DNA from: a virus
Reading direction: 5' to 3' (one strand)
Length of the DNA stretch: 64,000 bases
IMG/VR virus record: IMGVR_UViG_3300036852_000503
Below are positions 1-64,000 of the stretch, piece by piece; within the stretch, counting starts at the first letter, position 1; each line of letters opens with the position of its first letter. Position numbers and translations under genes: made by a program. The notes beneath the pieces are model-generated. The model saw nothing but the letters and a program-made list of their open reading frames with translations. It had not been told where the DNA came from and ran no database searches.

Positions 1-12
1 ATTAAGTAAACG

Positions 13-50
13 CCGATCCCACCCACGCTCGGGTACGCGGGTGGGATCGG
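13..50 (-). terminator. Hairpin terminator downstream of rtcB
   Basis: Perfect 12-bp stem CCGATCCCACCC (13-24) / GGGTGGGATCGG (39-50) with a 14-nt loop. On the minus strand it starts 4 nt after the rtcB stop and is followed by TTTACTTAAT. Confidence 0.6.
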
Positions 51-54
51 ACGA

Positions 55-1224
55 CTAGTCCCCCTTGACGTTGAGGATCTGACGCAGCGTGTGCCGCACC
101 TCGACCAGGTCGGCGGCGTCCTTCATGACGACGTCGATGTCCTTGTACGCGCCGGGGATCTCGTCGATGAACGCGTCGGTGTCGCGGTACTCGATGCCGA
201 CCATCGCCTGACGCAGGTCCTCGTGCGTGAACGTCCGACGCGCGACGGTGCGCGAGTAGTTGCGTCCGGCACCGTGCGGCGATGAGTCCAGGGCGAACCG
301 GTCGCCCTTGCCGACCACCACGTACGACGCTGTGCCCATCGAGCCGGGGATCAGACCGGCCGTGCCCACGCTCGCGTCGATCGCGCCCTTGCGGGACAGC
401 CACACCTTCTCGCCGAAGTGACGCTCCTGGACCGTGTAGTTATGATGGCAGTTGATCGTCTCCTGCCGACTGACCGGCTCGCCGATCCAGTCGGCGACGC
501 ACTTGACGACGCGGTCCATCATCTCCTCGCGGTTGAACCAGGCGAACGCCTGCGCCCACCGCATCTCGCGGATGTACTTCCAGAACTCGGGGTCACCGTG
601 GACCAGGTAGGCGAGGTCCGGGTCGGGGAGGTCGATCCACCGACGCCTGCACTGCTCGATCGCGACCTTGATGTGGTGCGTGGCGATCTTGTTGCCGACG
701 CCCCGCGAGCCGCTGTGCAGGAAGAGCCACACACGACCGACCTCGTCGACCGTCACCTCGATGAAGTGGTTGCCCGAGCCGAGCGTGCCGAGCTGAAGCT
801 CCCAGTTCGCCGCGTAGTCACTCGGATCGAACAATGAGTCATCGGCCCGGGCACGTAGCGTGTCGACGCGCAGCTCGGCCGTCGAGGTCAGCCGCGTGTT
901 GTACTTGCCGGCCGACGTCGGCACGGCGGCCTCGATGCTCTCGCGCAGCGGGCGCAGGTCCCGGTTCTTGATGTCGTCCACGTCGAACTGCGTGCGGACG
1001 GCAATCATGCCGCAGCCGATGTCGACGCCGACCGCGGCCGGCATGATCGCGCCGCGCGTGGGGATGACGCTCCCCACCGTCGCCCCCTTGCCCAGGTGCG
1101 CGTCCGGCATGAGCGCGACGTGCGGGTAGATGAACGGCATGGTCGCGATGAGCTCGGCCTGGGCGCGCGTGTTCGGCTCCAGGATCGACGCCCAGTTCAT
1201 GAGTCGGTCGTTGACTCGCTCCAT
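55..1224 (-). CDS. rtcB: RtcB-family RNA 3'-phosphate/5'-OH ligase
   Basis: 389-aa ORF with RtcB hallmarks: MPDAHLGKGATVGSVIPT, GVDIGCGM, GSGNHFIEV, HSGSRGVGNKIA, NCHHNY, PGSMGTASYVV, SSPHGAGR. AGGAA-type RBS upstream of ATG 1224. Confidence 0.93.
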   Translation of the reverse strand: MERVNDRLMNWASILEPNTRAQAELIATMPFIYPHVALMPDAHLGKGATVGSVIPTRGAIMPAAVGVDIGCGMIAVRTQFDVDDIKNRDLRPLRESIEAAVPTSAGKYNTRLTSTAELRVDTLRARADDSLFDPSDYAANWELQLGTLGSGNHFIEVTVDEVGRVWLFLHSGSRGVGNKIATHHIKVAIEQCRRRWIDLPDPDLAYLVHGDPEFWKYIREMRWAQAFAWFNREEMMDRVVKCVADWIGEPVSRQETINCHHNYTVQERHFGEKVWLSRKGAIDASVGTAGLIPGSMGTASYVVVGKGDRFALDSSPHGAGRNYSRTVARRTFTHEDLRQAMVGIEYRDTDAFIDEIPGAYKDIDVVMKDAADLVEVRHTLRQILNVKGD

Positions 1225-1240
1225 CGTGATTCCTATCTTC

Positions 1241-1471
1241 TCAGCGTCGTGACGTCGCCGCCACGATGATCCAGACGGGCACCCACAGCCCGCACGTGAT
1301 GACGGACAGCAGTAGGTGCAGTCCGTGGTTGACGCCGCGCGTCGACGTGACGACGACCTGGTTCGACTACGTCGGCCACGCCGGCGCCGGAGGTGGTAGG
1401 TAGCACCGCTGGCCCCGCTGGTCCAGCGTGTAGTGCCGACCCGTCTCGTACTCGAGGTACACGCCGCTCAC
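1241..1471 (-). CDS. Small protein gene with an in-frame TAG (34-aa N part plus 41-codon TM-helix C part)
   Basis: Not in the ORF track. GTG 1471 overlaps the upstream stop (GTGA). 34 codons (SGVYLEYETGRHYTLDQRGQRCYLPPPAPAWPT) run to TAG 1367-1369. The same frame then continues with strong third-position G/C bias through GLHLLLSVITCGLWVPVWIIVAA to TGA 1241-1243, with no ATG/GTG/TTG before the helix. Track ORF 1233..1634 in another frame is R/P-rich with poor GC3. Confidence 0.5.
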
Positions 1472-1608
1472 AACCCCACCGCCCACAGCACGAGCGGGCC
1501 GAGCGGGGCCAGCACGCCGAGCAGCACGCCCGCGAGCGCGCTACCCAGCGTGGCGCGCACGACGGTGCGCGGGTGGACGACGTAGGTGCGCTTGGCGTGA
1601 CGTGCCAC
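1468..1608 (-). CDS. 46-aa single-pass membrane protein
   Basis: Not in the ORF track. GGAGA RBS then GTG 1608; ARHAKRTYVVHPRTVVRATLGSALAGVLLGVLAPLGPLVLWAVGL; high GC3; stop overlaps the next start (GTGA). Confidence 0.6.
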   Translation of the reverse strand: MARHAKRTYVVHPRTVVRATLGSALAGVLLGVLAPLGPLVLWAVGL

Positions 1609-1653
1609 GACGGTTCTCCCTGGTGTGGGTTCAATGTGTCGTGACCAACTTTA

Positions 1654-1773
1654 TCACACGTTCACGTGCCGTAGCGCGCAGCCCGCGGTTCGCACGACGT
1701 CGTAGCAGCGTCGGCACATGGCCTCGTGACGAAACCACGCCCAACGCCGGTGACAGACCCGACAGATGATCAC
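1654..1773 (-). CDS. 39-aa CxxC...CxxC zinc-finger-like protein
   Basis: Not in the ORF track. GAGGAAAG RBS; GTG 1773 overlaps the upstream stop (GTGA); IICRVCHRRWAWFRHEAMCRRCYDVVRTAGCALRHVNV. Confidence 0.6.
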   Translation of the reverse strand: MIICRVCHRRWAWFRHEAMCRRCYDVVRTAGCALRHVNV

Positions 1774-2039
1774 CGTGTCGACTTTCCTCGGGTGCCGAAC
1801 CACGGCGAGTGGTGCGGCCTGCCGACGCACGTCTTACACCTCGAGTACTTGACGGGTGCCTGCGTCCTAGTCTGACTGATCAGGTACGCCGGGTCGGAGC
1901 GTCGACGCTTCTCCCACAGTACGTTGAACCGGTAGTCGCGTGGACTCATAGCTGACGCCTCCCGCACGGTGCCGTCGTGCAGCTCGTACGCGTACGCACG
2001 GGACCACGCGGCCTTCTTACGTCGACGCTTCACGCTCAT
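1770..2039 (-). CDS. Hypothetical basic protein (89 aa)
   Basis: Part of track ORF 1770..2117. ATG 2039 (or GTG 2042) fits the GC3 pattern; MSVKRRRKKAAW...; stop coupled to the next gene. Confidence 0.55.
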   Translation of the reverse strand: MSVKRRRKKAAWSRAYAYELHDGTVREASAMSPRDYRFNVLWEKRRRSDPAYLISQTRTQAPVKYSRCKTCVGRPHHSPWFGTRGKSTR

Positions 2040-2301
2040 CACCGTCCAACTGTCGCTTGACTCTGGGAAGTTCCAGCAGATCACCCACGGTGCGCACGCC
2101 CAGTCGAGCCCGGGCACGTTGCAGTTGACACTGGACCGAGCGGTAGCTCAGGTCGAGGTCGCGCACCGCGGCCGCGACGGACGAGCCGCCGCGCACCCGC
2201 CGCAACACGAGCACCAGGGTGAGTGTGACCTCATCGTCGGGCACGGTGCTGGGCCGTGGGTACCTCACCGGCGTCAGCGCCGTGATGTCGTGCGACCTCA
2301 C
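2017..2301 (-). CDS. LuxR/GerE-type helix-turn-helix protein
   Basis: 94-aa ORF. C-terminal HTH-like segment VAAAVRDLDLSYRSVQCQLQRARARLGVRTVGDLL. GTG start coupled (GTGA) to the upstream stop. Confidence 0.6.
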   Translation of the reverse strand: MRSHDITALTPVRYPRPSTVPDDEVTLTLVLVLRRVRGGSSVAAAVRDLDLSYRSVQCQLQRARARLGVRTVGDLLELPRVKRQLDGDEREAST

Positions 2302-2537
2302 GTCGAGTCACCTTCCCACTCGGCCGGCTCCCACGCCGACGTGCTGACAGTCCGCGCCACCAGCCGCGAGTTGGGCCGCATGCACAGGAGGTCGGCCAGC
2401 GCGGCGCGCGCCGAGTACTTAGCGCTGTCGGTGATGCCGTACGCCACGTAGAAGTTGCGACCGTTTGGGTACACCCAGTGAATGCCCCACTCGGTGACGG
2501 TCTTCGACCTGTTGACCGGTGCGTTCCCGTGCGTCAT
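2298..2537 (-). CDS. Hypothetical protein (79 aa)
   Basis: Track ORF 2298..2606 trimmed to ATG 2537, which overlaps the upstream micro-ORF stop (ATGA); MTHGNAPVNRSKTVTEWGIHWVYPNGRNFYVAYG... Confidence 0.6.
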   Translation of the reverse strand: MTHGNAPVNRSKTVTEWGIHWVYPNGRNFYVAYGITDSAKYSARAALADLLCMRPNSRLVARTVSTSAWEPAEWEGDST

Positions 2538-2629
2538 CGCCCCAACACCGCACACAGCACGTAGAGCGTCACCCAGAACGTGAGGCCCACGCCGATCTCG
2601 AACCACGGTGCCGTCTTGAGGATCTTCAT
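2534..2629 (-). CDS. 31-aa membrane micro-protein
   Basis: Not in the ORF track. ATG 2629; MKILKTAPWFEIGVGLTFWVTLYVLCAVLGR; ATGA overlap with the next gene. Confidence 0.5.
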   Translation of the reverse strand: MKILKTAPWFEIGVGLTFWVTLYVLCAVLGR

Positions 2630-2663
2630 ACCCTGCCGAATGTACTCGCGTCGGTTCACTCGT

Positions 2664-3143
2664 CTACCTCCCGCCCGCTCGCCGGACCGCGTCGCGCACG
2701 ACCGGCAGCTGGAGCAGGCGTAGCGTGCTCTCGACCCCGAAGCGCGTGCGCAGCTTCCGCGTCGTGTACGTGACCACGCCGGAGCCCCAGCCCTGCGCGT
2801 ACGTCACGCCGTCCTGCGTGAAGCCGGCCCGCAGCGCCGTGAGCACAATCAACTCGATCTCGGTGAACGCCGACGGGTCGGCGCGCCTCACCGGGGTGAG
2901 CGCGGCGGTCGAGCACCGCTGCGGTTCGTCCAGCTCGGCCCGCACCGCCGGCACCATGAGGAGCTGCTGCGTTGACGTCACGCGGTGCGTGGCGCGCAGT
3001 GACCGCAGTCGCTCCAGCATGTTCACGTACGGCATGTCGAGATCCAGGGCCACGCTCCGCTGCGCGAAGCCGCGGCGTAGCGCCCGCAGCATCAGCACGT
3101 CCTTGTCCGAGAGTACCCGCTGCTTGGTCGTCGTCATCGTCAC
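2664..3143 (-). CDS. Protein with two tandem LuxR-like HTH modules
   Basis: Track ORF 2664..3305 trimmed to GTG 3143 (GAGGAG RBS 7 nt upstream, GTGA coupling) or ATG 3137. Two similar halves: ...LMLRALRRGFAQRSVALDLDMPYVNMLERLRSLRATHRV... and ...IVLTALRAGFTQDGVTYAQGWGSGVVTYTTRKLRTRFGV... Confidence 0.65.
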   Translation of the reverse strand: MTMTTTKQRVLSDKDVLMLRALRRGFAQRSVALDLDMPYVNMLERLRSLRATHRVTSTQQLLMVPAVRAELDEPQRCSTAALTPVRRADPSAFTEIELIVLTALRAGFTQDGVTYAQGWGSGVVTYTTRKLRTRFGVESTLRLLQLPVVRDAVRRAGGR

Positions 3144-3385
3144 TGTCGCTCTCCTCGTTCGCCTGCCTGCACGGCCGCGCGTGGGCCGTACGGTCCCCGC
3201 TTGGTCCGGCGCTCCGTGTGAATCGTCTTGATCGGCTTCCAGTAGCCCGCCGCGGGGATGTGCATGCGGCAGCCCCAGCCGGAAGGCGCGCCGCAGCGCG
3301 GGCACTCGCGGCTGAGCGGGCTGGTCGTCGGCGGCGAGCCGGTGTAGCCACCCGCGGAAACGCCGGCGCGCGATCGCTTGCTCAC
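3140..3385 (-). CDS. Hypothetical Cys-containing small protein (81 aa)
   Basis: Track ORF; CPRCGAPSGWGC motif; GTG start coupled to the upstream stop. Confidence 0.55.
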   Translation of the reverse strand: MSKRSRAGVSAGGYTGSPPTTSPLSRECPRCGAPSGWGCRMHIPAAGYWKPIKTIHTERRTKRGPYGPRAAVQAGERGERQ

Positions 3386-3546
3386 GTCGTCACCTCGCCG
3401 TCGGCACGCACCGCGCGATCGCGGTGGGCGTAGTCGCGGTGGTACACGCGGTTACCTCGACTGTACCGAAGGTCGAAGCAGGGGCCACCGGCGGTCGCGT
3501 GGCACCAGTCGCAGTGATCGTAGCGCTTCCAGTTGGTTTTAGTCAT
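3382..3546 (-). CDS. Hypothetical Cys/His-rich protein (54 aa)
   Basis: Track ORF 3382..3597 trimmed to ATG 3546 (GGAGAGAACG upstream); MTKTNWKRYDHCDWCHATAGGPCFDLRY... Confidence 0.6.
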   Translation of the reverse strand: MTKTNWKRYDHCDWCHATAGGPCFDLRYSRGNRVYHRDYAHRDRAVRADGEVTT

Positions 3547-3563
3547 CGTTCTCTCCACGGCTC

Positions 3564-3749
3564 CTAGATCCGGTCCAGCGTGTCGGTGGGCATCCACCCG
3601 CCGCAGCTCGCCACCTGCGCCGCGACGAGCGCGGCCTCGTCGCGCGAGTCGGCGGCGACGGTCACGCGGGTCCAGTGGTGCACCGCGACACCCGACTTCA
3701 GCGCGTCGTGCGTCGACACGCCGACGTCAAACTCGAAGACGTCAGCCAT
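3564..3749 (-). CDS. Hypothetical protein (61 aa)
   Basis: Track ORF 3564..3932 trimmed to ATG 3749; MADVFEFDVGVSTHDALKSGVAVHHWTRVTV... The upstream part of the ORF is R-rich junk. Confidence 0.6.
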   Translation of the reverse strand: MADVFEFDVGVSTHDALKSGVAVHHWTRVTVAADSRDEAALVAAQVASCGGWMPTDTLDRI

Positions 3750-3942
3750 CGTCACCCACCGCGTCGCGTCGCGCACGCCGGTCGAGCCACGCCTGCCGGC
3801 GCGCCCGGTGCGACCGCTTGATCTCCGCGTCCGCGCGCCGACGCGACGCCGTCGCGGTGGTGCACGGCCTGCCCACGCCCGCCGCGCAGTACGCGCAGCG
3901 CACCTCGCGGGCGTCGTGCTCGCCGACGTCACCGATCCTCAC
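3742..3942 (-). CDS. Hypothetical Cys-containing basic protein (66 aa)
   Basis: Track ORF 3742..3996 trimmed to GTG 3942, coupled (GTGA) to the upstream micro-ORF; CAYCAAGVGRPC motif. Confidence 0.5.
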   Translation of the reverse strand: MRIGDVGEHDAREVRCAYCAAGVGRPCTTATASRRRADAEIKRSHRARRQAWLDRRARRDAVGDDG

Positions 3943-4061
3943 GGCGTCACCGTGACTCGCGCGCCGCGCAGGCTGTTGATGAGGTCGATCACCCACGGTC
4001 CGTACGCCACCAGCAGGAACAGGAACCCGACGACCGCCAGCAACGTGATGATCCTACTCAT
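3939..4061 (-). CDS. 40-aa membrane micro-protein
   Basis: Not in the ORF track. GAGGGAGAGC then ATG 4061; MSRIITLLAVVGFLFLLVAYGPWVIDLINSLRGARVTVTP. Confidence 0.55.
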   Translation of the reverse strand: MSRIITLLAVVGFLFLLVAYGPWVIDLINSLRGARVTVTP

Positions 4062-4102
4062 GCTCTCCCTCTTCCTCGGCCAACGCTACGGTAGACGGTA
4101 GC

Positions 4103-4741
4103 CTACCGCGGCTCGACGGTCGCGCGACGCGACTCCGCGTCGCCGCCGCGGTAGCCGTGCTCGACGGCGCGATCCTTGTACATCTTCGGCAGTTCGTCCT
4201 GGATTTCACCCGTTTCCACAAACGCCTTGATGGCGTCGATCGCCGCGTTGGTCCGGTGTTGCCACTCCCACCCAGCCACCACGTTCTTTCGGGCACGCCG
4301 CGCGATGAATTCGTGAGACGTGGTGGTGGATGCCGCGTCGCCGTCACGGTACCGCTTCGGCAGCGCGTTCGTGACGACGCCGTCGTTCACGTACGACTTG
4401 ATCGCGCCGATCTGCTCGGCGCTCCACAGGAAGCCGGACCAGCCGGCCACGACGATCATGCGGCGCCAGTACTCGTGCTGCCGATGCGCGTAGCTCGGGC
4501 CCACGGGCGGCCGGGTCGTCGTGAGCTGGTCGGGGCCGAGCTGCGTGTGGCTCCAGCGTGGCCCGGACTGGGCGCGGGACGCGGCCAGACGCTCCTGGTA
4601 CCGCGGGTCGGCGCGCTTGGCGTCGACCCGCGCCTTGAGCACGGCCTTGGTGAGGTCGCCGCACTGGTCCCAGAACGCCTCGTCGGACGTGGGCGCGTCG
4701 AGCAGCTCGCGCATCTTGACGCGGAACTCGCTGATCTCCAT
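4103..4741 (-). CDS. Hypothetical protein with an internal duplication
   Basis: 212-aa ORF with ordinary composition. Repeated module VVAGW...IGAIKSYVNDGVVTNALPKRYRD / VVAGWEW...IDAIKAFVETGEIQDELPKMYKD. Confidence 0.8.
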   Translation of the reverse strand: MEISEFRVKMRELLDAPTSDEAFWDQCGDLTKAVLKARVDAKRADPRYQERLAASRAQSGPRWSHTQLGPDQLTTTRPPVGPSYAHRQHEYWRRMIVVAGWSGFLWSAEQIGAIKSYVNDGVVTNALPKRYRDGDAASTTTSHEFIARRARKNVVAGWEWQHRTNAAIDAIKAFVETGEIQDELPKMYKDRAVEHGYRGGDAESRRATVEPR

Positions 4742-4742
4742 C

Positions 4743-5063
4743 TCAGACCTCGCTCTTGGTGTTGCGCGCCAGCTCGCGCGCGTACGTGTCGACCAGCGCC
4801 TGAGCCGCCTTGACGCGGCTCGTCTCGACCACGCCGGAGCGCCGCGCGTGCCGGTTGACGCGCAGCTCCGCGGCGACGGCGTGCTTCAGCTGCCACGACC
4901 AGCCCTTGCGCACGCGGGTCGCGACGCGAATCCGGCCCTGCGTCACGTGCGTCTCGGTGGTGTCCTTGCGGACCGTGCCGATCAGCACGCCGTCCACCCG
5001 CACCTCGTGCAGCTCCGCGCCGTCGTAGTCGGTCTTCTCGGCCTTCGTGATCGTGACGTTCAT
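4743..5063 (-). CDS. Hypothetical protein (106 aa)
   Basis: Track ORF preceded by the conserved leader GGAACCCAAGGAGAGCACG-ATG. Confidence 0.8.
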   Translation of the reverse strand: MNVTITKAEKTDYDGAELHEVRVDGVLIGTVRKDTTETHVTQGRIRVATRVRKGWSWQLKHAVAAELRVNRHARRSGVVETSRVKAAQALVDTYARELARNTKSEV

Positions 5064-5102
5064 CGTGCTCTCCTTGGGTTCCGGTGTTCGTGCTCTGTGA
5101 CA

Positions 5103-5131
5103 ACCGTATCAAATATCCCAACACCGTGCAA
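5103..5131 (-). promoter_or_regulatory. Sigma-70-like promoter (TTGCAC-17 nt-TACGGT)
   Basis: Read on the minus strand: -35 TTGCAC (5131-5126), 17-nt spacer, -10 TACGGT (5108-5103). The whole module of about 72 nt down to the ATG is nearly identical to the plus-strand module at 38445-38515. Confidence 0.5.
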
Positions 5132-5152
5132 CCACCAAACCCATCGACCTCA

Positions 5153-5560
5153 CTACCGACGGAGCCGACCGTGCCGCCGCGTCAGCTTCGCGATCGTCGC
5201 CACCGCGTCGTCGCCCGGGTCGGCCACGTCGCGCTGGCCGTGGTCGGCCGCCTCGGCGGCGCTCGCGAACAGCGGCTCGGACGGCGCGGGCACCCCACCC
5301 GCCGGTCGGTCGAAGCGGAGCGCCAGCAAGTCGTGCTCGTGACCGCGCGACGTGTGGCACACGGCCCAGCCGTGGCAGTGGAACTCGGGCGACGCGTGGC
5401 ACGCGAACCCGACCGGCGGCTGCTCGGTCGTGGGTGCGTCGTACCCCCGCAACTTGTCGTACTCGGGCGACGCCCACACGCCGCTGGGAACGTCGCGGCG
5501 GTAGGGGCACGCGCCGCAAGCCTTCACTCGGACCTCGGTCATCTCGTTCACTCCGTTCAC
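5153..5560 (-). CDS. Hypothetical Cys/His-rich protein
   Basis: 135-aa ORF (the start could be ATG 5542); CGACPYRRDVPSGVW...FACHASPEFHCHGWAVCH. Confidence 0.75.
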   Translation of the reverse strand: MNGVNEMTEVRVKACGACPYRRDVPSGVWASPEYDKLRGYDAPTTEQPPVGFACHASPEFHCHGWAVCHTSRGHEHDLLALRFDRPAGGVPAPSEPLFASAAEAADHGQRDVADPGDDAVATIAKLTRRHGRLRR

Positions 5561-5587
5561 GAAGGTGATGATCCAGTGGTGCCGGCG

Positions 5588-5797
5588 TCACATGCCGCGA
5601 CGCGGGCAGACGTCGCTCGGCACGCACACCCGGCACGTGCTGTCGACATCCTGGCACGCCGAAACCGGCGCGGGCGTTGGTGACGTCCCGGGGCGGGGCG
5701 TCGTGCCGCCAGGAGGCGCCTGGCAGCCCGTTGGGGCGGCCAGGGCGCCAACCACGGCGACGCACGCGGCCAGGGCGCGGGTCCAGGTGAGCATCAT
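5588..5797 (-). CDS. Small secreted or membrane-anchored Cys-rich protein (possible lipoprotein)
   Basis: 69 aa. N-terminal signal-like MMLTWTRALAACVAVVGALAAPTGC, then a P/T-rich segment and more Cys. The lipobox is not canonical. Confidence 0.5.
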   Translation of the reverse strand: MMLTWTRALAACVAVVGALAAPTGCQAPPGGTTPRPGTSPTPAPVSACQDVDSTCRVCVPSDVCPRRGM

Positions 5798-6054
5798 GCG
5801 TCGTCCGCCCGCCGATCGCCGTGGTTGAACACGACGATCGCGCCGATGCCGCCAGTGGTGATCTTGACCAGCTCCAGCAGGTGGGCGGGCAGCTCGCCGC
5901 CCTCGATGAAGTCGTCGCCCAGCTCCATCACCTCGGTGGCGTCCTCGGCCACCTGCTGGAACGTCCGGTCCACCTGGACGGTGATCACGACGCGCACGTC
6001 GGCCAAGTAGGTGTGCCGGTACTCCAGCGTGAACGAGTTCAGCGGGCTCCCCAT
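5794..6054 (-). CDS. Hypothetical acidic protein (86 aa)
   Basis: Track ORF preceded by CCTAGGAGAGCACG-ATG. Confidence 0.75.
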   Translation of the reverse strand: MGSPLNSFTLEYRHTYLADVRVVITVQVDRTFQQVAEDATEVMELGDDFIEGGELPAHLLELVKITTGGIGAIVVFNHGDRRADDA

Positions 6055-6114
6055 CGTGCTCTCCTAGGTTGAGTGATCCAGTGTGACAACGCGTCGGGCG
6101 CCCGTGATGTGATG

Positions 6115-6297
6115 CTACTGGTTGCGGTACGCGACGCGCAGGAGTAGCTGCTCCGCTTCGTCGACGGCCACCAGTGTGGTGACGATAGTGTCGTCCAGTG
6201 TCGCCGTGTCACCGTCAGTCGCGGTGACGCGATGCTCGGACACGACGTAGACGACGTCACCCACTCGCAGGTCACGATACTTGGTCATGCTGATCAC
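6115..6297 (-). CDS. Hypothetical protein (60 aa)
   Basis: Track ORF with plausible composition (the start may be ATG 6288). Confidence 0.65.
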   Translation of the reverse strand: MISMTKYRDLRVGDVVYVVSEHRVTATDGDTATLDDTIVTTLVAVDEAEQLLLRVAYRNQ

Positions 6298-6322
6298 CTC
6301 TCATCGACTCGTGAGCTACTCA

Positions 6323-6361
6323 GTGTGGCCCCGGGCCTCGAACCCGGGTGGCTGCCGACAC
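6323..6361 (-). ncRNA. tRNA acceptor/T-arm minihelix-like element
   Basis: Minus strand reads GTGTCGGC-AGCCA-CCCGGG-TTCGAGG-CCCGGG-GCCACAC. This gives a 7-bp acceptor-like stem with one bulged C and a 6-bp stem closing a TTCGAGG T-loop. It lies in the 73-nt spacer between two genes. Confidence 0.3.
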
Positions 6362-6370
6362 CACCGATTC

Positions 6371-6628
6371 TCAGAACTCCCAGCCCATGTACTCGTACGC
6401 GTCGAACTTGGCGTCGGAGCGGGTGCGGTAGGTCTCGATGACCTCACCCTCGATGACCAGATCCCAACCCTTGGTGGTCTTGTCGATGCGGACCAGGTCG
6501 TGGCTCGTGACCTGCACACGGCTCGTGGTGCCCTCGCCGATCAGCGCGAACCCGGACCGACCGCTCGCGGTCCAGATGAAGTCGCCGTGCTTGGTACGCT
6601 TCGGGACGAACGCGGTGGTCGTGGTCAT
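6371..6628 (-). CDS. Hypothetical protein (85 aa)
   Basis: Track ORF preceded by GGAACCAAGGAGAGAATC-ATG. Confidence 0.8.
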   Translation of the reverse strand: MTTTTAFVPKRTKHGDFIWTASGRSGFALIGEGTTSRVQVTSHDLVRIDKTTKGWDLVIEGEVIETYRTRSDAKFDAYEYMGWEF

Positions 6629-6670
6629 GATTCTCTCCTTGGTTCCGGGTTGCTCTGCGGTGCTAAGACA

Positions 6671-6699
6671 AATCTACCACAGACCGGGCAAACTTAACC
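6671..6699 (-). promoter_or_regulatory. Promoter, GGTTAA-17 nt-TAGATT class
   Basis: Minus strand: GGTTAA (6699-6694), 17 nt ending in TGTGG, then TAGATT (6676-6671), followed by the conserved TTGTCTTAGCACC. Confidence 0.5.
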
Positions 6700-6732
6700 C
6701 ACGACTTTACGGAAACGTGAGTTAAGTTTGCC
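6687..6732 (-). terminator. 12-bp perfect inverted repeat overlapping the -35 element
   Basis: GGCAAACTTAAC (6687-6698) / GTTAAGTTTGCC (6721-6732), 22-nt loop, just downstream of the stop at 6746. Confidence 0.4.
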
Positions 6733-6745
6733 GCTCACGGCGTTG

Positions 6746-7012
6746 CTACTCGCTGATCTCCGTGATCTGGCCGGCGAACGTGCGCCGGTCGTCGTTGGCG
6801 TCGCCGTCGGCGTTGTCGACGTACCGGTCGATGACGGCGAGCAGGTCGGCCTCGGTGCCCGTGAACCGGACGACGGGCCACCCGTTGTCGCCCAGGTCGC
6901 GCCCGATCTGGGCCATCACGCCGGGGATGCCGAAGATGAACTTACCCGCGGCGTCCAGCGGGTCCTCGTCCACGTCGTAGACGATGTCGAGTTCGAGCGT
7001 GCACGTGCTCAC
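6746..7012 (-). CDS. Hypothetical acidic protein (88 aa)
   Basis: Track ORF 6746..7132 trimmed to GTG 7012 (CCAAGGAGACCAC upstream); STCTLELDIVYDVDEDPLDAAGKFIFGIPG... Confidence 0.65.
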   Translation of the reverse strand: MSTCTLELDIVYDVDEDPLDAAGKFIFGIPGVMAQIGRDLGDNGWPVVRFTGTEADLLAVIDRYVDNADGDANDDRRTFAGQITEISE

Positions 7013-7106
7013 GTGGTCTCCTTGGTCGTCGTTGGACTCGTCAACGCGGGCCTCACCCGCGGACGCCGACGCCTCCCGGCGTGGGCGTTTCGTCCTGTGA
7101 GGGTCG

Positions 7107-7352
7107 TCAGGTCCGCTGGATGATCCTGTCACCCGGGGTGGTGACGTGCTCGAAGTCGTACGACGCCTCGATGCCGAACTCGGTCCGCGCGCAGTCCTCG
7201 AGCGCCGTCAGGCACTCCTGCACGTACTCGTAGTCGCCGAACGAGTAGCCGACGCGAACGTCGAGAATGAGGCTCGCGGGGTCGATGGGCGAGACGACGG
7301 TGACCTTGACCACCTCGGCGTCCCGCGTGAACGTGATCGTGTACCGGTGCAT
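7107..7352 (-). CDS. Hypothetical protein (81 aa)
   Basis: Track ORF preceded by GGAACCTAGGAGAGCACG-ATG. Confidence 0.8.
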   Translation of the reverse strand: MHRYTITFTRDAEVVKVTVVSPIDPASLILDVRVGYSFGDYEYVQECLTALEDCARTEFGIEASYDFEHVTTPGDRIIQRT

Positions 7353-7393
7353 CGTGCTCTCCTAGGTTCCAGTGTGCCGCGAGTCAACCTTGG

Positions 7394-7543
7394 GCGAACC
7401 ACGCGGGGCGGGACAGTCCGGGACGCCGTCTACGTCCCCTACCCTTCGTTGGTACTTCACCGTCTTGCCGCCAGCCAACGCTCCCAGCGGTGAGGGCACG
7501 AACGGAGAGCCGGTAGCAAGATGCGCGGCCCCGCGTGGTTCGC
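7394..7543 (-). ncRNA. Structured long 5' leader or ncRNA closed by a 16-bp inverted repeat
   Basis: GCGAACCACGCGGGGC (7394-7409) is the perfect reverse complement of GCCCCGCGTGGTTCGC (7528-7543), 118 nt apart. Inner hairpin GGACG/CGTCC at 7422-7437. It lies between promoter 7578-7606 and ATG 7352. The ORFs drawn here are R/G-rich with poor GC3. Confidence 0.45.
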
Positions 7544-7577
7544 TTTGGAGTTGTGTCGTGCTGTGGTGCTAAGACAA

Positions 7578-7606
7578 ACTCTACCACATGCCGGATGAGT
7601 TTGACC
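7578..7606 (-). promoter_or_regulatory. Promoter, GGTCAA-17 nt-TAGAGT class
   Basis: Minus strand: GGTCAA (7606-7601), 17 nt ending in TGTGG, TAGAGT (7583-7578), then TTGTCTTAGCACC. Confidence 0.5.
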
Positions 7607-7615
7607 CGGTAACTT

Positions 7616-7855
7616 CTAGGAAACCGTGCGGATCACGGTGAGCGTGTGGCCCAGTTCAAAGCCGACCGGCGTGTCGACGCCCGCCACGCGGGCCTGCACG
7701 GTGGTCACCCGGGCGCGACTCCCGGCGAACAGGTGCGCGCCGTTGGACCGCCAGACCCTGGTGACCTCGCGCAGCTGGCCGCCCGCGGCGAGGTACCGGT
7801 CGCCCGCGCGCAGGTCCTGGGCGGGGATGCTGATCACCGTGGTGTCGTCGCTCAT
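7616..7855 (-). CDS. Hypothetical protein (79 aa)
   Basis: Track ORF preceded by GGAACCTAGGAGAGCACG-ATG. Confidence 0.8.
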   Translation of the reverse strand: MSDDTTVISIPAQDLRAGDRYLAAGGQLREVTRVWRSNGAHLFAGSRARVTTVQARVAGVDTPVGFELGHTLTVIRTVS

Positions 7856-7894
7856 CGTGCTCTCCTAGGTTCCGATCCAGTGGTGCTGGTGACT

Positions 7895-7923
7895 ACATTA
7901 CCACACGTCGGGTCAACTTAACC
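7895..7923 (-). promoter_or_regulatory. Promoter, GGTTAA-17 nt-TAATGT class
   Basis: Minus strand: GGTTAA (7923-7918), 17 nt ending in TGTGG, TAATGT (7900-7895). Confidence 0.45.
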
Positions 7924-7941
7924 CATCATTATGGACTCAAC

Positions 7942-7977
7942 GGGCGGACCCCGCGGCGTGAACCGCGGGGCCCGCCC
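7942..7977 (-). terminator. Strong GC hairpin terminator
   Basis: GGGCGGACCCCGCGG (7942-7956) / CCGCGGGGCCCGCCC (7963-7977): 14 bp plus one mismatch, 6-nt loop, 12 nt after the stop of the 7990..8364 gene. Confidence 0.6.
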
Positions 7978-7989
7978 TCGGGTGGTACG

Positions 7990-8364
7990 TTACAGCGCGC
8001 GCACGAGCTCCGTGACCGCGACCGCGAGTGTGACGACGACGCCGCCGCCGAACGCCAGCGCGGTCACCGCGCAGCCCTTCTTTTCGGCGACCGTCTTGTC
8101 GTGCTTGATCGACTCCTTGTGCGTGCGCCGATCACGCTTCGCCTTGTTGCGCGGGTGCATGATGCTGTCGCGGTTCTTAGGGCACAGGTTGTCGGGGTGC
8201 GGCTTACCCTTGCAACCTCGACTACACCGCTTGTTACTCCCCGACGCCGCGTACTTGCGATTGCGCGACTCCTTGGATCCCCTACCACTCAAGTCCACGT
8301 AGTGCGGGCAGTCGCGCGCGTTGTCGTGCTCAGCGTTGCAAGCGTAGCACCAGAATGTGACCAC
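7990..8364 (-). CDS. Cys-rich, highly basic protein with a C-terminal TM anchor
   Basis: 124-aa ORF, GTG start after GGAACCAAGGAGAGTAC; WCYACNAEHDNARDCPHY...CSRGCKGKPHPDNLCPKN..., then GCAVTALAFGGGVVVTLAVAVTELV. G+C is visibly lower than in neighbouring genes. Confidence 0.75.
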   Translation of the reverse strand: MVTFWCYACNAEHDNARDCPHYVDLSGRGSKESRNRKYAASGSNKRCSRGCKGKPHPDNLCPKNRDSIMHPRNKAKRDRRTHKESIKHDKTVAEKKGCAVTALAFGGGVVVTLAVAVTELVRAL

Positions 8365-8413
8365 GTACTCTCCTTGGTTCCTCGGCGCCGGCCCGTCCGG
8401 CGCCCGCGGGTTA

Positions 8414-8443
8414 AGCCTACCACATAGTACCCGGTCGGGTCAA
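8414..8443 (-). promoter_or_regulatory. Promoter (TTGACC-18 nt-TAGGCT)
   Basis: Minus strand: TTGACC (8443-8438), 18 nt ending in TGTGG, TAGGCT (8419-8414). Confidence 0.5.
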
Positions 8444-8706
8444 CGCCGACCGTCGCCCGGCACGACGCGCACCCGCTGGTCCAGCGGCGTCGTGAGGTAG
8501 CCATCCGTGAGGTTCGGCTCGACGACTCGCCACACCTGCGGCGACACCTCGATCGTGACGTCTTCAGCGTGATCCAGTCGACTGCACGTCAGCATCGCGC
8601 TGCGTACCAGCTGCCTCATCACCTCGGCGGTGAATCGCTCGCCGCACCGCGTCAGCTCACTGTCATCGGGTTCGCCGTCGCCGAGATCACCCGGCGCCGT
8701 CATCAT
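8440..8706 (-). CDS. Hypothetical protein (88 aa)
   Basis: Track ORF with ordinary composition. Confidence 0.7.
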   Translation of the reverse strand: MMTAPGDLGDGEPDDSELTRCGERFTAEVMRQLVRSAMLTCSRLDHAEDVTIEVSPQVWRVVEPNLTDGYLTTPLDQRVRVVPGDGRR

Positions 8707-8950
8707 CGCTCCGCGACCTCGGCGGCGGGAGCGTGCGACCCAGGATCTTGCCGGCCTGCGCCGCGCAGTCCTCGCCGAAGCTGGCGAGCCCGTAGAACGG
8801 CGACGACTCGTTGGGGGAGTCCCACGTCGCCGCGTACCGCGAGATCTGCACGTAGTCGAGGCCGATCTTAAGCCACGACTCGATCGCGAGCGCGCGCTCC
8901 CTGTTGATGATGCGCGCCAACCGTCTCGGATCCATGCGGGGTTCCGTCAC
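8687..8950 (-). CDS. Hypothetical protein (87 aa)
   Basis: Track ORF; GTG start with GAGGAGG RBS. Confidence 0.7.
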   Translation of the reverse strand: MTEPRMDPRRLARIINRERALAIESWLKIGLDYVQISRYAATWDSPNESSPFYGLASFGEDCAAQAGKILGRTLPPPRSRSDDDGAG

Positions 8951-8991
8951 CGTCGTGCCTCCTCGTTCCCATCAACTCATCGTCGTCGTCG

Positions 8992-9249
8992 TCAGCGCAT
9001 GCCGCAACCTAGGTGCGGCGTGACGTGCTGGTCGCCGACGCACCGTCGCCGCGGTCGCAGCGTGCTGGGGATCGGCACGCCGGGCGCCGCCTCGGTGTGG
9101 ATGACGTCACCCAACGCCGCCGCGCAGACGCAGTTGCCCACGCCCGACTGGACGTCGCGCGCGTACACGTGCGGCAGCCGGTACTCGCTGCGGAACGGCC
9201 CCACCGAACCCTCGTGCCCCGGCACCGCGTGGTGCCGAGCGGTGGTCAC
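8992..9249 (-). CDS. Hypothetical protein (85 aa)
   Basis: C-terminal part of track ORF 8992..9411. GTG 9249 is coupled (GTGA) to the upstream stop. High GC3 begins only from this start. Confidence 0.55.
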   Translation of the reverse strand: MTTARHHAVPGHEGSVGPFRSEYRLPHVYARDVQSGVGNCVCAAALGDVIHTEAAPGVPIPSTLRPRRRCVGDQHVTPHLGCGMR

Positions 9250-9839
9250 GCGTCCCGCCTCAGCACGACGCGGCCGTGGTAAATGTCGCCCTGGTCGATC
9301 ACCGTGAAGCCCCGCTCCAGCAGGTAGGGCACCGCGTCGCCGCCCTTGCCGTTCCAGCCGGGTCCAGGTGTCGGGTCGAGCACCGACGGCAGCGCCCACG
9401 TGTCGTCGCACGCCACGATCCCGCCGGCGATCACGTGCGGCTCGACCAGCATCGCCACCGAGAGGTGCGACGCGAGGCTCGCCTGACGCGAGTACGCCTG
9501 GCCGCGCGCCTCATACTCGAGTCGCTGCGCGTCCCACATGCCCTCGGGCGCGTGCTCGTACGGCCAGTCGTGCCCGTCCAGCCAGGCGAAGCCGATCGGC
9601 AGGGTCCAGGTGCGCAGCACGTCCTCGGCGCGTCCGCGGTGCGGCAGCACGTTCGGGATTGAGCACGCCCGGTCGATCTGACCCGGGTCGACGTCGATCA
9701 CGTGCATCGGCGGCCCGACCTTGCTGAGGAACGTGGTCGACCCCTCGCCGTCCGAGTCGCGTTCGACGCCCACCTCGAGGATGACCGCGCCGGGCGGGTA
9801 CGCCACGTCCGCCGCCACCTTGTACCCCTGGGTTCCCAC
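9246..9839 (-). CDS. Class I methyltransferase-fold-like protein
   Basis: 197-aa ORF; VILEVGV...GEGSTTFL resembles a degenerate SAM-binding motif I and IVACDD resembles motif IV. Weak call by eye only. Confidence 0.35.
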   Translation of the reverse strand: MGTQGYKVAADVAYPPGAVILEVGVERDSDGEGSTTFLSKVGPPMHVIDVDPGQIDRACSIPNVLPHRGRAEDVLRTWTLPIGFAWLDGHDWPYEHAPEGMWDAQRLEYEARGQAYSRQASLASHLSVAMLVEPHVIAGGIVACDDTWALPSVLDPTPGPGWNGKGGDAVPYLLERGFTVIDQGDIYHGRVVLRRDA

Positions 9840-9906
9840 GTGCGCAACCCTAGCACACAGGCCCCGGGTCCTCGTGGTGAGGATCGGGGCCCGCGGCGTG
9901 AAGTGA

Positions 9907-10083
9907 TCAGGCCCAGTACGCCTTGACCTCCGCGCCGGACGCGATCAGCGCGCTGATCTCATCGGTGGTGAGCACCCGCTCAGGCTGGGTCTCGCACAGC
10001 GTGCGGGTGGACTTGAGGGTCGCGGTCAAGCGGCCGAGGCGGAAGGTGCGGGTCGCGGTGACCGAGACGGTGCGAACGTTCAT
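9907..10083 (-). CDS. Hypothetical protein (58 aa)
   Basis: Not in the ORF track. ATG 10083 after GGAACCTAGGAGATCACG; MNVRTVSVTATRTFRLGRLTATLKSTRTLCETQPERVLTTDEISALIASGAEVKAYWA; high GC3. Confidence 0.65.
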   Translation of the reverse strand: MNVRTVSVTATRTFRLGRLTATLKSTRTLCETQPERVLTTDEISALIASGAEVKAYWA

Positions 10084-10126
10084 CGTGATCTCCTAGGTTC
10101 CTAAGCTGTTTTGCGGTGCTAAGACA

Positions 10127-10155
10127 ATAGTACCACAACGATGGTGACGTTGACC
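10127..10155 (-). promoter_or_regulatory. Promoter, GGTCAA-17 nt-TACTAT class
   Basis: Minus strand: GGTCAA (10155-10150), 17 nt ending in TGTGG, TACTAT (10132-10127), then TGTCTTAGCACC. Confidence 0.5.
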
Positions 10156-10192
10156 GGCACGAGCGAGACAATCTTACGTGAACTACGTTCAC

Positions 10193-10540
10193 TCACCGCC
10201 TACCTCGGCGCGCGAACGCGGTCCGCGCGGGTCCAGTGTGCGGTGCCCTCGGCCTCGCGCCGTCACGCAGTCCGTCGAGCGGCCCCTCGGTGACGTCGGC
10301 GTCGACGTAGGCGCCCTCGTCCACCCGCACCTTGGTGCCGCGCACCAGCACGTACCGCAGCTCGTTACCGTCATCGTGCAGCTCGCCCCGCCGCTCGAGG
10401 AGCCGGACCACCTCGCTTCCCAGCGTGACCGTCAGCCGGTGGTCGCCGCCTAGGTGGTGACGCCGTCGGAGCGCGACGACCTCCGCGCCCAACGGCGTGA
10501 GGATGTCGTCGTCGCCTCGGTCGTCACGCGGTGTCGTCAT
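10193..10540 (-). CDS. Hypothetical protein (115 aa)
   Basis: Track ORF; the N-terminal two thirds look like ordinary protein and the C-terminal tail is R-rich. Confidence 0.55.
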   Translation of the reverse strand: MTTPRDDRGDDDILTPLGAEVVALRRRHHLGGDHRLTVTLGSEVVRLLERRGELHDDGNELRYVLVRGTKVRVDEGAYVDADVTEGPLDGLRDGARPRAPHTGPARTAFARRGRR

Positions 10541-11192
10541 CCTCAGACCTCCCCGGCCCTTCCTTGTCTACTACGCCGATGTCGTCTACGGCCGGCGCCG
10601 ACCACGTGCCCTCGACGTCGACGGGAGCCCCGGAGGGCGACTCCAGGACCAGGAGCTGCCGGTGCGCCTCCTCGAACGCGGCCACGCGCCGGGCCGGTTC
10701 CAGGTTCAGCTTGTCGATGACGCGCCCGATCACCTCCGCGACGATCTGACCCTCGAGTTCGACCTGCCGCACCATCCGCTCGGCGACGCCCGCGTTGACG
10801 GCCGCCGCGGCCGTGCGGGTCATGAGCGCGCGCTCCTTCCGCGACTCGGTCATCCAGCGGAGCACCGCGACCGTGTCCGGGTCGCCGCCGTCGTTCTCGC
10901 CCGTGGTCGCGTCGCGCACCGCGCGCTCCAGCTGGGCGTCGACCCACGCCACGCGGCCCGCCGCGAGCCGCACGCCCTTGAGTAGGGCCTCCCACGGCGT
11001 GACGTTCAGCTCGCGGGCCACGTCCAGTGCCATCATCCACGCCCCGTGTCTCGTCGCCGTTCCGTGCTTCTTACACGGGCCGTAACCCGCGTGCCGGGTG
11101 AACTCGCCCGCCAGGTATCTACAGCGTGTACCTCGCCGTGTGGTCTCGCCGCACCTCAGCGCGAGACGGCGTGCGGTGCGGCGAGCGTTCAT
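10524..11192 (-). CDS. Hypothetical protein with an N-terminal Cys cluster (222 aa)
   Basis: Track ORF 10524..11429 trimmed to ATG 11192; MNARRTARRLALRCGETTRRGTRCRYLAGEFTRHAGYGPCKKHG... The upstream part of the ORF is R/W-rich junk. Confidence 0.65.
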   Translation of the reverse strand: MNARRTARRLALRCGETTRRGTRCRYLAGEFTRHAGYGPCKKHGTATRHGAWMMALDVARELNVTPWEALLKGVRLAAGRVAWVDAQLERAVRDATTGENDGGDPDTVAVLRWMTESRKERALMTRTAAAAVNAGVAERMVRQVELEGQIVAEVIGRVIDKLNLEPARRVAAFEEAHRQLLVLESPSGAPVDVEGTWSAPAVDDIGVVDKEGPGRSEDDDTA

Positions 11193-11206
11193 AGATCCAT
11201 AATAGC

Positions 11207-11431
11207 CTACCGATCCGTAAGTGCCCGCTCGACGACGTCGGCGAGTCGGTTGATCGCCGTCGCGATTTCGTGGTTCGCCTCGGCGATGTTGTCGAGCGCC
11301 TGGCCTACGGGATGCGGTGAACCAGATTGTGACTTTCCACCAAGCGCGGCGGCTAGTCCTTCGATGGCGCCCATGTGTCCACCCGGCCCGTGGAACGAAA
11401 GTTCGCGGATCGCGTCGCCAACGTCGCACAT
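11207..11431 (-). CDS. Hypothetical protein (74 aa)
   Basis: Track ORF 11207..11464. ATG 11431 follows AGGAAG, and GC3 rises only after it. Confidence 0.6.
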   Translation of the reverse strand: MCDVGDAIRELSFHGPGGHMGAIEGLAAALGGKSQSGSPHPVGQALDNIAEANHEIATAINRLADVVERALTDR

Positions 11432-11468
11432 AAGATCACTTCCTACTCGCTCGGCATTCGTCACTGTA

Positions 11469-11765
11469 GATCTTGCTCAAGATCAGGTACACTAGCCGTT
11501 CCTACTGTACCTGAGCACGTGTTGTGGATCTTGGGTACAGTGGAACAGTAACTTTTCGGTTAGCCATGTAGTAGACGGTGGGCGGTAGGTGCGCGTCGTA
11601 CGGGCATTTAATGGTTATAGCCAGTTTCTACTGTACCTACTGTTCTACTGTACCCTACCGTTACCCGATCCACTGTTTACCGTTGTCAAAGATTCATCAT
11701 TATTCATTTACGCAGGTACACTGACACCCGATCCTACCGTTCCGCATCATACCTCCTACTGTACC
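11469..11765. repeat. Iteron-like repeat field in an AT-richer intergenic region
   Basis: CTACTGTACC at 11502, 11628, 11645 and 11756. Variants: CTACTGTTC at 11637, CCACTGTTTACC at 11670, inverted GGTACAGTGG at 11534 and GGAACAGTAAC at 11542. 16-nt palindrome GATCTTGCTCAAGATC at 11469-11484. TACCGTT occurs 3 times. Confidence 0.7.
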
Positions 11766-11788
11766 CGGCCTAGTGAACCCGGTTCAAC

Positions 11789-11815
11789 GGAACAGTAAGC
11801 GTCGCTTACTGTTCC
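11789..11815 (-). terminator. 27-nt perfect palindrome downstream of the primase/helicase gene
   Basis: GGAACAGTAAGCG-T-CGCTTACTGTTCC, 8 nt after the stop at 11824. It shares the ACTGT core with the iteron-like repeats. Confidence 0.55.
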
Positions 11816-11823
11816 GGCGCCTC

Positions 11824-14199
11824 TCAAGATCCAAAATTCGCCGCCCACGCGGCCGTCCCCGAGGCCCACCGTACCCCCCTGAAACCTCGTACCTTCACGC
11901 CTCCCACGTTGACGGCGTTCTTGGGTCGGTCCAGTCCGTGACCGGTCAGCTCGCGCGACAACCGGATCATGTTCAGCTTGTCGAAGCCCCGGACGCCGTG
12001 CTGCTCGCACCAGCGCTCGTACGCGGCGTACAGCTCCGTGTTGTCGATGAAGTCGTTGGGGTCGCCCGTCCGCGTGAACGTGTCCTCGATGAACTGCCCC
12101 GTGAAGTCCTCCTCGTCGCGGTACGTCTTGACGTCGTCGCGGATCGACGCCGGTACGCCCAGTGAGCCGAGCTGCCGCCAGTCCAGCAGCCCCTGGAGCG
12201 CCCAGTTCAGGATGCCCGACGCCTCCTCCAGGTACAGCAGGTCGCCGAACCGGTCGATCGCCTGGCCCGGCTGGATCTTGCCGTGGCAGAGGATCCGGTG
12301 CATGCGGTTCCACACGCCGTCCGAGGGGTCCCGGACGGTCGGCTGGCCGTTGCCCGCGATCCACAGCTTGAACTGGGCGTCGAACTCGAAGAAGTCCTTC
12401 TTCATCCGGCGCGCCTTCACGCGCTTCGACCCGGTCAGCGCCTTCACGCGCTCGACGTTCAGCGCCTTGCCCTGCCGGGTCTCGTCGATGAACACCAGCC
12501 GCGCGCCGAGCAGGTCGGCCATGATGGTCGGGTGCTGCTCGTCGCCGCCGGTCAGCAGCGCGGTGGTGGCCGTCTGGGCGTAGGAGCCCATGAGCTGCAT
12601 CACCGGCTCGATGAACGCGTTCTTACCGTTCGAGCCGCTCCCCTCCATGAAGAAGAACGACCGGGCACCCACGTCGCCGGTCAGCGTGTAGCCGACGGCC
12701 CGGCGGATGTAGGCCATCAGCACCGGGTCGCCGTTGCAGAGCAGCTCGACGTGGCCCAGCCACCGCTGGTACGTCGCCGTTGGGTCGTGCGTCACCTCGG
12801 CGAGCCGGGTGCAGAGCTCCTCACGCCTGGACTCGCGCAGCTCGCCGGTACTCAAGTCCAGGGTGCCGTTGCGCACCACCAGCAGGTTCGGGTCGGAGTC
12901 CAAGTCCTCGGTGGTGACGACCAGCTCGGGCTCCGCCTCGGCGCCGGCGAGCATCGCGCGCCGTCGCTGGATCGACTCGGAGTCGCGCGCCCAGTTGGCC
13001 AGCCGGGCGCGGACGTCGCCCTCCGCGACCTCGGCGTCGCGCCGGATCGAGTCGATGACCTCCTTCGTGAGGTCCAGCGACCGGTTGGTCCGATCGGGTG
13101 CCCACCGGAGGCCGTCCCAGACGTACCAGCGCTTCTCGTCCGCCGCGAACCGCAGCCGGTCGCCCAGGACGCGGACCACCCGCAGCGAGTTGCCGAGGTC
13201 GGTCGGGAGCGCGTCCCGCGGCGGTGCCTCCTGGACCTGGGTGGCGCTCAACCCCACGCGCTGGGCCCACGCCAGCGTGGTGGGCGACGGCCCGGCGATC
13301 CCGCGTCCCGGCCCGTGCTCGCGCCGGACGCGGTCCACGAGCTCGATCACGTCGTCGGCCGTCCACGGGTTGGCCGGGTCCGAGTTGACCAGCAGCTGGA
13401 GGACCACCATGCCGAGCGCGATCATCTCGGAGCGGTACGCGTTGCGCCCGCGCAGCGAGCACATGTACCGGTAGAACTCGGTCTGCTGCTCGCCGGGCGC
13501 GATGCCGTCCCGGAGGATGCCCTCGACGTCCACCCGCTCGCCGCGGTCGTCCAGGGCCGGGTTGTCCTCGGCGGAGTGCGCCCCCGACCGGTCGCGCCCC
13601 GCGCCGCCGACCTGGAGCGCCTCGACCCACCTGGGCCCCAGGAACGCCAGGTCGGCGACCTGCGGGACCGACTCGCTGAGTACCCACCCCGGCGCGTACC
13701 ACCGGTACGTCCCCTGGGTGTCCGGGTGCACGGACGGCCAGACCACGGCGAACCGGTGACCGTGCCGGACGATCTCGACGTTCGAGCCCCGGCCGAGGTC
13801 GGACTTCCAGTCCAGGCCCGGCGGGACGCGGTAGAGCCGGATGCCCGACCCGGACCCATCCGTCCGCGACGTGGAGATCCACGTCGGCGGCAGTTGCTCG
13901 TCCAGCTGCGTCTCGAACCAGTCGACGGTCTCCGCCCCGACGCGGCCGTTGTAGGCGTCCACGTCGACGCCCAGCACGTCGTCCGGCAGGCGCAGCCCGA
14001 CGTTGGCGCGCGGCATCGACTCGACCCACTGGTCCAGCTGCGCGTCGTCGGGCCACGGTGCCCCGCGTCCGGTGAAGTCCATTGGCGGCGTCCGCTTGCC
14101 GATGATCGGCAGGACGCCGAGCCACCCGGCGTCGCGGTACGCTCGCGCCCCGTCGCCGTACGGGGCCGTCACCCGGCCACCCGGCCGTTCACGCGGCAC
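11824..14199 (-). CDS. Bifunctional DNA primase/polymerase plus P4/D5-type helicase
   Basis: 791-aa ORF. N-terminal prim-pol-like region (AYRDAGWLGVLPIIGKRTPP...VDVD...). C-terminal P-loop FFFMEGSGSNGKNAF with LVFIDE Walker B. The start could be GTG 14199 or GTG 14172. Confidence 0.85.
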   Translation of the reverse strand: MPRERPGGRVTAPYGDGARAYRDAGWLGVLPIIGKRTPPMDFTGRGAPWPDDAQLDQWVESMPRANVGLRLPDDVLGVDVDAYNGRVGAETVDWFETQLDEQLPPTWISTSRTDGSGSGIRLYRVPPGLDWKSDLGRGSNVEIVRHGHRFAVVWPSVHPDTQGTYRWYAPGWVLSESVPQVADLAFLGPRWVEALQVGGAGRDRSGAHSAEDNPALDDRGERVDVEGILRDGIAPGEQQTEFYRYMCSLRGRNAYRSEMIALGMVVLQLLVNSDPANPWTADDVIELVDRVRREHGPGRGIAGPSPTTLAWAQRVGLSATQVQEAPPRDALPTDLGNSLRVVRVLGDRLRFAADEKRWYVWDGLRWAPDRTNRSLDLTKEVIDSIRRDAEVAEGDVRARLANWARDSESIQRRRAMLAGAEAEPELVVTTEDLDSDPNLLVVRNGTLDLSTGELRESRREELCTRLAEVTHDPTATYQRWLGHVELLCNGDPVLMAYIRRAVGYTLTGDVGARSFFFMEGSGSNGKNAFIEPVMQLMGSYAQTATTALLTGGDEQHPTIMADLLGARLVFIDETRQGKALNVERVKALTGSKRVKARRMKKDFFEFDAQFKLWIAGNGQPTVRDPSDGVWNRMHRILCHGKIQPGQAIDRFGDLLYLEEASGILNWALQGLLDWRQLGSLGVPASIRDDVKTYRDEEDFTGQFIEDTFTRTGDPNDFIDNTELYAAYERWCEQHGVRGFDKLNMIRLSRELTGHGLDRPKNAVNVGGVKVRGFRGVRWASGTAAWAANFGS

Positions 14200-14459
14200 G
14201 TGCTACGATCGGTCATGCGTGTTCTACCTCCTGGTGTCGTCCCACTGGACGGAGGTGCGGCGAGGTGTGAGCGCACGCCGCCGAAGTCCGCCTCGCGTCC
14301 GGTCACCCCGGGTCTACCCGGTCGCTCCGGTCGAGGTCAGGGCGTCAATTTACAACCCTCGACGCCGCTTGACCGAACCCGGTAATGATCTTCGACCGCG
14401 GCGGCGACGGCTCCCCGCGACGCACCGGTCGCACGCCTCACGGCCCCGGCGACGGCGCG

Positions 14460-14468
14460 TGGTAGGGT
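14460..14468 (+). promoter_or_regulatory. Extended -10 promoter candidate (TGgTAGGGT)
   Basis: TGGTAGGGT at 14460-14468 in the divergent region. The same TGnTAGGGT motif recurs at 15925 and 17114. No clear -35 element. Confidence 0.35.
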
Positions 14469-14562
14469 AGTTGTCGACCGCCCCGTCCACCTCCCTGGGA
14501 CCGACGGGGCGGTCGTCCACGGCGCGGCGACGCGTCACCAGGAATAAGGAGAGGACGACGCA

Positions 14563-15078
14563 GTGAGCGCACTCCCGATCACACAACTTCCGACGATGGC
14601 CGACGTGGGGACGCGCCGGACCTGGTACCTGCCGCTGGGCCGGGGCCGGACCGACCAGCGTCACCAGGTCGACGCCACGTTCATCGGCATGGGCTCGTCC
14701 GTGCAGCACCAGCACCGGCACCACGACCCGGGCGCGTCGTTCGCGCGCACCGATCAACGGTGCGGCGCGTGCCGCTGGTTCGAGACTCGCATCTTCCGCG
14801 TCGTGACGCCGCCGTCGGATGAGCCGGACCACCGGGCGCGCACCGAGTACGTGCTGCACCACGTGGGCGCGTCGATCGTGCCCGGCGAGGTCGACCTGCA
14901 CCGGCACGAGCTGGTCTACTCCGCGCACGAGGTCATCGAGGCGTTCACGGTCCGGCGCGTCACGGACGGCCACCCGAGCGAGCCGTTCATGACCCGGCCC
15001 GCGGCGCGCGCGCTGGCCATGGCCGCCGGCTACGACCGTCAGCTCGAGTTGGCGTACGTCGACAGGGCCACGGCGTGA
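14563..15078 (+). CDS. Hypothetical protein (171 aa)
   Basis: Track ORF; AAGGAGAGG RBS; GTG start. Confidence 0.75.
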   Translation: MSALPITQLPTMADVGTRRTWYLPLGRGRTDQRHQVDATFIGMGSSVQHQHRHHDPGASFARTDQRCGACRWFETRIFRVVTPPSDEPDHRARTEYVLHHVGASIVPGEVDLHRHELVYSAHEVIEAFTVRRVTDGHPSEPFMTRPAARALAMAAGYDRQLELAYVDRATA

Positions 15079-15302
15079 CCGCGCGCACGCTCGATCTCAA
15101 CATCAGCGCGCCGGCACGCAGGCCCCGCGTCCGGCGGGCGCGACAGGGTGAGTACATCTACACGGTCGCGGCCCGTCGGAACCTCGCGCCGCCGTGGCTC
15201 CTGGAGGAGCCGGTGGGCGTCGCTAGGTTCAAGGTGGTGACGGCGTTCCCGACGTGGCGCGCCGCGATCCAGTCCGTGCTGCGCGACTACTGGGGAATGT
15301 GA
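15075..15302 (+). CDS. Hypothetical protein (75 aa)
   Basis: Track ORF; GTGA coupling to the upstream gene. Confidence 0.6.
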   Translation: MTARTLDLNISAPARRPRVRRARQGEYIYTVAARRNLAPPWLLEEPVGVARFKVVTAFPTWRAAIQSVLRDYWGM

Positions 15303-15309
15303 GGAAAGC

Positions 15310-15900
15310 GTGAATCTACCTCCGCTACCGCACGGCGTCGACCTACCTCCGCCACCTCGCGGCGCCGGCGGCGTGGTCACGTGGCAGAGTCTTCTCGCGC
15401 GGGCCGGACGCTACGGAACGCGAGGAGGCACCGTGCCCGACGGGCACACCCGAAGTCGACGCCCGCACGCGCAGGAGGAGCGCACCAGGCTCCGCGGCGT
15501 CGACACGCCGGGGTGTGACTGCGGCCGCTCGGGGATGGGCGTCGAGTGGCACGCGTTCAACTGCACGTGGATAATGGTCCGGCGCGTAGGTGAGCACGTT
15601 GCCGCCGCCGCTGCTGCCGCCAACGCCCGCCGTGCCGATTCTACCCGGGAGGAAGTGGTGCGCGTGGCCAACCCACGAGTCGGCACGTCCAAGACGATCG
15701 AGTCCCCGCGCGCGGAGTGCGTCGCGGCCGGGTGCGCGTGGGTGTACCCGAACAACGAGGTCACGGCGCGCGAGAGCGGCTCGCACCGCGAGGTCAACGC
15801 CGAGGCGCGCGGCCACGTCCACCACCGTCCGAGTCACGAGGTGCGCGTGACCGTGGCGCACGTCACGACGTTCGCCGTCGGGAAGTCGACCGACGCCTGA
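15310..15900 (+). CDS. Hypothetical protein (196 aa)
   Basis: Track ORF; GAGGAAAG RBS upstream of the GTG. Confidence 0.6.
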   Translation: MNLPPLPHGVDLPPPPRGAGGVVTWQSLLARAGRYGTRGGTVPDGHTRSRRPHAQEERTRLRGVDTPGCDCGRSGMGVEWHAFNCTWIMVRRVGEHVAAAAAAANARRADSTREEVVRVANPRVGTSKTIESPRAECVAAGCAWVYPNNEVTARESGSHREVNAEARGHVHHRPSHEVRVTVAHVTTFAVGKSTDA

Positions 15901-15924
15901 CCGCCTCACCGCTAGGCCGCGGCG

Positions 15925-15933
15925 TGCTAGGGT
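15925..15933 (+). promoter_or_regulatory. Extended -10 promoter candidate (TGcTAGGGT)
   Basis: TGCTAGGGT followed by the leader AGTCACCAGGAACCAACGAACCCCAGGAGAGAAG-ATG. Confidence 0.35.
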
Positions 15934-15967
15934 AGTCACCAGGAACCAACGAACCCCAGGAGAGAAG

Positions 15968-16306
15968 ATGTTCGAGACTCAGGTCCAAGCGGGCGTCGCC
16001 CGGCTGAACGACTGGACCCCCGGTTGGCTCGACCACGTCGACGTGGACGCGCTGGACATGGTGTCCGCCGTCGACTGCGTGGCCGGCCAGGTCGGGCGTA
16101 AGTTGCTCGGCAGCGTCTGGTCGCCGTTCAGTACAACGCTTCGCGCGCTGAACATCCCGCTTCACGACGAGGCCGCGTTCGGCTTCGACATTTCCGAGGA
16201 CATCAGTTCAGTTGATGATCGGCGCGCCGCGTACGTCGCGCTGAACGCCGAGTGGACGCGGGTCATCACGGATCTGAAGGTCGCTTCGGCCGCGCACTTG
16301 TCCTGA
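15968..16306 (+). CDS. Hypothetical protein (112 aa)
   Basis: Track ORF with a strong RBS. Confidence 0.8.
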   Translation: MFETQVQAGVARLNDWTPGWLDHVDVDALDMVSAVDCVAGQVGRKLLGSVWSPFSTTLRALNIPLHDEAAFGFDISEDISSVDDRRAAYVALNAEWTRVITDLKVASAAHLS

Positions 16307-16368
16307 CCGTCGTGAGGCAACCTGCAATAATCTACACCGAACACAGACAGAGAATTGCCGAGGGACTG

Positions 16369-17109
16369 ATGACCACCAAGTTGCACACGGTTCTCGCGCT
16401 CCTCAAGGGAACGCGCCAGCGTGCCTACGCGGCGAACGCGGAGCTGCGCAAGACCGCCAAGAAGAACGACCTGTACGCGGGCATCGCCCGGCGGTACCAG
16501 CCGCGCAAGGAGGACGGCGACACGCTGCCGGAGGAGTCCACGCTCGTCCAGCAGGACGCGGGCGACATCCTGGAGCAGTTCGTCGCGAACCAGGTCAAGC
16601 TGTGGGACCTGACGGGCACGATGGAGGCGACGAGCGGCGTCGCCCGCGCGGACATCATCACCGCCAACAACACCGTGCTGGCGACCGACGTCCCGGCCAC
16701 GTTCATGCTCTTTCTCGAGCGTCAGCTGGACGACGTACGGACGTTCATCAACGACATCCCGACTCTCAACCCGGCCGAGGTTTGGCACACCGACCCGAGC
16801 GGGACGTGGGCGACGGAGCCGTTCAAGACGGTGCGGACCAAGAAGATCCCCCGGAATCACGTGATCGCGCCGGCCACCGACAAGCACCCGGCGCAGGTCC
16901 AGGTGTTCACCGAGGACGAGATCGTCGGCGACTGGACCACGATCAAGTACTCCGGCGCGCTGGCGGCCGGGCACAAGCGCGAGATCATCGACCGGATCGA
17001 CGCGCTCAAGGACGCGGTCAAGTCGGCCCGCGAGCGCGCGAACGAGGCGGAGGTCGTGGAGGTACGCGTGGCGGCACGCCTGTTCGACTACCTGCTCGGT
17101 GGCTCGTAG
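16369..17109 (+). CDS. Hypothetical protein (246 aa)
   Basis: Track ORF 16252..17109 trimmed to ATG 16369 (GAGGGAC upstream); MTTKLHTVLALLKGTRQRAYAANAELRK... Confidence 0.75.
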   Translation: MTTKLHTVLALLKGTRQRAYAANAELRKTAKKNDLYAGIARRYQPRKEDGDTLPEESTLVQQDAGDILEQFVANQVKLWDLTGTMEATSGVARADIITANNTVLATDVPATFMLFLERQLDDVRTFINDIPTLNPAEVWHTDPSGTWATEPFKTVRTKKIPRNHVIAPATDKHPAQVQVFTEDEIVGDWTTIKYSGALAAGHKREIIDRIDALKDAVKSARERANEAEVVEVRVAARLFDYLLGGS

Positions 17110-17113
17110 GACG

Positions 17114-17122
17114 TGGTAGGGT
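17114..17122 (+). promoter_or_regulatory. Extended -10 promoter candidate upstream of the tRNA cluster
   Basis: TGGTAGGGT at 17114-17122, immediately after the stop of the preceding gene. Confidence 0.3.
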
Positions 17123-17203
17123 AGACCACGTCGCGAATACTCCATGGGGATGATGGAGAGCACGAAAGCCGTCGGTCGTGGTGGGCGGGCGGCGAGTAGG
17201 GTA

Positions 17204-17281
17204 GGCACGGTAGCTCAACGGTAGAGCAACGAGCGGCGGGAGTCGCTCTTACGGTTCCAGGTTCGAGTCCTGGACGTGCCG
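17204..17281 (+). tRNA. tRNA-like gene with a non-canonical anticodon arm (identity undetermined)
   Basis: Acceptor GGCACGG/ACGTGCC (6 of 7 bp). D-arm GCTC-AACGGTA-GAGC. T-arm CCAGG-TTCGAGT-CCTGG. Between them are 28 nt instead of about 22: a 5-7 bp stem (GAGCG/CGCTC core) with an 8-nt loop GCGGGAGT, and a 6-nt variable region. Confidence 0.45.
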
Positions 17282-17329
17282 CGCAGCACTAGACACAGAC
17301 GCAGTGACAGTGAAAGACAGATCGGAAAA

Positions 17330-17401
17330 CCCCGTTAGTGGAGGTTCGAGTCCTTCCCGGGACACTCATGCCCCGGTAGCCCAATTGGCAGAGGCGCGGG
17401 G
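17330..17401 (+). ncRNA. Circularly permuted tRNA-like unit B (3' half then 5' half)
   Basis: Order: CCCCG (17330-34), TTAGT, T-arm GGAGG-TTCGAGT-CCTTC, CCGGGAC-A, linker CTCAT, GCCCCGG (17370-76), TA, D-arm GCCC-AATTGGCAG-AGGC, G, CGGGG (17397-401). Acceptor strands pair 6 of 7. CGGGG/CCCCG form a perfect 5-bp anticodon stem. Total 72 nt. Confidence 0.4.
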
Positions 17402-17470
17402 ACCCGCACAGACACTCGCTGCAGACACAGCACGCACGCCTAGGACCGGATCGACTGGTCGTGTCAATGA

Positions 17471-17562
17471 TTCCGAGACGGTGGTTCGAATCCGCCCGCG
17501 CGCTCCAAACATCATGCGCGCGTAGTAGAGTGGCAACACGCGGATCCCTAAGACAAAGTCCG
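17471..17562 (+). ncRNA. Circularly permuted tRNA-like unit C (3' half with encoded CCA, then 5' half)
   Basis: Order: TTCCG (17471-75), AGAC, T-arm GGTGG-TTCGAAT-CCGCC, CGCGCGC-T-CCA (to 17507), 8-nt linker, GCGCGCG (17516-22), TA, weak D-arm with GG, G, CGGAT (17541-45), CCCTAAG... Acceptor pairs 7 of 7; CGGA/TCCG pair. The downstream segment alternatively forms CGGAT-12 nt-GTCCG (17541-62). Confidence 0.35.
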
Positions 17563-17595
17563 ACCTGCACCGCTGCCGGTACGCCGAATAGGCAG

Positions 17596-17667
17596 TACAT
17601 CAAAGCTCAATGGTCGAGCAACTGACTTCTAATCAGTGTGAAGCGGGTTCGATTCCCGCTGATGTCA
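17596..17667 (+). tRNA. tRNA-Arg (anticodon TCT)
   Basis: Acceptor TACATCA/TGATGTC (6 bp plus a 1-72 mismatch). D-arm GCTC-AATGGTC-GAGC. Anticodon arm ACTGA-CTTCTAA-TCAGT. Variable GTGAA. T-arm GCGGG-TTCGATT-CCCGC. Discriminator A; no encoded CCA. Confidence 0.85.
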
Positions 17668-17752
17668 ACATCGCTACCTGCAAAGTAGCTTGGAGGCCGG
17701 TCCTGGGCAGGGCCGGCCTCCGCCATCTACGGACTAGCGTTTGGGGTGAGTC

Positions 17753-17956
17753 GTGGAGAGAGTGAAGATCACGCGCACGATCGTGCACACCGCGTTCGTG
17801 CCTCGCGAGTGTTATCCCGGCATGTCGAGGCGCGCCGTCGTCGATCACGAGACGTCGCTGCCGCTCGCCGAGGCCGTCGAATCACTGGTTGACGCCGGTG
17901 AGTTCGAAGTCCAGCTGACCACCGTCGTGCAGTTCGAGGAGATGAGTGACCGATGA
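17753..17956 (+). CDS. Hypothetical protein (67 aa)
   Basis: Track ORF with ordinary composition. Confidence 0.65.
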   Translation: MERVKITRTIVHTAFVPRECYPGMSRRAVVDHETSLPLAEAVESLVDAGEFEVQLTTVVQFEEMSDR

Positions 17957-18153
17957 GAACGTGTGGGTACGCGGGGATCCGCGACGCCGCCGAGAGTGCA
18001 GCCGTCGCGTTTCACGCGGTGGCCGAGTCGTGCCGTGGTACCGGCACGCCGCTCGGCACGGCGAGCGCGCTGCGAACTGCCAGCGTCGCGCTGGCGGGCA
18101 TGGCCGACGAGTTCACGTCCCTGCACGACGCGATCACCGCGGCCGGTCGGTAG
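17953..18153 (+). CDS. Hypothetical Ala-rich protein (66 aa)
   Basis: Track ORF; ATGA coupling to the upstream gene. Confidence 0.6.
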   Translation: MRTCGYAGIRDAAESAAVAFHAVAESCRGTGTPLGTASALRTASVALAGMADEFTSLHDAITAAGR

Positions 18154-19118
18154 TGCTCCTACTAGTCGACGGTGCGGACTGCGTCGCCAAGTCGACGCTC
18201 GTCCACCGGCTCGTCGACGCGATCACGGCGCGCGAGGCCGACGGTCGACTCGACGTCAGGCACGCCGGGCCGCCGACGAGCCATCCTCTGGACGAGTACG
18301 AGACGCCGCTCCTGGACTACCGCCCGGGAACCGGTCGGCACGTCGTCTGCGACCGTTGGCACCTCGGGGAGGCGGTCTACCCGGCTGTGTTCGGGCGCCC
18401 CACCAAGTTCGACGACGCCGTGCGACTCCACGTGGACCTATTCCTCCGGTCGCGCGGCGCGTTGGTCGTCGTGGTCACCGCGCGCGCCACGCGCGTCCAG
18501 CAGTGCATCGAGGAGCGCGGCGACGACCTGGTCACGTCCGACATGGTCCACGCGATCCAGTCGGGCTTCACCGACGCCCTGCGGATGAGCCTGGTGCCGT
18601 TCGTCGTCGTCAACGGCTACGAGGTGACCGACGACGACGTCCGGCTCATCATCGAGCGCGCCGACGCCGAGGCGCGCGGCGCCGCGCGGCTCAACCAGTT
18701 CACGACGTACGTCGGACCGGCGCGCCCCGCGACGCTCCTCCTGGGCGACGTGCGCCACGGGTCTGACGGCGACCCGGGTGACCTGCGACCCGCGTTCATG
18801 CCGTACCCGGCGACGTCGGGGCACTACGCGCTCGGCGAGGTCGCGCGCCGGTGGCCGATCACCGCGCTGGCGGGTCTGGGCATCGCGAACGCGTGCGACG
18901 TCGACGACCCGGTCGAGCTGCGCGCGGCGCTGGGCGACCCGGTCACGGTCACGCTCGGCCGCAACGCCCAGCGGCGACTACCCGGGATGGCGCGCGAGTT
19001 GCCGCACCCGCAGTGGGTCCGGCGTTTTCAACACCGGAGCGGCGACGCGTACGCCGCCATGCTGCTCGGTGAACCCATTCCCGACGTGTACTCGCAGGTC
19101 GAGCTCACGCTACCGTAA
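18153..19118 (+). CDS. P-loop nucleotide/nucleoside-monophosphate kinase-like domain fused to a UDG-superfamily-like domain
   Basis: Track ORF 17946..19118 trimmed to GTG 18153 (TAGTG overlap). N-terminal LLLVDGADCVAKSTLVHRLV with a DRWH-type segment (CDRWHLGEAVY). The C-terminal half has LLLGDVRHGSDGDPGDLRPAFMPYPATSGHYAL and LPHPQWVRR, resembling UDG family-4 motifs A and B. Confidence 0.5.
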   Translation: MLLLVDGADCVAKSTLVHRLVDAITAREADGRLDVRHAGPPTSHPLDEYETPLLDYRPGTGRHVVCDRWHLGEAVYPAVFGRPTKFDDAVRLHVDLFLRSRGALVVVVTARATRVQQCIEERGDDLVTSDMVHAIQSGFTDALRMSLVPFVVVNGYEVTDDDVRLIIERADAEARGAARLNQFTTYVGPARPATLLLGDVRHGSDGDPGDLRPAFMPYPATSGHYALGEVARRWPITALAGLGIANACDVDDPVELRAALGDPVTVTLGRNAQRRLPGMARELPHPQWVRRFQHRSGDAYAAMLLGEPIPDVYSQVELTLP

Positions 19119-19131
19119 GGAGGCCAACCCG

Positions 19132-20016
19132 TTGGAGCTCAAGCTCACCGACATGCGCGACGACTACGTGGGTCTCGTGCGGCACGTGATCAGGAACGGC
19201 GCGGAGGTCTCGGCGCGCGGCATCGCGACGCGCGAGCTGACCGCCGTGACGCTGGTCATCGAGAACGTCCTGGAGCCGCTCCTGCCGATCGGCGTCGGCC
19301 GCGGCGTGAACACCCGACTGGCGGCGCTCGAGGCGCTCCAGCTCATCTCGGGCGTCTCCCGGTTCGACCTGGTCCAGGTCGTCGCGCCGGGCTTCGCGCG
19401 CGTCCTGGTGGACCAGGCCGACCCCGACTACGGCGCGTACGGCCCTCGGATCGTCCAGCAGGTCACCGACTGCGTCGACCTGCTCGAGCGCGACCCGTCG
19501 AGTCGGCAGGCCGTGTGCGTCATCTGGAACGAGAAGGACCTACGGCACGCGGGCGACAAGCCCTGCACGGTGTTCATGCAGTTTCTCGTGCGCAAGAGCC
19601 CCACCGGCGAGTTCGACGCGCTGGAGCTGCACACGCACATGCGCAGTCAGGACGTCTGGCTCGGCGTGCCGTACGACGTGTTCATGTTCACCCAGTTGCA
19701 GCACACGGTGGCGAGTGAGCTTCGGCTACCGGTGGGTAGGTTCGTGCACCACGTGACCAGCCTGCACATCTACGAGCGCGACCTGGACGCCGCGACCAAG
19801 TTGCACGGCGTGACGGGACCGCTCGCCGACGAGCTGCCCTGCGGCGTCGTCCCGGCGCGCGACGGCGCCGGTGACGACGGCGACGACGGCTTCAACGTCG
19901 CGGCGTACCTCCTGGAGGGCAACAGCACGACGGCGGAGGACGCGGCCAACCCCTGGTACGCGGTGCAGCTCGACGAGATCGAGAAGCAGCTGGCGACGGA
20001 GCACGACGGTGGGTGA
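19132..20016 (+). CDS. Thymidylate-synthase-family pyrimidine C5 methylase or hydroxymethylase
   Basis: TTG 19132 after TAAGGAGG. Motifs: SRQAVCVIWN, catalytic DKPCTVFMQFLV, MRSQDVWLGVPYDVFMFTQL, SLHIYERD. Substrate and chemistry cannot be read from the sequence. Confidence 0.8.
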   Translation: MELKLTDMRDDYVGLVRHVIRNGAEVSARGIATRELTAVTLVIENVLEPLLPIGVGRGVNTRLAALEALQLISGVSRFDLVQVVAPGFARVLVDQADPDYGAYGPRIVQQVTDCVDLLERDPSSRQAVCVIWNEKDLRHAGDKPCTVFMQFLVRKSPTGEFDALELHTHMRSQDVWLGVPYDVFMFTQLQHTVASELRLPVGRFVHHVTSLHIYERDLDAATKLHGVTGPLADELPCGVVPARDGAGDDGDDGFNVAAYLLEGNSTTAEDAANPWYAVQLDEIEKQLATEHDGG

Positions 20017-20029
20017 CGACCGACCCTCG

Positions 20030-20497
20030 ATGGACCAGACGCTCATGCGGATGGCGGTGCTGATGGCCGATCGCGCCACGTGCTCGCGCGCCCAGGTCGG
20101 CGCCGTCATCGTCAAGGAGACGCGGCCGATCTCCAGCGGCTACAACGGCACCGCCGCCGGTCTTCCCCACTGCGACCACTCGTGCAACTGCGGGTATCCC
20201 GGTGAGGGCGGTAAGTACTTTGACGGCAAGCACCTGTCAAACTGCCGCACACTGGTACCCTGTGATGAAGCTATTCACGCCGAGGCCAACGCCGTCGCGT
20301 TTGCGGCCAAGCACGGCGTCTCGACGGACGGCGCCACGCTCTACACGACAATGACTCCCTGTCTAGCGTGCGCTAAGCTGATCGCGAACGCCGGCATCAC
20401 GCGCGTCGTCGCCGCGTCGGCGTACCGCGACGACAGCGGTATGCTGCTGCTCGAGCGGCTGGGCATCCAGGTGCAGAGTGGGTCACTTTACCTCTAG
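20030..20497 (+). CDS. Deoxycytidylate (dCMP) deaminase
   Basis: ATG 20030; zinc motifs HAEANAV and TPCLACAKLI; GYNG. Confidence 0.85.
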   Translation: MDQTLMRMAVLMADRATCSRAQVGAVIVKETRPISSGYNGTAAGLPHCDHSCNCGYPGEGGKYFDGKHLSNCRTLVPCDEAIHAEANAVAFAAKHGVSTDGATLYTTMTPCLACAKLIANAGITRVVAASAYRDDSGMLLLERLGIQVQSGSLYL

Positions 20498-20512
20498 GAA
20501 GTAGGAACTCAC

Positions 20513-20626
20513 GTGGAAGTCATACTGATCATCGCGGCGCTACTCTGGGCGTACCTGCTGGGTCGTCGGCACGGTCGCGCCGCCGTGGAGCGTCGCGTGC
20601 AGGATCTTCTCGGCCGACCGAGGTAG
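20513..20626 (+). CDS. 37-aa membrane micro-protein
   Basis: Not in the ORF track. GGAAGTAGGAA RBS, GTG 20513; EVILIIAALLWAYLLGRRHGRAAVERRVQDLLGRPR. Confidence 0.5.
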   Translation: MEVILIIAALLWAYLLGRRHGRAAVERRVQDLLGRPR

Positions 20627-20635
20627 GAGCGTGGC

Positions 20636-22432
20636 TTGAGTCTTGATGAGGTCAAGGGCATCCATCTCGTCGATGACCTTGACACGGCGTGGGAGTGCAA
20701 GCGCTGGTTGTCCACGTGCGACGAGATCGCCGTGGACACGGAGGGCACGGGATTAAATACCCGGATCGACAAGGTGCGGCTGCTGCAACTCGGCGACCGG
20801 CAGACCGCGTACTGCATTCCCATCGACTTTCCCGGCTGGGGCGCGCTCGGAACCGAGCTGCTCACCAAGTTCCAGGGGCGAATGGTCGCGCACAACCTGA
20901 CTTACGACGCCGAGATGATCAAGGGCACGCTCGGGGTCCAGCTGCCGATCGAGCGCTGCGACGACACGCGGCTCATGGCGCACGTGCTGGAGTCCACCGG
21001 TTCGACGGCGCTCAAGAGCCTCACGCGGCGGTTCGTCGACCCGCGGGCCGGCAACTTTCAGCACCAGCTCGACGACGCGATGAAGAAGAGCGGCTGGTCC
21101 TGGTCGATCATTCCGATCGACTTCGAGCCGTACTGGATGTACGGCGGCCTCGACACGATCCTCACGATGCAGCTCAAGGACTACCTCGAGCCGCAGGTCA
21201 TGGCGGAGGCACCCGAGTCGTACGCGCTGGAGCTGGCCGTCGCCTGGGTGACGCGCCGCATGGAGCAGCGCGGCATCCAGCTCGACCGCGAGTACACCGC
21301 CGAGCTGGCGGCCAGCCTTAGCAGGTACGTTGAGGAGGCCGAGACCTGGTGCCAGGCGTACTACGGCGTCTCCCCGGGGTCCAACGCCAAGGTCGTCGAG
21401 CGCCTCCAGGCGGATGACGTCGAGTTCACGAAGATGACCGACGGCGGCGCGTGGAGTCTCGACGCGGAGGTTCTCGAGTCGATCGACCACCCGCTCGCCG
21501 AGACCGTGCTGAAGCGCCGGCGCGCGCAGAAGACCGTGTCCACCTACCTGGACAACTACCTGACCATGTCCGAGTGGGACGGTCGGATCCACCCGTCCAT
21601 CAACACCATCGGCGGCACGGACAAGAACCCGTTCGAGCCGGGTGGTAGCAAGGGCGTTCGGACCGGTCGCATGTCGTGCAGCGATCCCAACCTGCAGAAC
21701 GTGCCCATTCGCACCACCATGGGCAAGCGGATTCGCAACTGCTTCACGTCGTCGATCGACCACACGTGGATCAAGTCCGACTTCTCGCAGATCGAAATGC
21801 GGGTCTTGGCGCACATGTCGCAGGATCCCAACATGATCGCCGCGTTCAACGCGCCCGGCGACTTCTTCGTGAACATGGGACGAACGCTCTTCGACGAGCC
21901 CGACTTCCGGAAGGCCGACCCGCGTCGCCAGCTACTCAAGAACGGCGGCTACGCGAAGATCTACGGCGCGGGCATTCCCAAGTTCGCCAAGACCGCAGGC
22001 GTGCCGGAGCTCGAGGCCAGCGACTTCATGCGCGACTTCGACGGGCTGTACCGGAAGGTGCCCGAGTGGATTCGGTCGATCGAGAACCTGGGTCGTTCAA
22101 CGCTGAGTCACGAGGGTCAGGCGTACGTGCGCTCGCCACTTACCGGGCGCAAGCACGTCGCCGACGCGGGTAAGCTGTACGTGCTGGTCAACTACCTGAT
22201 TCAGGGTACCGCCGGCGAGATCCTCAAGCGTAAGATCGTGGAGGCCGACCAGGCGGGCCTGGGCGACTTCATGATCCTACCGGTGCACGATGAGATCGAC
22301 CTGGACGTGCCCAACGACGACCTGGAGGACGCGATGGCGACGCTGCACGACGTGATGAACGACGCCGAGCTGCTCACGGTGCCCATCACCGCGTCGATCG
22401 AGACCGGTCTGCGCTGGGGCGACGTCGCGTGA
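20636..22432 (+). CDS. polA: Family A DNA polymerase (Pol I-like, with 3'-5' exonuclease domain)
   Basis: 598-aa ORF. Exo motif IAVDTEGTGL. Polymerase motifs SCSDPNLQNVP, DFSQIEMRVLAH, RRQLLKNGGYAKIYG, ILPVHDEI. Confidence 0.92.
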   Translation: MSLDEVKGIHLVDDLDTAWECKRWLSTCDEIAVDTEGTGLNTRIDKVRLLQLGDRQTAYCIPIDFPGWGALGTELLTKFQGRMVAHNLTYDAEMIKGTLGVQLPIERCDDTRLMAHVLESTGSTALKSLTRRFVDPRAGNFQHQLDDAMKKSGWSWSIIPIDFEPYWMYGGLDTILTMQLKDYLEPQVMAEAPESYALELAVAWVTRRMEQRGIQLDREYTAELAASLSRYVEEAETWCQAYYGVSPGSNAKVVERLQADDVEFTKMTDGGAWSLDAEVLESIDHPLAETVLKRRRAQKTVSTYLDNYLTMSEWDGRIHPSINTIGGTDKNPFEPGGSKGVRTGRMSCSDPNLQNVPIRTTMGKRIRNCFTSSIDHTWIKSDFSQIEMRVLAHMSQDPNMIAAFNAPGDFFVNMGRTLFDEPDFRKADPRRQLLKNGGYAKIYGAGIPKFAKTAGVPELEASDFMRDFDGLYRKVPEWIRSIENLGRSTLSHEGQAYVRSPLTGRKHVADAGKLYVLVNYLIQGTAGEILKRKIVEADQAGLGDFMILPVHDEIDLDVPNDDLEDAMATLHDVMNDAELLTVPITASIETGLRWGDVA

Positions 22433-22935
22433 CCGAACGGTTTCTCGGCTACGTGATCGGCGTGGACCCCGGCACCAGCACCGGCGTGTTCGCGCTGCGG
22501 CTCGACGCCGACGGCGTGCGCCCAATCCACCGGTACCAGGGTGGACCCGACCCGGCGCTCGACTGGATCGAGAAGGTGCTGACGCACGCCGCGGCGCACG
22601 GCGAGACCGTGCACGTCGCGTGCGAGCGCTACACCGTGGGGCCTAAGACCGGTCTGCTGACGCAGCAACCGGTCGCCCTGCACGTCATCGGTCGACTGAA
22701 GCACCTCACGGGGACGTTCGACGTGCCGCTGACCATGCAGTCGCCGGGAGACGCCAAGAAGTTCGCGCCCAACGAACTACTCGAGACGCTCGGCTTCCGG
22801 GTCAAGCCGGCCGAGGTCGGCCGGCGCGACGCCAACGACGTGAACGACGCGGCGCGGCACGCCGTGCTGGTGCTCGCCAAGACGTGGGCAACACTCTTCG
22901 ACGCGCTCGTTCGCCGGACGTCGTCACCACGGTAG
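22429..22935 (+). CDS. RuvC-like Holliday junction resolvase
   Basis: 168 aa; VIGVDPGTSTGV, VACERY, DANDVNDAARHAVLVL (acidic catalytic residues in RuvC order). Confidence 0.7.
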   Translation: MTERFLGYVIGVDPGTSTGVFALRLDADGVRPIHRYQGGPDPALDWIEKVLTHAAAHGETVHVACERYTVGPKTGLLTQQPVALHVIGRLKHLTGTFDVPLTMQSPGDAKKFAPNELLETLGFRVKPAEVGRRDANDVNDAARHAVLVLAKTWATLFDALVRRTSSPR

Positions 22936-22982
22936 TGACGTGCGTTGGTAGTATTCCACTCGAAGCGGACTAAGGAGTCAAC

Positions 22983-23174
22983 GTGAACTACGTGAGTCAG
23001 GCCGTGCTGGCGTGGATCCTCAACGTCGTGGCGTCGCTGCTGGCGCGCGCGATCGACGGGCGCTCGCTGCGCGCCAACCTCGACCGGTTGCACACCGGCG
23101 CGTCGGTTGAGTGGGCGATCGGACTGCGCGAGCAGCAAGGTCGGCACGCGCTGCGCACGACGGCGACGGCGTGA
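22983..23174 (+). CDS. Hypothetical small protein (63 aa), N-terminal hydrophobic segment
   Basis: Track ORF; TAAGGAG RBS. A TGgTAGTAT extended -10 candidate lies at 22946-22954. Confidence 0.6.
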   Translation: MNYVSQAVLAWILNVVASLLARAIDGRSLRANLDRLHTGASVEWAIGLREQQGRHALRTTATA

Positions 23175-23175
23175 C

Positions 23176-25083
23176 TTGCCGCACGCCGACTACGACCCGA
23201 TCAGGAACCTCATCACGGTCGCCACGGTGTGGAGTGAGAAGGACCTCATTCGCTCCGTGTCCGGTGCCGGGTACCGCGACGGCGCGTGGCGCGTCCCCGC
23301 GACCTGGGCCTCGCTGGTCACCTTGCGCGGCGTCTTCAAGGAGACGCTCACCCTGGGCGAGACGCTCGTTTCGTGGGCCTGGGAGCTTCGTCGAGCACGC
23401 GTTGACCCAGCCTTGGAGGTACGGGCGCTCCTGGAGTGGCCGGTCACGGAGAACCTCAACGAGCACCTCTACCCGTTCCAGCGTGCGGGCGTCGAGTTCA
23501 TGCTGCGCGCCGGTAGCGGCCTCATCGGCGACGAGATGGGCACCGGTAAGTCGATCCAGCTGCTGTCCATGCTGCGCGCCCGGCTGCACCGGGGTGAGCC
23601 GGCGCTGCCGGCACTCATCATTTGCCCCAACTCGGTGAAGCGACACTGGGTCCGTGAGATCGACCGGTGGCTGCCGGGCGTGACGGCGTACAACGTGGAG
23701 GGAGGCGCGGTCCAGCGGCGTAAGGTACTCAAGAGCGCGCTTCACGATCCCACCGCGGTCGTGATCATCAACATCGAGTCGGTGCGGCTCTTCACGCGAC
23801 TCGCGCCGTACGGCGCGATCAAGCTCAAGCGCTGCCGCCAGTGCGACAAGCATCACGGCGACGAGGGTCTGACCGCGGCGCGCTGCGACGTGCACCACAA
23901 GGAGTTGAACGACTTCGAGTTCAGAACCGTGGCGCTCGACGAGGCGCACCGCGTCAAGGAGCCAAAGTCGCAGCAGACGCGCGCCATCTGGCACGTCATG
24001 CACCAGGCGTCGGTCCGGTACCGGTGGGCGCTGACCGGCACGCCGATCGCGAACCATCCCGGCGACCTCTGGTCGGTCATGCACGCCGTGGCGCCCGACG
24101 ACTTCCCGACGCGCTCGCAGTTCATCGAGAGGTACTGCCTATCCGGGTGGAACGCGTACGGCGCGCTTCAGATCGTGGGCATCCGGCCGGACACGCGCGA
24201 CGAGCTGTTCAAGCTCCTGGACCCGCGGTTCCGCCGGATGCTGAAGGCCGTGGTGCTGCCGCAGCTTCCACCCAAGGTCCGCCAGACGCGCTACGTGGAC
24301 ATGTCGACGGCGCAGGCGCGCATGTACGGCGAGCTGGACAAGTCGCTGATCACGCGACTGCCGGACGGCGAGCTGCTCATCGCGCCAACGCAGCTCGCCG
24401 CGCAGGTGCGGCTCATGCAGGTCGCGTCCACGTCGGTGAAGATAACCAAGCCGGACCCTGACCGCATGGAGACGTGGTCGGTGACGCTGGTCGAGCCGTC
24501 GACCAAGCTCGACGCGCTCGAGGAGGTGCTGGACGAGCGCGGCGTTCTCGCGCACGACTACGCCGGCCCGGCGGTGCTGATCGCCGCCGAGTTCAGGCAG
24601 CTGATCGACCTCGCCGCGCGGCGACTCGACAAGCTGGGGATCCACTACGCGCTCATCACCGGCGACGTGTCGCCGCACGACCGTGAGCGCGCGCTCGACG
24701 CGCTGCGGGCGCGCTCGATCCGCGCGCTGCTGTTCACGAACAAGGCGGGCGGGGTCGGCCTGGACATGTCCGCGTCCGACACGCTCATCAACCTCCAGCG
24801 CTCGTGGTCGCTCGTGGACGAGAGTCAGAAGGAGAACCGCAACCACCGGATCGGCTCGGAGATGCACGAGTGCGTGAACATCATCGACATCGTCATGAAG
24901 GGGACTGTCGAGGAGGTCCAGGTGACGCGGCTGCACGAGAAGCTCGAGCGGCTGGACGAGATCACGCGCGACCGGGCCGCACTTCTCCGGGCCAACGTCA
25001 ACGCCGACACAACCGATCTCGACGCACTGGAGGCTCTCATCTTGAACACTCCCATCGGACTACCTAGCGTAAGTGAGGAGTGA
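23176..25083 (+). CDS. SNF2-family helicase/ATPase
   Basis: Track ORF 23107..25083. Likely TTG 23176, directly after the upstream stop. Motifs LIGDEMGTGKS, LDEAHRVK, WALTGTPIAN, and the C-terminal helicase lobe TNKAGGVGLD...QKENRNHRIGS. Confidence 0.88.
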   Translation: MPHADYDPIRNLITVATVWSEKDLIRSVSGAGYRDGAWRVPATWASLVTLRGVFKETLTLGETLVSWAWELRRARVDPALEVRALLEWPVTENLNEHLYPFQRAGVEFMLRAGSGLIGDEMGTGKSIQLLSMLRARLHRGEPALPALIICPNSVKRHWVREIDRWLPGVTAYNVEGGAVQRRKVLKSALHDPTAVVIINIESVRLFTRLAPYGAIKLKRCRQCDKHHGDEGLTAARCDVHHKELNDFEFRTVALDEAHRVKEPKSQQTRAIWHVMHQASVRYRWALTGTPIANHPGDLWSVMHAVAPDDFPTRSQFIERYCLSGWNAYGALQIVGIRPDTRDELFKLLDPRFRRMLKAVVLPQLPPKVRQTRYVDMSTAQARMYGELDKSLITRLPDGELLIAPTQLAAQVRLMQVASTSVKITKPDPDRMETWSVTLVEPSTKLDALEEVLDERGVLAHDYAGPAVLIAAEFRQLIDLAARRLDKLGIHYALITGDVSPHDRERALDALRARSIRALLFTNKAGGVGLDMSASDTLINLQRSWSLVDESQKENRNHRIGSEMHECVNIIDIVMKGTVEEVQVTRLHEKLERLDEITRDRAALLRANVNADTTDLDALEALILNTPIGLPSVSEE

Positions 25084-26491
25084 TGTGTACACTCCGGACG
25101 AGTTGACCGGCGCGATCGTGCTCGACGTGCGCACTCGCTACAAGCTGTCGCGCGTCGAGTTCAGCGATCTCGTCGGCTTCAGCGGCAAGAGCACGGCGCG
25201 ACTCAACAACATCGAGAAGCGCGACTCGTGGAAGGCCGGCGACCGCGAGATGATCGCGGCCGCGATCAACACGCTCGTCAAGACGGCCGGCGCGGTTGGT
25301 GCGGTCAAGTCGCGCGGCGAGTCGTCGGCGTCGGCGATGCACGTCACGCACCCGGCGTCGGGTGACGGCGGCTCGGTCGTGCTGCTCGATCCCGACTACG
25401 AGGACGAGTTGAACGAGCAGCTCGTGGCGGTGCTGCCGATCGAGGACTTCGTGCCTCCGGCGTGGGAGCTCGCGCCGCCCGTGCTCCCGGCGCAGCTGGA
25501 CCCCGAGGTGCACGCGTTCAGCAACTCGGAGTTCCAGACGTTCAAGCGCTGCCGGCGCAAGTGGTGGCTCGCGTGGTACCGCAACATGGTGCTGCGAACC
25601 GAGGACTACACGGGCGTCCGGTCGACCGGAACGCGTGTTCACACGGCGCTCGAGGCGTGGTACGTTCCGGAGGGACGGCAGCGCGTCGACCCGCGCGACG
25701 CCCTGGAGCGCGTCATCGTCGAGGACTGGACTAAGATCATCAACCTCGCGCAGTCGCGCGGCGCGAACGACGAGCAGCTCGCCGAGTTGGCCACCGACTT
25801 CGCCGGGAGCACCAATCTCGAGCGTGCGATGGTGGAGGGCTACGTCCAGTGGCTCGAGGAGACGGGCGCCGACTCGGAGCTTCGCATCGTGGGCTCCGAG
25901 GTGCCCATGATCGTGGACGTCGAGCTGCCCATGGGCGACGACGAGCCTCGGCAGATCCAGCTGATCGGCCTGCTGGACTCGCGGGCTCACCGGGTGACCG
26001 ACGGCAAGCGGTTGTTCGTCGACCACAAGACCGTGGGCGACTTGCAGGGGCCGGTGATCACACTACCGCAGAACGAGCAGATGCTCCACTACCACCTTCT
26101 GGAGTTTCTGAGCGGCGGCGACGGCGACGCGCTGTGCGACGGCGCGCTCTACAACATGCTTCGTCGCGTCAAGCGTTCGGCGCGCGCCAAGCCGCCGTTC
26201 TACGAGCGTGTCGAGGTGCGGCACAACCAGTTCGAGCTCGACTCGTACAAGCAGCGTGCGTTCGCCGTGTCGCGGGAAATCCTTCGCACGATCGACGCCC
26301 TGGACCGTGGCGAGCATCACCTCGACGTCGTGTACCCGTCACCAACATCGTCGTGCCGTTGGGACTGTGATTTTTTTGCCGTCTGCAACATGTTCGACGA
26401 CGGGTCGAGCGGCGTCAACGACATGATCGGCGCGCTCTACACCCAGGGCAACCCGCGCGAGCGCTACGACAAGAAGGGTCGCGACGCGTGA
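25073..26491 (+). CDS. HTH domain fused to a PD-(D/E)XK Cas4/RecB-like exonuclease
   Basis: 472 aa (the start could be GTG 25085). XRE-like LSRVEFSDLVGFSGKSTARLNNIEKRD. Nuclease part FSNSEFQTFKRCRRKWWLAWY...DHK... and C-terminal Cys cluster SSCRWDCDFFAVC. Confidence 0.75.
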   Translation: MRSDVYTPDELTGAIVLDVRTRYKLSRVEFSDLVGFSGKSTARLNNIEKRDSWKAGDREMIAAAINTLVKTAGAVGAVKSRGESSASAMHVTHPASGDGGSVVLLDPDYEDELNEQLVAVLPIEDFVPPAWELAPPVLPAQLDPEVHAFSNSEFQTFKRCRRKWWLAWYRNMVLRTEDYTGVRSTGTRVHTALEAWYVPEGRQRVDPRDALERVIVEDWTKIINLAQSRGANDEQLAELATDFAGSTNLERAMVEGYVQWLEETGADSELRIVGSEVPMIVDVELPMGDDEPRQIQLIGLLDSRAHRVTDGKRLFVDHKTVGDLQGPVITLPQNEQMLHYHLLEFLSGGDGDALCDGALYNMLRRVKRSARAKPPFYERVEVRHNQFELDSYKQRAFAVSREILRTIDALDRGEHHLDVVYPSPTSSCRWDCDFFAVCNMFDDGSSGVNDMIGALYTQGNPRERYDKKGRDA

Positions 26492-27375
26492 CCGAACCAA
26501 CGTCCGAGCAGTCCGTGGCCGTCGAGCCGCCGGTGCTGTTCGACACCCACGAGCGCTTCTCACTCCTCATCCACGGGCCGTCGAAGATCGGCAAGTCGTC
26601 GCTCTCGGGGACTGCGCCCAAGCCGGTGCTCGTGCTGGACGCCGAGGGGAGTTGGCGCTTCATCCCGGTGCGTAAGATCTACTGGGATCCAGTCGGGCCG
26701 CCGCCGGTGTACGACGGCACGTGGGACGCGTGCATCGTCACGATCAACGCGTGGGCCACGGTCCAGCTCGTGTACAACTGGGTGTCGCAGTACATCACCC
26801 CGTTCGTGTCGATCGTGATCGACTCGATCACCGAGATTCAGCGCCGCTGCAAGGCGAATCTGGTCGGGCACGAGGCGCCTAAGATGCAGGACTGGGGCGT
26901 GCTCCTGTCGCAGATGGACGCGGTGATCCGCGGCTTCCGCGACCTAGCGCTCATTCCGTCGCTCAACACACGCTGCGTGATGTTCATCGCCGAGACGCGC
27001 ATGTCGCACAATACCGGCAAGTGGGTGCCGTACATGCAGGGGCAGATCTCCGTGTCGCTGCCCTACTGGGTGGACGTGTGCGGTTACATGTACCCCGACT
27101 GGGAGCCCGACGCCAACGGGCAGCCGAGTCAGGAGGTCCGGCGACTGTGGATCTCACCTCACCCGCAGTACGAGTCGGGCGAGCGGGTCCAGGGTCGACT
27201 CGGCAACGTCATCACCATTCACAAGCCCGACGTGGGAAGGAGCGGCCAGGACGTTGAAAACTGGATGAACATCATCTTCAACCGGGTCGCGACGACGGCC
27301 GACGCGCCGGTCATCACCACCGAACTCCCATCGATCACTCACGTTGCGTCGGCTCACGTCGCAACGGAAGGTTAG
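26488..27375 (+). CDS. RecA-fold AAA ATPase (Sak4-like recombination protein)
   Basis: Walker A LLIHGPSKIGKSSL; Walker B-like VSIVIDSITE; GTGA coupling. Confidence 0.7.
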   Translation: MTEPTSEQSVAVEPPVLFDTHERFSLLIHGPSKIGKSSLSGTAPKPVLVLDAEGSWRFIPVRKIYWDPVGPPPVYDGTWDACIVTINAWATVQLVYNWVSQYITPFVSIVIDSITEIQRRCKANLVGHEAPKMQDWGVLLSQMDAVIRGFRDLALIPSLNTRCVMFIAETRMSHNTGKWVPYMQGQISVSLPYWVDVCGYMYPDWEPDANGQPSQEVRRLWISPHPQYESGERVQGRLGNVITIHKPDVGRSGQDVENWMNIIFNRVATTADAPVITTELPSITHVASAHVATEG

Positions 27376-27384
27376 GAGTAGCAC

Positions 27385-28104
27385 GTGTCCACGATTGACT
27401 TCACCAAGGCTCTGGCCGACGCGAAGACCGTGTCGTTCGAGCCGCTGCCCAACGGCGACTACGACGTCGAGGTGGTGTCCGCGGAGGCCGTGACGGCGAG
27501 CACGGGCAAGCCGATGATCAAGACCAAGATGAAGGTCATCACCGGCCCGCACATGAACAAGCCGATCATCAACAACTTCACGCTGTCGCTGGACAACCCG
27601 GTCGCTGTGTCGATCTTCTTCCGGCACATGAAGTACTTCGGCATCGACGACGCGTTCTTCGCCGCACTCGGCTCGCAGGGCAGCCTGGCACCGGTCGCGC
27701 AGGCCATGGTGGGTCGCCGCGTCAAGCTGTCGCTGACGCAGCGCGAGTGGGGCGGCGAGATGCGGAACAACGTCGCCGGCGTCAAGCCGTACACCGGCGC
27801 GCCGGGCGCAGGTCCCGCCGGCCCCGCCGGGCCCGGCTCGTTCACGCCCGGCCCGGTGACGGGTCCGGGTGCCGCGGTGGTGGCGCCCATGCCCACCGCT
27901 CCGGCGCCGACGCCCGCCCCGGCACCCGCCCCGGCCGCTCAGCCGGCTCCCGCGGCACAGCCCGTCGCGCCGCCGGTGCCAGCACAGCCGACGCCGGCCG
28001 CGGCCGTCCAGGATGTCCAGAGCATCCCCACGGCCGCCGAGGTGGCGCCGCCGTTGACCGCGTCGGCACCCGTCATCCCGCCTCCGCCGGAGTTGCCCAT
28101 CTAG
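27385..28104 (+). CDS. Sak4-associated ssDNA-binding-like protein with a Pro/Ala-rich tail
   Basis: 239 aa; N-terminal FEPLPNGDYDVEVVSAE...KPMIKTKMKVITGP. The last roughly 100 aa are low-complexity P/A. The family (DUF669-like) was judged by eye. Confidence 0.45.
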   Translation: MSTIDFTKALADAKTVSFEPLPNGDYDVEVVSAEAVTASTGKPMIKTKMKVITGPHMNKPIINNFTLSLDNPVAVSIFFRHMKYFGIDDAFFAALGSQGSLAPVAQAMVGRRVKLSLTQREWGGEMRNNVAGVKPYTGAPGAGPAGPAGPGSFTPGPVTGPGAAVVAPMPTAPAPTPAPAPAPAAQPAPAAQPVAPPVPAQPTPAAAVQDVQSIPTAAEVAPPLTASAPVIPPPPELPI

Positions 28105-28136
28105 TCCACGCCCCACCGAGTTGACGGGATGAACCT

Positions 28137-28688
28137 ATGGATCGACGTCGGCACGTCGTGTTCGACCTCGACGGCGTCCTACTGGACACCGCCGACATCA
28201 TCACGGTCGCGTACATGCGTGCCGGCGTCGACCCACCTCACAACATTCTCGAGTGCGAGGGCACGAACTGGCTCGCTGGGCAGGTCCAGGGTGACGAGCT
28301 CACGCGGGTGCGCCGGCACAAGAACGAGTTCTACCTCGACATGCTGCGACGCTTCGAGGCCGCGCACATGCCCGCGTTCACCACGGTGTGGGACTTGCTT
28401 GACCGTGGGTATCGGCTGCACGTGCTCACCGGCGCGCCGAGCGGCGCGATCGAGGCGCTTCGCGAGGGTTACTACGGCGAGAGCAACTGGCCCTTCACGT
28501 CCGCGTTCGACGGCGTCACCACGCCCGAGAAGATGAAGTTGCTTGCCCGCCTTGGTGACGGCGGGGTGTATATTGACGACCAGGCGCGGCTCGTCGATGT
28601 TCCCGACGGCTGGCGCTTCATCCACTACACCGGTCAGAGCGCGGACGAGTTGCTCCGGCTGGTCGAGCACGGCGAGAGGAAAGTTTAA
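28137..28688 (+). CDS. HAD-superfamily hydrolase/phosphatase
   Basis: Motif I VVFDLDGVLLDT; motif III/IV region GGVYIDDQ. Confidence 0.75.
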   Translation: MDRRRHVVFDLDGVLLDTADIITVAYMRAGVDPPHNILECEGTNWLAGQVQGDELTRVRRHKNEFYLDMLRRFEAAHMPAFTTVWDLLDRGYRLHVLTGAPSGAIEALREGYYGESNWPFTSAFDGVTTPEKMKLLARLGDGGVYIDDQARLVDVPDGWRFIHYTGQSADELLRLVEHGERKV

Positions 28689-29579
28689 GTGCGACTCTGT
28701 GTAGGTGCGGTATCGCAGCGGGTCGTCGAGGAGGCGGCCAAGCTCCAGGTGCACCAGGTCGTCGCGTCGCGGCGTCAGGTGGACGTCGGCGGGGGTTACA
28801 CCGGCTACGACCAGACGACGCTGGTCGACACGGTCAAGCGGTTGAGCGAGGGTAACACGAAGGTGGTGCGTGATCACGGCGGGCCGCTCCAAGGTGGCAC
28901 CGACGACGACGGCCGCGCGTCGCTGGATGCCGACGTTCAGGCCGGGTTCGACGGCCTGCACCTCGACGTCTGCCAGTTGCCGTACGACCGGCAGGTGACC
29001 GAGCTGCTCGAGCTGCTCGAGACGTACGGCAACCTGGGCCTGACCATTGAGATCGGTGGCGAGCACGACACCCAGGAGCACAACGCGCTGCTGCTCGGCG
29101 CCGCGCTCGCGTTCGGCGTCGAGATCGACTACGCGGTAGTGGGCTTCGGTTCGCGTGTCTGGGCCGACCGACAGTACGGCGCGCCGACCTACGCGGGCAA
29201 GCTTATGCTCACCAGCGCGCGCGCGAACGCGCTCGGCGTCAAGACTAAGATTCACAACGTGGACTGGGTCGGCGGCCGAGTCGCGAACTACGCGGGTACA
29301 GTCGACGCGTACAACATCGCGCCCGAGTTCGGCGCCGTCGAGATCGACGCGCTGCTCACCGTTCTCAACTCGGACGTGGCGTACGGGCTGCTCGAGTTCG
29401 CGCACAAGAGTAAACTCTGGACCCGCTGGTTCAACGCGAACGAGGGCACGTGGTTCGACCGTGCCAAGTGCGCGCTGCGCTACCTCCAGTGGTCCAGTGA
29501 GGTGCAGGATGTCACGCTCAGCCACGACGCCGACCAGTTTGTGAGGATGATGATCCGTGATGCAATTCAGCGTGGGTGA
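28689..29579 (+). CDS. TIM-barrel sugar-phosphate enzyme-like protein (tagatose/fructose-bisphosphate-aldolase-like)
   Basis: 296-aa ORF, GTG start 1 nt after the HAD stop; SRRQVD...GYTG...VVRDHGGP...HLDV...EIGGEH pattern. Family assignment is tentative. Confidence 0.4.
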   Translation: MRLCVGAVSQRVVEEAAKLQVHQVVASRRQVDVGGGYTGYDQTTLVDTVKRLSEGNTKVVRDHGGPLQGGTDDDGRASLDADVQAGFDGLHLDVCQLPYDRQVTELLELLETYGNLGLTIEIGGEHDTQEHNALLLGAALAFGVEIDYAVVGFGSRVWADRQYGAPTYAGKLMLTSARANALGVKTKIHNVDWVGGRVANYAGTVDAYNIAPEFGAVEIDALLTVLNSDVAYGLLEFAHKSKLWTRWFNANEGTWFDRAKCALRYLQWSSEVQDVTLSHDADQFVRMMIRDAIQRG

Positions 29580-29949
29580 GCTGTTCGACATCCTACTCGC
29601 CGGCGAGGTGACGCTCACCTACAAGCCGTGGGGTAGCGAGCGGACGGTGGCCACCGAGCACTTCCTGCTCAAGCTGATCGACGTGCACGCCGGCGAGCGG
29701 ACGTCGCTTCAGCACCACGTCAGGAAGTATGAGATCCACTGGATCATGGGTGGCGACGGCACCATCGAGGGTACGCCCGACGACGACCTCTTCCGACCGC
29801 GACCGTCCGGTGCCTACCCGGTCTACCCCGGCACGGTGCACCGCGCGGTGGGACCGCTGACCATTCTCGAGATCAGCACCAACCACCCGGACGACGTGGT
29901 CCGACACGAGGACGACTACGGTCGCTCGGCGACAGACGGCGGTGAGTGA
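29557..29949 (+). CDS. Cupin-domain protein (sugar-phosphate isomerase/epimerase-like)
   Basis: 130 aa; cupin motifs HAGERTSLQHHVRKYEIHWIMGGDG and PGTVHRAVGP. Confidence 0.6.
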   Translation: MMQFSVGELFDILLAGEVTLTYKPWGSERTVATEHFLLKLIDVHAGERTSLQHHVRKYEIHWIMGGDGTIEGTPDDDLFRPRPSGAYPVYPGTVHRAVGPLTILEISTNHPDDVVRHEDDYGRSATDGGE

Positions 29950-29952
29950 TCG

Positions 29953-31470
29953 ATGACCGCGTTCGTGATCGTCGCCGCTGGGCTCGGTACCCGCGTGGGC
30001 CGGGTCGGCGAGTCGTTGCACAAGTCGCTGATTCCCCTCGCGCAGCGCGCCGTGCTGTCGCACCTCTTCGACCTGGCGCCTCGCGACGCGCGACTCGTCG
30101 TCTGCGTGGGTCACCGCGCCGGTCAGATCCGTGACTACGTGGCCTTGGCGCACCCGCAGCTCGCGGTTGAGTTTGTCGACGTGCCCGACTGGAACGGGCC
30201 TCACGGAGGACCTGGGGCGTCGCTACTGGCCGCTCGCGAGGCGGTGGGCGACGACGACGACCTGATCGTCACGTCGTGCGACACGCTCTGGGGCCGTGAC
30301 CAGGGTCTCTGGCACGACTCGAGTTCGTGGGTCGCCGTCGCGCCCATTCCCGCGGGCACCGACCCGATCCGCTGGACGCGCGTGGAGCACAACTCCGATC
30401 GCGTGTCCACGATCTACGACAAGCGTCACGGCGGTAGCGGCAACGAGCCGGCGTGGACCGGTCTGGCGCGCGTCGCGGCGCGGGACCTGCCCACGTTCTG
30501 GTCCGGGTTGACGAGCGCGCGACCGGCGCACGAGTTGCAGATCGTAAGCGGACTCGACGAGATCAGACACAACCTGCGGGTCAAGTGGATCGACTGGACC
30601 GACGTCGGCGACGAGACCGCGTACGCGAGCGCCGTCGCGCGCGTGAGCGGTTACGACTTCGTCAAGTACGACCAGGCCACGTACGTGCTGCCCACCGAGG
30701 GCCGGGTCGTCAAGTTCAACGCCGACCCGGAGGTGATCACTCACCGAATTCACCGCGCCGCGCACCTCACGACGATGGTGCCGACTCCGATCGTGTCGGG
30801 CAACGACGCCACGCTCATGGCGCACCCGTACGTTCCCGGCGTCACCGCGTACGACGCGGTCGAGCTGCACGACGTCGAGCTCACGCACCGCATTCTCGAC
30901 TGGTTCGACGCGACGGTGGGCAGCTCGACGGCGCACGCGCCGCTACCCGGTGCGCGCGGCACACGGCAGAGTTTGAACGAGTTCTACGTGAACAAGACCC
31001 TCGGGCGCGTCGCGCAGCTTCCCGCGCGGCTGCGGGCTTCCGCGCGCGATGCGGTGGACGCGGTCGACTGGGTCGCGCTGCTGGACGGCGCGGTCTGGGG
31101 GACGCCGCACGGCGACTTCAACCACGGCAACATCATCGTGACGCCGGGTGGCGAGCTGGTCGGCATCGACTGGCGCGAGAACTTCGCGGGCAGCTACTAC
31201 GGCGACATCCGCTACGACCTGGGCAAGCTGCTCGCCGGAACGGTGGTGCACTGGCAGCGTGCCCAGTGGGGCGACTTCCGACCCTGGGTTGAGGGTGAGA
31301 AGCACGCGCTGGCGATCCGCGAGTTCGTCGAGCGCATGCCCGGCGTGGACGTCCGCGACATCGAGATCATCGGCGCGCTGTCACTTCTCAACTGCGCCCC
31401 ACTCCACGCGGCGCCGCTCGACGAGATCCTCGTCGCGCGGGGCTGCGCGTGGCTCCAGCGGGTGCTGTGA
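29953..31470 (+). CDS. Bifunctional sugar-1-phosphate nucleotidyltransferase / APH-choline-kinase-fold sugar kinase
   Basis: 505 aa. N-terminal VIVAAGLGTRVGRVGESLHKSLIPLA (NTP-transferase G-loop). C-terminal HGDFNHGNIIV...GIDWRE (kinase catalytic loop plus DxD-like). Confidence 0.7.
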   Translation: MTAFVIVAAGLGTRVGRVGESLHKSLIPLAQRAVLSHLFDLAPRDARLVVCVGHRAGQIRDYVALAHPQLAVEFVDVPDWNGPHGGPGASLLAAREAVGDDDDLIVTSCDTLWGRDQGLWHDSSSWVAVAPIPAGTDPIRWTRVEHNSDRVSTIYDKRHGGSGNEPAWTGLARVAARDLPTFWSGLTSARPAHELQIVSGLDEIRHNLRVKWIDWTDVGDETAYASAVARVSGYDFVKYDQATYVLPTEGRVVKFNADPEVITHRIHRAAHLTTMVPTPIVSGNDATLMAHPYVPGVTAYDAVELHDVELTHRILDWFDATVGSSTAHAPLPGARGTRQSLNEFYVNKTLGRVAQLPARLRASARDAVDAVDWVALLDGAVWGTPHGDFNHGNIIVTPGGELVGIDWRENFAGSYYGDIRYDLGKLLAGTVVHWQRAQWGDFRPWVEGEKHALAIREFVERMPGVDVRDIEIIGALSLLNCAPLHAAPLDEILVARGCAWLQRVL

Positions 31471-32948
31471 TGAGCCTGCGCATTGGGTACGGTAAGTTCG
31501 GGCGCAGCATGGCGTTTGACCGCAACAAGTGGGGCTTCCAGGGGGACGCGGAGGCACCTAACCTACTCATGCGGCTCGCCCGACGCAACCCCGACGTGAC
31601 GTGGGTGATCGTCGGTAAGAACACCGGCACCGGCTGGCAGGGTGAGCAGAACATCGAGAACCCGTGGTCCGACGGCTCGTGGACGAGTAAGATCAGGGGC
31701 CAGCCGTACAACAACATCGGTGCCGGCCAGACGCCGCCGCCCGACGAGCTGTTCATCCCGTATCGCAAGGCCGGCGGTGGCTTCTGGCTCAACGGCGATG
31801 CGTACCGACGCGACCTCGCGATCGCCGACGTGATCGCCGGTCTCGACGGCGTCGTGATGCACATGGGGCAGCACGGCACGAGTCACGTGCCGATCCCGCA
31901 GTCGACGTCCACGTGGGCCGACGCGGCGCGTCAACCCGAGCTGATCACGTCGCCGCAGCTCTGGTCGCGCAACTACGGCGAGTACGCGGCGCGCGGACTC
32001 AACGCGCTCGGCGATCGGACCAACGGCGAGGCGCCGGTGGTCTGGCTGGTGACGGACCCGCGCAACTACCTCAAGGCGCGCGATCTCAAGTGGCCCAGCG
32101 GCTCGCGCGAGGTGCTCGCGCAGTACGAGTTCACGCGCACCACCCGCCACGAGCGCTACCTGGACCCGCGCGCGCCCGATGAACTCGGGTGGGACAACTG
32201 CGCCGTCGACCGCGACGGCGAGGTGTGGGTGGCCGACAACAGCTACGTGCACGCCGGACTTGAGCTGATGATACTCCCCGACGACTGGGAGACGTGGGGT
32301 CCAGCGGGATTCCACGAGCGACTGCCGACGGGCGTCGCGTCCACGTCGTTCAGCGACGGCCGCATCGGGCGTGAGCTGCGGCGGTCCGAGCTGATTCGCG
32401 ACTACCTGCTCGCCGCGTTCCCCGATGCCGAGATCTTCGGCAAGTGGGATGCGGTGAGCGAGGCGGACATTCTTCCGCGCGTGGTGGTGCGCAACAAGCC
32501 GGACGAGTTCGCCAGCCTACTCAACCGCTGGCGCGTGACGCTCGCGATGCCGGCGCTCGGGACACCCTGGACGGTCGCCAAGGTGTTCCAGTGCTTCGCC
32601 GCGAACGTCGCGTGCTTCATGGTCGAGCAGCTCGACGACCAGGGGTGGCTCCTACCCACCCGCCGGCGAGGTCCTGGTACCCAGCAGGTGGGCAATGTGT
32701 TCGGCACGGACATACCGCTGTGGTCGATCAGGAACGACTGGACACCTCGTGACCTGATGCTCGCGAGTTGGCTGCGCGTGGAGTCGCCGGTCGAGTTCGA
32801 GCGGGGCGCCCGTCAGGTGAGTCATCGTGAGTCGCTGTGGGAGTGGATCGTTCAGGCCCAGCGCGCGCTGCTGCAACGTCGCTGGGATGAGCACTTGACC
32901 GAAGTTTCGATCGAGCGACTGCTCGGCATCAATGGAGAAGACAGGTGA
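31470..32948 (+). CDS. Hypothetical 492-aa protein (candidate transferase of the cluster)
   Basis: Track ORF 31449..32948. ATG 31470 overlaps the upstream TGA. No motif recognised with confidence. Confidence 0.7.
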   Translation: MSLRIGYGKFGRSMAFDRNKWGFQGDAEAPNLLMRLARRNPDVTWVIVGKNTGTGWQGEQNIENPWSDGSWTSKIRGQPYNNIGAGQTPPPDELFIPYRKAGGGFWLNGDAYRRDLAIADVIAGLDGVVMHMGQHGTSHVPIPQSTSTWADAARQPELITSPQLWSRNYGEYAARGLNALGDRTNGEAPVVWLVTDPRNYLKARDLKWPSGSREVLAQYEFTRTTRHERYLDPRAPDELGWDNCAVDRDGEVWVADNSYVHAGLELMILPDDWETWGPAGFHERLPTGVASTSFSDGRIGRELRRSELIRDYLLAAFPDAEIFGKWDAVSEADILPRVVVRNKPDEFASLLNRWRVTLAMPALGTPWTVAKVFQCFAANVACFMVEQLDDQGWLLPTRRRGPGTQQVGNVFGTDIPLWSIRNDWTPRDLMLASWLRVESPVEFERGARQVSHRESLWEWIVQAQRALLQRRWDEHLTEVSIERLLGINGEDR

Positions 32949-33217
32949 GCGACGACGTGATCGACCCGACCGAGTTGCCCGGTCGAGTGACCGGCTATCG
33001 ACCGCAGACGTCGGCAGCCGTCACGTTGGTGAACAGGATCAAGAACTACGAGCGCGACGTCGCGATCCTGTGGGCGCAGGTCAACCGGCACGACGGCGTC
33101 GACGCCGACCAGCGTGAGCTCTCGCTCGCGCGCGATCACTTCGAGGACGGCTTCATGCACCTAGTGCGCGCCGTGTTCAAGCCCGTTGACCCATTCGTGG
33201 AGGCTCTCGGTGGCTGA
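32945..33217 (+). CDS. Hypothetical protein (90 aa)
   Basis: Track ORF; GGAGAAG RBS; GTG start. Confidence 0.65.
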   Translation: MSDDVIDPTELPGRVTGYRPQTSAAVTLVNRIKNYERDVAILWAQVNRHDGVDADQRELSLARDHFEDGFMHLVRAVFKPVDPFVEALGG

Positions 33218-33791
33218 CTGGAAGTGGTTGGAGTCGACCCGTCGACTCCAGGAGGAGTCGTTTGGCGTCGTCTACCCGATCGAGGGTGAGCAGCTCGCGG
33301 ACTACGTGGTGTGGAACCACACTGCGCTCGTCTCGGAGGCCACCGAGCTGCTGAACGAGTTCGGCTGGAAGCCGTGGGCGTCGCCTCGTGGCTGGGTCAA
33401 CCGTCAGTTGGCGCTGAAGGAGGCCGTGGACGTCGCGCACTTCCTGGCGAACATCATGTGCGCGATCGACGTGACGGACGATGAGTGGGAGGCCGCGTAC
33501 CGCTCGAAGCAGGGCGTCAACGCGACACGCCAGCGCGAGGGATACGATGGAATATCGGGGAAGTGCCCGGGCTGTAAGCGTGCGTACGACGACGACATCC
33601 ACTGCAAGCCCGGCTACCTTCAGAAGAGTGCCACGGGAGTTGTTTGCATCAAGGTAGGCGCGCAGTGCAGTGAGCAGACGTGCCCGGGATGCGGAACCGA
33701 CTACGCGGACACGGTTGACTGCTACACGGCGAACGATCCCGACAACGTAAGTCGTAAGATTTACTGTGGCAAATTGCGCGAGAACATCTAG
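33210..33791 (+). CDS. All-alpha NTP pyrophosphohydrolase (MazG / dimeric dUTPase-like) with a C-terminal Cys-rich extension
   Basis: Track ORF 33186..33791, likely GTG 33210; EATELLNEFGWKPW and KEAVDVAHFLANIM resemble the metal-binding helices. The C-terminus has CPGC...C and CPGC...C. Confidence 0.55.
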   Translation: MADWKWLESTRRLQEESFGVVYPIEGEQLADYVVWNHTALVSEATELLNEFGWKPWASPRGWVNRQLALKEAVDVAHFLANIMCAIDVTDDEWEAAYRSKQGVNATRQREGYDGISGKCPGCKRAYDDDIHCKPGYLQKSATGVVCIKVGAQCSEQTCPGCGTDYADTVDCYTANDPDNVSRKIYCGKLRENI

Positions 33792-33803
33792 GAGGAGTCC
33801 AGC

Positions 33804-34996
33804 GTGTACCGATACGTCTCGTGTCAGACGTTCGCGGGAGGTTTCGACGTAGGTATGGTGCAGGCAGGCTTCGAGTTGGTGCACAAGGTCGAGCAGCACG
33901 GTGGGTTCGGTATGCCCAACTGCCTGGCGAATCGCGACATTCTTGGGCACAACTGGACATTCGAGATCGGTGACTACAAGACGTGGTCCGCGCCTGAAGT
34001 GGAGGTACTGGCAGGGAACCCTCCCTGCTCTTGACTGGCTTTTCAGCTATGACCGACAGGAAGTACCGCGGCATCGACGCCAAGGTGAATTCGTGCATGT
34101 GGGTGCTCATGGAGTACGCCGCGCGCGTGAAGCCGCAGGTCATCGTCATGGAGTCGGTGCGGCAGGCGTACACCGGCGGCCGCGCGATGATGACCGCGCT
34201 GCGCGACGACCTCGAGGCGAAGAGCGGGTTGAAGTACGACCTCTACCACGTCATGCAGGACGCGATCGAGCTGGGCGGCCCGGCGGTGCGCAAGCGTTAC
34301 TTCTGGGTGGCGTCGCAAATCCCCTTCGGCGTGGAGTTCCCCGTCATCACGCGCACGCCGACGCTCCACGACGTGATCGGCGACATCGAGCCGCTCGCCG
34401 AGACGTGGCAGCTCCAGCCGTACCGGCGACCGCCCTCCTGGTGGGCGAGCGCGCCTCGGTCGACGTCGGGTGCGGTCGACGGGCACATGACGCGCACCGG
34501 CATCGCGCACCGGCGAACGCTCGACCTCCTGACGCTGGGTGAGCAGCTCGGCGAGCCGTGGCCGCAAGGGTGGCACGTCGGCAAGTTCGCGCAGCACATC
34601 TACGACCGGCACGGCTGCCTACCCGACTCGTGGCTCCACCTGAAGAGCAAGTTGCTCGGGAACGACTTCCACATGGGTTACATCTCCGTGACCAGGTGGG
34701 ACGACAACCGCTCGGCGCGCGTGATCACCGGCGGCGCGCTCGACCTGGTGCTCCACCCCACGCAGCCCCGCTTCATCTCGCACCGTGAGGTCGCGCGCGT
34801 CATGGGCTTCCCGGACGACTGGCGCATCCTACCGCTGCGGGACCAGAGCAGCCTGAAGGCGACGTGGGGCAAGGGCATCACGACGCACTGCGGCCGCTGG
34901 ATCGGCGAGCAGGCGCGCGCGGCGCTGGACGGCGCACCCAACTCGTTCGTGGGCACGCCCGTCGGCGATCGTGAGTGGCTGATCAAGCGCAAGTGA
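33804..34996 (+). pseudogene. DNA (cytosine-5) methyltransferase interrupted inside catalytic motif IV
   Basis: Frame 1 (33804-34034): motif I FAGGFDVG ... GNPPCS then TGA at 34032. The -1 frame (from 34031): TGFSAMTDRKYRG...QVIVMESV (motif VI-like)... to 34996. Deleting 5 nt (TTGAC, 34031-34035) would give a contiguous GNPPCSGFS. Confidence 0.75.
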
Positions 34997-35061
34997 AGTG
35001 ACGTTGGGTAGGCACCTGTTAATATTCGGCTGAGTCACATTACGGCAACCGAGGAGTACGA

Positions 35062-35397
35062 GTGTCCGACGAGGAACTAAGCGTTGTGGAGCAGATCGAA
35101 TTCACCGGCGAGCCCGCCGCGGAGCCCGAAGGCGACGCCGAGCCGGCCGGCGCCACCGGTGTCGAGGCCAAGGGTCGGCGCGGTCGGCCGCGCTCGGAGG
35201 ACGCCCTGGGCCGCGACAACGCGGTGCTCGCCGCGCTCGGCGAGGGCGTGAAGACGCGCGAGCAGCTCGCGACCGAGATCAACCAGCCCGGCGGGCTCAC
35301 CTACCTGTCGCTGTACCGCCTCCGGAAGGAGGGCAAGGTCCAGCGGTTCGAGGGCGAGGGCGTCAAGCGGGGGTGGCAGCTCACCTCCGTCGAGTGA
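35062..35397 (+). CDS. Winged-helix-like DNA-binding protein with an acidic N-terminus
   Basis: 111 aa; GAGGAG RBS; KGRRGRPRS AT-hook-like segment, then VLAALGEGVKTREQLATEINQPGGLTYLSLYRLRKEGKV. Confidence 0.6.
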   Translation: MSDEELSVVEQIEFTGEPAAEPEGDAEPAGATGVEAKGRRGRPRSEDALGRDNAVLAALGEGVKTREQLATEINQPGGLTYLSLYRLRKEGKVQRFEGEGVKRGWQLTSVE

Positions 35398-35476
35398 CTC
35401 ACGCGCGCGTACGCGTAGCGCACGAGCGCACGCGTACGCGCGGCGTGAGCCCGGCTAAAGATCTTGAAAGTCACTG

Positions 35477-35505
35477 GGTTCATTTGTCCCAGCGTGTGGT
35501 AAAGT
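35477..35505 (+). promoter_or_regulatory. Promoter, GGTTCA-17 nt-TAAAGT class
   Basis: GGTTCA (35477-82), 17 nt ending in TGTGG, TAAAGT (35500-05). Same architecture as the minus-strand early promoters. Confidence 0.5.
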
Positions 35506-35524
35506 TTGGCAGGTAGGGCAGCGA

Positions 35525-35587
35525 GGGCGACAAGCTTCCACGGATTACGGGATGGCATCCCACCGGGTTCGATCCCCGGGTCGCCCA
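35525..35587 (+). ncRNA. Truncated tRNA-like element (acceptor plus T-arm intact, no anticodon loop)
   Basis: GGGCGAC (35525-31) pairs 7 of 7 with GTCGCCC (35580-86). T-arm CCGGG-TTCGATC-CCCGG. Only 31 nt lie between them (about 42 expected), containing the hairpin GGGAT-GGC-ATCCC. Discriminator A. Confidence 0.45.
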
Positions 35588-35622
35588 CTCGGAAGGCACG
35601 ACGCACGACCTAGGAGAGCACG

Positions 35623-36219
35623 ATGCAGACCGTTGCGACGATTTTGGCGCAGGCCACCGACAAGCAGATCAACCTCATGCTCAAGCTCGCCGGCGAGCGC
35701 GTCGTCGAGGACTGGGGCACCTGCGGCGAGGAGCGCATCGAGACGCTCGGCGCGAAGATCGAGGACCTGGGTGAGCGGCTCGACAAGCGCATGGCGTCGG
35801 CCATGATCGACTTTCTGCTGACGCGGCCGATCGACAAGCGTGAGGCCGACTGGGAGAAGTCGCTGGCCAGCGAGGTTCCCGCCAGCGTGGACGAGCCGCT
35901 GACGCCCGGCGTCTACGAGACGCACGGCCGCGTGTACGTCGTCAAGTACAACAAGGCGCGCACGAACCTGTACGCCAAGGTGCTCGTCGAGATCAACTCC
36001 GATCGGCTGGTCGAGTCGGGTGACGTCGTTAAGATCGAGTTCGAGTACGCGCCCGGCGCGATCCGCCTCATTAAGTCGCGTCACCGCATGACCGTCGAGC
36101 GTGCGGAGGAGCTGACGATCCGCTACGGTCGCTGCATCAACTGCGGTCGCGCGCTGAAGGCCGCCAAGTCCGTGAAGGCCGGCATCGGGCCGGTCTGCAT
36201 CAAGTCGTTCGCCGTCTAG
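35623..36219 (+). CDS. Hypothetical protein with a C-terminal CxxC...GIGPVC motif
   Basis: 198 aa preceded by CCTAGGAGAGCACG-ATG; C-terminal RYGRCINCGRALKAAKSVKAGIGPVCIKSF. Confidence 0.8.
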   Translation: MQTVATILAQATDKQINLMLKLAGERVVEDWGTCGEERIETLGAKIEDLGERLDKRMASAMIDFLLTRPIDKREADWEKSLASEVPASVDEPLTPGVYETHGRVYVVKYNKARTNLYAKVLVEINSDRLVESGDVVKIEFEYAPGAIRLIKSRHRMTVERAEELTIRYGRCINCGRALKAAKSVKAGIGPVCIKSFAV

Positions 36220-36228
36220 GAGGTTGGC

Positions 36229-36381
36229 GTGACCGACTGGGGTCTACCTACCGAAGCGGAGCTCCAGGGCGTCTGGCTCGCCCTGGAGCGCACGTCGAGG
36301 ACGCGCGACGAGTCGGGGTGGCTGGCTCCCCTGGAGCCGAGCGACGCGCTCGACGCGCACTGGCGCCTAGGCTGGGAGTAG
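36229..36381 (+). CDS. Hypothetical protein (50 aa)
   Basis: Not in the ORF track. AGGAGG RBS, GTG 36229; TDWGLPTEAELQGVWLALERTSRTRDESGWLAPLEPSDALDAHWRLGWE. Confidence 0.55.
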   Translation: MTDWGLPTEAELQGVWLALERTSRTRDESGWLAPLEPSDALDAHWRLGWE

Positions 36382-36405
36382 GCGCAAAAATCTTGTCACA
36401 ACTTG

Positions 36406-36434
36406 TTTACACGGTGACTAACGTGTGCTAGGTT
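36406..36434 (+). promoter_or_regulatory. Sigma-70-like promoter (TTTACA-17 nt-TAGGTT)
   Basis: -35 TTTACA (36406-11), 17-nt spacer ending in TGC, -10 TAGGTT (36429-34), in an AT-richer spacer. Confidence 0.5.
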
Positions 36435-36474
36435 TACATCACAGCACAGGAACTTAGGAGAGAAGGCGATCATC

Positions 36475-37473
36475 ATGACCTCAACGCTCGAGTCCCCCGC
36501 CCCCGCCCCCGCCCTCGCCGACTACGCCGAGCAGGGAGGCGAGAAGATGTTCAGCTCGCGTCGGCTGCCCTGGGCCAAGATCGGCACGGTCATCGACGAC
36601 CCGAGCGTGGATGCCGCCACGGCCGCGCAGCTCGGCGGTCTCGACTTCGACGTCGAGCTGCGGAGCGTGCGCTACAACGTCGTCAACGCCGACGGCATCA
36701 AGTCCACCAAGACCATCCCGAACCGCAAGGCCGTCGTACGGGTCGGCACCGACGAGTTCTTCGACGTGGTGAGCACGAAGTACGTGCCGGTCCAGTACCG
36801 CGACGCGTTCTCGTTCCTGGACGGCATTCACCCCCGCTACGTGTCGGCGGGTACGATGGGTGGCGGTAAGCAGGGCTTCATGGTCATTCAACTCCCCGGC
36901 GCCGAGGACGTCTCCGTGGACGTCAACGGCGTGAACGACCCGCACATGCTCTACGTGATCGTTCGCACGTCGCACGACCGCTCCAAGGCCCTCGAGGTCG
37001 CCGTGATGCCGCTGCGCGGACTGTGCATGAACATGCTCGGCCTGCCCTCGCTCACCCGAGGCGCCGAGCAGCGCTGGTCGTTCAAGCACGTCGGCGACGT
37101 CGCCGAGAAGTTGGAGCAGGCCCAGGCCACGCTGCTCAAGACGGAGAAGTACGTCGACGCGTTCCGAGGCACGGTGCGGCAGCTCGCGTCGGTCACGCTG
37201 GACGGCGACGACGTCAACACGATCCTCAAGCGCGTCCTGCCGGACCGCCCGATGCGCGACGACGCGATCGCCGCGATCACGGCGTCGTACACGGACAGCC
37301 CGGCCGTGGGCTTCACCGGCACCGGCTGGGGCCTCACGAACGCGGTGAGCGAGTACTTCCAGTGGGGCCGGAACGAGGGCTCGCGCACCGACCAGTCGAT
37401 GTTCACCTCCGCGCTGTCCGGCGACACGCGCAAGTACGTCGGCCGGACCGCCCAGCTCCTGCTGACCAGGTAG
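36475..37473 (+). CDS. DUF932-like phage/plasmid protein
   Basis: 332 aa; the overall pattern (LPWAKIGTVIDD...FDVVSTKYVPVQYRDAF...GGGKQGFMVIQLP...VRTSHDRSKA) matches my recollection of the DUF932/TIGR03299 family. Confidence 0.55.
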   Translation: MTSTLESPAPAPALADYAEQGGEKMFSSRRLPWAKIGTVIDDPSVDAATAAQLGGLDFDVELRSVRYNVVNADGIKSTKTIPNRKAVVRVGTDEFFDVVSTKYVPVQYRDAFSFLDGIHPRYVSAGTMGGGKQGFMVIQLPGAEDVSVDVNGVNDPHMLYVIVRTSHDRSKALEVAVMPLRGLCMNMLGLPSLTRGAEQRWSFKHVGDVAEKLEQAQATLLKTEKYVDAFRGTVRQLASVTLDGDDVNTILKRVLPDRPMRDDAIAAITASYTDSPAVGFTGTGWGLTNAVSEYFQWGRNEGSRTDQSMFTSALSGDTRKYVGRTAQLLLTR

Positions 37474-37488
37474 TTAGCAGGTGAGATG

Positions 37489-37529
37489 CCGTGGGGATCG
37501 GGTGCCGGGGTTGACCCCGATCCTCACGG
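37489..37529 (+). terminator. 14-bp hairpin terminator
   Basis: CCGTGGGGATCGGG (37489-502) / CCCGATCCTCACGG (37516-29), one G-T pair, 13-nt loop, 15 nt after the stop at 37473. Confidence 0.6.
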
Positions 37530-37536
37530 CCACCCA

Positions 37537-37603
37537 GGGTCCGTAGCTCAACTGGTTGAGCGCCTCGACGGAGGAGTTGTAGGTTCGAATCCTACCGGGC
37601 CCA
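37537..37603 (+). ncRNA. tRNA-like element whose anticodon arm is a 4-bp stem with a tetraloop
   Basis: Acceptor GGGTCCG/CGGGCCC (7 bp including one G-T), TA, D-arm GCTC-AACTGGTT-GAGC, G, then only 12 nt CCTC-GACG-GAGG where 17 are expected, variable AGTT, T-arm GTAGG-TTCGAAT-CCTAC, discriminator A. Confidence 0.5.
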
Positions 37604-37636
37604 CGTAGAAACTTCACCATCGATGAGAGGAAAGCA

Positions 37637-38047
37637 ATGGGTGCACCACGTGTCTGGCAGAAGGTCATGGCCGTGCTGGTCGACGCGCCGGGGGTGACGC
37701 TGTACCGGACCGAGATCGCGGAGCGCGCCGGCCTCACGCCCGAGCAGGTCTACGGCGCCATCAACACGATCATGCGCAACTCCGAGAAGGCGCCGTTCAT
37801 CGACGTCGTGCACAAGGGCGCCGCGTGGCGCTACGCGCCGAAGGGCGCGACCCTCACGCAGGACTCGATCAAGCAGCGCGCGCAGGTCCAGGGTACGGTC
37901 TCGCGGTCAAACACTGGACCGTCGCCGTCGCCCTTGCCGTCGCTCGGCACGTCGACGCGCGTGTTCGAGGAGATCGGCAAGCTCAAGGACGGCAGCATCC
38001 TACTCCGTGACAGCGACGGCAACATGTGGTCCGCCAGCGAGCTGTAG
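37637..38047 (+). CDS. Winged-helix-like DNA-binding protein
   Basis: 136 aa; GAGAGGAAAG RBS; VTLYRTEIAERAGLTPEQVYGAINTIMRN. Confidence 0.6.
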   Translation: MGAPRVWQKVMAVLVDAPGVTLYRTEIAERAGLTPEQVYGAINTIMRNSEKAPFIDVVHKGAAWRYAPKGATLTQDSIKQRAQVQGTVSRSNTGPSPSPLPSLGTSTRVFEEIGKLKDGSILLRDSDGNMWSASEL

Positions 38048-38081
38048 TCGATCACGCACGATCAGTCACCAGGAGGTCGTG

Positions 38082-38432
38082 ATGAGCAGCTCGAGCGACG
38101 CGTTCATGCGCAACCCGGATCGTTCGTGCGTCAACGCGCCGCTCGAGGTGTTCGTCACCTCGGGCGACGAGGCGGACGAGCCACCCTTCCCGTCCGAGGA
38201 CGCGCGATACTACTGCGACCGGTGCCCGGTCCGACCGGAGTGCCTGATGTACGCCCTGGACAACGGCGTTGACTTCGGCGTGTGGGGTGGCATGAGCGCG
38301 TACCAACGTGGACTACTCAGGCGTAAGAAGGAGCGGAAGCGCTGCCCGTCGTGCAGCTCGACGGACATCGTGCTGGAGAACGGCAGCGAGATCTGCCTCG
38401 CGTGCGGTGTGTCGTGGGAGGTTTGGAACTAG
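38082..38432 (+). CDS. whiB: WhiB-family transcription factor with a C-terminal zinc-ribbon extension
   Basis: ATG 38082 after CAGGAGG; C-x-CDRCPVRPEC cluster, GVWGG turn, basic RRKKERKR, then CPSC...CLAC. Confidence 0.8.
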   Translation: MSSSSDAFMRNPDRSCVNAPLEVFVTSGDEADEPPFPSEDARYYCDRCPVRPECLMYALDNGVDFGVWGGMSAYQRGLLRRKKERKRCPSCSSTDIVLENGSEICLACGVSWEVWN

Positions 38433-38444
38433 TGACTCGTGTGG

Positions 38445-38473
38445 TTGCACGACGTTGGGATTTATGATATGGT
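38445..38473 (+). promoter_or_regulatory. Sigma-70-like promoter (TTGCAC-17 nt-TATGGT)
   Basis: -35 at 38445-50, -10 at 38468-73. The module continues to ATG 38513 and is near-identical to the minus-strand module at 5131-5061. Confidence 0.5.
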
Positions 38474-38512
38474 TGTCTCACGGCCCGCTACCAGGAACCC
38501 AAGGAGAGCACG

Positions 38513-39259
38513 ATGACCGAGCCCCGGTTCGACGTTCAGGACAAGATCGCGAAGCTGCTCGCGAAGGCCGAGAAGACCACGCCCGAGGAGGCGCTGGTTC
38601 TGACCGAGGCCGCCGAGCGAATGATGCTGAAGTACGGCATCGAGCAGGCTGTGATCAACGCGAAGCGCGCGGGTAGCGACCACGCGTCGGACGAGCGCAT
38701 CATTCGCGTGATCATCCAGCTCAAGGGCACCTACCGCCGGGCGCTTCTTCTGACGCTGGGCAACATTGCCGACGCGTTCGGCACCGTGAAGACGATCAAC
38801 GGTCACACGCGCGACAGCACCGAGTTCCTCTGGCTGGTCGGCTACGAGTCCGACGTGCGGCAGGTCGAGACGCTGGTCACGTCGCTTCACCTGCAGCTGA
38901 TGGCCGCGCTGTCGACATGGTGGCGCACGTTCGACGCCGACGGCATGACGGCGATGGCGAAGTTCAAGGCGCGCCGGCAGTTCATGCTCTCGTTCGGGAG
39001 CGGCGCGTGCGCGCGCATCGCGGCGTCGCGTCGTGAGGCGGTTGCCGACGCCACGAACGCCGAGCCCGGCACCGCCCTGGTGCTGCGCGACCGACGCTCG
39101 GCAGTCACCTCGTGGGTCGACGCGCAGTACGAGCTCGTCCCGGGCAAGTCCGTGCGCATGGCGAGTGGCGGTTATGCGGCGGGTAGCGCTGGTTACGAGG
39201 CCGGGCGCAACGCGAGCACCGGCGAGGGCGCGCTGAAGGCGACCAAGGCGATTCGGTAG
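38513..39259 (+). CDS. DUF2786-like protein
   Basis: 248 aa; N-terminal DKIAKLLAKAEKTTPEEALVLTEAAERMMLKYGI is typical of that family as I recall it. Confidence 0.55.
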   Translation: MTEPRFDVQDKIAKLLAKAEKTTPEEALVLTEAAERMMLKYGIEQAVINAKRAGSDHASDERIIRVIIQLKGTYRRALLLTLGNIADAFGTVKTINGHTRDSTEFLWLVGYESDVRQVETLVTSLHLQLMAALSTWWRTFDADGMTAMAKFKARRQFMLSFGSGACARIAASRREAVADATNAEPGTALVLRDRRSAVTSWVDAQYELVPGKSVRMASGGYAAGSAGYEAGRNASTGEGALKATKAIR

Positions 39260-39283
39260 CAAACACACGCCTCCAGGCGTCCT

Positions 39284-39344
39284 CTGAGACGGCAACGCCG
39301 CCCTAGCCGGGGTAACCGGCACGCGGGCGGCGTTGCCGTCTCAG
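39284..39344. terminator. Bidirectional terminator: 20-bp perfect inverted repeat between convergent genes
   Basis: CTGAGACGGCAACGCCGCCC (39284-303) / GGGCGGCGTTGCCGTCTCAG (39325-44). The 21-nt loop contains GCCGG-GGTAA-CCGGC. Confidence 0.7.
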
Positions 39345-39372
39345 CGTGACCCTGAGCGGTGTTGGCGGGTAG

Positions 39373-40449
39373 CTAGGCGTTGACCTCACTGTTGACACGC
39401 CGACGATCCGCGGCGACCGCGTCCGACCACGACTCCCACCACTTCCAGGCGTGATCCTCGATCCGAAGCGTCGCCGCGACCGCACGGCCGGCTTCGCTCA
39501 GCTCGGACCGTCGCGCCGCGTTCTCGCGAAGCGACTTGATCGTCCGGTACCAGTCGTTGGGTCGCTCAGCCAGTAGGCCGCAACCCAGCTCGTGCAGCCG
39601 CCGGTACTCCGTGCGCGGCGACGCGACCCACGGTACGCCGACCGCGGCCAGCTCGAGCGGCTTGAGCCACGACTTGGACGCGTTGAACACCGTGTCGGCG
39701 AGCGGCGTGATGCCCACGCCGATGTGCTCGGCGAGCACGCGCGGCCAGTCCAGCAGCTCGACGGCCACGCGCAGCTGCGTCACGTAGTCGTCGCTTGGTA
39801 GGCCGAATGCCTTGCCCACGCCGGGCGACGTGCTGGTGACGTGCAGCCGCGCGCCCTCGTGCACCAGCCGTGCGACGGAGCTGCCCACGACGTCGGGGTC
39901 GTTCGGGTGAGACCCCAACGACGCGGGCCAGCCGATCACGCTGGAGTCGACGTGACGCACGTCGTAGTAGTGCGCCGCCAGGTAGTTCGGCAGCACACGG
40001 CCCCGGCCGTGCGCCGCGTAGCGCTTGACCAGCGCCGGCGTGGTCGCGGTGACCAGCGACGCGTGACGACACGCGTCGTCCAGGTTGCGCCACGAGTGCT
40101 CACCCTGGTTGCGTGGGTGCAGCATTCGCCACGCCGGGTTGTCCGGGTGGATGGTGCCGAGGTCGTCGTCCACGTCGATCACCACGGTGACGCCCTGCCC
40201 GCGCAGCGCGCGCACGGCCTGCGCCATGTACTTGTGCGTCACACGCTGGAGCACCACAACGTCGGTGCCCTCGGGAATGTCAACGTTGACCACGCGGTCG
40301 TCGCGGTCGTCGATGCGGAGGAGCAGCTTGCGCGACTCCTGCTCGATGACTGTGACGTCGTGGCCCGCCGCGCGGAGTACCTCGGCGGGCCAGATGACGC
40401 GGTGGTGACCGCAGCCGTAGTGATCGGCGGGAAAGACGAGTACCCTCAC
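39373..40449 (-). CDS. Glycosyltransferase (GT-B-like)
   Basis: 358 aa; MRVLVFPADHYGCGHHRVIWPAEVLRAAGHDVTVI N-terminus and two-lobe layout typical of phage/actinobacterial glycosyltransferases. Judged by eye. Confidence 0.55.
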   Translation of the reverse strand: MRVLVFPADHYGCGHHRVIWPAEVLRAAGHDVTVIEQESRKLLLRIDDRDDRVVNVDIPEGTDVVVLQRVTHKYMAQAVRALRGQGVTVVIDVDDDLGTIHPDNPAWRMLHPRNQGEHSWRNLDDACRHASLVTATTPALVKRYAAHGRGRVLPNYLAAHYYDVRHVDSSVIGWPASLGSHPNDPDVVGSSVARLVHEGARLHVTSTSPGVGKAFGLPSDDYVTQLRVAVELLDWPRVLAEHIGVGITPLADTVFNASKSWLKPLELAAVGVPWVASPRTEYRRLHELGCGLLAERPNDWYRTIKSLRENAARRSELSEAGRAVAATLRIEDHAWKWWESWSDAVAADRRRVNSEVNA

Positions 40450-40658
40450 GGCTTGGTCGAGCCGCTCTTACCGGCTGGTGCCGAGCTGGCCTGCGCCTGG
40501 CCACGTGCGGCAGGTGCGGCGGGCGCGCTCTCCAGGGTGGCCACGCGCTCGGCGAGTCGCGTGCTGACGGCGACGAGCTGGTCGCTTACCACCACGAGCT
40601 GCGAGACGCGCTGCTGCAACTCGGTGATGTTGTCCTGCATACGCTGGATCAGTGACAT
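40446..40658 (-). CDS. Coiled-coil small protein (70 aa)
   Basis: Track ORF; heptad-like N-terminal half, A/P/S-rich tail. Confidence 0.6.
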   Translation of the reverse strand: MSLIQRMQDNITELQQRVSQLVVVSDQLVAVSTRLAERVATLESAPAAPAARGQAQASSAPAGKSGSTKP

Positions 40659-40697
40659 GAACGTGGCCTCCGGTGGGTGGGTGAGTGAACGCCGGCG

Positions 40698-41516
40698 CTA
40701 GACCGAGGGCCCGGCGTTGTACTTGCCGATCCAGTCGGCGGCCTCGGCGCCGCTCACGCCGAGGTGCGGGACGCCGGCGTCCTTGAACGCCGTGCGCAGG
40801 CTGTCCTTGTCACCCACGTAGGTGGATCGACTGTTCGTGAAGTCGATGATGAACGCGGCGCCCACGTCGATGGTGGGTACCGGGTCGTGCGTGACTTCGA
40901 GACCGATTCCGTTCATGGTGTCCTTCCCTCGCGTACGTGGTGCGTCGATGACCGAGTACTGAATGATGCGATTGAGATCGAGTCCGCCCGGGTCCCAGTG
41001 CTCGTCGGGCGCCGGGGCGTGCTGGTGCCCTAGGTGCCCGGAGTACGACCTGAGCCCGTCGAGCGACAGCCGGATGGGGCTGTCGGGCGACGCCAGCACG
41101 AAGTCCACCTCGTGGGCCGCGTAGCAGCGTAGGTACTGGTCGGGTACGCCGAACGCGTCGCGGATGGGACGCACGACGTTCTCACCCAGCCAGCGCAGCT
41201 CGGCGTCGCCGAGCAGGTGCGCGCTCTCCGAGAATCCCACCACTTCGACCTGCACCACGCGCGAGCGGTCGTTCGACGTCCCGGCGAGCGAGTACGCGGC
41301 GAGGTTCAGCGGAATGTGCTGGACCCTCTCCTTGGTGGCTGGGTTGACGATGATGTGCGGCGGGTAGGGTCGGTACGCGTTGACCGCACCAATTACCGAC
41401 GTACCCTGCGTCATGTGCCAGAGCAGCTTCGGGTCGTCGTTCTCGACGTACGTCGCACCGGCGACGTCGCCGCCGAGTGGCATTCGCTCGTAGCCGTCGA
41501 GCCACGTGTCAGTCAT
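40698..41516 (-). CDS. Endolysin (N-acetylmuramoyl-L-alanine amidase-like)
   Basis: 272 aa located between the tail genes and the glycosyltransferase; HMTQG...VQVEVVGF...GHLGHQHAPAPDEHWDPG resembles amidase_2/PGRP-type zinc ligand spacing. Confidence 0.55.
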   Translation of the reverse strand: MTDTWLDGYERMPLGGDVAGATYVENDDPKLLWHMTQGTSVIGAVNAYRPYPPHIIVNPATKERVQHIPLNLAAYSLAGTSNDRSRVVQVEVVGFSESAHLLGDAELRWLGENVVRPIRDAFGVPDQYLRCYAAHEVDFVLASPDSPIRLSLDGLRSYSGHLGHQHAPAPDEHWDPGGLDLNRIIQYSVIDAPRTRGKDTMNGIGLEVTHDPVPTIDVGAAFIIDFTNSRSTYVGDKDSLRTAFKDAGVPHLGVSGAEAADWIGKYNAGPSV

Positions 41517-41577
41517 GAGTGACCTCCTGGTCTATTAAAACAGGAGCGCGGCGTCGACCTCGTCGTGACCGTCGTGG

Positions 41578-42105
41578 CTACGTCAGTCCAGGACCCTGCA
41601 CCTTAATCTTGGTGTGAATGCCGAACAGCGTCAAGGTGTCGGAGTTGGACGCCTTCTGCCTGCGCAGCTTGATCGTGTGTGAACCTGCCGCCGCCAGCGT
41701 GACCGTCCACCCCTGCGAGATGGCGACACGACCACTCGATCCCTCACCCTCCGCGTGCGCCTCACCCGTGGTGTTGGTGACGCCGTCCACCATGATCGTG
41801 CCGATGAACGTGTCGGTGCCGCCCGTCGTGGCCACGTCCCAGTACGACTCGACGCTCACCACCGTGTTGACGGTCGGCGTCGTGAACGTGAGCGTCGCGC
41901 CGGCCACGTCGGTGTCGACCGTGGTGACGGTCTCATCGCCGGCCGAGCGTGCCTCACGGTAGACCGTGCTCCTGCTGATCACCGTGGCGTCGGTGATCTC
42001 GAGCTGATCCTCGACGGCCTGCGCCAGCGCGTTGATCTGGACCGGGCCGTTGGGTGGGTCGCCCAACTCGGGGTAGGGGAAGTTGTATGTTGCGGTGACG
42101 CCCAC
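41578..42105 (-). CDS. Minor tail protein / receptor-binding candidate
   Basis: 175 aa; N-terminal YNFPYPELGDPPNG motif common at the start of actinophage minor tail proteins. Confidence 0.6.
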   Translation of the reverse strand: MGVTATYNFPYPELGDPPNGPVQINALAQAVEDQLEITDATVISRSTVYREARSAGDETVTTVDTDVAGATLTFTTPTVNTVVSVESYWDVATTGGTDTFIGTIMVDGVTNTTGEAHAEGEGSSGRVAISQGWTVTLAAAGSHTIKLRRQKASNSDTLTLFGIHTKIKVQGPGLT

Positions 42106-42116
42106 GACGCGCTCCT

Positions 42117-42818
42117 CTAGTCTCCGTGTCCGTAGAATGCGGTAGGTACGACGCTGGCCCAGTCAACACCGGCGGTTCCAGTGATGAGTTGGATTTCATA
42201 GCTCACGAAGACGAGCTGCCCGTACATACCCGCCGGCCACGCGTAGTCGATGGGGCCCCAGACGACGCCCGGGGTGCCGGTGGTGGTTGTGTACACGCCG
42301 GACGTCGCCATGAGCGTGCCGCCCGGCGGGCTCGCCGCGTTGGTCGGGTACGCCGTGTACCACTGCACCCGGGCCTGGCCCGTTGCGGTGCCGCCCGACA
42401 CCTGGACCTTCCCGCCAACCGCTACCTTGGGGTGGTTGATGATCATTGCGGAGACGAGCTTCGACGTGTACGCGCCGAGCGTGTTGGTCTGGAGGACGGC
42501 GTCGGTGTTCTGCTGGTAGAACGCCTCCGAAATGTCGGGCATGACACCCGAGAAGAAGTCGGCTGAACCCGGGATGACGATGCGGCCAAGAATGAAGTAG
42601 CTCGTCTTATACCGCAGTAGGCCGACGACGTGCCCGACGCGCAGCACCAGCGCCTCGGTGATGTTCAGCATCGGCACGTTCGTGATGGGCGTCCCCACCA
42701 CGTCAATCACGTTGTCGCCCGTCTGCCGGTTCCACGCCCTGATGACGCCCTGGTGGTAGCCGACGTCGGCGACCGACCGCTGTGCCAGCGACGACGTTAT
42801 GTCATCACTACGTCCCAC
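42117..42818 (-). CDS. Minor tail protein
   Basis: Track ORF 42117..42956 trimmed to GTG 42818 (GAGAGGTAGG upstream). The earlier part is R/S junk overlapping the upstream gene. Confidence 0.6.
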   Translation of the reverse strand: MGRSDDITSSLAQRSVADVGYHQGVIRAWNRQTGDNVIDVVGTPITNVPMLNITEALVLRVGHVVGLLRYKTSYFILGRIVIPGSADFFSGVMPDISEAFYQQNTDAVLQTNTLGAYTSKLVSAMIINHPKVAVGGKVQVSGGTATGQARVQWYTAYPTNAASPPGGTLMATSGVYTTTTGTPGVVWGPIDYAWPAGMYGQLVFVSYEIQLITGTAGVDWASVVPTAFYGHGD

Positions 42819-42837
42819 TTGTTCACCTACCTCTCGA

Positions 42838-43947
42838 CTACGATGAGACGACGAACTGCTCGCGAGTTTTCGCCGACATGATGCCCTCGGCGCGTAGCGG
42901 CGTGACGAGCGTCTCGATGACGTGAATCTCAATGCCCGACGACGTCGTGACCTCAACCGCGTCGGCGACTTCGAGCGCCGGGTTCGGCACGGTCGTGAAG
43001 TCGATGTTGTAGGGCAGGCCGATCACCTGCTGAAGAAGTGACGTACCGGCGCGCACGGCCTGGTCATTGGTCGTGATGAACGACGACGCGAAGAAGCGGG
43101 GGACCTTGCCGAACCGGCCGTACCAGTAGGTCGGGCTGTTCGGGTTGTTGTCCAGCACCACCGCGTGAACCGGTGGCAGCGTGTCGCCGGCCTCGCCGTT
43201 CACGACGACCGCGTTGTACGTACCCTCGCGCGTGATCGACTGGTCCAGTGAGACGAGCACGCCGTTGTGCCCGGAGTTGACCGAGTAGACGGAGACGGTG
43301 GGGTCGGGAGGGTCGCGAATGACCAGCACACCTCGGTAGTCGAAGTACATGATCTTACCGAACGACGTGACGAGCTCGGTGAGAAACTCGAACCGGTCCC
43401 GCTCGGCGACCTGGTCACGGCCGAGCTGCATCACGTCAGTCGTGTCGTCCCACTCGATGGTGACGAGCGGGTAGACCTCACTTACCAGTTGAAGCACGAC
43501 GTCACCCACGAGCTCCGCGGCGAAGAACTGGATCGGCTCGATGAGCCGCGCCTCGACGATGCCACTCATCCGGTCCAGCGCGGCGATGCGAAGTGGGTTG
43601 TTGGGCAGGTCCGACTCCTCGACCGTCGCGATGCGGAAGTAACCCTGGCTCACCCACTCGCTCGTGCCGTTGCCGTACGAGATGCCCCGCCTAACGAAGA
43701 TCTCATTGCCGTACGGCGTGAGCAGCCCGCTCGACTGCGTGGTGAACATGTTGGTGCCGTCGGTGGTGAGCGCGAGCGTCGCGCGCACGTCCGCCGCGGC
43801 ATCCGCCGAGACGTCGCCGTCGATGATCGGGATGTCGACGCCGTCGGGATCGGTGCCCGTCTGGTACGTGGTGACGACGCGCGCGTCGGCGACCATCCGG
43901 TGCGAGCCCCGGAGTGCCGTGAGAAATTGACTGCTAACTGGTCTCAC
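42838..43947 (-). CDS. Minor tail protein
   Basis: 369-aa ORF in the tail module. Confidence 0.65.
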   Translation of the reverse strand: MRPVSSQFLTALRGSHRMVADARVVTTYQTGTDPDGVDIPIIDGDVSADAAADVRATLALTTDGTNMFTTQSSGLLTPYGNEIFVRRGISYGNGTSEWVSQGYFRIATVEESDLPNNPLRIAALDRMSGIVEARLIEPIQFFAAELVGDVVLQLVSEVYPLVTIEWDDTTDVMQLGRDQVAERDRFEFLTELVTSFGKIMYFDYRGVLVIRDPPDPTVSVYSVNSGHNGVLVSLDQSITREGTYNAVVVNGEAGDTLPPVHAVVLDNNPNSPTYWYGRFGKVPRFFASSFITTNDQAVRAGTSLLQQVIGLPYNIDFTTVPNPALEVADAVEVTTSSGIEIHVIETLVTPLRAEGIMSAKTREQFVVSS

Positions 43948-43959
43948 GTGATCAGCTCC

Positions 43960-45390
43960 TCACGACACGATGACGTCGTTGGTCGACCCGACGAGCGTGA
44001 GTAGACTGGCCCAGTCAACGTGGTTGGCGAGGACGTCGCTCCACGTGGCGTACGTGTTGACGACCGTCTGCCACGTGCCGAGCGCACCTACGATGTCGGC
44101 GCTCGGCGCCGCGATCTCAATCAGCGGCAGGTTGAAGACGCGCCAGTCGTTGTCGCAGTCGCGGTTGCGCAGCGGCCGGCGCTCGTCGGTGTCCTGCACC
44201 GCGGCGTAGAGCGTGGGCATGGGGTCACCCGGCGGCGCCTGGAAGAAGAACGTGTCGCCCGTGGCGAGAATGATGTCGAAGTCGGTGCGTTCGGTCGTCG
44301 TGCGCGTGATGACGTCGATGACCAGCTCCTTCGAGCCGCGCACGTCGGTGACCGCGATCGGGTAGTTCCTACCCACCACCACGAAGATGCCGTTGCGCGC
44401 GCGTCGCTTGATCGACGAGATGTTGGGAATGCAGCCCAGCGGCCTGTTGAGGAACGGCCGTGCGATCACCTTGATCCAGGTGGTGGTGATCGTAGGTGTG
44501 ATCGACACGATCTCGGAGCTGAGCAGTAGGTCGGCGTGAAGGAACGCCACGACGAACGAGCGTGAGATCGCCGTGCTGCCACCCGACACCGTCGCGGTGT
44601 CGACGGCGATGTCGGTCTTGGTCGTCTGCGCCATGTACGACCACGACATCGCGGCGTCGTCACCTGCGGTCGAGATCGTGCCGTTCCCCTGAATGGCGTT
44701 CCAGCCGGCGGTACCCGCCGACACCGAAGTCCAGTCGTCCTGCTTCCAGAGTCCCTGGACGAGCATCATGCGGTCGAACGGAACGGTCAGTGCGGGGCGG
44801 TCGATGTTCTGGGCCGGCGTGCTGTTCAGCTGGGTCGCCACGTTGCCGACCGTGAGCGACGTGTTGCGGAACGCGGCAGTCTGGACCAGTGTGTCCGCGT
44901 TGGCGACGCCGCCGGTGAACGACACCGTGGGCGTGGGCTCCGAGCCACCCGTGACGATCCTGCCGAACAGCTTCACGTTCGACGCGTCCATGACCGTGGT
45001 GTAGCCGGTGGGCACGTTGGGTTGACCGGTGCCCGAGTTGCGGATGCTGGCCTCAATGAGCATGAGGTCGCCGGCCTGGTAGCCGATCGGCAGCGTGGCG
45101 ACGAGCGACGAGTTGTTGCCGCTGACCGGTGGGCCACCGGTCACGTACGTGCTCGCCGTCGTGTCGTACGCGCGGATCCGGTAGAAGTTCTGGACGTTCG
45201 CCGAGAACTCGTAGTCGTCCACGTGCACCGAGTTGCCGCTCGGTACGAGCGCGCCGCCACCGCGAACGGTGGTCCAGTTGACTTGGTTCGTGGAGCGCTC
45301 GATCGTGACGACGTCGGTGGCGACGTTGAGCCCGGTGACGACGACTTGGACGCGGGACAGCACGCCGTCGTACGTAAGAGTGGTGCTCAC
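43960..45390 (-). CDS. Minor tail protein (distal-tail position)
   Basis: 476-aa ORF immediately downstream of, and overlapping, the tape measure stop. Confidence 0.65.
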   Translation of the reverse strand: MSTTLTYDGVLSRVQVVVTGLNVATDVVTIERSTNQVNWTTVRGGGALVPSGNSVHVDDYEFSANVQNFYRIRAYDTTASTYVTGGPPVSGNNSSLVATLPIGYQAGDLMLIEASIRNSGTGQPNVPTGYTTVMDASNVKLFGRIVTGGSEPTPTVSFTGGVANADTLVQTAAFRNTSLTVGNVATQLNSTPAQNIDRPALTVPFDRMMLVQGLWKQDDWTSVSAGTAGWNAIQGNGTISTAGDDAAMSWSYMAQTTKTDIAVDTATVSGGSTAISRSFVVAFLHADLLLSSEIVSITPTITTTWIKVIARPFLNRPLGCIPNISSIKRRARNGIFVVVGRNYPIAVTDVRGSKELVIDVITRTTTERTDFDIILATGDTFFFQAPPGDPMPTLYAAVQDTDERRPLRNRDCDNDWRVFNLPLIEIAAPSADIVGALGTWQTVVNTYATWSDVLANHVDWASLLTLVGSTNDVIVS

Positions 45391-48020
45391 GGTACCCTCC
45401 GACCTCCCGCGGTGACGGCGCGCTTGACGCGTCGGTCACGATCCGACACGACGTTGGTGACGAGACTCGTGAGCTCCTGCTCGCCGATGAACACCTGGAC
45501 ATCGACGCTGCCGTCGACGACGGCGGAGCCTGCGTCGGCCGAGCGCGCCGCGCTCTCGGCCATCCGACGCGCGACGTCGCCGCTCGTGCCTCCGGTGGCA
45601 CGCGTCGTGAAGTTGCCAACGTTGGTCGGCGAACTCCGCGCGAACTCGCTCTGCGTGGCCTGCATGAGCCCCTGGACCGCGCGCCGGACCGCGGAGTCGT
45701 CGCTCAGCGACTTGGCGAAGTCACGGATCATGCTCTCACCCGAGAACGTGACGTAACCTCGGCCGGAGAACGGTCCCTCCTTGGCGGGGGAGAACGGGAA
45801 GAGCGCGCGCATGCTGCTCATCGCCTGGCCAATCGCGTTCTTAGCGTCCTGGATCTTGGCCTTGATGCCGTCGATGAACCCGGAGATGAACTTGGCACCG
45901 GCGTCGAAGAGAATCCGGCCAACGTCCCCGAACGAGTCGCGAATCTTGTTGGGGATGTCCCGCACGTACTGAAGTGCTTCCTGGAACTTGTCGCGAATGG
46001 AGTCGCGAATGTTGCCAAAGATGTCCGCGATGCCCTTCACGAGCGGCACCAGGCCCTCGTTGAACGTGAGCTTGAGGCTGTCGACGAACACCCCGGTGGC
46101 GTTCTTGATCTGATCCCACACGAACGGGACGACCTTCGAGAGGGCGTTCCACGCGTCGACGAGCGGTGTGATCGCGATGTTGATCAGCGAGAGAATGACG
46201 CCGGTTATTAGGATGATCCCGTCGATGAGCGGAGGTGCGACGTTCACCGTGAAGTCGGCGAACGTGCTGATGAGCGGACCTAGCTTGACGAGTATGTCGC
46301 CCAGCTTCTCCGCGAGATCCGCGATCTTAGGCGCCAGGTCCTCGATCGCCTTCACCAGCGAGTTGCTGATGACCTCGACGAGCTGGGTCAGCTTGTCCAT
46401 GTCGATGGACTCGATGACGCGCCTCAACACGTCGGCGAGCGGTGGCAGTAGCGTCTGCGCCAACTTGAAGATCGGGTCCAGGAGGGGCACGAGCGCCATG
46501 AGCAGGTCGCCGAAGAAGCCGATCAGGTTCACGAGCGCCGGCACCAGGTCGGGAATGATCTTAGCCATGTGGTCGCTGAGCTTACTCAGCACCTCGGACA
46601 GGACGGGAAGTAGCGCGTCGAGCGCCGCCTTGAACACCGTCCCAATCGCGTCGCCGAGCTGCTTGAAGATGCCGGCGAGCGTGCGCATGAAGTCCACGAA
46701 GCCGGTCGACGCCGTGAACTCGCGAAACGTCTTGATGAGCTCGGTGAGCGGCGTCTGGAGTTCTCCCGTGCCCTCGATGAGCGGCCTGAAGATGTTGCCG
46801 ACGATGCCGACGATGTCCTTGAGAATGGACCAGAGTGCCTTGAGCGCGTCAACGCCGTCGAGCATGAACTCCTTGAGCTTGCCGGATTCCTTGGCCTGCG
46901 CAATGAAGTCGCGGAACTTGATGGCGGCCTTCTCGGCGCCGCTGGTCAGGCCGGCGAAAACGTTGGCGCCGACGTCGGCGATGTCCAGCAACGCCTCGAG
47001 TACCGGTCCGAACGCGGCACCCAAGTTGTGCACGACGGTGACGGTGCTGTCCATGATGGACCTGACGGCGCCGAGGCTGTCGGCGCTGATCAGCACGTCG
47101 ATGAAGTTGCGGGCCACCTTGTTCAACTCGGTCGAGATGTCGACCAGGCCGTGTGTTAGCGCCGGTAGGAACAGCTTGGCGAGCGCGTCGATCTTGTGAT
47201 CGAGGCCCTTGAAGAACGCGCCTTGGATACCCTGGATGACGCCGTCGAATTCGTCCTTCAGCTTCCGGACGGCCTTGACGAACTCCTGCGCCGGCGGCGC
47301 GAGCTTCTTCATCTCCTCGGCGAGCTTCTTGGGGTCGGTCTCCTTGATGGCGTCCGCGACCCCCGTGAACGCGAGCTTGGCCACCAGCCCGGCCGCGCCG
47401 ATCGTGGCCAGCGCACCCGGCAGGAGCGCCGCCGCCTGCGCCGCGGTCGCGAGTAGTTGGCCGAGCGACGCCACGATGGGTAGCAGCGACGTCACACTGG
47501 TGCCGATCGACACCACCTTGCCGAGGCTGGTGGCGACTCCGACCAGTCGCTCGTTCAGTCGTCTGAACGAACCGTCGACGTCGTCGCTCGACTTGCTCGC
47601 GTCCTTGTTCACCTTGTCGACGGCATCGCCGATCTTGTCGACTTCACGCTTGACGTCGCGACTCGCCTTCTCGGCCGCGGTGGGTAGTCGCGTGATCACC
47701 TGCTCGATGCCGTTCGCGGCCCTGCGCGTGGCGACGACGACGTGCTGCTGCGTGTCGTCGAACCAGTTGACGATCTTGGTGTTGGTCTTGTCGATCTTAT
47801 CGCTGACGCTGTTGAGATCGTCGTTGATGTCGCCGGTCAGGCGCTTGAACGGGTCGCCACCTCCGCCGCCCTGACCCAACTTGCTGATCTTCTTGTCCAC
47901 GTTGCCGAGCGACTTCTCGATGTCGCGCGAGAACGTCTTGACCTTGGTGAGCAGCTCGCGGGCGAACAGCTCGACGTCGGGGATGATCTCGACGGCCGCG
48001 CGCGCGATGACGTCAGCCAC
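45387..48020 (-). CDS. Tape measure protein
   Basis: 877 aa; long helical/hydrophobic central region (LLPIVASLGQLLATAAQAAALLPGALATIGAAGLVAKLAF...). Position follows the chaperone pair. Confidence 0.9.
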   Translation of the reverse strand: MADVIARAAVEIIPDVELFARELLTKVKTFSRDIEKSLGNVDKKISKLGQGGGGGDPFKRLTGDINDDLNSVSDKIDKTNTKIVNWFDDTQQHVVVATRRAANGIEQVITRLPTAAEKASRDVKREVDKIGDAVDKVNKDASKSSDDVDGSFRRLNERLVGVATSLGKVVSIGTSVTSLLPIVASLGQLLATAAQAAALLPGALATIGAAGLVAKLAFTGVADAIKETDPKKLAEEMKKLAPPAQEFVKAVRKLKDEFDGVIQGIQGAFFKGLDHKIDALAKLFLPALTHGLVDISTELNKVARNFIDVLISADSLGAVRSIMDSTVTVVHNLGAAFGPVLEALLDIADVGANVFAGLTSGAEKAAIKFRDFIAQAKESGKLKEFMLDGVDALKALWSILKDIVGIVGNIFRPLIEGTGELQTPLTELIKTFREFTASTGFVDFMRTLAGIFKQLGDAIGTVFKAALDALLPVLSEVLSKLSDHMAKIIPDLVPALVNLIGFFGDLLMALVPLLDPIFKLAQTLLPPLADVLRRVIESIDMDKLTQLVEVISNSLVKAIEDLAPKIADLAEKLGDILVKLGPLISTFADFTVNVAPPLIDGIILITGVILSLINIAITPLVDAWNALSKVVPFVWDQIKNATGVFVDSLKLTFNEGLVPLVKGIADIFGNIRDSIRDKFQEALQYVRDIPNKIRDSFGDVGRILFDAGAKFISGFIDGIKAKIQDAKNAIGQAMSSMRALFPFSPAKEGPFSGRGYVTFSGESMIRDFAKSLSDDSAVRRAVQGLMQATQSEFARSSPTNVGNFTTRATGGTSGDVARRMAESAARSADAGSAVVDGSVDVQVFIGEQELTSLVTNVVSDRDRRVKRAVTAGGRRVP

Positions 48021-48402
48021 CGCTCACCACCCCCATCGAGCGCATGAACGACTGCGACGCGTCCTCATCACCGTACCACCACGACGGCTCACCCGTCTCC
48101 CTCAGCGGCACGTACTCACCTCCGGGTAGCTGCCACTTGGTGACCTGCATGACGTACTCGTAGTCCTGACGCGGCTTGTCGGGGTTCTTCTCGTCGTACC
48201 GAAGTCGATCCAGCGACGCCTTGTACAGGACGTTGAGCAGCCGGTTGAGCGGCAGCGTGAGAAGATCTACACCGCGGCCGACGTGCTCACCGTCGAGCTC
48301 GTGCCAGACTCCGGGTTGTCGGGCCCAGACGAGGAGTCCGAGTCCGGCTGTGTAGGGCGCAGCCCGTACCGCTCGAACAGGAAGTGCACCACGTCCATGC
48401 AC
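48013..48402 (-). CDS. Tail assembly chaperone, -1 frame extension (expected G-T-type fusion)
   Basis: The ORF is open in the -1 frame relative to 48267..48692 across 48267-48402 and continues to 48013. Its own ATG start is probably not used. Confidence 0.55.
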   Translation of the reverse strand: MHGRGALPVRAVRAAPYTAGLGLLVWARQPGVWHELDGEHVGRGVDLLTLPLNRLLNVLYKASLDRLRYDEKNPDKPRQDYEYVMQVTKWQLPGGEYVPLRETGEPSWWYGDEDASQSFMRSMGVVSGG

Positions 48403-48692
48403 GTCGCCAGGCCGATCGGGTTGGACGTGTCGCTCAACCTGGCGATGAAGCGCTCGGCGGACTCGGGGACGAGCAGCGCCCGGATCATCGACTTCATGAT
48501 GTTCTTGCGGTTCTCGGGGTTGGTCGAGTCGGCGCTGAGCGCCGTCGCGTACGCGCTGAACTCGAATGCCGTGTCGGCGGCCAAGTCGCGGACGCCGGTG
48601 AACACGTCACCGTCGATCTTGAACTGGAGCGCCGTGGTTCGCACGGAGAAGTCCATCATTTCGCCGCTCGCGGTCACACCCTGGTCGGCCAC
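48267..48692 (-). CDS. Tail assembly chaperone
   Basis: 141-aa acidic protein directly upstream of the tape measure gene. Confidence 0.7.
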   Translation of the reverse strand: MADQGVTASGEMMDFSVRTTALQFKIDGDVFTGVRDLAADTAFEFSAYATALSADSTNPENRKNIMKSMIRALLVPESAERFIARLSDTSNPIGLATCMDVVHFLFERYGLRPTQPDSDSSSGPDNPESGTSSTVSTSAAV

Positions 48693-48770
48693 GTTACCTC
48701 ACTAGATCGACGCGTCACTACCGTACGATGCCAGCATAGATCGGTCGCGCGCGCGTTGTCGGCTAGTGTC

Positions 48771-49184
48771 CTACGAGCGGATGTCCTGGAGCGCATTCTC
48801 CAGGAATGGGTTCGGCTTGATGCCCTTGACGGAGCGCGCGTACACGAACTTGTTCTTGCCCTTGGGCTTGAACTTGAGGAACTTGGCCCGCTTGGGGTAG
48901 ATGGGCGCGTGTCGTGGGCCGTAGATGCCGGTGCCCTTCATGATGTACCACGCGTAGGTGACGTGCGTCTCAACGCGGCCCACCGGTCCAGTTGGGAACG
49001 AAGTGACCGAACTTCTGATCGACGAGCGCAGCCGTCCCCTGCGCACCGGGGCGCGACGCTTGGCGCCTGCCTGGACCCGCAGCGTGAGGCGCTTGGTATG
49101 CCTGTAGAACGGCTTGCCCGGTGACGTCGTGAAGCGCTTGAACTCCCGCAACTTCAACGTGACGCCCGTGACCCTCACGCTCAT
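48771..49184 (-). CDS. HK97 gp10-like head-tail joining/tail completion protein
   Basis: 137 aa; VETHVTYAWYIMKGTG...NPFLENAL pattern. Confidence 0.6.
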   Translation of the reverse strand: MSVRVTGVTLKLREFKRFTTSPGKPFYRHTKRLTLRVQAGAKRRAPVRRGRLRSSIRSSVTSFPTGPVGRVETHVTYAWYIMKGTGIYGPRHAPIYPKRAKFLKFKPKGKNKFVYARSVKGIKPNPFLENALQDIRS

Positions 49185-49188
49185 CTAG

Positions 49189-49716
49189 TCATCGCCTCTC
49201 AACGGCGACGAACGCGTGAAGTTCAGAGCCTCCGCAGTCGCCTAGCGGCCCCTGCGTGGTTTGCTCGCCGATCGAGAAGTCAATGATGCTGTCGCCGTCC
49301 TTCAGGGCGCAGAGCACGCGTGCCGTCGTGTCCAGGGTGACGAACGCGTCGGCCAGCATGATCTTAGCCGTCGCGTCGAGCTGCGCGCACTCGACGCTGA
49401 TCGCGCGACCTACGGGCTGCGGCATGCATCGCATCACTTGGATCGTGACGTCGCCGACCAGCCACGCCAGGTCGCAGCCCGCGCCGACGCGCGTTCCCGA
49501 GCCCAGAGTGCCTGGGAACTCGTCGGAGAGGAACCAGTTGGTCGTGGAGACGTAGAGCGCGCCGCAGGTGCAGTCGTCCCACGCGATGGCGCCGGGCACG
49601 ACGCAGCCGCTGGCCAGCGGGCCGCCGAGCGACTGCGTCGCGATGGCGGCGAGCAGCTCGGTGACCAGCGTCGTGCTGAGCGTGTAAAACGCGAGCGGCC
49701 CGGCGAGTTGAGTCAC
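49189..49716 (-). CDS. Head-tail connector-region protein
   Basis: Track ORF 49189..49791 trimmed to GTG 49716 (GTGA coupling). Confidence 0.55.
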   Translation of the reverse strand: MTQLAGPLAFYTLSTTLVTELLAAIATQSLGGPLASGCVVPGAIAWDDCTCGALYVSTTNWFLSDEFPGTLGSGTRVGAGCDLAWLVGDVTIQVMRCMPQPVGRAISVECAQLDATAKIMLADAFVTLDTTARVLCALKDGDSIIDFSIGEQTTQGPLGDCGGSELHAFVAVERR

Positions 49717-50519
49717 GTGTTCGACCTCCGCGCGAGCGCGCCGTCGACGCTGTACACGGCCGATCGCGCCGTGAGCTTGTTCGGATTCCACGTCGCCAGG
49801 AACATGTCGACGAGGTACATACCGGTCACTCGGTCCTTGAGCAGCTCGGTGATCTGCGGGAATGAGATCGTGACGTTCTGCCGGACCAGCTGCGTGACGC
49901 CCTGGGGTAGTCGGCAGTCGTCACCGCGCAGCGCGCGCATGAACTCGCAGGCCAGCTCGCCCACTGCCCACGCGCCACCTTCGGGTACGGGGATACCAAA
50001 CTCGGCGGTAACCGACCACGTGCCCACCTCCGTGTCGGGAAGATTCAGGTTGTTGCACGTGGGCCACTGCAACCCGTCGGTGCGGATCAGCAGCCGGTTG
50101 TCGTCCACGTGGTACGCACCCGTGACCAGTGGTGCGCCGTCGACCCGGACCTCCACGATGCGGTACACGGGCGCGGGTAGGACGACCTCGGACAGCTCGG
50201 TGCACGAGCAGCCTCCCGTGCAGCCGCCGCACGTCAGGTTGAACCACTGGCCGCCGATCAGCGCGGGTGTGACGAACTGACCGTCACCTGGAAACGCATC
50301 GCCGAACTGCGGGAAGCCCGAGAAGAAGTCGTCGCACTCGCGTCGGCACGGGCGCAACTTTACCGTGCACAGGCCGAACTGGCGACCCGACAGACCCCAC
50401 ACGACTTCGGTCGCGAAGCGCGCCGCCGACCCGGTGGTGGTGGGTGACTCGCACGACACGTCGCACGGCCACACGACGGGCCAGGTATCACAGGGACCAA
50501 ATGGGGTACTCACGGCCAC
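49713..50519 (-). CDS. Cys-rich head-tail connector-region protein
   Basis: 268 aa; CDTWPVVWPCDVSC..., CGGCTGGCSC. Confidence 0.6.
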   Translation of the reverse strand: MAVSTPFGPCDTWPVVWPCDVSCESPTTTGSAARFATEVVWGLSGRQFGLCTVKLRPCRRECDDFFSGFPQFGDAFPGDGQFVTPALIGGQWFNLTCGGCTGGCSCTELSEVVLPAPVYRIVEVRVDGAPLVTGAYHVDDNRLLIRTDGLQWPTCNNLNLPDTEVGTWSVTAEFGIPVPEGGAWAVGELACEFMRALRGDDCRLPQGVTQLVRQNVTISFPQITELLKDRVTGMYLVDMFLATWNPNKLTARSAVYSVDGALARRSNT

Positions 50520-50547
50520 CTCCTCGCCCTAGTGTAGTCCGCGATCG

Positions 50548-50895
50548 CTAAATGGCGGGTGCCACGCCTACGGAGGCGCACACCGTCCAGGTGATGAGGA
50601 GCGACGCGTACCGTTGGGTTCCGTTTCCCACCCAAAACATTCCCGCGTACGGGCCGGGTGCGGGAAAGTCACTGGCGACCCACGTGTACGTCACCTTACC
50701 GTTAGCGGCGTCGGTGATCACCGCGTTGAGCGTGACGACGTTGATGAACGGCGCCGTGTTGCCCCGCTCGCCCCGCTGGAACTTTGCGGTGTAGCCGGCG
50801 AGGTTGATCGGTCCGCCGGCGTAGTCCAGAAACTGGTACTCGAGCGGGGCCGGAATTTCACCTACGACGTACGGCCCGATCGTGTCTTGACTCAC
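50548..50895 (-). CDS. Structural-module protein (115 aa, beta-rich)
   Basis: Track ORF; GTGA coupling to the upstream gene. Confidence 0.6.
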
Positions 50896-51866
50896 GGTGT
50901 TGCCACCTCCGTCCCCGAAATGTGGTTGGTCGGCTCGCGTCCCGAAATGTGATTGTTCGGCTCGCGCCCGTGAATGCGAATGCGCGCGCCGGTGTTCGGA
51001 CCGGCAATCGAACCCACCGCGGCATCGGTGATGCCCACTGCGTCGGTGAGCGTGCGCGTCTGCGAGCCCGAGTGCGCGACGCCGTCGGTGACACCCACTG
51101 GATCGGTGACGGCGCGCACGTCCGTCAGCACGTCCGTCGCCGCGTCAGTGATGCCGATCGGATCGGTCACGGTCTTGGTGTACGCCGTGCTGGTGGCGGT
51201 CGGCACCAGGGTGATCTCGAGCTGCGCGGTCCAGGGGATCGGCGGGCCGTCCTCCGTGGTGGAGCCCACGCCACCCGCCAGCGAGTTGGCGTTGCCGGAG
51301 TAGTCCACGGCCTCGGTAGTGACGAACGGGTGAAAGCGAAGTAGGCTGTCGGTTCGTCGCGGCTGGTACTGCGCGAGCTCGGCCTCGACCTCGGCCTGCG
51401 TAAGCGCCGCGTTCCACATCTTGAACGCGGCGATGCGGCCCGACCAGAAGAAGTTGCCGAAGTTGACCGAGTCACCAATGGCCAACCCACCCGGCGGGTT
51501 GGTAGCCGTGAAGTTTCCCGCCGCGGTGTCCACCGTCAACGCCGCCGTGGCGGCGTCCGCGTGGTAGTAGTTGGCCGTGGTGCCGTTGACCGACAGTCCC
51601 ATGCGGTACCAGGTGCCGACCGTGAACGTCGACGCGCCGAGCGGTGTGCCGGAGTACGTCACCGTGTCGAACACGCCGACGGTGGTGCCGTCGGAGAACG
51701 TGGACACGTCGACGTACGCGCCGTTGACGCCGACCGACACCTGGCACGAGAAGTCGTTGCGGTCCACGACGAGTTGGGTCCACCACGTGATCGTCCAGAC
51801 GTTGGCGCTGGGTAGTCCGGTGGCCGCGGTGTACTCGTCGGTGCCCGACGCGAAGCGAACTGCCAC
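50892..51866 (-). CDS. LamG/concanavalin-like lectin-fold protein with C-terminal short tandem repeats
   Basis: 324 aa; [18 protein letters not shown]...[22 protein letters not shown] is typical of Laminin_G_3. The C-terminus has TDxxGxTD repeats and GREP(N/T)NHIS twice. Confidence 0.65.
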
Positions 51867-51878
51867 AGCTACCTCCCC

Positions 51879-52379
51879 CTACGTGGACAGGTAACTAACC
51901 GTGACCTTGACGAGGATCACGTCGCCCGTCAGCGTGTCGGCTCCGTTGTTGGCGTCTCGCGCGATGCGCAGCCAGACGATGTCGTCGGCCGCGATCGAGT
52001 CGAGGTTGGTCACCGTGATGGTGCAGCGGTGAAGGCGCTGGGCAGTCGTGCCGAGGTGACTGTCGGTGACGCTGTTCAGCGTCGCCAGCGTCTTGGTCTC
52101 GACGTCCTGCGTGTCGGTGTTGGGTGTGATCGCGGCGACCTGCGACTCGAACACGACGTCACCGGACGACGCCGTGTCGGCATACCAGTCGATGTCGAGG
52201 GTAACGTTACCGCTGGCGTAGTTGACCGCGCGAAACGACCAGAACACTGCCTCGTCGGCCGCCGCGTCGAACGCCAACCCGTACACGGGGAAGTTGGTGC
52301 CGTTGCGTACCAGCGCGGGAAACGCGGTCGTGAGAAAGTACCCCGCCGCCGGCTCGAGTTGAATGAAGACGTTGGCCAC
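51879..52379 (-). CDS. Structural-module protein (166 aa)
   Basis: Track ORF; GTG start overlapping the upstream TAG by 1 nt. Confidence 0.6.
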   Translation of the reverse strand: MANVFIQLEPAAGYFLTTAFPALVRNGTNFPVYGLAFDAAADEAVFWSFRAVNYASGNVTLDIDWYADTASSGDVVFESQVAAITPNTDTQDVETKTLATLNSVTDSHLGTTAQRLHRCTITVTNLDSIAADDIVWLRIARDANNGADTLTGDVILVKVTVSYLST

Positions 52380-52639
52380 TAGTCCTCCGGAGTCCGTAGT
52401 AGACCGGCACGACGCATGGCGACGTAGCAGAGGAGGAACGTCTTCTGCGCTAGGTTGGCCGAGCCGCGGAACGGCTGTGGCAGCGCGGCGTTGAACGACG
52501 TCTGATTCGCCTCGATCCAGTCGTCGGTCGCGTCGACGGCGTCCCGGAGCTGCGTCTTGGTGACGCCACCGAGCGACCCGGGCCAGTTGCGCATCACCTG
52601 CGCGAGTACCCGAAACCGATTCACGGCGTCCAGTGCCAT
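52379..52639 (-). CDS. Structural-module protein (86 aa)
   Basis: Track ORF. Confidence 0.6.
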   Translation of the reverse strand: MALDAVNRFRVLAQVMRNWPGSLGGVTKTQLRDAVDATDDWIEANQTSFNAALPQPFRGSANLAQKTFLLCYVAMRRAGLLRTPED

Positions 52640-52652
52640 CGTGACTCCTGTC

Positions 52653-53222
52653 CTAGGCGCCTAGGAGGTCGTGATTCCACGTCACCGTCAGCGTGTCCGA
52701 CGCGCCCTTGCTGCCGACGCCGGTGAGTAGCGCACGCGCGATCGTGGCGGCTGCTAGCGACGTCGCGTCGGCCAGCACGTCGTTGACGAGCACGACTTCG
52801 GTGATCGCCGACGCCGTGGTTGCCTTGCCGGCTGCCCAGACGGCCTGCCACGTGATCCGACGCGACGCGCCCGCCAGCGCCGACGTTGGGAAGCCGCCGG
52901 CGAGTGCCTGGTGCGAGTCGCTCAGGTACGTGACCAGCGCGGCCCCGGCGCCCGTCTTGGCGGGCGCGGTGCCGCCGGTGCCGAGCTTCATGCCCGTGAC
53001 CTGCGCCGGAGGTCCGGCAATGCCCGCGGCGCGCTCGCCGTAGAACTGGTCGCCGACCTGCGTGACCAGGTTGTGCGTCTCGCAGCGTGCCGTGAGAACG
53101 CCGTCGGCGTCGCGCAGCTCGGCGACCACGAAGCCCACGACGCCGATCGGCTCGTCGTCACCTCGCCCGCGGTCGAGCCGCGCGACGACCGAGTCGCGCA
53201 GACTCGCTCGACTGGTACCCAC
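52653..53222 (-). CDS. Structural-module protein (189 aa)
   Basis: Track ORF 52653..53351 trimmed to GTG 53222, 14 nt after the upstream TAG. Confidence 0.55.
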   Translation of the reverse strand: MGTSRASLRDSVVARLDRGRGDDEPIGVVGFVVAELRDADGVLTARCETHNLVTQVGDQFYGERAAGIAGPPAQVTGMKLGTGGTAPAKTGAGAALVTYLSDSHQALAGGFPTSALAGASRRITWQAVWAAGKATTASAITEVVLVNDVLADATSLAAATIARALLTGVGSKGASDTLTVTWNHDLLGA

Positions 53223-53236
53223 GGTTGACCCCGATC

Positions 53237-53920
53237 CTAGGTGAGCGTCGTCGGACCGCAGACTGCCGTGGGCAGCGCGACGGTGGTGATGTTCCAGAGC
53301 CAGTGCTCGATGGCACCCAGCTCGTTGACGACGCGCGGACTCGGCAGCCACGACGTGCCGCTACCCGGTCCGTTGCCCCACTGCGTGGCCGCGCCCTGCG
53401 TCTCCGAGACGAACGACAGGGTGGAGCGCGCGTTCTCGATCGTGTACGTATTGATCTTCACGTTGCCGACGTTGGGCCACGCGTTGTAAATGTACTGCTG
53501 CGCGCCCGACGCGTCGCACGCGCCGGAGCCCGCGACACGCTGCCAGACCTCCATGGAGAACCTGTTGCTGGCCTCGCCCTCGGCCACCGCCCAACCGGTT
53601 CCAGTGGTGGCGGGCGACGCGGTGTCCAGGAGGCGCGCGCTCATGATGTACGCGGCGGCCACCGGGTCGATCGAGCAGAAGTTCACGGTGAGCATGAGGC
53701 GCTTGAGCGTCGGCCGGTCCTTCTGGTTGACGCACGCGGCGCCGTCGGCGTTGCGCTCGAAGAACTCCTCGCCGTCCTCGTAGTCGGGCTCCATCTCGAC
53801 CTGGACGAATCCCGTGGTCGTGACGACCAGCGACGACGCGCCGGTGACCGGGATGCCACACTCGTCGAGCTTGACGATGCGTAGGTGAGTTCCCTTGATG
53901 GGGGCTGCGCAGATGGCCAC
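53237..53920 (-). CDS. Structural protein (possible major tail/tube protein)
   Basis: 227-aa beta-rich ORF. No other obvious tube candidate exists between the capsid and chaperone genes. Function not established. Confidence 0.35.
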   Translation of the reverse strand: MAICAAPIKGTHLRIVKLDECGIPVTGASSLVVTTTGFVQVEMEPDYEDGEEFFERNADGAACVNQKDRPTLKRLMLTVNFCSIDPVAAAYIMSARLLDTASPATTGTGWAVAEGEASNRFSMEVWQRVAGSGACDASGAQQYIYNAWPNVGNVKINTYTIENARSTLSFVSETQGAATQWGNGPGSGTSWLPSPRVVNELGAIEHWLWNITTVALPTAVCGPTTLT

Positions 53921-53936
53921 TGTGTCTACCTCACTC

Positions 53937-54836
53937 CTACACTATCGGTACGCCGATGTCGACCAAGATGGCAAAGTGGCAGCAATCCCAACCCAGCACG
54001 TACGTGCGCTCGGCGATCATCTCGATCGTGTTGTTGCCACGGTTGATCGACTCGCTGAGCGTGAACGTCTTGATGTCGCCTCGGCGCATGGTGACTGCAC
54101 CGGTCGCGTAGATCCAGGACTCGCCGGTGGCGGGCGCCGCGCCGGCGGGCGACGTGCCTGGGTAGCCCGCGCCGGCAGCCACGAGGTTGCCGTTTAGCGT
54201 CTTAAGAATGCCGTTGTAGGCCTTGACCAGTCCCCACGCGTCCAGGGTGGGTAGCACCTTCACCGGCACGTGAATGACGCCGACGCCGTTGTAGCAGTCG
54301 GCGAGCGCGGCCTCGAGTAGGCCAAGACCGGTGACGATGTCGACCGCGGCGCCGGTGACCACGATCGACGCCGGGCTCTGCAACTGAATACTCTGCGCGT
54401 CGACGACCGTGGCGTTGGCCGCGAGGTGGGGAAACACCACCGTCTTACCGTCGGCGGCACCGGTCCAGAATGCGCGTTCGATCTGCCACGGCTCGCTCTG
54501 CGTGAGCGCGTCGTTGGCGATCTTGGCCGCGTCGCCGTTGCCGACCGGCGAGCAGTCGAACTTAGCGAACGGCGTGAACGGCGTCGAGCCGCGCAGCGTG
54601 AGGTTGACGACGTCGGTCTTGGCGTTGGGCTGCGGCGGTGCCTCACCCGCACCGGTCACCACGATGCACTCATCGTACGTCGTGTTGCCCATGGGGCTGA
54701 GGCAGCGCGACTCCCACGTGACGCCGTTCTGCCAGTGAATGTTGTCGCCGGTCGCGATCGGCTGCACGACGCTGAGTAGGCCGTAGGGCTGCGGTGTGAA
54801 CGCAGGTGGGTCGACAATGAGGCGAGGTCCTGCCAC
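53937..54836 (-). CDS. Capsid-module protein with an HK97-fold-like look
   Basis: 299 aa; ...IERAFWTGAADG...AERTYVLGWD... reminiscent of HK97-type capsid/encapsulin shells. Tentative. Confidence 0.35.
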   Translation of the reverse strand: MAGPRLIVDPPAFTPQPYGLLSVVQPIATGDNIHWQNGVTWESRCLSPMGNTTYDECIVVTGAGEAPPQPNAKTDVVNLTLRGSTPFTPFAKFDCSPVGNGDAAKIANDALTQSEPWQIERAFWTGAADGKTVVFPHLAANATVVDAQSIQLQSPASIVVTGAAVDIVTGLGLLEAALADCYNGVGVIHVPVKVLPTLDAWGLVKAYNGILKTLNGNLVAAGAGYPGTSPAGAAPATGESWIYATGAVTMRRGDIKTFTLSESINRGNNTIEMIAERTYVLGWDCCHFAILVDIGVPIV

Positions 54837-54884
54837 CTGCGTTCACCTTCCTCCGCGTAGTGTGCTCGTGCCGATCGACGTGGC

Positions 54885-56648
54885 TTACAGGTTGAAGCCG
54901 GTGCCGTTAGCGGAGCCGGTGCGACCGTTGACGGCGAAGTTGATCGTGTACTGCCTGGACTCGTGACCCACCCGGGCGATCAGGTGGCACTCCTCCGACC
55001 ACGCCGCGGTGTGGTCGTTCGTGGCGTTCAGCACGCTGTCCCGCACGATGCCGAGGTCCAGGGAGAGACCGTTGCCGAGGACGAACGTGCCCGCCGCGTA
55101 GATCATGATCGTCGCCGACGTCGGCCACGCGGTCAGCGCGGTGGCGTTGCCGAACTGGCCGGCGCCGCGCACCTGGTAGTCGTTGACCCACTGGACCCGC
55201 ACGTTGATCGTGGCGAAGTCCGAGTCGATCTCGGCGTCGCTGATCTGGTTTGCCTCCACGCCGGTGCGCCACGCGAGGTCGGCCCGGATGGTGGCCTTCA
55301 GCCAGTACGGCGCGATGACCTCCAGGACGTCGTCCTGGCACATGCCGTAGCGGGCCCGGTAGTCCGTGGCGCCGAGTGAGATGCCGCCGTAGACCTGCTG
55401 GTAGACCGGCTGGCCGGTGACCGCGTAGTTGCCGGTGCTGATCGCCGCGGCCGACAGCGTGGTCATCTGCTGGAGGAATCGGCCGTTCATGGCGTGCGCG
55501 TGCGCCGACATGAGCAGCTGGAGGAAGTTGGACGTCGCCTCGGGGTACGCGTCGTCGGTCAGGTTGCCCGCCGTCAGGCAGACGCCGTAGCACTCGAGGC
55601 GCGTGTCGGTGAACGTCGGGCACGGGACGCGGACACACGGCTTGGTCGGCGAGCCGGTGACCGCGGCGATGTCGCTCGCCTCGGTCCAGAGCCACGGGTT
55701 GGACGTGACGCTGAACGCCGTGCTGAAGCCGCCGAACGCGACGCCGCTGAAGACGTCGGCGAGCGACGGGGAGACCGGGAACCGAACGCCGCCGCGGCTG
55801 ACGCCGAACGTCGGGAGGTCGACCAAGCCGTCCTCGCACGCGATGTTGAAGAAGTCGTACCGGACCTCGGACGGCGCGCACCAGCCACCGGCCGCGACCA
55901 GCGCGTTCTTCTTGTCCTGCGAGGTGATGTGCCGCAGCAGCTCGCCGACCTGACCGAGCGAGGTGCGGTCGTCGACCGTGTGCTCATACTCGTTGCGGAT
56001 CGTCGCCACGAGCTGCTGGTTCGGCGCGTTCTGCGTGACCGGCATCGCGCGGGCCTTCTTCTGGAAGATCTCCGTGAGACCGTCCAGCCCGTTGACGCCG
56101 TCGCCGCGCGCGACGCCCGGGATGTCCACGCTCGCGGTGACCGCCAGCTTGGCCCGGGGCGGCGACGCGGTGACGGGCGCGAACTGCTGCGCCTGCGACA
56201 GCGAGGCGCGCTGCGTGGCCTGCGTCACGGCGCGCGGCGACATGCGGTCGCCGAGGATGTTGACCAGTGCGGCCGTGGCGCCCTGCGTCGCCGCGGCCGC
56301 GATGGCCGTGAGGTCGATCGCCGGTGCCGCGCTCGGCTTGGTGCTGTCGAGCTGCTGCGCGCCGTGCACACGCGCGTCGAGCATGGCCTGCTGCGCGATG
56401 AGCTTCGCACGCTCGGCCTCGCTGGCCTGCGCGGCGCGAGCGACCCGGCCCTGAAGTTCGGCGCGGATCCGATCCAGACCGTCGGCCAGCTTCGCGGCGT
56501 AGGAGACGATCTCCGGGGAGACCTCCTCCGCGTTGATGCGGGTGTACTCGGCGACGATCTGCGCCTCGAGTGTCGACAGTTCCTCGTGCGACGTGATGAG
56601 GGTGAGATCCTGCGGAACGTTCACAAGCTCCTCAGGCTTTCCGGGCAC
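54885..56648 (-). CDS. Major capsid protein with an N-terminal scaffold-like coiled coil
   Basis: 587 aa. The first roughly 120 aa are helical/charged (AELQGRVARAAQASEAERAKLIAQQAMLDARV), followed by AAGGWCAPSEVRYDF...PCVRVPCP. Follows the protease gene after a 200-nt leader. Confidence 0.65.
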   Translation of the reverse strand: MPGKPEELVNVPQDLTLITSHEELSTLEAQIVAEYTRINAEEVSPEIVSYAAKLADGLDRIRAELQGRVARAAQASEAERAKLIAQQAMLDARVHGAQQLDSTKPSAAPAIDLTAIAAAATQGATAALVNILGDRMSPRAVTQATQRASLSQAQQFAPVTASPPRAKLAVTASVDIPGVARGDGVNGLDGLTEIFQKKARAMPVTQNAPNQQLVATIRNEYEHTVDDRTSLGQVGELLRHITSQDKKNALVAAGGWCAPSEVRYDFFNIACEDGLVDLPTFGVSRGGVRFPVSPSLADVFSGVAFGGFSTAFSVTSNPWLWTEASDIAAVTGSPTKPCVRVPCPTFTDTRLECYGVCLTAGNLTDDAYPEATSNFLQLLMSAHAHAMNGRFLQQMTTLSAAAISTGNYAVTGQPVYQQVYGGISLGATDYRARYGMCQDDVLEVIAPYWLKATIRADLAWRTGVEANQISDAEIDSDFATINVRVQWVNDYQVRGAGQFGNATALTAWPTSATIMIYAAGTFVLGNGLSLDLGIVRDSVLNATNDHTAAWSEECHLIARVGHESRQYTINFAVNGRTGSANGTGFNL

Positions 56649-56850
56649 GTTGGCCTCCTCTAGAGGGCGTGCGGACGTCCGCGCGCGTCATTCTCTGATG
56701 TAGTGTAGCAGGACACCACCGTTGTGCGACCCGCGAGTTGGCATTCTTACCTTGATGCCGGTTCGGGGACCGAAACGGGGTTGGGAACGGGAATGGATTC
56801 CTGTGTTGGCTGAATGATCGGCTGGTTCTTCCGGCAGTTGCACATTGTTC

Positions 56851-59430
56851 TTAAACCTCCTTGAGAATGCGCTTGCCCAGCATTGCCATGACGTGCTTGA
56901 GCGCGTCGCTGTCACGCTCCTGCTCGGTCATGATGTTGCCGATGGTCATGAAGCCCGCGGCCACCAGCGACTGCGGTACGCCGCTGGCGATGCGCGCCCG
57001 CGTGCGCAGGTGGAAGCCCGCGACGTTGACGCCGAGTAGACCGACCAGGCGCAGCTCGCCGCCGATGCGCCGCCAGTCGCCGCTCACTCGGCCGGACGCC
57101 CGCAAATCGTGCACGCGCGCCGACTCGGCGTGCGGTCGGATCGCGCCGGCGACCCAGATGCCGACCTCGTCGTTACCCACGACGACGTCGGCGACGACGC
57201 TGCCCGTGTTGTCGTAGTGCTCGGCGGCGCGCGACGCGCGGTACGACAGCGGCGCGTGGCCGGTGGCCACCGTGATCTGGCCCACGGCGACGTGCGAGCC
57301 GTCGGCGCACACCACCTCACCGGTCATGAAGTACGGGTGCGCGTCCTCGACCGGCGGGCTCACGCAGATGTCGTCGAACCCGACGTGGCACTCACCCCAC
57401 TGCGCGGCGTGCCCGTAGACGCGACCCTGGTCGGTGATGGTGATGCCGACGGGAACGCTGAGTCCCGGGTTCTCGAACCACGCGCTCGGCGGTCGCCACG
57501 CGTCCAGCTTGGCCTGCTCGGCCGCGGCCACCAGCGTCGCGTCGTTGAACTGCGCCGGTGGTGGCTCGCGGTCGGCGTCGCGGAGGTGCGCGGCCAGGTG
57601 ATCGTAAATACCCTGACGCTCGCCGGCCGGCACCGTTGTGCCGCCTCGACCGCCGTTGAGTACGCCGATGCCGCTGGAGCACGCCGTGAGGTTGGCCGCG
57701 CCGGGCTTGCCGTCGGCCCCGACCTCGTGGTGCAGGAACTTGGCGGCCGACTTCGTGACCTTGCCGTTCTCCACCGCACCGTCGTCGAGCCAAGCGTAGC
57801 CCATGCGAGCCGTGTCGACGGACATCGGCGACGGCAACCGCTTCTCGTTGATGCCAACATCCCAGGGGACATCTGACGTGGCCGTAGAATGCGTGCCAAC
57901 GGCGCCAAACTTCAGCTCCGCTACGGCTGCCAGGGCGGCCGTGAGCGCGTCGACGTCGTCGCCGACCAGCGAGACGGTCGCCTCGACGAATGCCGGGATG
58001 TCGACCAGTGTGGCCCCGCGAACGCGCCCGCCGTGGTATACGATCTTCTCCGGGCGGCCGAACAGCGCGTCCAGTGGGTTGCCGGCGTCGCCCTCGTCCC
58101 CCGTGGGCGACTCCGGCCAGACGACCTCGACGTCCGCGTCGGCGATGTCGTCGGCGTCGATCGAGATGCCGCCCGCGAAGCCGTCGTTGAGCCTGCGGCG
58201 GATCTCGAAGCCGTCGGGGCTCTTGATGTCGAGCACGCCCGCGCCCATGATCTTCTCGCCGTCGCGCCACACCTTGTCGGCTCGACCGACGGTCACGGTG
58301 ACGTCGTGCTCGCCGCCGTGCGCCGTCTCCTTCTGCCAGCGGATCAGCACCTGGTCCGCCCACGTGAGCGCGCCGGGTGCGAACTCGCGACCGTCGCCGG
58401 TGGTGATGCCCTCGACGGCCAGGACGCCCGTCCACAAGCGCGCCTTCTCGAACTCGGCGTCGGTCATGAACGAACCGTCGCCAACACGCTGGTAGCCGGC
58501 GGGCGTCTCGCCGTCGCCGGGCATCATCTTGTCGCCAGGCATGCCGTCACCACCGGTCACGGCGAACGTACTGGTCGAGACGACGCCCATCTTTCCACCT
58601 TCGTCGTTGGTGTAGAGCGCGGCAATCTGCTCGTCGGCGGACTGCTCGGTGTCGTGGCAACCCATGACCTCGTCGTTGTCATCCTGCACGACGGCCCACG
58701 GTTCGGCCGCCGAGCACGCGGCGTGGTTCTCCACCTTGTGCCACGGCATCGGTGCACCTCCCAATGATGATGTTAGTGTAACAGGTTCGCCCAACGGCAC
58801 GTCGGTGACGTCATTCCCGAACGCGACACGGACCTGATCGAACGTCACCGGGCCGACTCGCTCCGAAACGGCATCCAGTAGATCCTCATCTGAGTACGCA
58901 ATGCAAATGTGCGGCTGCCACGGCATGTGCTGCTCGGGCATGTCGAATTCGCTGAGATTCGACCTAATGAGGGCACGGATCGTCGCGAGCTGCGACTGAC
59001 CGTCCTCACTGGTCTCGTCGCTCGCGTCGCCGACGTTGACGACCCACGCCGGCTCGTCGCTCCCGGGGTTCCAGTGTGCCACGCCGAACGCGTTGCCCTG
59101 GATCGGCCAGAACTCACGGGCCACCTCCGTCACCGCGTCGACGACGTAGTTGCGCACGTCATCCGGGAAGTCGCTCTTACCCAGGTACCAGAGGGTGAGG
59201 TGCAGCTCGTCGGCGGGTTCGTACCCGTCGAGCGCGAGTCGCGCGACGTCGGCGTCGCTTGGGACCAGGGCGATCATGCCACCGTCGAACTTATCTGTGT
59301 TAACTGCCGCGGTGACGACGTCCAGAGGTTCACCGTTGAGTAGTCGTGTGATCTCGTCGTTGGTGAAGCCCTCGTCCTCATCCACCACGGTGAACATGAC
59401 GTTATTCGGATCGGACAACGGCGTTGACAC
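56851..59430 (-). CDS. Capsid maturation protease with an N-terminal 2H (LigT-like) phosphoesterase domain
   Basis: 859 aa. Residues about 50-205 carry two HxT/S-type motifs (ELHLTLWYLG; QPHICIAYS) in LigT-like spacing. The middle and C-terminal parts resemble prohead protease regions (GVLAVEGITTGDGREF..., GHAAQWGECHVGF). Confidence 0.6.
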   Translation of the reverse strand: MSTPLSDPNNVMFTVVDEDEGFTNDEITRLLNGEPLDVVTAAVNTDKFDGGMIALVPSDADVARLALDGYEPADELHLTLWYLGKSDFPDDVRNYVVDAVTEVAREFWPIQGNAFGVAHWNPGSDEPAWVVNVGDASDETSEDGQSQLATIRALIRSNLSEFDMPEQHMPWQPHICIAYSDEDLLDAVSERVGPVTFDQVRVAFGNDVTDVPLGEPVTLTSSLGGAPMPWHKVENHAACSAAEPWAVVQDDNDEVMGCHDTEQSADEQIAALYTNDEGGKMGVVSTSTFAVTGGDGMPGDKMMPGDGETPAGYQRVGDGSFMTDAEFEKARLWTGVLAVEGITTGDGREFAPGALTWADQVLIRWQKETAHGGEHDVTVTVGRADKVWRDGEKIMGAGVLDIKSPDGFEIRRRLNDGFAGGISIDADDIADADVEVVWPESPTGDEGDAGNPLDALFGRPEKIVYHGGRVRGATLVDIPAFVEATVSLVGDDVDALTAALAAVAELKFGAVGTHSTATSDVPWDVGINEKRLPSPMSVDTARMGYAWLDDGAVENGKVTKSAAKFLHHEVGADGKPGAANLTACSSGIGVLNGGRGGTTVPAGERQGIYDHLAAHLRDADREPPPAQFNDATLVAAAEQAKLDAWRPPSAWFENPGLSVPVGITITDQGRVYGHAAQWGECHVGFDDICVSPPVEDAHPYFMTGEVVCADGSHVAVGQITVATGHAPLSYRASRAAEHYDNTGSVVADVVVGNDEVGIWVAGAIRPHAESARVHDLRASGRVSGDWRRIGGELRLVGLLGVNVAGFHLRTRARIASGVPQSLVAAGFMTIGNIMTEQERDSDALKHVMAMLGKRILKEV

Positions 59431-62400
59431 TAGGCACCTCCCTCAACGACGACGCGAAGCTTCACTACTCGATCTTTTGGATTATCTGGGTGCGGCTGCG
59501 AACTGATGATCTTAAACTGCGTGCCGGGCGCCAGCGCCATCTCATTCTCATCCGGCCAGTAACTTAGCTCCTTGAGCCACGCCATTCGCGAGCCCTTGGG
59601 CGCGTCGATTTCAATGTGAACGTTGCCGCTCCAAATCCCATTCTTGATGCTCGTGCTCATGACGCCCTTGTCCGTGATGGTCTTACCCACCATCTCGTCC
59701 AGTTTTTCAGGCACGTACACACCAAACGAGTTAAATGTAGTCTTGCGATACAGCACAATGTCGTCGGTGCTTGTCTTCATTGCCGCGTTGATCTGCGCAA
59801 TAGTCTTGCGGGTGCCCTCCGTGCAACCTTGGTAGCCGGTGCCGCGTAGGCAGTTGTTGACCTGAACGTACGCCGGACCTGTGTACTTCTTAAGCGCGGC
59901 GCGCTGCGCACCGTTGATCGGCGGCGGATCGACCACGTTCATACGCTTCTGCAGTTCGTTCGCGTCAGCCTCCGTGAGCTCACGCGGTAGCGGTGTGAAC
60001 GACACCGTGGGTTTGGGGGTTGGGTTGCTTTGCAGCAACGCGTGCTTCTTACCACCAGGTGTTTCGAGAAACGCGTGAACCTTGGTGTAGAACGGCTTGG
60101 TGGGGCCACCTTTGTCCGACTGGTCCATAATGTTGAGCGCATCGTTCATAGTTAGTCCAGGATGTGTCTTGGACACTTCGAACGCGGCGTCGTACATCTT
60201 CTTGCCCGGACTGCTCGCCTTGGCGCTGTGCTTCTGGAAGATGGCCTTCGTCTTGATCACGTCATCAACTGGGTACTTCTTCTCGATGACTGGTGTCGGC
60301 ATGTTCAACACAGGCTCGATCGGCTTCTCACCGGTGATGTACCGGTCGATAAGATCTTGCCGGCGCAGCGTGAGCTTCTGCTTGAGCTTAGCCGCGGTGG
60401 CGCCGGTGAACCCGGCGGCGTCTACCAGCTGATTGATCTGGTGAGGTTCGATGGCCTCGATTTTCTTGACACCCTTGCGAATGTCGTCGTCGGTGATGTC
60501 GGCGTAGATCTTTGCAGCAATTGGGTTGAGAGTCTTATCACGCAGCGAGCTGGTTTCGGTAACGGCGTCGCCAAAGTTGAGACCCTTCGGTGACCCATCC
60601 GCACGGTAGAGTAGTGAGCCACTTGGGTCTGTGCGCACCGGGTGGCCTGGCTTATCGGCGATGATGTTCTCACCGTAACCGCCGACCTCCGTGTTGCCAA
60701 GCCACGCGTCGATCGCGAAGTCCTCGTACAACTTACTCTTAAACTGTGGGTTGTCCATGTTCTGCGACATCTTGCCGAGGCCCTGGACGTGCTTCCACTG
60801 CGTGCCTAGTTCATTGGTCTTGCCATGGAAGAACATGTTGTCGACGGCGACGAACTCGGCATCGGGCACGTCGACGCCCGCGAGCTGGTACAGCTTACTT
60901 GCCAGAAGCGTGTTGCGGGCGGCCGACTGCGAGGGCGCGGACCTAACGTAGACTTCATCACCGTTCGGATCGGCGAACACCGCGCCCTTCGCGAAGCTGG
61001 GAGGCGTCAACCGCTTGTATCCGGCCATGGGCTTGACGTTGGCGATCGACGTCAGGGGCGACTTAGGCACCGTGGGCGACGTGGTCAACGGAGCCGACGT
61101 GGTGGGTGCGGCTGGTGCGGCCGGCGTCGTCGGCGCGATCGTCTTGACCAATTCGTCCGACGTGACCGGCTTGGTTGACGCGCTCGGTCCAGGTGCGCTC
61201 GGCTGCTTACTGGCGCCGCTTCCGTACCGATTGATCAGATCCTGACGCCGGGCCTTCAACTTCGTCTTCAGTTCTTCCGAGGTGTTGCCGGAGCTGAAGT
61301 TCGCCGCGTCCACCATGTCGTCGATCTGCTTAGGTGTGATGGCCTCGATCTTGGCCACACCCCTGCGAATGTCCTCGTCGGTGATGTCGGCAAAGATCTT
61401 CGCGCTCTGCGCGTTGAGCGCGGGGTTGCGCAGCGTGTTGATCTCGGTGACCGTGTCGCCGAAGCTTGAACCCTTCGGCGTACCTTGCGCGCGGAAGAGT
61501 AGCGCGCCGCCGGAGTCGATGCGCGCCGGCTCGCCGCTCTTGTCGGTGATGACGTTGTCGTAACCCAAGCCGACGACATCCCAGTTTGCGAGCCACGCGT
61601 CGGCGGCGAAACCCTCATAGAACTTACGCTTGAATTCTGGATCCTTGATTCTCGTCGCGATGTTGGTGTCACCCGTGATGATGCGCGACTTGGTGCCGAG
61701 CGCGCCGTTCTTTCCCGGAAACGACGCGTCGTCCAACTTGACCAGCTCGACGTCCGGCGTCCGAACGCCCGCGAGTTCGTACAGCTTGTTGGCCAACACC
61801 TCGTTCTTGGCGTGGTTACCGCTCTTCGACGCCTTCACGTAGTGAAAGTCACCGTTGGGATCGATAAACGACCCACCCTGCTGCGATCCTTGCTTCCCAC
61901 CTACCTTGGTGAACCCCGCCATTGGCATGGGGTCGTCGATCAGCTTCTTAGGCTTGGCGGGTGTCGTCGCCTGCGCCGCGGTCGGACCGTTGTCGTCACC
62001 CGGCTCGAACCACTCGGCGTCGTACGACTTAATGGCGTCATACGCCTTGGTCTTAATGGCCGTCTGGTCAACCTGCCACTCGCCGTTGGCCTGCCTACTC
62101 TGCAGACTGTACCGGTCGCCCTCCCACACGATGCGCTTGTCACCGCTCTTGTTCGTGGCGAGCGTCGTGCCGGCTGGTCGCTTCTTATGCACCAGGGCGT
62201 GCGTGATCTTAAGAGGCTTACCCGGCGTCTTGGCACTAGGTGACGTTCTGGACGGCGCACCAGGTGACGTTGTCGTCGGCACGTTCGTCGTCGCCGTCTT
62301 ACCCTCGTCACCCGGCTCGAACCACGAGGGCGCGTACGCGTTGACCGCCACGTACGCCTTGGTCTTGATCGCGGTCTGATCGGTCTGCCACTCACCGCTG

Positions 62401-63698
62401 GATCGCTTGTGTTGGAGGTTGTACTGCGTGCCGTCCCAGACGACCCGCTTGCTCTGGTCACCGCTCACCGCCGTGACGGTGCCCGGCTCACGCTTCTTGT
62501 GAATGAACGCGTGCGTGATCTTTACCTGCTTGCCGAGTGCACCGGCTGAGCTGGACTTACCGGACGGCCCAGGTGGGCTACCCAAGTCTCCCGCACTCGG
62601 CGCACCCGACGACTTAGCAGCCGAGTCGTCATCGTCATCCGGCGTGAACCACTCGGTATCGAAAGCCTTGATCGCGTTGTACGCCTTGGTCTTAATCGCA
62701 GTCTCTTCAACGGTCCACTCGCCGTTAGGCTGCTTCCGCTGGAGATTATAATACATACCTCCCCACACAGCACGCTTATCACCGGTCTTGTTGATCGCAA
62801 TGACCGTTCCCGGCTCGTGCTTCTTGTGGATCAGCGCGTGCGTGATCTTAAGTGACTTGCTGGACGCGCCACCCGGAGTCTTGGCGAACTTACCGTCGCT
62901 GTCGCGTGGGTGCTTTCCCGGAGTCCAGTTGGGCGACGCCGCGGCGGCCAACGTGTCGTCGTAGTCGAGGAACTCATCATCCGGGATGTCCCAGATCAAA
63001 GTGCACCTGCAGTTAATGGTCTCACCCGGCGGTGCGGTGGGATCGTGCGGCCGGTCCATCGGGTAGCCGCCTACCGTGAACTTTCCGCGCATGTCGACGA
63101 CCTCGCCGTTGACGGCGACGTGCGTCGGGCGCGTGTGGCCGTCGTGCGTGGCGAGCCACTCCTTGGTGGCGTCCAGCGTCGTGGCCGTCATCTGCGCGTA
63201 CGAGCCCGCCTCGCTCGCGGCCATCACCTCGTTGCGCGCGATCACTTCGGCGCGCGGCAGCGCGATGTCGGTGGTCGCGACGATGCGATCACGGATCTGG
63301 TCGATGCTCTCGCCGTTGAGGTTGCCCTCGATCATCTGCTCCCGCGCGACGTTCCAGACTAGGTCGCCGATGTCGCGCAGCCGGTTCTTAACGCCCACGC
63401 GAAAGAAGTCGGCGATCGACTGCACCACGCGCGGAATGCTGATGGCCGCGGTCAGCGCGTGCTCGTGTAGCTGCCGCCACGTGTCGTCCGCCGACTCCCG
63501 CCACACGCGCATGACGTGATCGGCGAGTCGCTGGTCGATGCGAATCGCCCACTGCGTGCGGATCGTGATGAGGTCGTCCACGCTACGCACGCGTGATGCG
63601 ACGTGCTTCAGCGTCGCTGTGACTTCACGCCGGACGAGCGCGGCGAACTCGTCGCCGCGCCGGTCCAGCTGCTCAAGAGTGGGACCCGTTACGCGCAC
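59430..63698 (-). CDS. MuF-like minor capsid protein fused to repeats, two kinase-like modules and a C-terminal ADP-ribosyltransferase toxin domain
   Basis: 1422 aa. MuF/SPP1 gp7 motif HTRPTHVAVNGEVV...PPGETINCRCTL. Three repeats of about 70 aa (KITHA(L/F)(I/V)HKK...AIKTKAY...WF(E/T)P). Two paralogous modules of about 235 aa. ART R-S-E motifs VLYRKT, VMSTSIK, PDENEMA. Confidence 0.85.
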   Translation of the reverse strand: MRVTGPTLEQLDRRGDEFAALVRREVTATLKHVASRVRSVDDLITIRTQWAIRIDQRLADHVMRVWRESADDTWRQLHEHALTAAISIPRVVQSIADFFRVGVKNRLRDIGDLVWNVAREQMIEGNLNGESIDQIRDRIVATTDIALPRAEVIARNEVMAASEAGSYAQMTATTLDATKEWLATHDGHTRPTHVAVNGEVVDMRGKFTVGGYPMDRPHDPTAPPGETINCRCTLIWDIPDDEFLDYDDTLAAAASPNWTPGKHPRDSDGKFAKTPGGASSKSLKITHALIHKKHEPGTVIAINKTGDKRAVWGGMYYNLQRKQPNGEWTVEETAIKTKAYNAIKAFDTEWFTPDDDDDSAAKSSGAPSAGDLGSPPGPSGKSSSAGALGKQVKITHAFIHKKREPGTVTAVSGDQSKRVVWDGTQYNLQHKRSSGEWQTDQTAIKTKAYVAVNAYAPSWFEPGDEGKTATTNVPTTTSPGAPSRTSPSAKTPGKPLKITHALVHKKRPAGTTLATNKSGDKRIVWEGDRYSLQSRQANGEWQVDQTAIKTKAYDAIKSYDAEWFEPGDDNGPTAAQATTPAKPKKLIDDPMPMAGFTKVGGKQGSQQGGSFIDPNGDFHYVKASKSGNHAKNEVLANKLYELAGVRTPDVELVKLDDASFPGKNGALGTKSRIITGDTNIATRIKDPEFKRKFYEGFAADAWLANWDVVGLGYDNVITDKSGEPARIDSGGALLFRAQGTPKGSSFGDTVTEINTLRNPALNAQSAKIFADITDEDIRRGVAKIEAITPKQIDDMVDAANFSSGNTSEELKTKLKARRQDLINRYGSGASKQPSAPGPSASTKPVTSDELVKTIAPTTPAAPAAPTTSAPLTTSPTVPKSPLTSIANVKPMAGYKRLTPPSFAKGAVFADPNGDEVYVRSAPSQSAARNTLLASKLYQLAGVDVPDAEFVAVDNMFFHGKTNELGTQWKHVQGLGKMSQNMDNPQFKSKLYEDFAIDAWLGNTEVGGYGENIIADKPGHPVRTDPSGSLLYRADGSPKGLNFGDAVTETSSLRDKTLNPIAAKIYADITDDDIRKGVKKIEAIEPHQINQLVDAAGFTGATAAKLKQKLTLRRQDLIDRYITGEKPIEPVLNMPTPVIEKKYPVDDVIKTKAIFQKHSAKASSPGKKMYDAAFEVSKTHPGLTMNDALNIMDQSDKGGPTKPFYTKVHAFLETPGGKKHALLQSNPTPKPTVSFTPLPRELTEADANELQKRMNVVDPPPINGAQRAALKKYTGPAYVQVNNCLRGTGYQGCTEGTRKTIAQINAAMKTSTDDIVLYRKTTFNSFGVYVPEKLDEMVGKTITDKGVMSTSIKNGIWSGNVHIEIDAPKGSRMAWLKELSYWPDENEMALAPGTQFKIISSQPHPDNPKDRVVKLRVVVEGGA

Positions 63699-64000
63699 CG
63701 TTCACCCGCCGTTCTGCATCGGCAATCAACTGCTCGTCGTGCGGGAACACACGACTGCCAATGATGAACTCACCCTTGGTGTCGAGCCAGCACTCGTAGC
63801 TACCGTTCGTGCCGGGGTGCACGCTGACGCCCTCGAACGTCGCGTGCGTGAACGGGCACGAGAACAGCTTCGGCTGACACAGTAGCGGGTGCTTGAGGCG
63901 CCAGCCGGCGACGGTGAACTCGATGACGTGCGTCGACTTCGCCTGCAGGATGGTGAACGCGTAGTCACGCGAGCCCGCCTGGGTCGACGCCGCCGGAGCC
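63673..64000 (-). CDS. 3' end of an upstream structural gene (probably portal), partial
   Basis: Not in the ORF track. The frame is open from the window edge to TGA 63673-75 with high GC3; ...YAFTILQAKSTHVIEFTVAGWRLKHPLLCQPKLFSCPFTHATFEGVSVHPGTNGSYECWLDTKGEFIIGSRVFPHDEQLIADAERRVNGARNGSHS. Overlaps the MuF start by 26 nt. Confidence 0.6.
   Translation of the reverse strand, partial: APAASTQAGSRDYAFTILQAKSTHVIEFTVAGWRLKHPLLCQPKLFSCPFTHATFEGVSVHPGTNGSYECWLDTKGEFIIGSRVFPHDEQLIADAERRVNGARNGSHS

Follow-up and report, generated by a model that had tools for sequence, protein, structure and literature searches.

What are five predicted sugar-metabolism genes doing among the replication and nucleotide-metabolism genes of a phage? 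The question is raised by a 64,000-nucleotide stretch of viral DNA (hereafter the window), the source of which is an uncultured, siphovirus-like actinobacterial phage. Few phage counter-defences against restriction enzymes and CRISPR nucleases are as effective as the glycosylation of cytosines, which has also supplied enzymes in wide use, T4 BGT among them. To our knowledge, it is known nearly entirely from phages of Proteobacteria.

Organization of the sugar cassette

A first-pass annotation of the sequence had described five tightly packed or overlapping genes, encoding a HAD phosphatase, a TIM-barrel aldolase-like protein, a cupin, a kinase–nucleotidyltransferase fusion and a 492-residue protein, located between recombination genes and an NTP pyrophosphohydrolase plus DNA methyltransferase. 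All five open reading frames are present on the + strand exactly where it had placed them (28137-32948; Table 1), separated in gene order by a 0-nt gap, a 23-nt overlap, a 3-nt gap and a 1-nt overlap, and an alternative GTG start at 31449 would lengthen the last product to 499 residues. Pfam and profile matches agree with the domain assigned to each of the first four proteins. The domains of the flanking genes likewise confirm the described setting, with SNF2, PD-(D/E)XK, AAA_24 and DUF669 upstream and a dUTPase_2/MazG-like protein followed by a C5-MTase downstream. As an independent Logan assembly yielded identical gene calls for the cassette, and many viral contigs carry homologs (40-65% amino-acid identity) in the same order, the five reading frames represent real genes. 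Homologs of the glycosyltransferase (GT), the GatZ-like protein and the kinase were found on contigs of equal length, e.g. 92,405, 94,938, 85,202 and 39,350 bp.

Table 1 Features of the sugar cassette and the associated nucleotide-metabolism genes.
Feature	Position	Strand	Remarks
YorR/thymidylate-kinase-type nucleotide kinase with ~140-aa C-terminal α/β domain	18153..19118	+	putative kinase for modified dCMP
Thymidylate-synthase-family enzyme, dCMP-hydroxymethylase signature	19132..20016	+	putative 5hm-dCMP synthase
dCMP deaminase	20009..20497	+	PF00383, E 5e-26
HAD-superfamily enzyme, β-phosphoglucomutase-like	28137..28688	+	183 aa; putative sugar-phosphate phosphatase or phosphomutase
GatZ/KbaZ-like class-II-aldolase-fold TIM barrel	28689..29579	+	296 aa; putative ketose-phosphate C4 epimerase or aldolase
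Cupin, type-II phosphomannose-isomerase-like	29557..29949	+	130 aa; putative aldose/ketose-phosphate isomerase
Nucleotidyltransferase (N-terminal) and APH-fold sugar kinase (C-terminal) fusion	29953..31470	+	505 aa; predicted bifunctional, AfhE-like architecture
GT-B-fold glycosyltransferase, family without Pfam model	31470..32948	+	492 aa; putative DNA (5hmC) glycosyltransferase
All-α NTP pyrophosphohydrolase (dimeric-dUTPase/MazG-like)	33186..33791	+	PF08761, E 9e-10; candidate dCTPase/dUTPase biasing the dNTP pool

Predicted structure of the 492-residue protein

In agreement with the earlier remark that this protein carries no recognisable motif, we obtained no sequence match in Pfam, NCBIfam, PHROG or PDB. 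Its AlphaFold (AF2) model (pLDDT 93.2, pTM 0.93) consists of two Rossmann-like α/β domains with an inter-domain cleft and matches structures across GT-B families, identifying the protein, on the basis of the model, as a GT-B glycosyltransferase. The structure search that the first-pass annotation had recommended for this gene returned 71 PDB matches at E<=1e-3 (Foldseek), GT-B enzymes making up 50/50 of those listed, with phage DNA glucosyltransferases as the nearest structures. The best PDB structure was T4 DNA β-glucosyltransferase (BGT; 1nzd, E 7e-8), a likeness at the level of the fold only (TM 0.45-0.69), and the generic GT4 enzymes BshA, PimA and MshA scored nearly as high. Among the BFVD structures, the best matches were two phage proteins, A0A8S5UMU4 (1.5e-17) and A0A8S5ME62 (2e-14), the latter named 'DNA beta-glucosyltransferase', and the remaining ones followed far behind at 6e-8 or weaker.

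The GT family profile showed no sequence homology to T4 BGT (hhalign probability 0.2%, E 0.25). Membership in the sequence families of BGT (GT63) or AGT (GT72) was rejected on this value and the lack of a Pfam match. The family comprises at least 234 metagenomic homologs, with zero relatives in 185,579 prokaryotic species genomes and zero in 50,697 deposited phage records, and is thus purely viral or metagenomic.

Predicted sugar-activation enzymes of the cassette

For the fusion protein, Pfam delineated a PF12804 nucleotidyltransferase (NTase) domain (residues 5-111) and a PF01636 APH domain (residues 264-439), and profile searches matched GlmU, HddC (structures 5xhw and 6jq8) and IPCT pyrophosphorylases. 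The motifs GxGxR..K and HGD..N/D-W-R are invariant. The order of an N-terminal NTase and a C-terminal kinase mirrors AfhE, RB69 gp52:53 and DLP3 gp82, where AfhE is the NTase–kinase enzyme making UDP-arabinose for DNA arabinosylation in RB69/DLP3/HY126 (PMC13326640). Within a 9-protein database, BLASTP gave weak matches to RB69p053 (NTase; residues 1-142, E 5e-5) and, collinear with it, RB69p052 (kinase; residues 359-442, E 3e-4). With a marginal similarity of 27-28% over about 90-145 residues, the predicted AfhE-type layout, i.e. an NDP-sugar pyrophosphorylase followed by a kinase, is one of architecture and distant homology only. Among relatives, the fusion adjoins the GT wherever both occur.

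The three smaller proteins resemble sugar-phosphate enzymes. The HAD protein matches PF00702 weakly, has invariant DxDG and DD motifs, and its profile best matched β-phosphoglucomutases in the PDB (4gib, 6.5e-6; 1lvh, 1.4e-4). A capped, β-PGM-like protein of 183 residues, it differs from the small AfhF/GmhB phosphatases (128 residues for the AfhF type), and BLAST revealed no similarity to RB69p051. The GatZ-like protein itself lies below Pfam detection; 16 of its 30 homologs match PF08013 (GatZ_KbaZ-like, best E 9e-7), and the profile matched the PDB entries 2fiq (GatZ, E 7e-5) and 3txv (4.5e-4), with the RDHGGP...HiD region aligning to 2fiq. Residues D62-H63, H91, D93, E125 and H189 are invariant. 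The protein, a putative epimerase or aldolase, is about 120 residues shorter than GatZ. GatZ/KbaZ enzymes catalyze the epimerisation of Fru-6-P to Tag-6-P (PMC11907403). The cupin matched PF01050 (E 8.4e-8), the C-terminal region of TIGR01479 GMP_PMI and the cupin-type PDB entries 7zvy and 7zvm. No SIS-type isomerase was found in the cassette or among the genes called at ~10.6-43 kb, and no BLAST match to RB69p055 was obtained. This sugar-phosphate branch is new, as is the GT family.

The upstream kinase–synthase–deaminase module

About 11 kb upstream lies a gene of the thymidylate synthase (TS) family (PF00303, E 1.6e-26), whose product has MilA CMP hydroxymethylase as its best PDB sequence match (4.7e-19) and aligns to T4 gp42 with an hhalign probability of 98.8%. 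The residues L143D, C146, D169 and N177D (E. coli ThyA numbering) are invariant in 30 subfamily members. According to the reported signature rules, N177D specifies the dCMP substrate and, together with L143D/E and a retained D169, marks a hydroxymethylase, whereas D169N marks a 5-hydroxylase (PMC13326640). Position 169 is Asp in the TS homolog and its close homologs and Asn in RB69 gp48. Because D169 is kept, the residue pattern predicts a dCMP hydroxymethylase and not a 5-hydroxylase; the assignment as a 5hodCMP synthase was rejected, as D169N is not present.

In 81/81 related loci, the kinase gene immediately precedes that of the TS homolog, and the latter is followed by the dCMP deaminase gene in 75/81. 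The kinase profile matched YorR (2axp, E 1.6e-18), in line with the best Foldseek matches of its AF2 model (pLDDT 92; 3kb2/2axp), and the protein shares 26% identity with the RB69p045 'nucleotide kinase'. The YorR family also holds DLP3 gp78 and RB69 gp45, kinases of cytosine-modification clusters (PMC13326640). The first-pass annotation had pointed to a ThyA-family gene, a dCMP deaminase and a kinase/UDG-like fusion in the same direction, and this holds for all three genes; the UDG-like character of the fusion's second half was not established, as only 2/39 members matched PF03167, at E 0.06. On two long IMG/VR contigs, the TS homolog and the GT occur together. Since the kinase–TS–deaminase module occurs throughout this large phage group (81/81 loci), even in members with an empty slot in place of the cassette, the link between TS and GT is not exclusive.

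Proposed pathway and its alternatives

Five genes that make an NDP-sugar and transfer it, as for hydroxymethyl-pyrimidine DNA, was the logic seen in the cassette at the outset, and its computationally testable steps held. Inferring the acceptor and the sugar, we propose that the GT transfers the sugar to 5hmC in DNA and consider that the cassette probably attaches a rare hexose or heptose to the 5hmC of phage DNA. The order of steps is suggested by analogy. Based on the residue signatures, the deaminase, the ThyA homolog and the YorR-type kinase, helped by the pyrophosphohydrolase, would provide 5-hydroxymethyl-dCMP and subsequently the triphosphate, which phage PolA would incorporate, amounting to a pre-replicative cytosine modification. 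The pyrophosphohydrolase belongs to phrog_18650 ('dUTPase', 1e-32) and matched dimeric dUTPases in the PDB (4dk4, 4e-4), with a weak match to the dCTPase 7mu5 (0.48). In the sugar branch, the domains suggest that the GatZ-like enzyme reconfigures a ketose phosphate, possibly fructose-6-P or sedoheptulose-7-P, by C4 epimerisation or aldol chemistry, and the PMI-like cupin would convert the product into an aldose ω-phosphate. The APH-fold kinase domain would then phosphorylate C1 and the β-PGM-like HAD remove or shift the distal phosphate, leaving a sugar-1-phosphate by a logic like that of AfhE/AfhF for arabinose and HldE/GmhB for heptose. Finally, the N-terminal NTase domain would form the NDP-sugar and the GT-B enzyme attach the sugar to 5hmC at its hydroxymethyl group in double-stranded phage DNA, presumably shielding it from CRISPR and restriction nucleases. 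GT-B DNA glycosyltransferases are, for the most part, linked to thymidylate-synthase-type pathways (bioRxiv 10.1101/2023.12.21.572611).

Several observations weigh against this reading. Generic GT4 enzymes score near T4 BGT, to which hhalign gave only 0.2%; the HAD is not of the AfhF/GmhB type and a SIS isomerase is absent; an intact C5-MTase in GT-bearing relatives would find little substrate if every C were replaced; the TS–GT link is, as noted, not exclusive; and the structural operon holds a second glycosyltransferase that could draw on the NDP-sugar as well.

Glycosylation of the DNA on a different base, either 5-hydroxymethyluracil arising from deaminase action on 5hm-dCMP or a base derived post-replicatively from C5-methylation, appears unlikely. 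The deaminase gene does directly follow the TS homolog, and the C-terminal domain of the kinase has faint UDG-like features, but the TS homolog, with its N177D, L143D and D169 signature, is predicted to act on dCMP and to yield a hydroxymethyl product. For the post-replicative route, MT/5mYOX-dependent glycosylation being a known precedent (bioRxiv 10.1101/2023.12.21.572611), the GT is followed at a distance of 0.9 kb by a C5-MTase, which relatives having the GT keep intact. In this phage, however, it is frameshifted after its catalytic PPCS motif, and no Pfam match to the TET/JBP (5mYOX) family was found in the genes called within ~10.6-43 kb of the window.

Alternatively, the NDP-sugar could be used to O-glycosylate phage proteins, in the virion or elsewhere, as in some mycobacteriophages, through the 492-residue GT and possibly the second glycosyltransferase (39373-40449; phrog_7162, E 5e-31), which ends the structural operon and is conserved among relatives with the cassette. 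We regard this as quite unlikely, and as less likely than DNA glycosylation. The glycosylation GTs of mycobacteriophages sit beside capsid and tail genes, whereas the cassette lies in the replication/nucleotide-metabolism operon, between DUF669 and MazG. Although the protein O-glycosyltransferases OGT, SdgB and XcOGT are among the Foldseek matches listed and the GT has no sequence homology to BGT, its nearest structures are DNA glucosyltransferases, and the NTase–kinase layout, the YorR-type kinase and the hydroxymethylase-type TS fit known DNA-modification clusters.

That the genes are auxiliary metabolic or host-takeover functions, glycosylating a host envelope polymer, lipid carrier or small molecule or redirecting sugar-phosphate pools, is very improbable: the nearest cellular structures to the GT are indeed small-molecule/lipid GT4 enzymes (BshA, MshA, PimA, GlgM) and the GatZ-like, PMI-like and β-PGM-like folds are ordinary in carbohydrate metabolism, but the GT family is missing from the searched prokaryotic genomes, unlike typical envelope GTs and lysogenic-conversion genes, the position of the GT within the DNA-metabolism operon is fixed across divergent phages, and the GT co-occurs with a dCMP-hydroxymethylase-type enzyme.

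Comparison with known systems

The arabosyl-5-hydroxycytosine system of RB69/DLP3/HY126 comprises a 5hodCMP synthase, AfhE, the HAD phosphatase AfhF, an arabinose-5-P isomerase and GT-B arabinosyltransferases (PMC13326640). Both systems have a (here predicted) dCMP-acting ThyA-family enzyme adjoining a YorR/TMPK-like kinase; an NTase plus APH-kinase enzyme, a HAD, a GT-B and an all-α NTP pyrophosphatase among replication genes; and an isomerase that would draw a sugar phosphate out of central metabolism. The phage studied here differs in retaining D169, in its single GT, and in being a siphovirus-like phage of an actinobacterial host and not a member of the Straboviridae. Furthermore, a PMI-like cupin and a GatZ-like TIM barrel replace the SIS-type arabinose-5-P isomerase, implying a different sugar.

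The glucosyl-5hmC system of T4 employs the dCMP hydroxymethylase gp42, the dCTPase gp56, the gp1 kinase and α/β-glucosyltransferases, and it uses host UDP-glucose, encoding no sugar-activation genes. The predicted base chemistry is alike (L143D/D169/N177D as in gp42), as are the dCMP deaminase and the GT-B transferase. In contrast to T4, the cassette has sugar-activation genes, its 492-residue GT shows no homology to BGT (GT63) at the sequence level, a YorR-type kinase with an additional fused domain is present, and the phage lineage carries a C5-MTase.

Rhizobium phage RL38J1 (Pootjesviridae) has a hexosyl-cytosine cluster with a UDP-galactopyranose mutase, its TS being a 5hodCMP synthase (PMC13326640). 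It likewise couples NDP-sugar tailoring to a GT-B and a ThyA homolog adjoined by a thymidylate-kinase-like gene, but it tailors an existing UDP-sugar, whereas the cassette would build its NDP-sugar from a sugar phosphate. In MT/5mYOX(TET) phage clusters, GT-A or GT-B enzymes put glycans on 5hmC (bioRxiv 10.1101/2023.12.21.572611). Partner sugar-tailoring enzymes and a nearby C5-MTase are common to these clusters and the locus described here, where 5hmC is in contrast predicted to arise pre-replicatively via the ThyA homolog and the MTase is frameshifted.

The bacterial NDP-heptose pathway uses the isomerase GmhA, the kinase HldE/HddA, the HAD phosphatase GmhB and the nucleotidyltransferase HldC/HddC. 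The proposed route would follow the same succession, from ketose-P via aldose-ω-P, aldose-1,ω-bisP and aldose-1-P to NDP-aldose, but with a cupin in place of a SIS isomerase, an APH-fold kinase in place of a ribokinase/GHMP type, a β-PGM-like HAD and an additional GatZ-like enzyme.

A hypervariable slot in the replication module

The cassette occupies a hypervariable slot of the replication module, in which relatives carry other NDP-sugar and GT genes. Among relatives, the length of the slot varies between 160 bp and 5.1 kb, with the pyrophosphohydrolase gene as its conserved right-hand border. Some relatives contain only the NTase-APH and GT genes, others HAD, NTase and GT. The slot of DSL-LC01, which parallels the RL38J1 cluster, holds a UDP-galactopyranose mutase (PF03275, 5e-30) next to a protein annotated by the depositor as a GT, which falls outside the GT family of 31470..32948. 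We propose that the minimal functional unit consists of NTase(-kinase) and GT, with HAD, GatZ-like protein and cupin as add-ons changing the sugar made.

These data indicate that a large group of uncultured actinophages shares the base-modification module throughout and has an exchangeable sugar module, and the cassette is most likely a fresh variation on the known phage evasion of host nucleases. More tentatively, as a possible rather than a probable reading, an abundant lineage of uncultured actinophages may diversify the sugar on its 5hmC through a hot-swappable slot in the replication operon, an undescribed NDP-sugar route and a new GT-B family leading to a new base modification. The proposed route would run from the GatZ-like C4 epimerase via the PMI-like cupin, the APH kinase and the β-PGM-like HAD to the NTase, and its product could be, e.g., NDP-talose, a galacto-configured hexose or an epimerised heptose. 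If this is true, one version of the sugar module builds a rare NDP-sugar by an undescribed route and uses a GT family without a Pfam model, providing a new modified nucleoside, a new DNA glycosyltransferase family and a compact, engineerable NDP-sugar pathway, and explaining a possible resistance of such phage DNA to cloning, restriction digestion and sequencing chemistries.

Between the GT and the pyrophosphohydrolase gene, we also observed an Acb2/Tad1-hairpin gene (32945-33217) that the first-pass annotation had missed.

The terminal gene of the cassette encodes a predicted GT-B glycosyltransferase

The first-pass annotation had proposed that five adjacent genes make an unusual NDP-sugar and transfer it to DNA or to virion proteins. 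All five open reading frames were recovered at exactly the annotated coordinates, packed head to tail, and the domain calls for the HAD phosphatase, the TIM barrel, the cupin and the nucleotidyltransferase-kinase were each verified by Pfam, family profiles and motifs. The 492-aa product of the fifth gene, in which no motif had been recognised, likewise gave no family match in any library searched. Its AlphaFold2 model, calculated from a 46-sequence alignment, reached a pLDDT of 93.2 and a pTM of 0.93, and Foldseek, the type of structure search recommended at that stage, returned GT-B glycosyltransferases only among the PDB matches listed. The top match was T4 DNA β-glucosyltransferase (BGT; 1nzd, E 7e-8, TM up to 0.69 on the target), followed by BshA, PimA, MshA and OGT. 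Among viral predicted structures two matches stood far above the rest, an uncharacterised myovirus protein (1.5e-17) and a siphovirus protein named 'DNA beta-glucosyltransferase' (2e-14); the glycosyltransferase of Bacillus phage SP-15 was also matched. Judged by its modelled structure, the 492-aa protein is a glycosyltransferase (GT).

Comparison of the GT profile with T4 BGT by hhalign gave a probability of 0.2%, i.e. no detectable sequence homology, and because this alignment is non-significant we rejected membership in GT63, the family of BGT. The GT is a separate GT-B family, distinct from GT63. Its more than 234 homologs are all metagenomic and none carries a Pfam domain; no relative was found in a search of 185,579 bacterial and archaeal species, each represented by a single genome, nor did tblastn yield a match in deposited phage records. 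The absence of this family from the cellular genomes searched is unusual for glycosyltransferases of envelope or natural-product pathways and fits a virus-specific job.

Coordinates and characteristics of the features described, in window numbering
Feature	Coordinates	Strand	Characteristics
DUF7873 protein	16369-17109	+	PF25283, E 1.8e-84
tRNA-like element	17204-17282	+	ARAGORN 'tRNA-???', anticodon gg; abnormal anticodon loop
tRNA-Arg(TCT)	17596-17667	+	ARAGORN
Kinase fusion	18153-19118	+	321 aa
ThyA homolog	19132-20016	+	
dCMP deaminase	20009-20497	+	
HAD	28137-28688	+	Weak PF00702; DxDG and DD motifs invariant; best PDB profile matches are β-phosphoglucomutases
GatZ-like TIM barrel	28689-29579	+	296 aa; PF08013 (GatZ_KbaZ-like) in 16 of 30 homologs, window copy without Pfam match
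Cupin	29557-29949	+	PF01050, C-terminal phosphomannose-isomerase domain of type-II PMI/GMP enzymes
Nucleotidyltransferase-kinase	29953-31470	+	505 aa; N-terminal MobA-like/GlmU-like sugar-1-P nucleotidyltransferase, C-terminal APH-fold kinase
GT	31470-32948	+	492 aa; GT-B by predicted structure
Acb2/Tad1 hairpin-domain protein	32945-33217	+	90 aa; PF24729, E 3.4e-15
C5-cytosine DNA methyltransferase	33804-34034 and 34031/34049-34996	+	76-aa and 315-321-aa pieces
Second glycosyltransferase	39373-40449	-	358 aa; phrog_7162 'glycosyltransferase', E 5e-31; marginal PF13524

Family profiles were needed for the GT and the TIM barrel, as single-sequence PDB searches of both returned no match. In the profile of the barrel family an RDHGGP...HxD region aligns to E. 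coli GatZ (2fiq, E 7e-5); GatZ and KbaZ epimerise fructose-6-phosphate to tagatose-6-phosphate (PMC11907403). Both phosphatase and mutase activity are conceivable for the HAD. The catalytic motifs GxGxR...K and HGD...N/DWR of the 505-aa fusion are invariant, and tblastn with this protein against deposited phages matched only two marine phages at ~23% identity. At the DNA level, megablast and blastn of the 4.8-kb cluster found no match among 50,697 phage records.

A base-modification module with a hydroxymethylase signature

About 11 kb upstream of the cassette and in the same direction, three genes in a row encode the 321-aa kinase fusion, a ThyA homolog and a dCMP deaminase. In PDB sequence searches the ThyA homolog scores best against the CMP 5-hydroxymethylase MilA and lower against all true thymidylate synthases. 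Residues were numbered by alignment to E. coli ThyA, with the expected R21, E58, C146, R166, S167, D169, N177, H207 and Y209 in register. The window enzyme exhibits L143D, C146, D169 and N177D, which are invariant or nearly so among 30 subfamily representatives. In ThyA homologs N177D selects dCMP, L143D/E admits water and thereby yields a hydroxymethyl instead of a methyl product, and D169N is the hallmark of the RB69 and DLP3 5-hydroxycytosine synthases (Lee et al., NAR 2026, PMC13326640). T4 gp42 aligned to the ThyA homolog in hhalign with 98.8% probability and has the same residues. The L143D/D169/N177D signature together with this alignment predicts 5-hydroxymethyl-dCMP as the product. 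Position 169 is Asn in RB69 gp48 and Asp in the window enzyme, and this retained D169 led us to reject RB69-type 5hodC chemistry.

The N-terminal 170 residues of the kinase fusion form a YorR-type nucleotide kinase (profile match to 2axp, E 1.6e-18; top Foldseek matches 3kb2 and 2axp), with 26% identity to RB69 gp45. To the YorR structural family belongs the 'nucleotide kinase' adjoining the ThyA homolog in DLP3, RB69 and RL38J1 (Lee et al., PMC13326640). The C-terminal ~140 residues were confidently modelled as an α/β domain with conserved GD(V/Q)R and PHPQ(W/Y)VRRF motifs. Of the original kinase/UDG-like assignment the kinase half held; the UDG half stays a weak hint (PF03167 in 2 of 39 members, E 0.06), since whole-chain Foldseek, where the kinase domain dominates the matches, gave the C-terminal domain no assignment. 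Just upstream of this nucleotide-metabolism module lie the tRNA-like element and tRNA-Arg(TCT), and the DUF7873 gene is kept upstream of the kinase and ThyA genes in 9 related loci.

A constant base module and a variable slot in related phages

The window has a G+C content of ~66% and is matched at 99–100% amino-acid identity by a 65.7-kb Logan metagenome contig. It encodes PolA, Prim-Pol/D5, a SNF2 helicase, a PD-(D/E)XK nuclease, an AAA_24 recombinase-like protein, DUF669 and WhiB, with the tail genes on the opposite strand, and is therefore assigned to an uncultured actinobacterial phage. Among deposited records the closest is the metagenome-assembled 'Actinomycetia phage DSL-LC01', whose ThyA homolog shows 40% identity.

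The GT profile retrieved ten IMG/VR loci (L002–L011). In all ten, wherever the sequence covers the flanks, the GT lies downstream of the recombination genes and upstream of the MazG/dUTPase-like and C5-methyltransferase genes, and in nine a nucleotidyltransferase-kinase lies upstream of it, directly or with one or two small ORFs between. The GatZ-like, cupin and HAD genes are present in L005, L008 and L011 and absent from L002, L004, L007, L009 and L010; L003 has the GatZ-like and cupin genes, its sequence starting 40 bp upstream of the former with the HAD not visible. L006 combines the HAD, a stand-alone nucleotidyltransferase, an uncharacterised 371-aa protein and the GT, and two further loci (L032, L033) carry HAD, nucleotidyltransferase and GT.

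A single-sequence search of IMG/VR with the ThyA homolog gave one locus only and an alignment-based search was needed; the resulting profile search yielded 369 viral loci. We examined 81, comprising 80 kept from the profile search and one from the single-sequence search (L014). In all of them the kinase fusion immediately precedes the ThyA homolog, which is followed by the deaminase in 75, by PolA in 79 and by SNF2 in 73. In these loci DUF669 and the MazG-like gene are 160 bp apart where this slot is empty and 0.8, 1.3 or ~2.4 kb apart elsewhere, the spacing reaching 5.1 kb in the window. In DSL-LC01 the slot encodes a protein annotated by the depositor as a glycosyltransferase, a bona fide UDP-galactopyranose mutase (UGM; PF03275, 5e-30) and a further uncharacterised protein; UGM also belongs to the hexosyl-cytosine cluster of Rhizobium phage RL38J1 (PMC13326640). 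The base module is thus shared throughout the lineage, with the slot serving as a variable site for sugar cargo, as would be expected if phages put different sugars on the same modified base.

Two long IMG/VR contigs directly show the GT and the ThyA homolog together. In three large protein searches the GT and GatZ-like match lists had 23 identical contig sizes in bp in common and the GT and kinase lists two (92,405 and 39,350), and these identical sizes support a physical linkage of the three genes beyond IMG/VR.

In the low-GC (46%) freshwater loci L040, L042, L046, L053, L064 and L095 the slot is filled by one or two 336–405-aa paralogs, at least one per locus belonging to phrog_14998, a family of unknown function. 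Slot proteins of the low-GC relatives L064, L053 and L029 have phrog_14998 in common, lack a Pfam match and aligned non-significantly to the GT profile in hhalign. The basis for calling such proteins glycosyltransferases is the DSL-LC01 depositor's annotation only; they may be another undescribed DNA-glycosyltransferase family. In the L029 slot (10160-12695), which also encodes an uncharacterised 415-aa protein and a HAD homolog, the APH-fold kinase (PF01636, E 2.5e-6) stands alone; kinase and nucleotidyltransferase are therefore not always fused. Directly before the nucleotidyltransferase-kinase gene of L002, which lacks HAD, GatZ-like and cupin genes, a Cys/His-rich 151-aa ORF (7546-8001) resembles, by eye, an HNH homing endonuclease, possibly a hint at the way cassettes enter and leave the slot.

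Relation to known cytosine-glycosylation systems

In the RB69/DLP3/HY126 route an isomerase turns ribulose-5-phosphate into arabinose-5-phosphate, the C-terminal kinase of AfhE phosphorylates C1, and, once the HAD AfhF has taken off the 5-phosphate, the N-terminal AfhE domain forms UDP-arabinose, with which GT-B enzymes arabinosylate DNA (PMC13326640). The 505-aa window protein has the same nucleotidyltransferase-kinase order as AfhE and gives weak collinear BLAST matches to both the nucleotidyltransferase and the kinase halves of RB69. In contrast to AfhF, the window HAD is β-phosphoglucomutase-like, and a PMI-like cupin and the GatZ-like barrel stand in place of the SIS isomerase. In its predicted mode of action the system resembles cytosine glycosylation in T4 and RB69, but it is a member of neither system: the GT falls outside GT63, unlike that of T4, the ThyA homolog lacks the D169N of RB69, the HAD is of another type, no SIS isomerase was found in the cassette or among the genes called between ~10.6 and 43 kb of the window, and the GatZ-like enzyme and the PMI-like cupin are additions. 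In the NDP-heptose pathway, too, an isomerase, a 1-kinase, a distal phosphatase and a nucleotidyltransferase act in turn, and the window nucleotidyltransferase profile matches HddC. By parallel with the Afh and NDP-heptose routes, the window enzymes would turn a ketose phosphate into an unusual aldose phosphate by epimerisation and isomerisation, and this product would then be activated. Candidate sugars are a heptose and hexoses of talo, galacto or manno configuration, among which sequence alone does not discriminate.

DNA as the likely acceptor

The five-gene cluster with its domains is confirmed, and its earlier interpretation is supported by a GT-B enzyme with DNA-glycosyltransferase structural neighbours, the hydroxymethylase-type ThyA signature and the AfhE-like fusion. 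We consider it probable that the cassette glycosylates DNA on 5hmC. DNA stays a likely acceptor since this convergent evidence outweighs several contrary points. The GT-B fold as such is unspecific, with small-molecule GT4 enzymes scoring close to BGT; phages whose slot is empty have the ThyA module as well; and the MazG/dUTPase-like pyrophosphohydrolase may act on either dCTP or dUTP. Moreover, GT-bearing relatives keep an intact C5-cytosine methyltransferase, which hints at incomplete replacement of cytosine or at a different site of action for the methyltransferase.

A further contrary point is the second glycosyltransferase, with which the leftward structural operon ends and which could put the same NDP-sugar on virion proteins. 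This enzyme, which is conserved at 43–63% identity in L002, L003 and L009 and has a glycosyltransferase counterpart at the matching place after WhiB in DSL-LC01, could be directed at a virion protein or the cell wall. A TET-type route was considered and is unsupported by the genes called between ~10.6 and 43 kb of the window.

Genes adjoining the cassette

The C5-methyltransferase gene of the window is split by a -1 frameshift right after the catalytic PPCS motif, leaving motifs I and IV on the N-terminal piece. An independent Logan contig (L001) has the same split, and in L002–L009 and DSL-LC01 the gene reads straight through (NPPCSGFS...). A conserved two-subunit enzyme was withdrawn as an explanation, as the junctions of the relatives read through and the frameshift occurs in this phage only; the gene may be a pseudogene, undergo programmed frameshifting or give an enzyme in two pieces. 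Between the GT and the MazG-like gene lies the Acb2/Tad1 hairpin-domain gene, whose product has the fold of phage sponges for CBASS and Thoeris signalling nucleotides. As no homolog was found at the same position in L002–L011, it looks like a recent counter-defence insertion into the same variable slot.

Follow-up and report, generated by a model that had tools for sequence, protein, structure and literature searches.

We found that a single 859-aa ORF (positions 56851–59430) in the 64,000-nt stretch of viral DNA analyzed here (the window) joins a 2H phosphoesterase and a predicted head-maturation protease in one reading frame, with an internal start that almost certainly lets the protease be produced separately as well. 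The ORF and its two neighboring genes, with all the features described within them, lie on the minus strand. The 2H domain is a member of a large clade whose genes sit in the head-assembly module of actinobacteriophages. The best overall explanation is that the long 2H–protease form is packaged, freed and ejected, and cleaves a phosphodiester in RNA or in a nucleotide; taken as a whole, we regard this as an even call.

The identity of residues ~50–213 as a 2H phosphoesterase is confirmed by profile matches, by an AlphaFold2 model and by the invariance of both motif histidines. Pfam PF13563 (2_5_RNA_ligase2) matched residues 66–190 with E 4.8e-5 and 23.9 bits, below its gathering score of 27, and TIGR02258 gave 15.7 bits against a cut-off of 65.7; a precomputed PF13563 match is carried by most close homologues of the domain. 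PHROG 2659 (“RNA ligase”) covered residues 38–215 with E 7e-25. A profile built from 44 homologues matched Thermus LigT (1iuh) with E 1e-6 and both motifs aligned, followed by PH0099, E. coli ThpR and the Deinococcus CPDase; searching the PDB sequences with the whole ORF product returned only chance matches to TrkA. The AlphaFold2 model of the 2H region had a mean pLDDT of 86.9, with block means of 93–98 over most of residues 50–210 and about 81 at residues 131–150. All of the best 50 Foldseek matches in the PDB were 2H enzymes (50/50, probability 1.00, best E 7e-7), including Usb1, LigT, CPDases, a Burkholderia phage phosphodiesterase, Acb1, AKAP18 and rotavirus VP3. Because Usb1, LigT, CPDase, Acb1 and VP3 were about equally similar (target-normalized TM-scores of 0.55–0.67), no substrate can be inferred from these matches. 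Literature on the Burkholderia phage BCSR5 phosphodiesterase yielded nothing useful.

The initial annotation had placed a LigT-like 2H domain at the N-terminus of the protease gene and had called for structure prediction and a structural search. The PF13563 and PHROG 2659 matches, the profile comparison with the PDB and the AlphaFold2 and Foldseek results all bear it out. Its start at residue 50 stands, but the fold runs to residue 213 (positions 58792–59283) instead of ending at 205 (position 58816). The preceding N-terminal leader (residues 1–49, positions 59284–59430; model pLDDT 65–81) aligns as TPLSDP.NV.F.VV...GFT.DE..R.L.G.P and is kept only where the 2H is an N-terminal or a stand-alone module; in MuF–2H fusions, the match to the 2H profile begins at position 40–50. 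The two proposed H-x-T/S-type motifs with LigT-like spacing also hold, both histidines being invariant and aligned to the motifs of 1iuh. Motif 1 is H77-L-T-L (residues 77–80, positions 59191–59202) and motif 2 is H174-I-C-I (residues 174–177, positions 58900–58911); none of H77, L78, T79, L80 and H174 varies across the 44 aligned sequences. Across the clade, motif 1 is H-x-T in 326 of 332 domains, and motif 2, among the 262 domains matching the strict pattern, is H-x-C in ~175 and H-x-T in ~83. The Cys remarked on earlier in motif 2 is indeed present but is no oddity. Most of the clade conserves this state; for that reason we do not read it as decay and reject the idea that the Cys marks an inactive domain. 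With H77-x-T and H174-x-C in place, the active site looks intact and the domain is apparently active.

Gene position, structural matches in BFVD and an invariant His/Ser pair all indicate that the C-terminal 632 aa are the product of a head-maturation protease gene. The 632-aa model matched annotated HK97-family prohead proteases in BFVD with E 1e-5 to 1e-19, including a COG3740 head maturation protease (1e-7), an HK97 family prohead protease (2e-6) and the prohead protease of Streptococcus phage SpSL1 (1e-5, TMt 0.60). By sequence, this part has no Pfam match, its profile matched neither HK97 gp4 (hhalign) nor PDB sequences, and TIGR01543 on residues 342–424 reached E 0.074 and 13.2 bits, below its cut-off of 59. 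When the 632-aa model was compared with the PDB by Foldseek, T4 gp21 and the HCMV protease came first, at a non-significant E of 0.3; it was the BFVD comparison that settled the fold. The region opens with a small beta-beta-beta-alpha domain (residues 228–277, positions 58600–58749; pLDDT 88–96) with the pattern PWH..C...GCH...AL, in which C12, C31 and H32 (632-aa numbering) are nearly invariant and which occurs as a separate module in other architectures. It is followed by the HK97-type (S78-like) prohead protease fold (residues ~307–497, positions 57940–58512; pLDDT mostly 78–92). Here H371 and S423 (H144 and S196 of the 632-aa product), 52 residues apart, are invariant in 36 homologues, and we infer that they are equivalent to His65 and Ser114 of HK97 gp4. 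A folded middle domain (residues ~517–627, positions 57550–57882; pLDDT 75–94, mostly ~90) has the invariant residues Y318, A319, H340, H341, H384 and H388 (632-aa numbering). The highly conserved C-terminal domain (residues 651–837, positions 56920–57480; phrog_18402, E 3e-64; AlphaFold2 confidence below 45) matches residues 12–202 of Gordonia phage Lennon gp18, and it is this segment that isolate annotations name “capsid maturation protease”.

The gene context of the 2H domain is head assembly alone. The ORF starts at a GTG (59430–59428) preceded by the Shine-Dalgarno sequence GAGGGAGGTG (59435–59444), and the database copy of its product is the same protein called from Met12 (848 aa, P0082). 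The TAG stop of the upstream gene (59432–59430) shares one base with this GTG (TAGTG), an overlap also present in relatives L001–L005. That gene (59430–63698) encodes a 1422-aa MuF head protein (PF04233, E 3.9e-14, residues 120–235) with a C-terminal Alt/VIP2-type ADP-ribosyltransferase (ART; PF03496, E 2.3e-18, residues 1262–1403). Repeats in the MuF–ART protein were seen by direct reading, and self-BLAST returned only the identity match. Downstream lies the gene for the 587-aa major capsid protein (MCP; 54885–56648; NF033847 MCP_Sipho, E 4.4e-157). The MuF/protease/MCP gene order is common to the window and its relatives. Comparison of the 10-kb region with isolated phages by megablast gave no DNA-level match.

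We compared the joining of the two parts with the close relative L005, which is split. The ORF is continuous because the GAA codon of Glu215 (58786–58788) stands where the stand-alone 2H gene of L005 has its TAA stop. The former 36-nt intergenic spacer (58750–58785) has thereby become a linker, residues 216–227 (PVTLTSSLGGAP), and its sequence is almost the same as that of the L005 spacer, which is untranslated. The continuous ORF of the initial annotation stands, with a single codon separating it from the split form in L005. Programmed stop-codon readthrough is unneeded in the window, which has no stop at the junction; in L005 alone, where the TAA is followed by an in-frame spacer free of stops, it is a possibility. 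The fusion is not unique to the window but real and recurrent. An N-terminal 2H is found in 49 of the best 120 homologues of the protease part, and 40 of the 86 loci surveyed are fused to a 2H and 21 split. Fusion is a one-codon state, and the fused and split forms often interconvert.

Within the former spacer, the linker Gly-Gly is encoded by an internal Shine-Dalgarno sequence, GGGAGGTG (58755–58762), followed by the ATG of Met228 (58747–58749), which opens the 632-aa protease gene product and corresponds to the annotated protease start in split relatives. Met228 aligns with the GTG start of the 593–614-aa genes in L001, L002, L003 and L005. We surveyed 47 ORFs with a long N-terminal extension (2H and/or MuF) on the protease gene, spanning 29 distinct sequence contexts. 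Every one (47/47) has an in-frame start codon at the first residue of the protease, with GGAGG 3–10 nt upstream of it in 41, compared with 32 of 2657 other in-frame ATG/GTG codons (1.2%) in the same survey. This conserved internal ribosome site and start point to two products, and the 859-aa ORF likely yields both the long 2H–protease and the protease alone. To judge from this signal, the protease is almost certainly also made by itself, and the fusion is probably a second, minor product.

The 2H clade comprises 4979 representative clusters at E ≤ 1e-3, 798 clusters score below E 1e-30, and the clade is present in 421 isolated actinophage records. Among the best 150 representatives, we found MuF–2H–protease, 2H–protease, MuF–2H, 2H–ART and MuF–2H–ART architectures. 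The order 2H–MuF–protease also occurs, so that MuF is fused to the clade in both orders. A segment of ~250–340 aa between 2H and protease in relatives of 1075–1095 aa was considered as a new domain and rejected; a weak PF04233 match (E 1.6e-3) and a C..C/CRG motif identify it as a divergent MuF. Our literature search found no virion proteomics or enzymology for any clade member. A virion-delivered 2H would fit this wider pattern, in which the clade is repeatedly joined to MuF, to the protease and to Alt/VIP2-type ARTs.

Translation from the GTG at 59430 runs through the former 36-nt spacer into the prohead-protease gene. In the mechanism that we propose, two proteins would be made, the 859-aa form with its N-terminal 2H and a 632-aa protease/assembly protein, the latter probably in bulk. 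The long form would be brought into the procapsid by its protease moiety, and the 2H would be freed inside the head by maturation cleavage and exit with the DNA at the next infection, alongside the neighboring MuF–ADP-ribosyltransferase. In the least certain step, it would then hydrolyze an RNA or nucleotide phosphodiester in the new host; candidates are 2′,3′-cyclic phosphate ends, 2′-5′ or cyclic oligonucleotide immune signals, and Usb1-like RNA 3′ ends. There are precedents for such a route: in T4, Alt and the internal proteins are directed to the prohead, undergo trimming by gp21 and are ejected, and SPP1 gp7, a MuF-family protein, is located inside the head. As a rule, HK97-type proteases undergo self-digestion and exit the head, so that the 2H passenger could be degraded too. 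A more elaborate version, possible but doubtful in our view, is that the prohead protease acts as delivery vehicle, that the internal start keeps the long form scarce relative to the short one, that the effector is cut free in the procapsid, that the one-codon switch between stop and sense toggles loading or swaps it to a MuF-mediated route, and that the Cys-variant 2H disarms a nucleotide- or RNA-based defense as the DNA enters.

Alternatively, the 2H could stay unpackaged and work, late in infection, within the cytoplasm of the cell that makes the phage. It would then neighbor the protease gene solely as another late gene, and its joining to the protease would be a neutral, easily reversed accident tolerated through the protease's own start. 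Several observations agree with this. Fused and split states are one codon apart, and a neighbor-joining tree of 64 relatives requires at least five changes between them. The 2H is split in 21 of the 61 informative loci, about a third, so that fusion to the protease is not required for 2H function. With the internal start, the protease can be supplied without the fusion, and Mycobacterium phage Alice has a stand-alone copy of 183 aa. However, members of the clade are joined as well to MuF (in both orders) and to ADP-ribosyltransferases of the virion type, and about 60 of the 150 representatives carry the 2H and head proteins in one long polypeptide, which is hard to explain without a shared destination. 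Moreover, the direct-fusion linker of 12–13 codons, found in seven other direct fusions, is kept across lineages whose protease parts are only 52–55% identical to that of the window. We therefore consider a purely cytoplasmic role unlikely.

It is less probable still that the 2H is a partner of the adjacent ADP-ribosyltransferase, processing an ADP-ribose- or NAD-derived phosphodiester (e.g., ADP-ribose 1′′,2′′-cyclic phosphate) or limiting the transferase. Such a role would suit the translational coupling of the 2H ORF to the MuF–ART gene through the TAGTG overlap, and the 13 of 150 representatives with 2H–ART, MuF–2H–ART, MuF–2H–protease–ART or MuF–ART–2H–protease architectures. Plant and yeast 2H CPDases hydrolyze Appr>p, and one of the domain's best structural matches is the A. 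thaliana CPDase (TMt 0.65, rmsd 3.8). However, Appr>p comes from Tpt1/KptA-type enzymes and not from Alt/VIP2-type protein ARTs (PF03496), most clade members have no ART in the same protein, and co-occurrence may reflect just shared packaging.

That the fusion is a one-base assembly or sequencing error, TAA read as GAA between what are really two genes, seems highly improbable. A single nucleotide does separate the window from the split form in L005, all the closest relatives by 2H sequence (55–60% identity) are split, with a stand-alone 2H, and no contig record could be found for the exact 848-aa product. However, the database cluster of the product has two member sequences on two contigs, and the seven other loci with the same direct fusion and linker, together with the 40 fused loci overall, mean that the fused state is biologically common.

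The initial annotation had further linked the domain to RtcB and tRNA-like RNAs. RtcB seals 2′,3′-cyclic or 3′-phosphate ends directly, and hydrolysis of the LigT/ThpR type produces a 2′-phosphate end, which RtcB cannot seal. Although the window encodes RtcB (55–1224; PF01139, E 4.6e-120) and tRNA genes (17204–17667), and the domain's best matches in sequence and structure include LigT/ThpR enzymes, a functional tie is unlikely, and an RNA end-healing 2H that works with these genes to undo damage by a host anticodon nuclease is the most remote of the readings, since RtcB lies ~58 kb away in another module, the context of the 2H is head assembly, its 2′-phosphate product would be no RtcB substrate, and passages of PMC5512222 report that no association of these 2H versions with RNA ligases was ever seen.

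The proposed nested products and packaging of the 2H have parallels in lambda and T4. In lambda C/Nu3, initiation at an in-frame internal start yields an abundant short protein for assembly, in addition to a longer one with the same C-terminus; there the extra N-terminal part is the protease, whereas in the window an unrelated enzyme takes this place. In T4, the prohead takes in Alt and the internal proteins as cargo that its protease releases, as proposed for the 2H, but T4 uses a short targeting peptide and not a protease fusion. Within the clade, Streptomyces phage Mischief19 gp12 is a MuF–2H–protease with HLTL and HICA motifs, and Gordonia phage Lennon gp18 joins a 2H to the conserved C-terminal domain of the protease gene, although here the 2H sits downstream of that domain. 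Members from isolated phages (Lennon, Mischief19, Mycobacterium phage Alice gp88 and Rhodococcus phage E3 gp74) are only 30–48% identical to their counterpart in the window. The LigT/ThpR enzymes (Thermus 1iuh, E. coli 5ldi, Pyrococcus 1vdx, Deinococcus 5h7e) are the best profile matches and agree in fold, size and motif spacing; the 2H of the window differs from them in its low identity (12–17%), the Cys in motif 2, the N-terminal leader and the fusion to a virion protein.

Acb1, rotavirus VP3 and coronavirus ns2 are viral 2H proteins that destroy nucleotide immune signals, a role proposed here for the 2H of the window. To our knowledge, Acb1 is a small soluble protein that the T4 literature does not report as a virion component. 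The anti-CBASS nuclease Acb1 (PMC9117128; 7t26/7t27) and VP3 have the same fold as the window's domain (Foldseek E 1e-4, TMt 0.58–0.67). In the structure comparison, 7t27 and 7t26 ranked 34–38 (E 1–2e-4, TMt 0.58–0.59), below LigT, Usb1 and CPDases; Acb1 and the 2H proteins of eukaryotic viruses are no closer to the window's domain than cellular 2H enzymes are, and the resemblance that we see lies in the fold.

The nearest precedent comes from Iyer, Burroughs, Anand, de Souza and Aravind (2017, PMC5512222) and Iyer et al. (2022, PMC9503650), passages of which deal with phage “polyvalent” or virion effector proteins, predict that 2H domains fused to MuF or portal proteins are packaged and injected, and propose RNA or nucleotide immune signals as their targets. 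The systems described in these passages have in common with the window the superfamily, the head module, and the neighboring MuF and Alt/VIP2-type ART. In the window, by contrast, the partner is a prohead protease, and a stop-to-sense junction retains an internal start; the same passages contain neither the nested two-product arrangement nor the H-x-C motif. We conclude that the fusion in the window is a well-supported new example of a recurrent, already predicted head-loading scheme and not a new kind of system.

These findings bear on how such genes are named and recognized. Annotations in the clade conflict, naming its members “capsid maturation protease”, “capsid maturation protease and MuF-like fusion protein” or “RNA ligase”. 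The last of these probably misleads, and neither it nor “capsid maturation protease” covers the entire 2H–protease protein. The conserved internal start offers a simple rule for spotting nested head genes in high-GC phages. If packaging and ejection of the 2H do occur, the phage would bring along a ready counter-defense enzyme, active before any phage gene expression. Such early timing would matter against defenses that cleave RNA and against those with fast nucleotide signaling (CBASS, type III CRISPR, Pycsar and Thoeris-like systems, for example), and since the clade occurs in cultivable phages of Gordonia, Streptomyces and Mycobacterium, the idea is directly testable.

We conclude that the 859-aa ORF (56851-59430, minus strand) carries a LigT-like 2H phosphoesterase domain, as the initial annotation had proposed. 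Pfam profile PF13563 matches residues 66-190 (E 4.8e-5; 23.9 bits, slightly below the gathering score of 27), and PHROG 2659 covers residues 38-215 (E 7e-25). Residues H77, L78, T79, L80 and H174 are invariant in an alignment of 44 homologues, and the profile of this alignment retrieves Thermus LigT (1iuh, E 1e-6), aligning both motifs, and then further LigT, ThpR and CPDase entries. Structure prediction, suggested as a check in that annotation, agrees: using AlphaFold2 on the same alignment, we obtained a model (mean pLDDT 86.9; block values of 93-98 over most of residues 50-210, about 81 at residues 131-150). A Foldseek search of the PDB with it gave 2H enzymes at each of the first 50 ranks, with probability 1.00. 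The model is about equally similar to Usb1, LigT, CPDase, Acb1 and VP3. Across the clade, 326 of 332 domains have H-x-T as motif 1; among 262 domains with the strict pattern, motif 2 reads H-x-C in about 175 and H-x-T in about 83. The cysteine of HICI (motif 2) was considered as a lesion and rejected, H-x-C being commoner than H-x-T in the clade.

The fusion partner is probably a prohead protease. Curated HMMs fell below threshold on this part (TIGR01543, E 0.074 over residues 342-424) and Pfam returned nothing. A model of the 632-aa part starting at Met228 (overall pLDDT 63; good at its residues 1-50 and 290-400, mostly good at 80-270, poor at 420-607) matches actinophage 'capsid maturation protease' entries in BFVD at E 1e-19 and generic HK97-family prohead proteases at E 1e-5 to 1e-7 (TMt at most 0.60); its best PDB matches, T4 gp21 and the HCMV protease, are not significant. 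Two residues of the 632-aa product, H144 and S196, are invariant and lie 52 residues apart; in full-ORF numbering they are H371 and S423. The most conserved part of the ORF is a C-terminal domain at residues 651-837 (56920-57480, minus strand; phrog_18402), with dozens of invariant residues (GH..W..CH, TGHAP and VSGDWRRIGG among them). It is on this segment, which matches residues 12-202 of Gordonia phage Lennon gp18, that the 'capsid maturation protease' label of isolates falls; AlphaFold2 modelled it at pLDDT 25-45, and it has no PDB or Pfam match. The protease product opens with a small beta-beta-beta-alpha domain (residues 228-277 of the ORF; 58600-58749, minus strand; pLDDT 88-96), in which Cys12, Cys31 and His32 are nearly invariant (PWH..C...GCH...AL) and which may bind metal. 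In other relatives it stands as a separate module, distant from the protease domain.

At 55-60% identity, the nearest homologues of the 2H domain are proteins of 215-305 aa that stand alone. Gene order in these relatives is terminase, small gene, DUF1360 protein, portal-sized protein, MuF-ADP-ribosyltransferase (MuF-ART), 2H, a 593-614-aa gene and capsid protein, where the 593-614-aa gene starts with V-P-W-H behind a GGAGGTG ribosome site. The window retains the same site (GGGAGGTG, 58755-58762, minus strand) and the same start (ATG of Met228, 58747-58749, minus strand). In L005, a relative's contig with split genes, the junction reads ...P L D TAA, a 36-nt spacer and GTG; in the window it reads ...P L G GAA, a nearly identical spacer and ATG, in a single frame. 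Because the window has GAA where L005 has TAA, the 859-aa ORF is one base away from the two-gene arrangement. Its linker, PVTLTSSLGGAP, is the translated former spacer, with Gly-Gly encoded by the Shine-Dalgarno sequence. In L005 (8649-8687), the spacer after the TAA of the 2H gene contains no stop and keeps the frame of the protease start, so that readthrough of the stop codon, should it occur, would give back the fusion protein of the window. In the closest relatives, the stand-alone 2H protein ends in a module of about 60-75 aa that the window lacks (8700-8888 in contig L001, 8700-8882 in contig L002; YWTKDP.GLAKW....HPWT.L..HLKKHM....AKR.A.EWYHEVKGHWP). The module, which in gp18 of Gordonia phage Lennon (locus L089, about residues 285-345) separates the protease-type domain from 2H, may serve in head targeting or interaction.

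To characterize the internal start, we used 47 ORFs joining the protease to an upstream module (2H and/or MuF), whose junctions comprise 29 distinct sequence contexts. In every one of the 47, the first residue of the protease product coincides exactly with an in-frame ATG or GTG. This start is preceded, at a distance of 3-10 nt, by an exact GGAGG in 41 of them, a placement found at only 32 of 2657 (1.2%) other in-frame ATG/GTG codons of the same ORFs. These sequence patterns argue strongly, though indirectly, for separate translation of the protease in every case, which would make the long form an additional product. Lambda C and Nu3 are a precedent for a long form beside a separately started short product; the window ORF would resemble them in this respect, its two products being predicted from sequence.

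The 2H-protease fusion is common, not a one-off. Among the 120 top-ranking homologues of the 632-aa part, 49 (805-1095 aa long) have 2H at the N-terminus; those of the 1075-1095-aa class have a divergent MuF domain between 2H and protease. In a survey of 86 loci (80 IMG/VR loci, five contigs and the window), the protease ORF was fused to 2H at 40 and preceded by 2H in a separate ORF at 21; nine had an N-terminal extension without 2H (MuF-like where examined), three had no 2H upstream of the protease, and 13 were truncated. Direct fusion through the 12-13-codon linker of the window recurred at seven other loci. A neighbour-joining tree of 64 protease sequences requires at least five changes between fused and separate states, and at least 10 among five architectures. 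At one MuF-protease fusion without 2H (locus L026, IMGVR_UViG_3300037515_000297, about 695-2806), an intein (PF14890, E 2.5e-10) splits the MuF domain at a conserved Cys motif.

An exhaustive profile search for the 2H clade yielded 4979 representative clusters at a cut-off of E<=1e-3, of which 798 reach E<=1e-30. By approximate counts from the best 150 representatives, the architectures were MuF-2H-protease (~28), 2H-protease (~24), 2H-ART (~9), MuF-2H (~8), MuF-2H-ART (~2), MuF-2H-protease-ART (~1) and MuF-ART-2H-protease (~1), with 2H and no other recognised domain in ~77. Among isolated phages, 421 records contain the domain (Mycobacterium 209, Gordonia 184, Streptomyces 17, a few others); they are labelled 'RNA ligase', 'head maturation protease', 'capsid maturation protease and MuF-like fusion protein' or 'LigT'.

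The genome is actinobacteriophage-like, with a GC content of about 66%, and a megablast of a 10-kb region of the window gave no DNA-level match among isolated phages. Its structural module runs on the minus strand from about 63.7 kb downward, its first three genes encoding a 1422-aa MuF protein with a C-terminal Alt/VIP2-type ADP-ribosyltransferase (59430-63698), the 859-aa ORF, and the 587-aa major capsid protein (54885-56648; NF033847, E 4e-157), which is about 34% identical to Streptomyces and Gordonia phage counterparts. Between MuF and ART (about residues 280-1230), direct reading of the translation revealed three tandem repeats of about 100 aa (LKITHAL.HKK..GT......GDKR.VW.G..Y.LQ......EW....TAIKTKAY.A.......WF.P), then two of about 270 aa (PMAG....G......F.DPNGD..YV......A.N..LA.KLY.LAGV..PD.E.V...DAWL.N.........N.I........R.D.GG.L..RA.G.PKG); neither type matches Pfam, and self-BLAST of the protein gave the identity hit only. 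Replication and repair genes encode DNA polymerase A, SNF2 helicase, PD-(D/E)XK nuclease, thymidylate synthase and a Prim-Pol/D5 primase-helicase. Inside the replication module, a 505-aa protein (29953-31470, plus strand) shows an unusual pairing of MobA-like nucleotidyltransferase (PF12804) and aminoglycoside/choline-kinase-type phosphotransferase (PF01636). ARAGORN reports a 'tRNA-???' with an undetermined two-base anticodon (gg) beside a normal tRNA-Arg(tct) (17204-17282, 17596-17667, plus strand). The replication and repair genes also include one for a full-length RtcB RNA ligase (55-1224, minus strand; PF01139, E 4.6e-120), situated at the window's far end and adjoining neither the 2H gene nor the tRNA genes.

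T4 Alt and the T4 internal proteins, which enter the prohead and are ejected, and the head-internal SPP1 gp7 serve as precedents, from general phage biology as well as PMC5512222. With the fold, active-site conservation, ORF continuity, retained internal start and recurrent physical linkage to head proteins established, we propose that the protease moiety would carry the long form into the procapsid, that maturation cleavage would release 2H, and that 2H would remain inside the head until ejection, when it would leave together with the DNA and the MuF-ART protein. For such domains, Iyer et al. proposed that they either act as RNases in the manner of Usb1 or destroy defence signals made of 2'-5' or cyclic nucleotides (PMC5512222, PMC9503650). 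A functional tie of 2H to the adjacent ADP-ribosyltransferase is possible, given the TAGTG coupling of the 2H ORF to the upstream MuF-ART gene and the 2H-ART fusions elsewhere in the clade. The link to RtcB that had been thought notable is disfavoured by the 58-kb distance and by the 2'-phosphate product of ThpR-type enzymes, which is not an RtcB substrate. In addition, these 2H versions never accompany RNA ligases, according to Iyer et al. (PMC5512222).

The initial interpretation of the fusion, packaging and delivery with the genome, is reasonable, but the same prediction has already been published, and hundreds of sequenced actinophages already carry this architecture under poor annotation. 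To this our analysis adds four points, no mention of which was found in the accessible portions of PMC5512222 and PMC9503650: the exact anatomy of the junction, a toggle of one codon between fused and split forms, an H-x-C motif typical of the 2H clade, and a conserved internal start, which implies two products.
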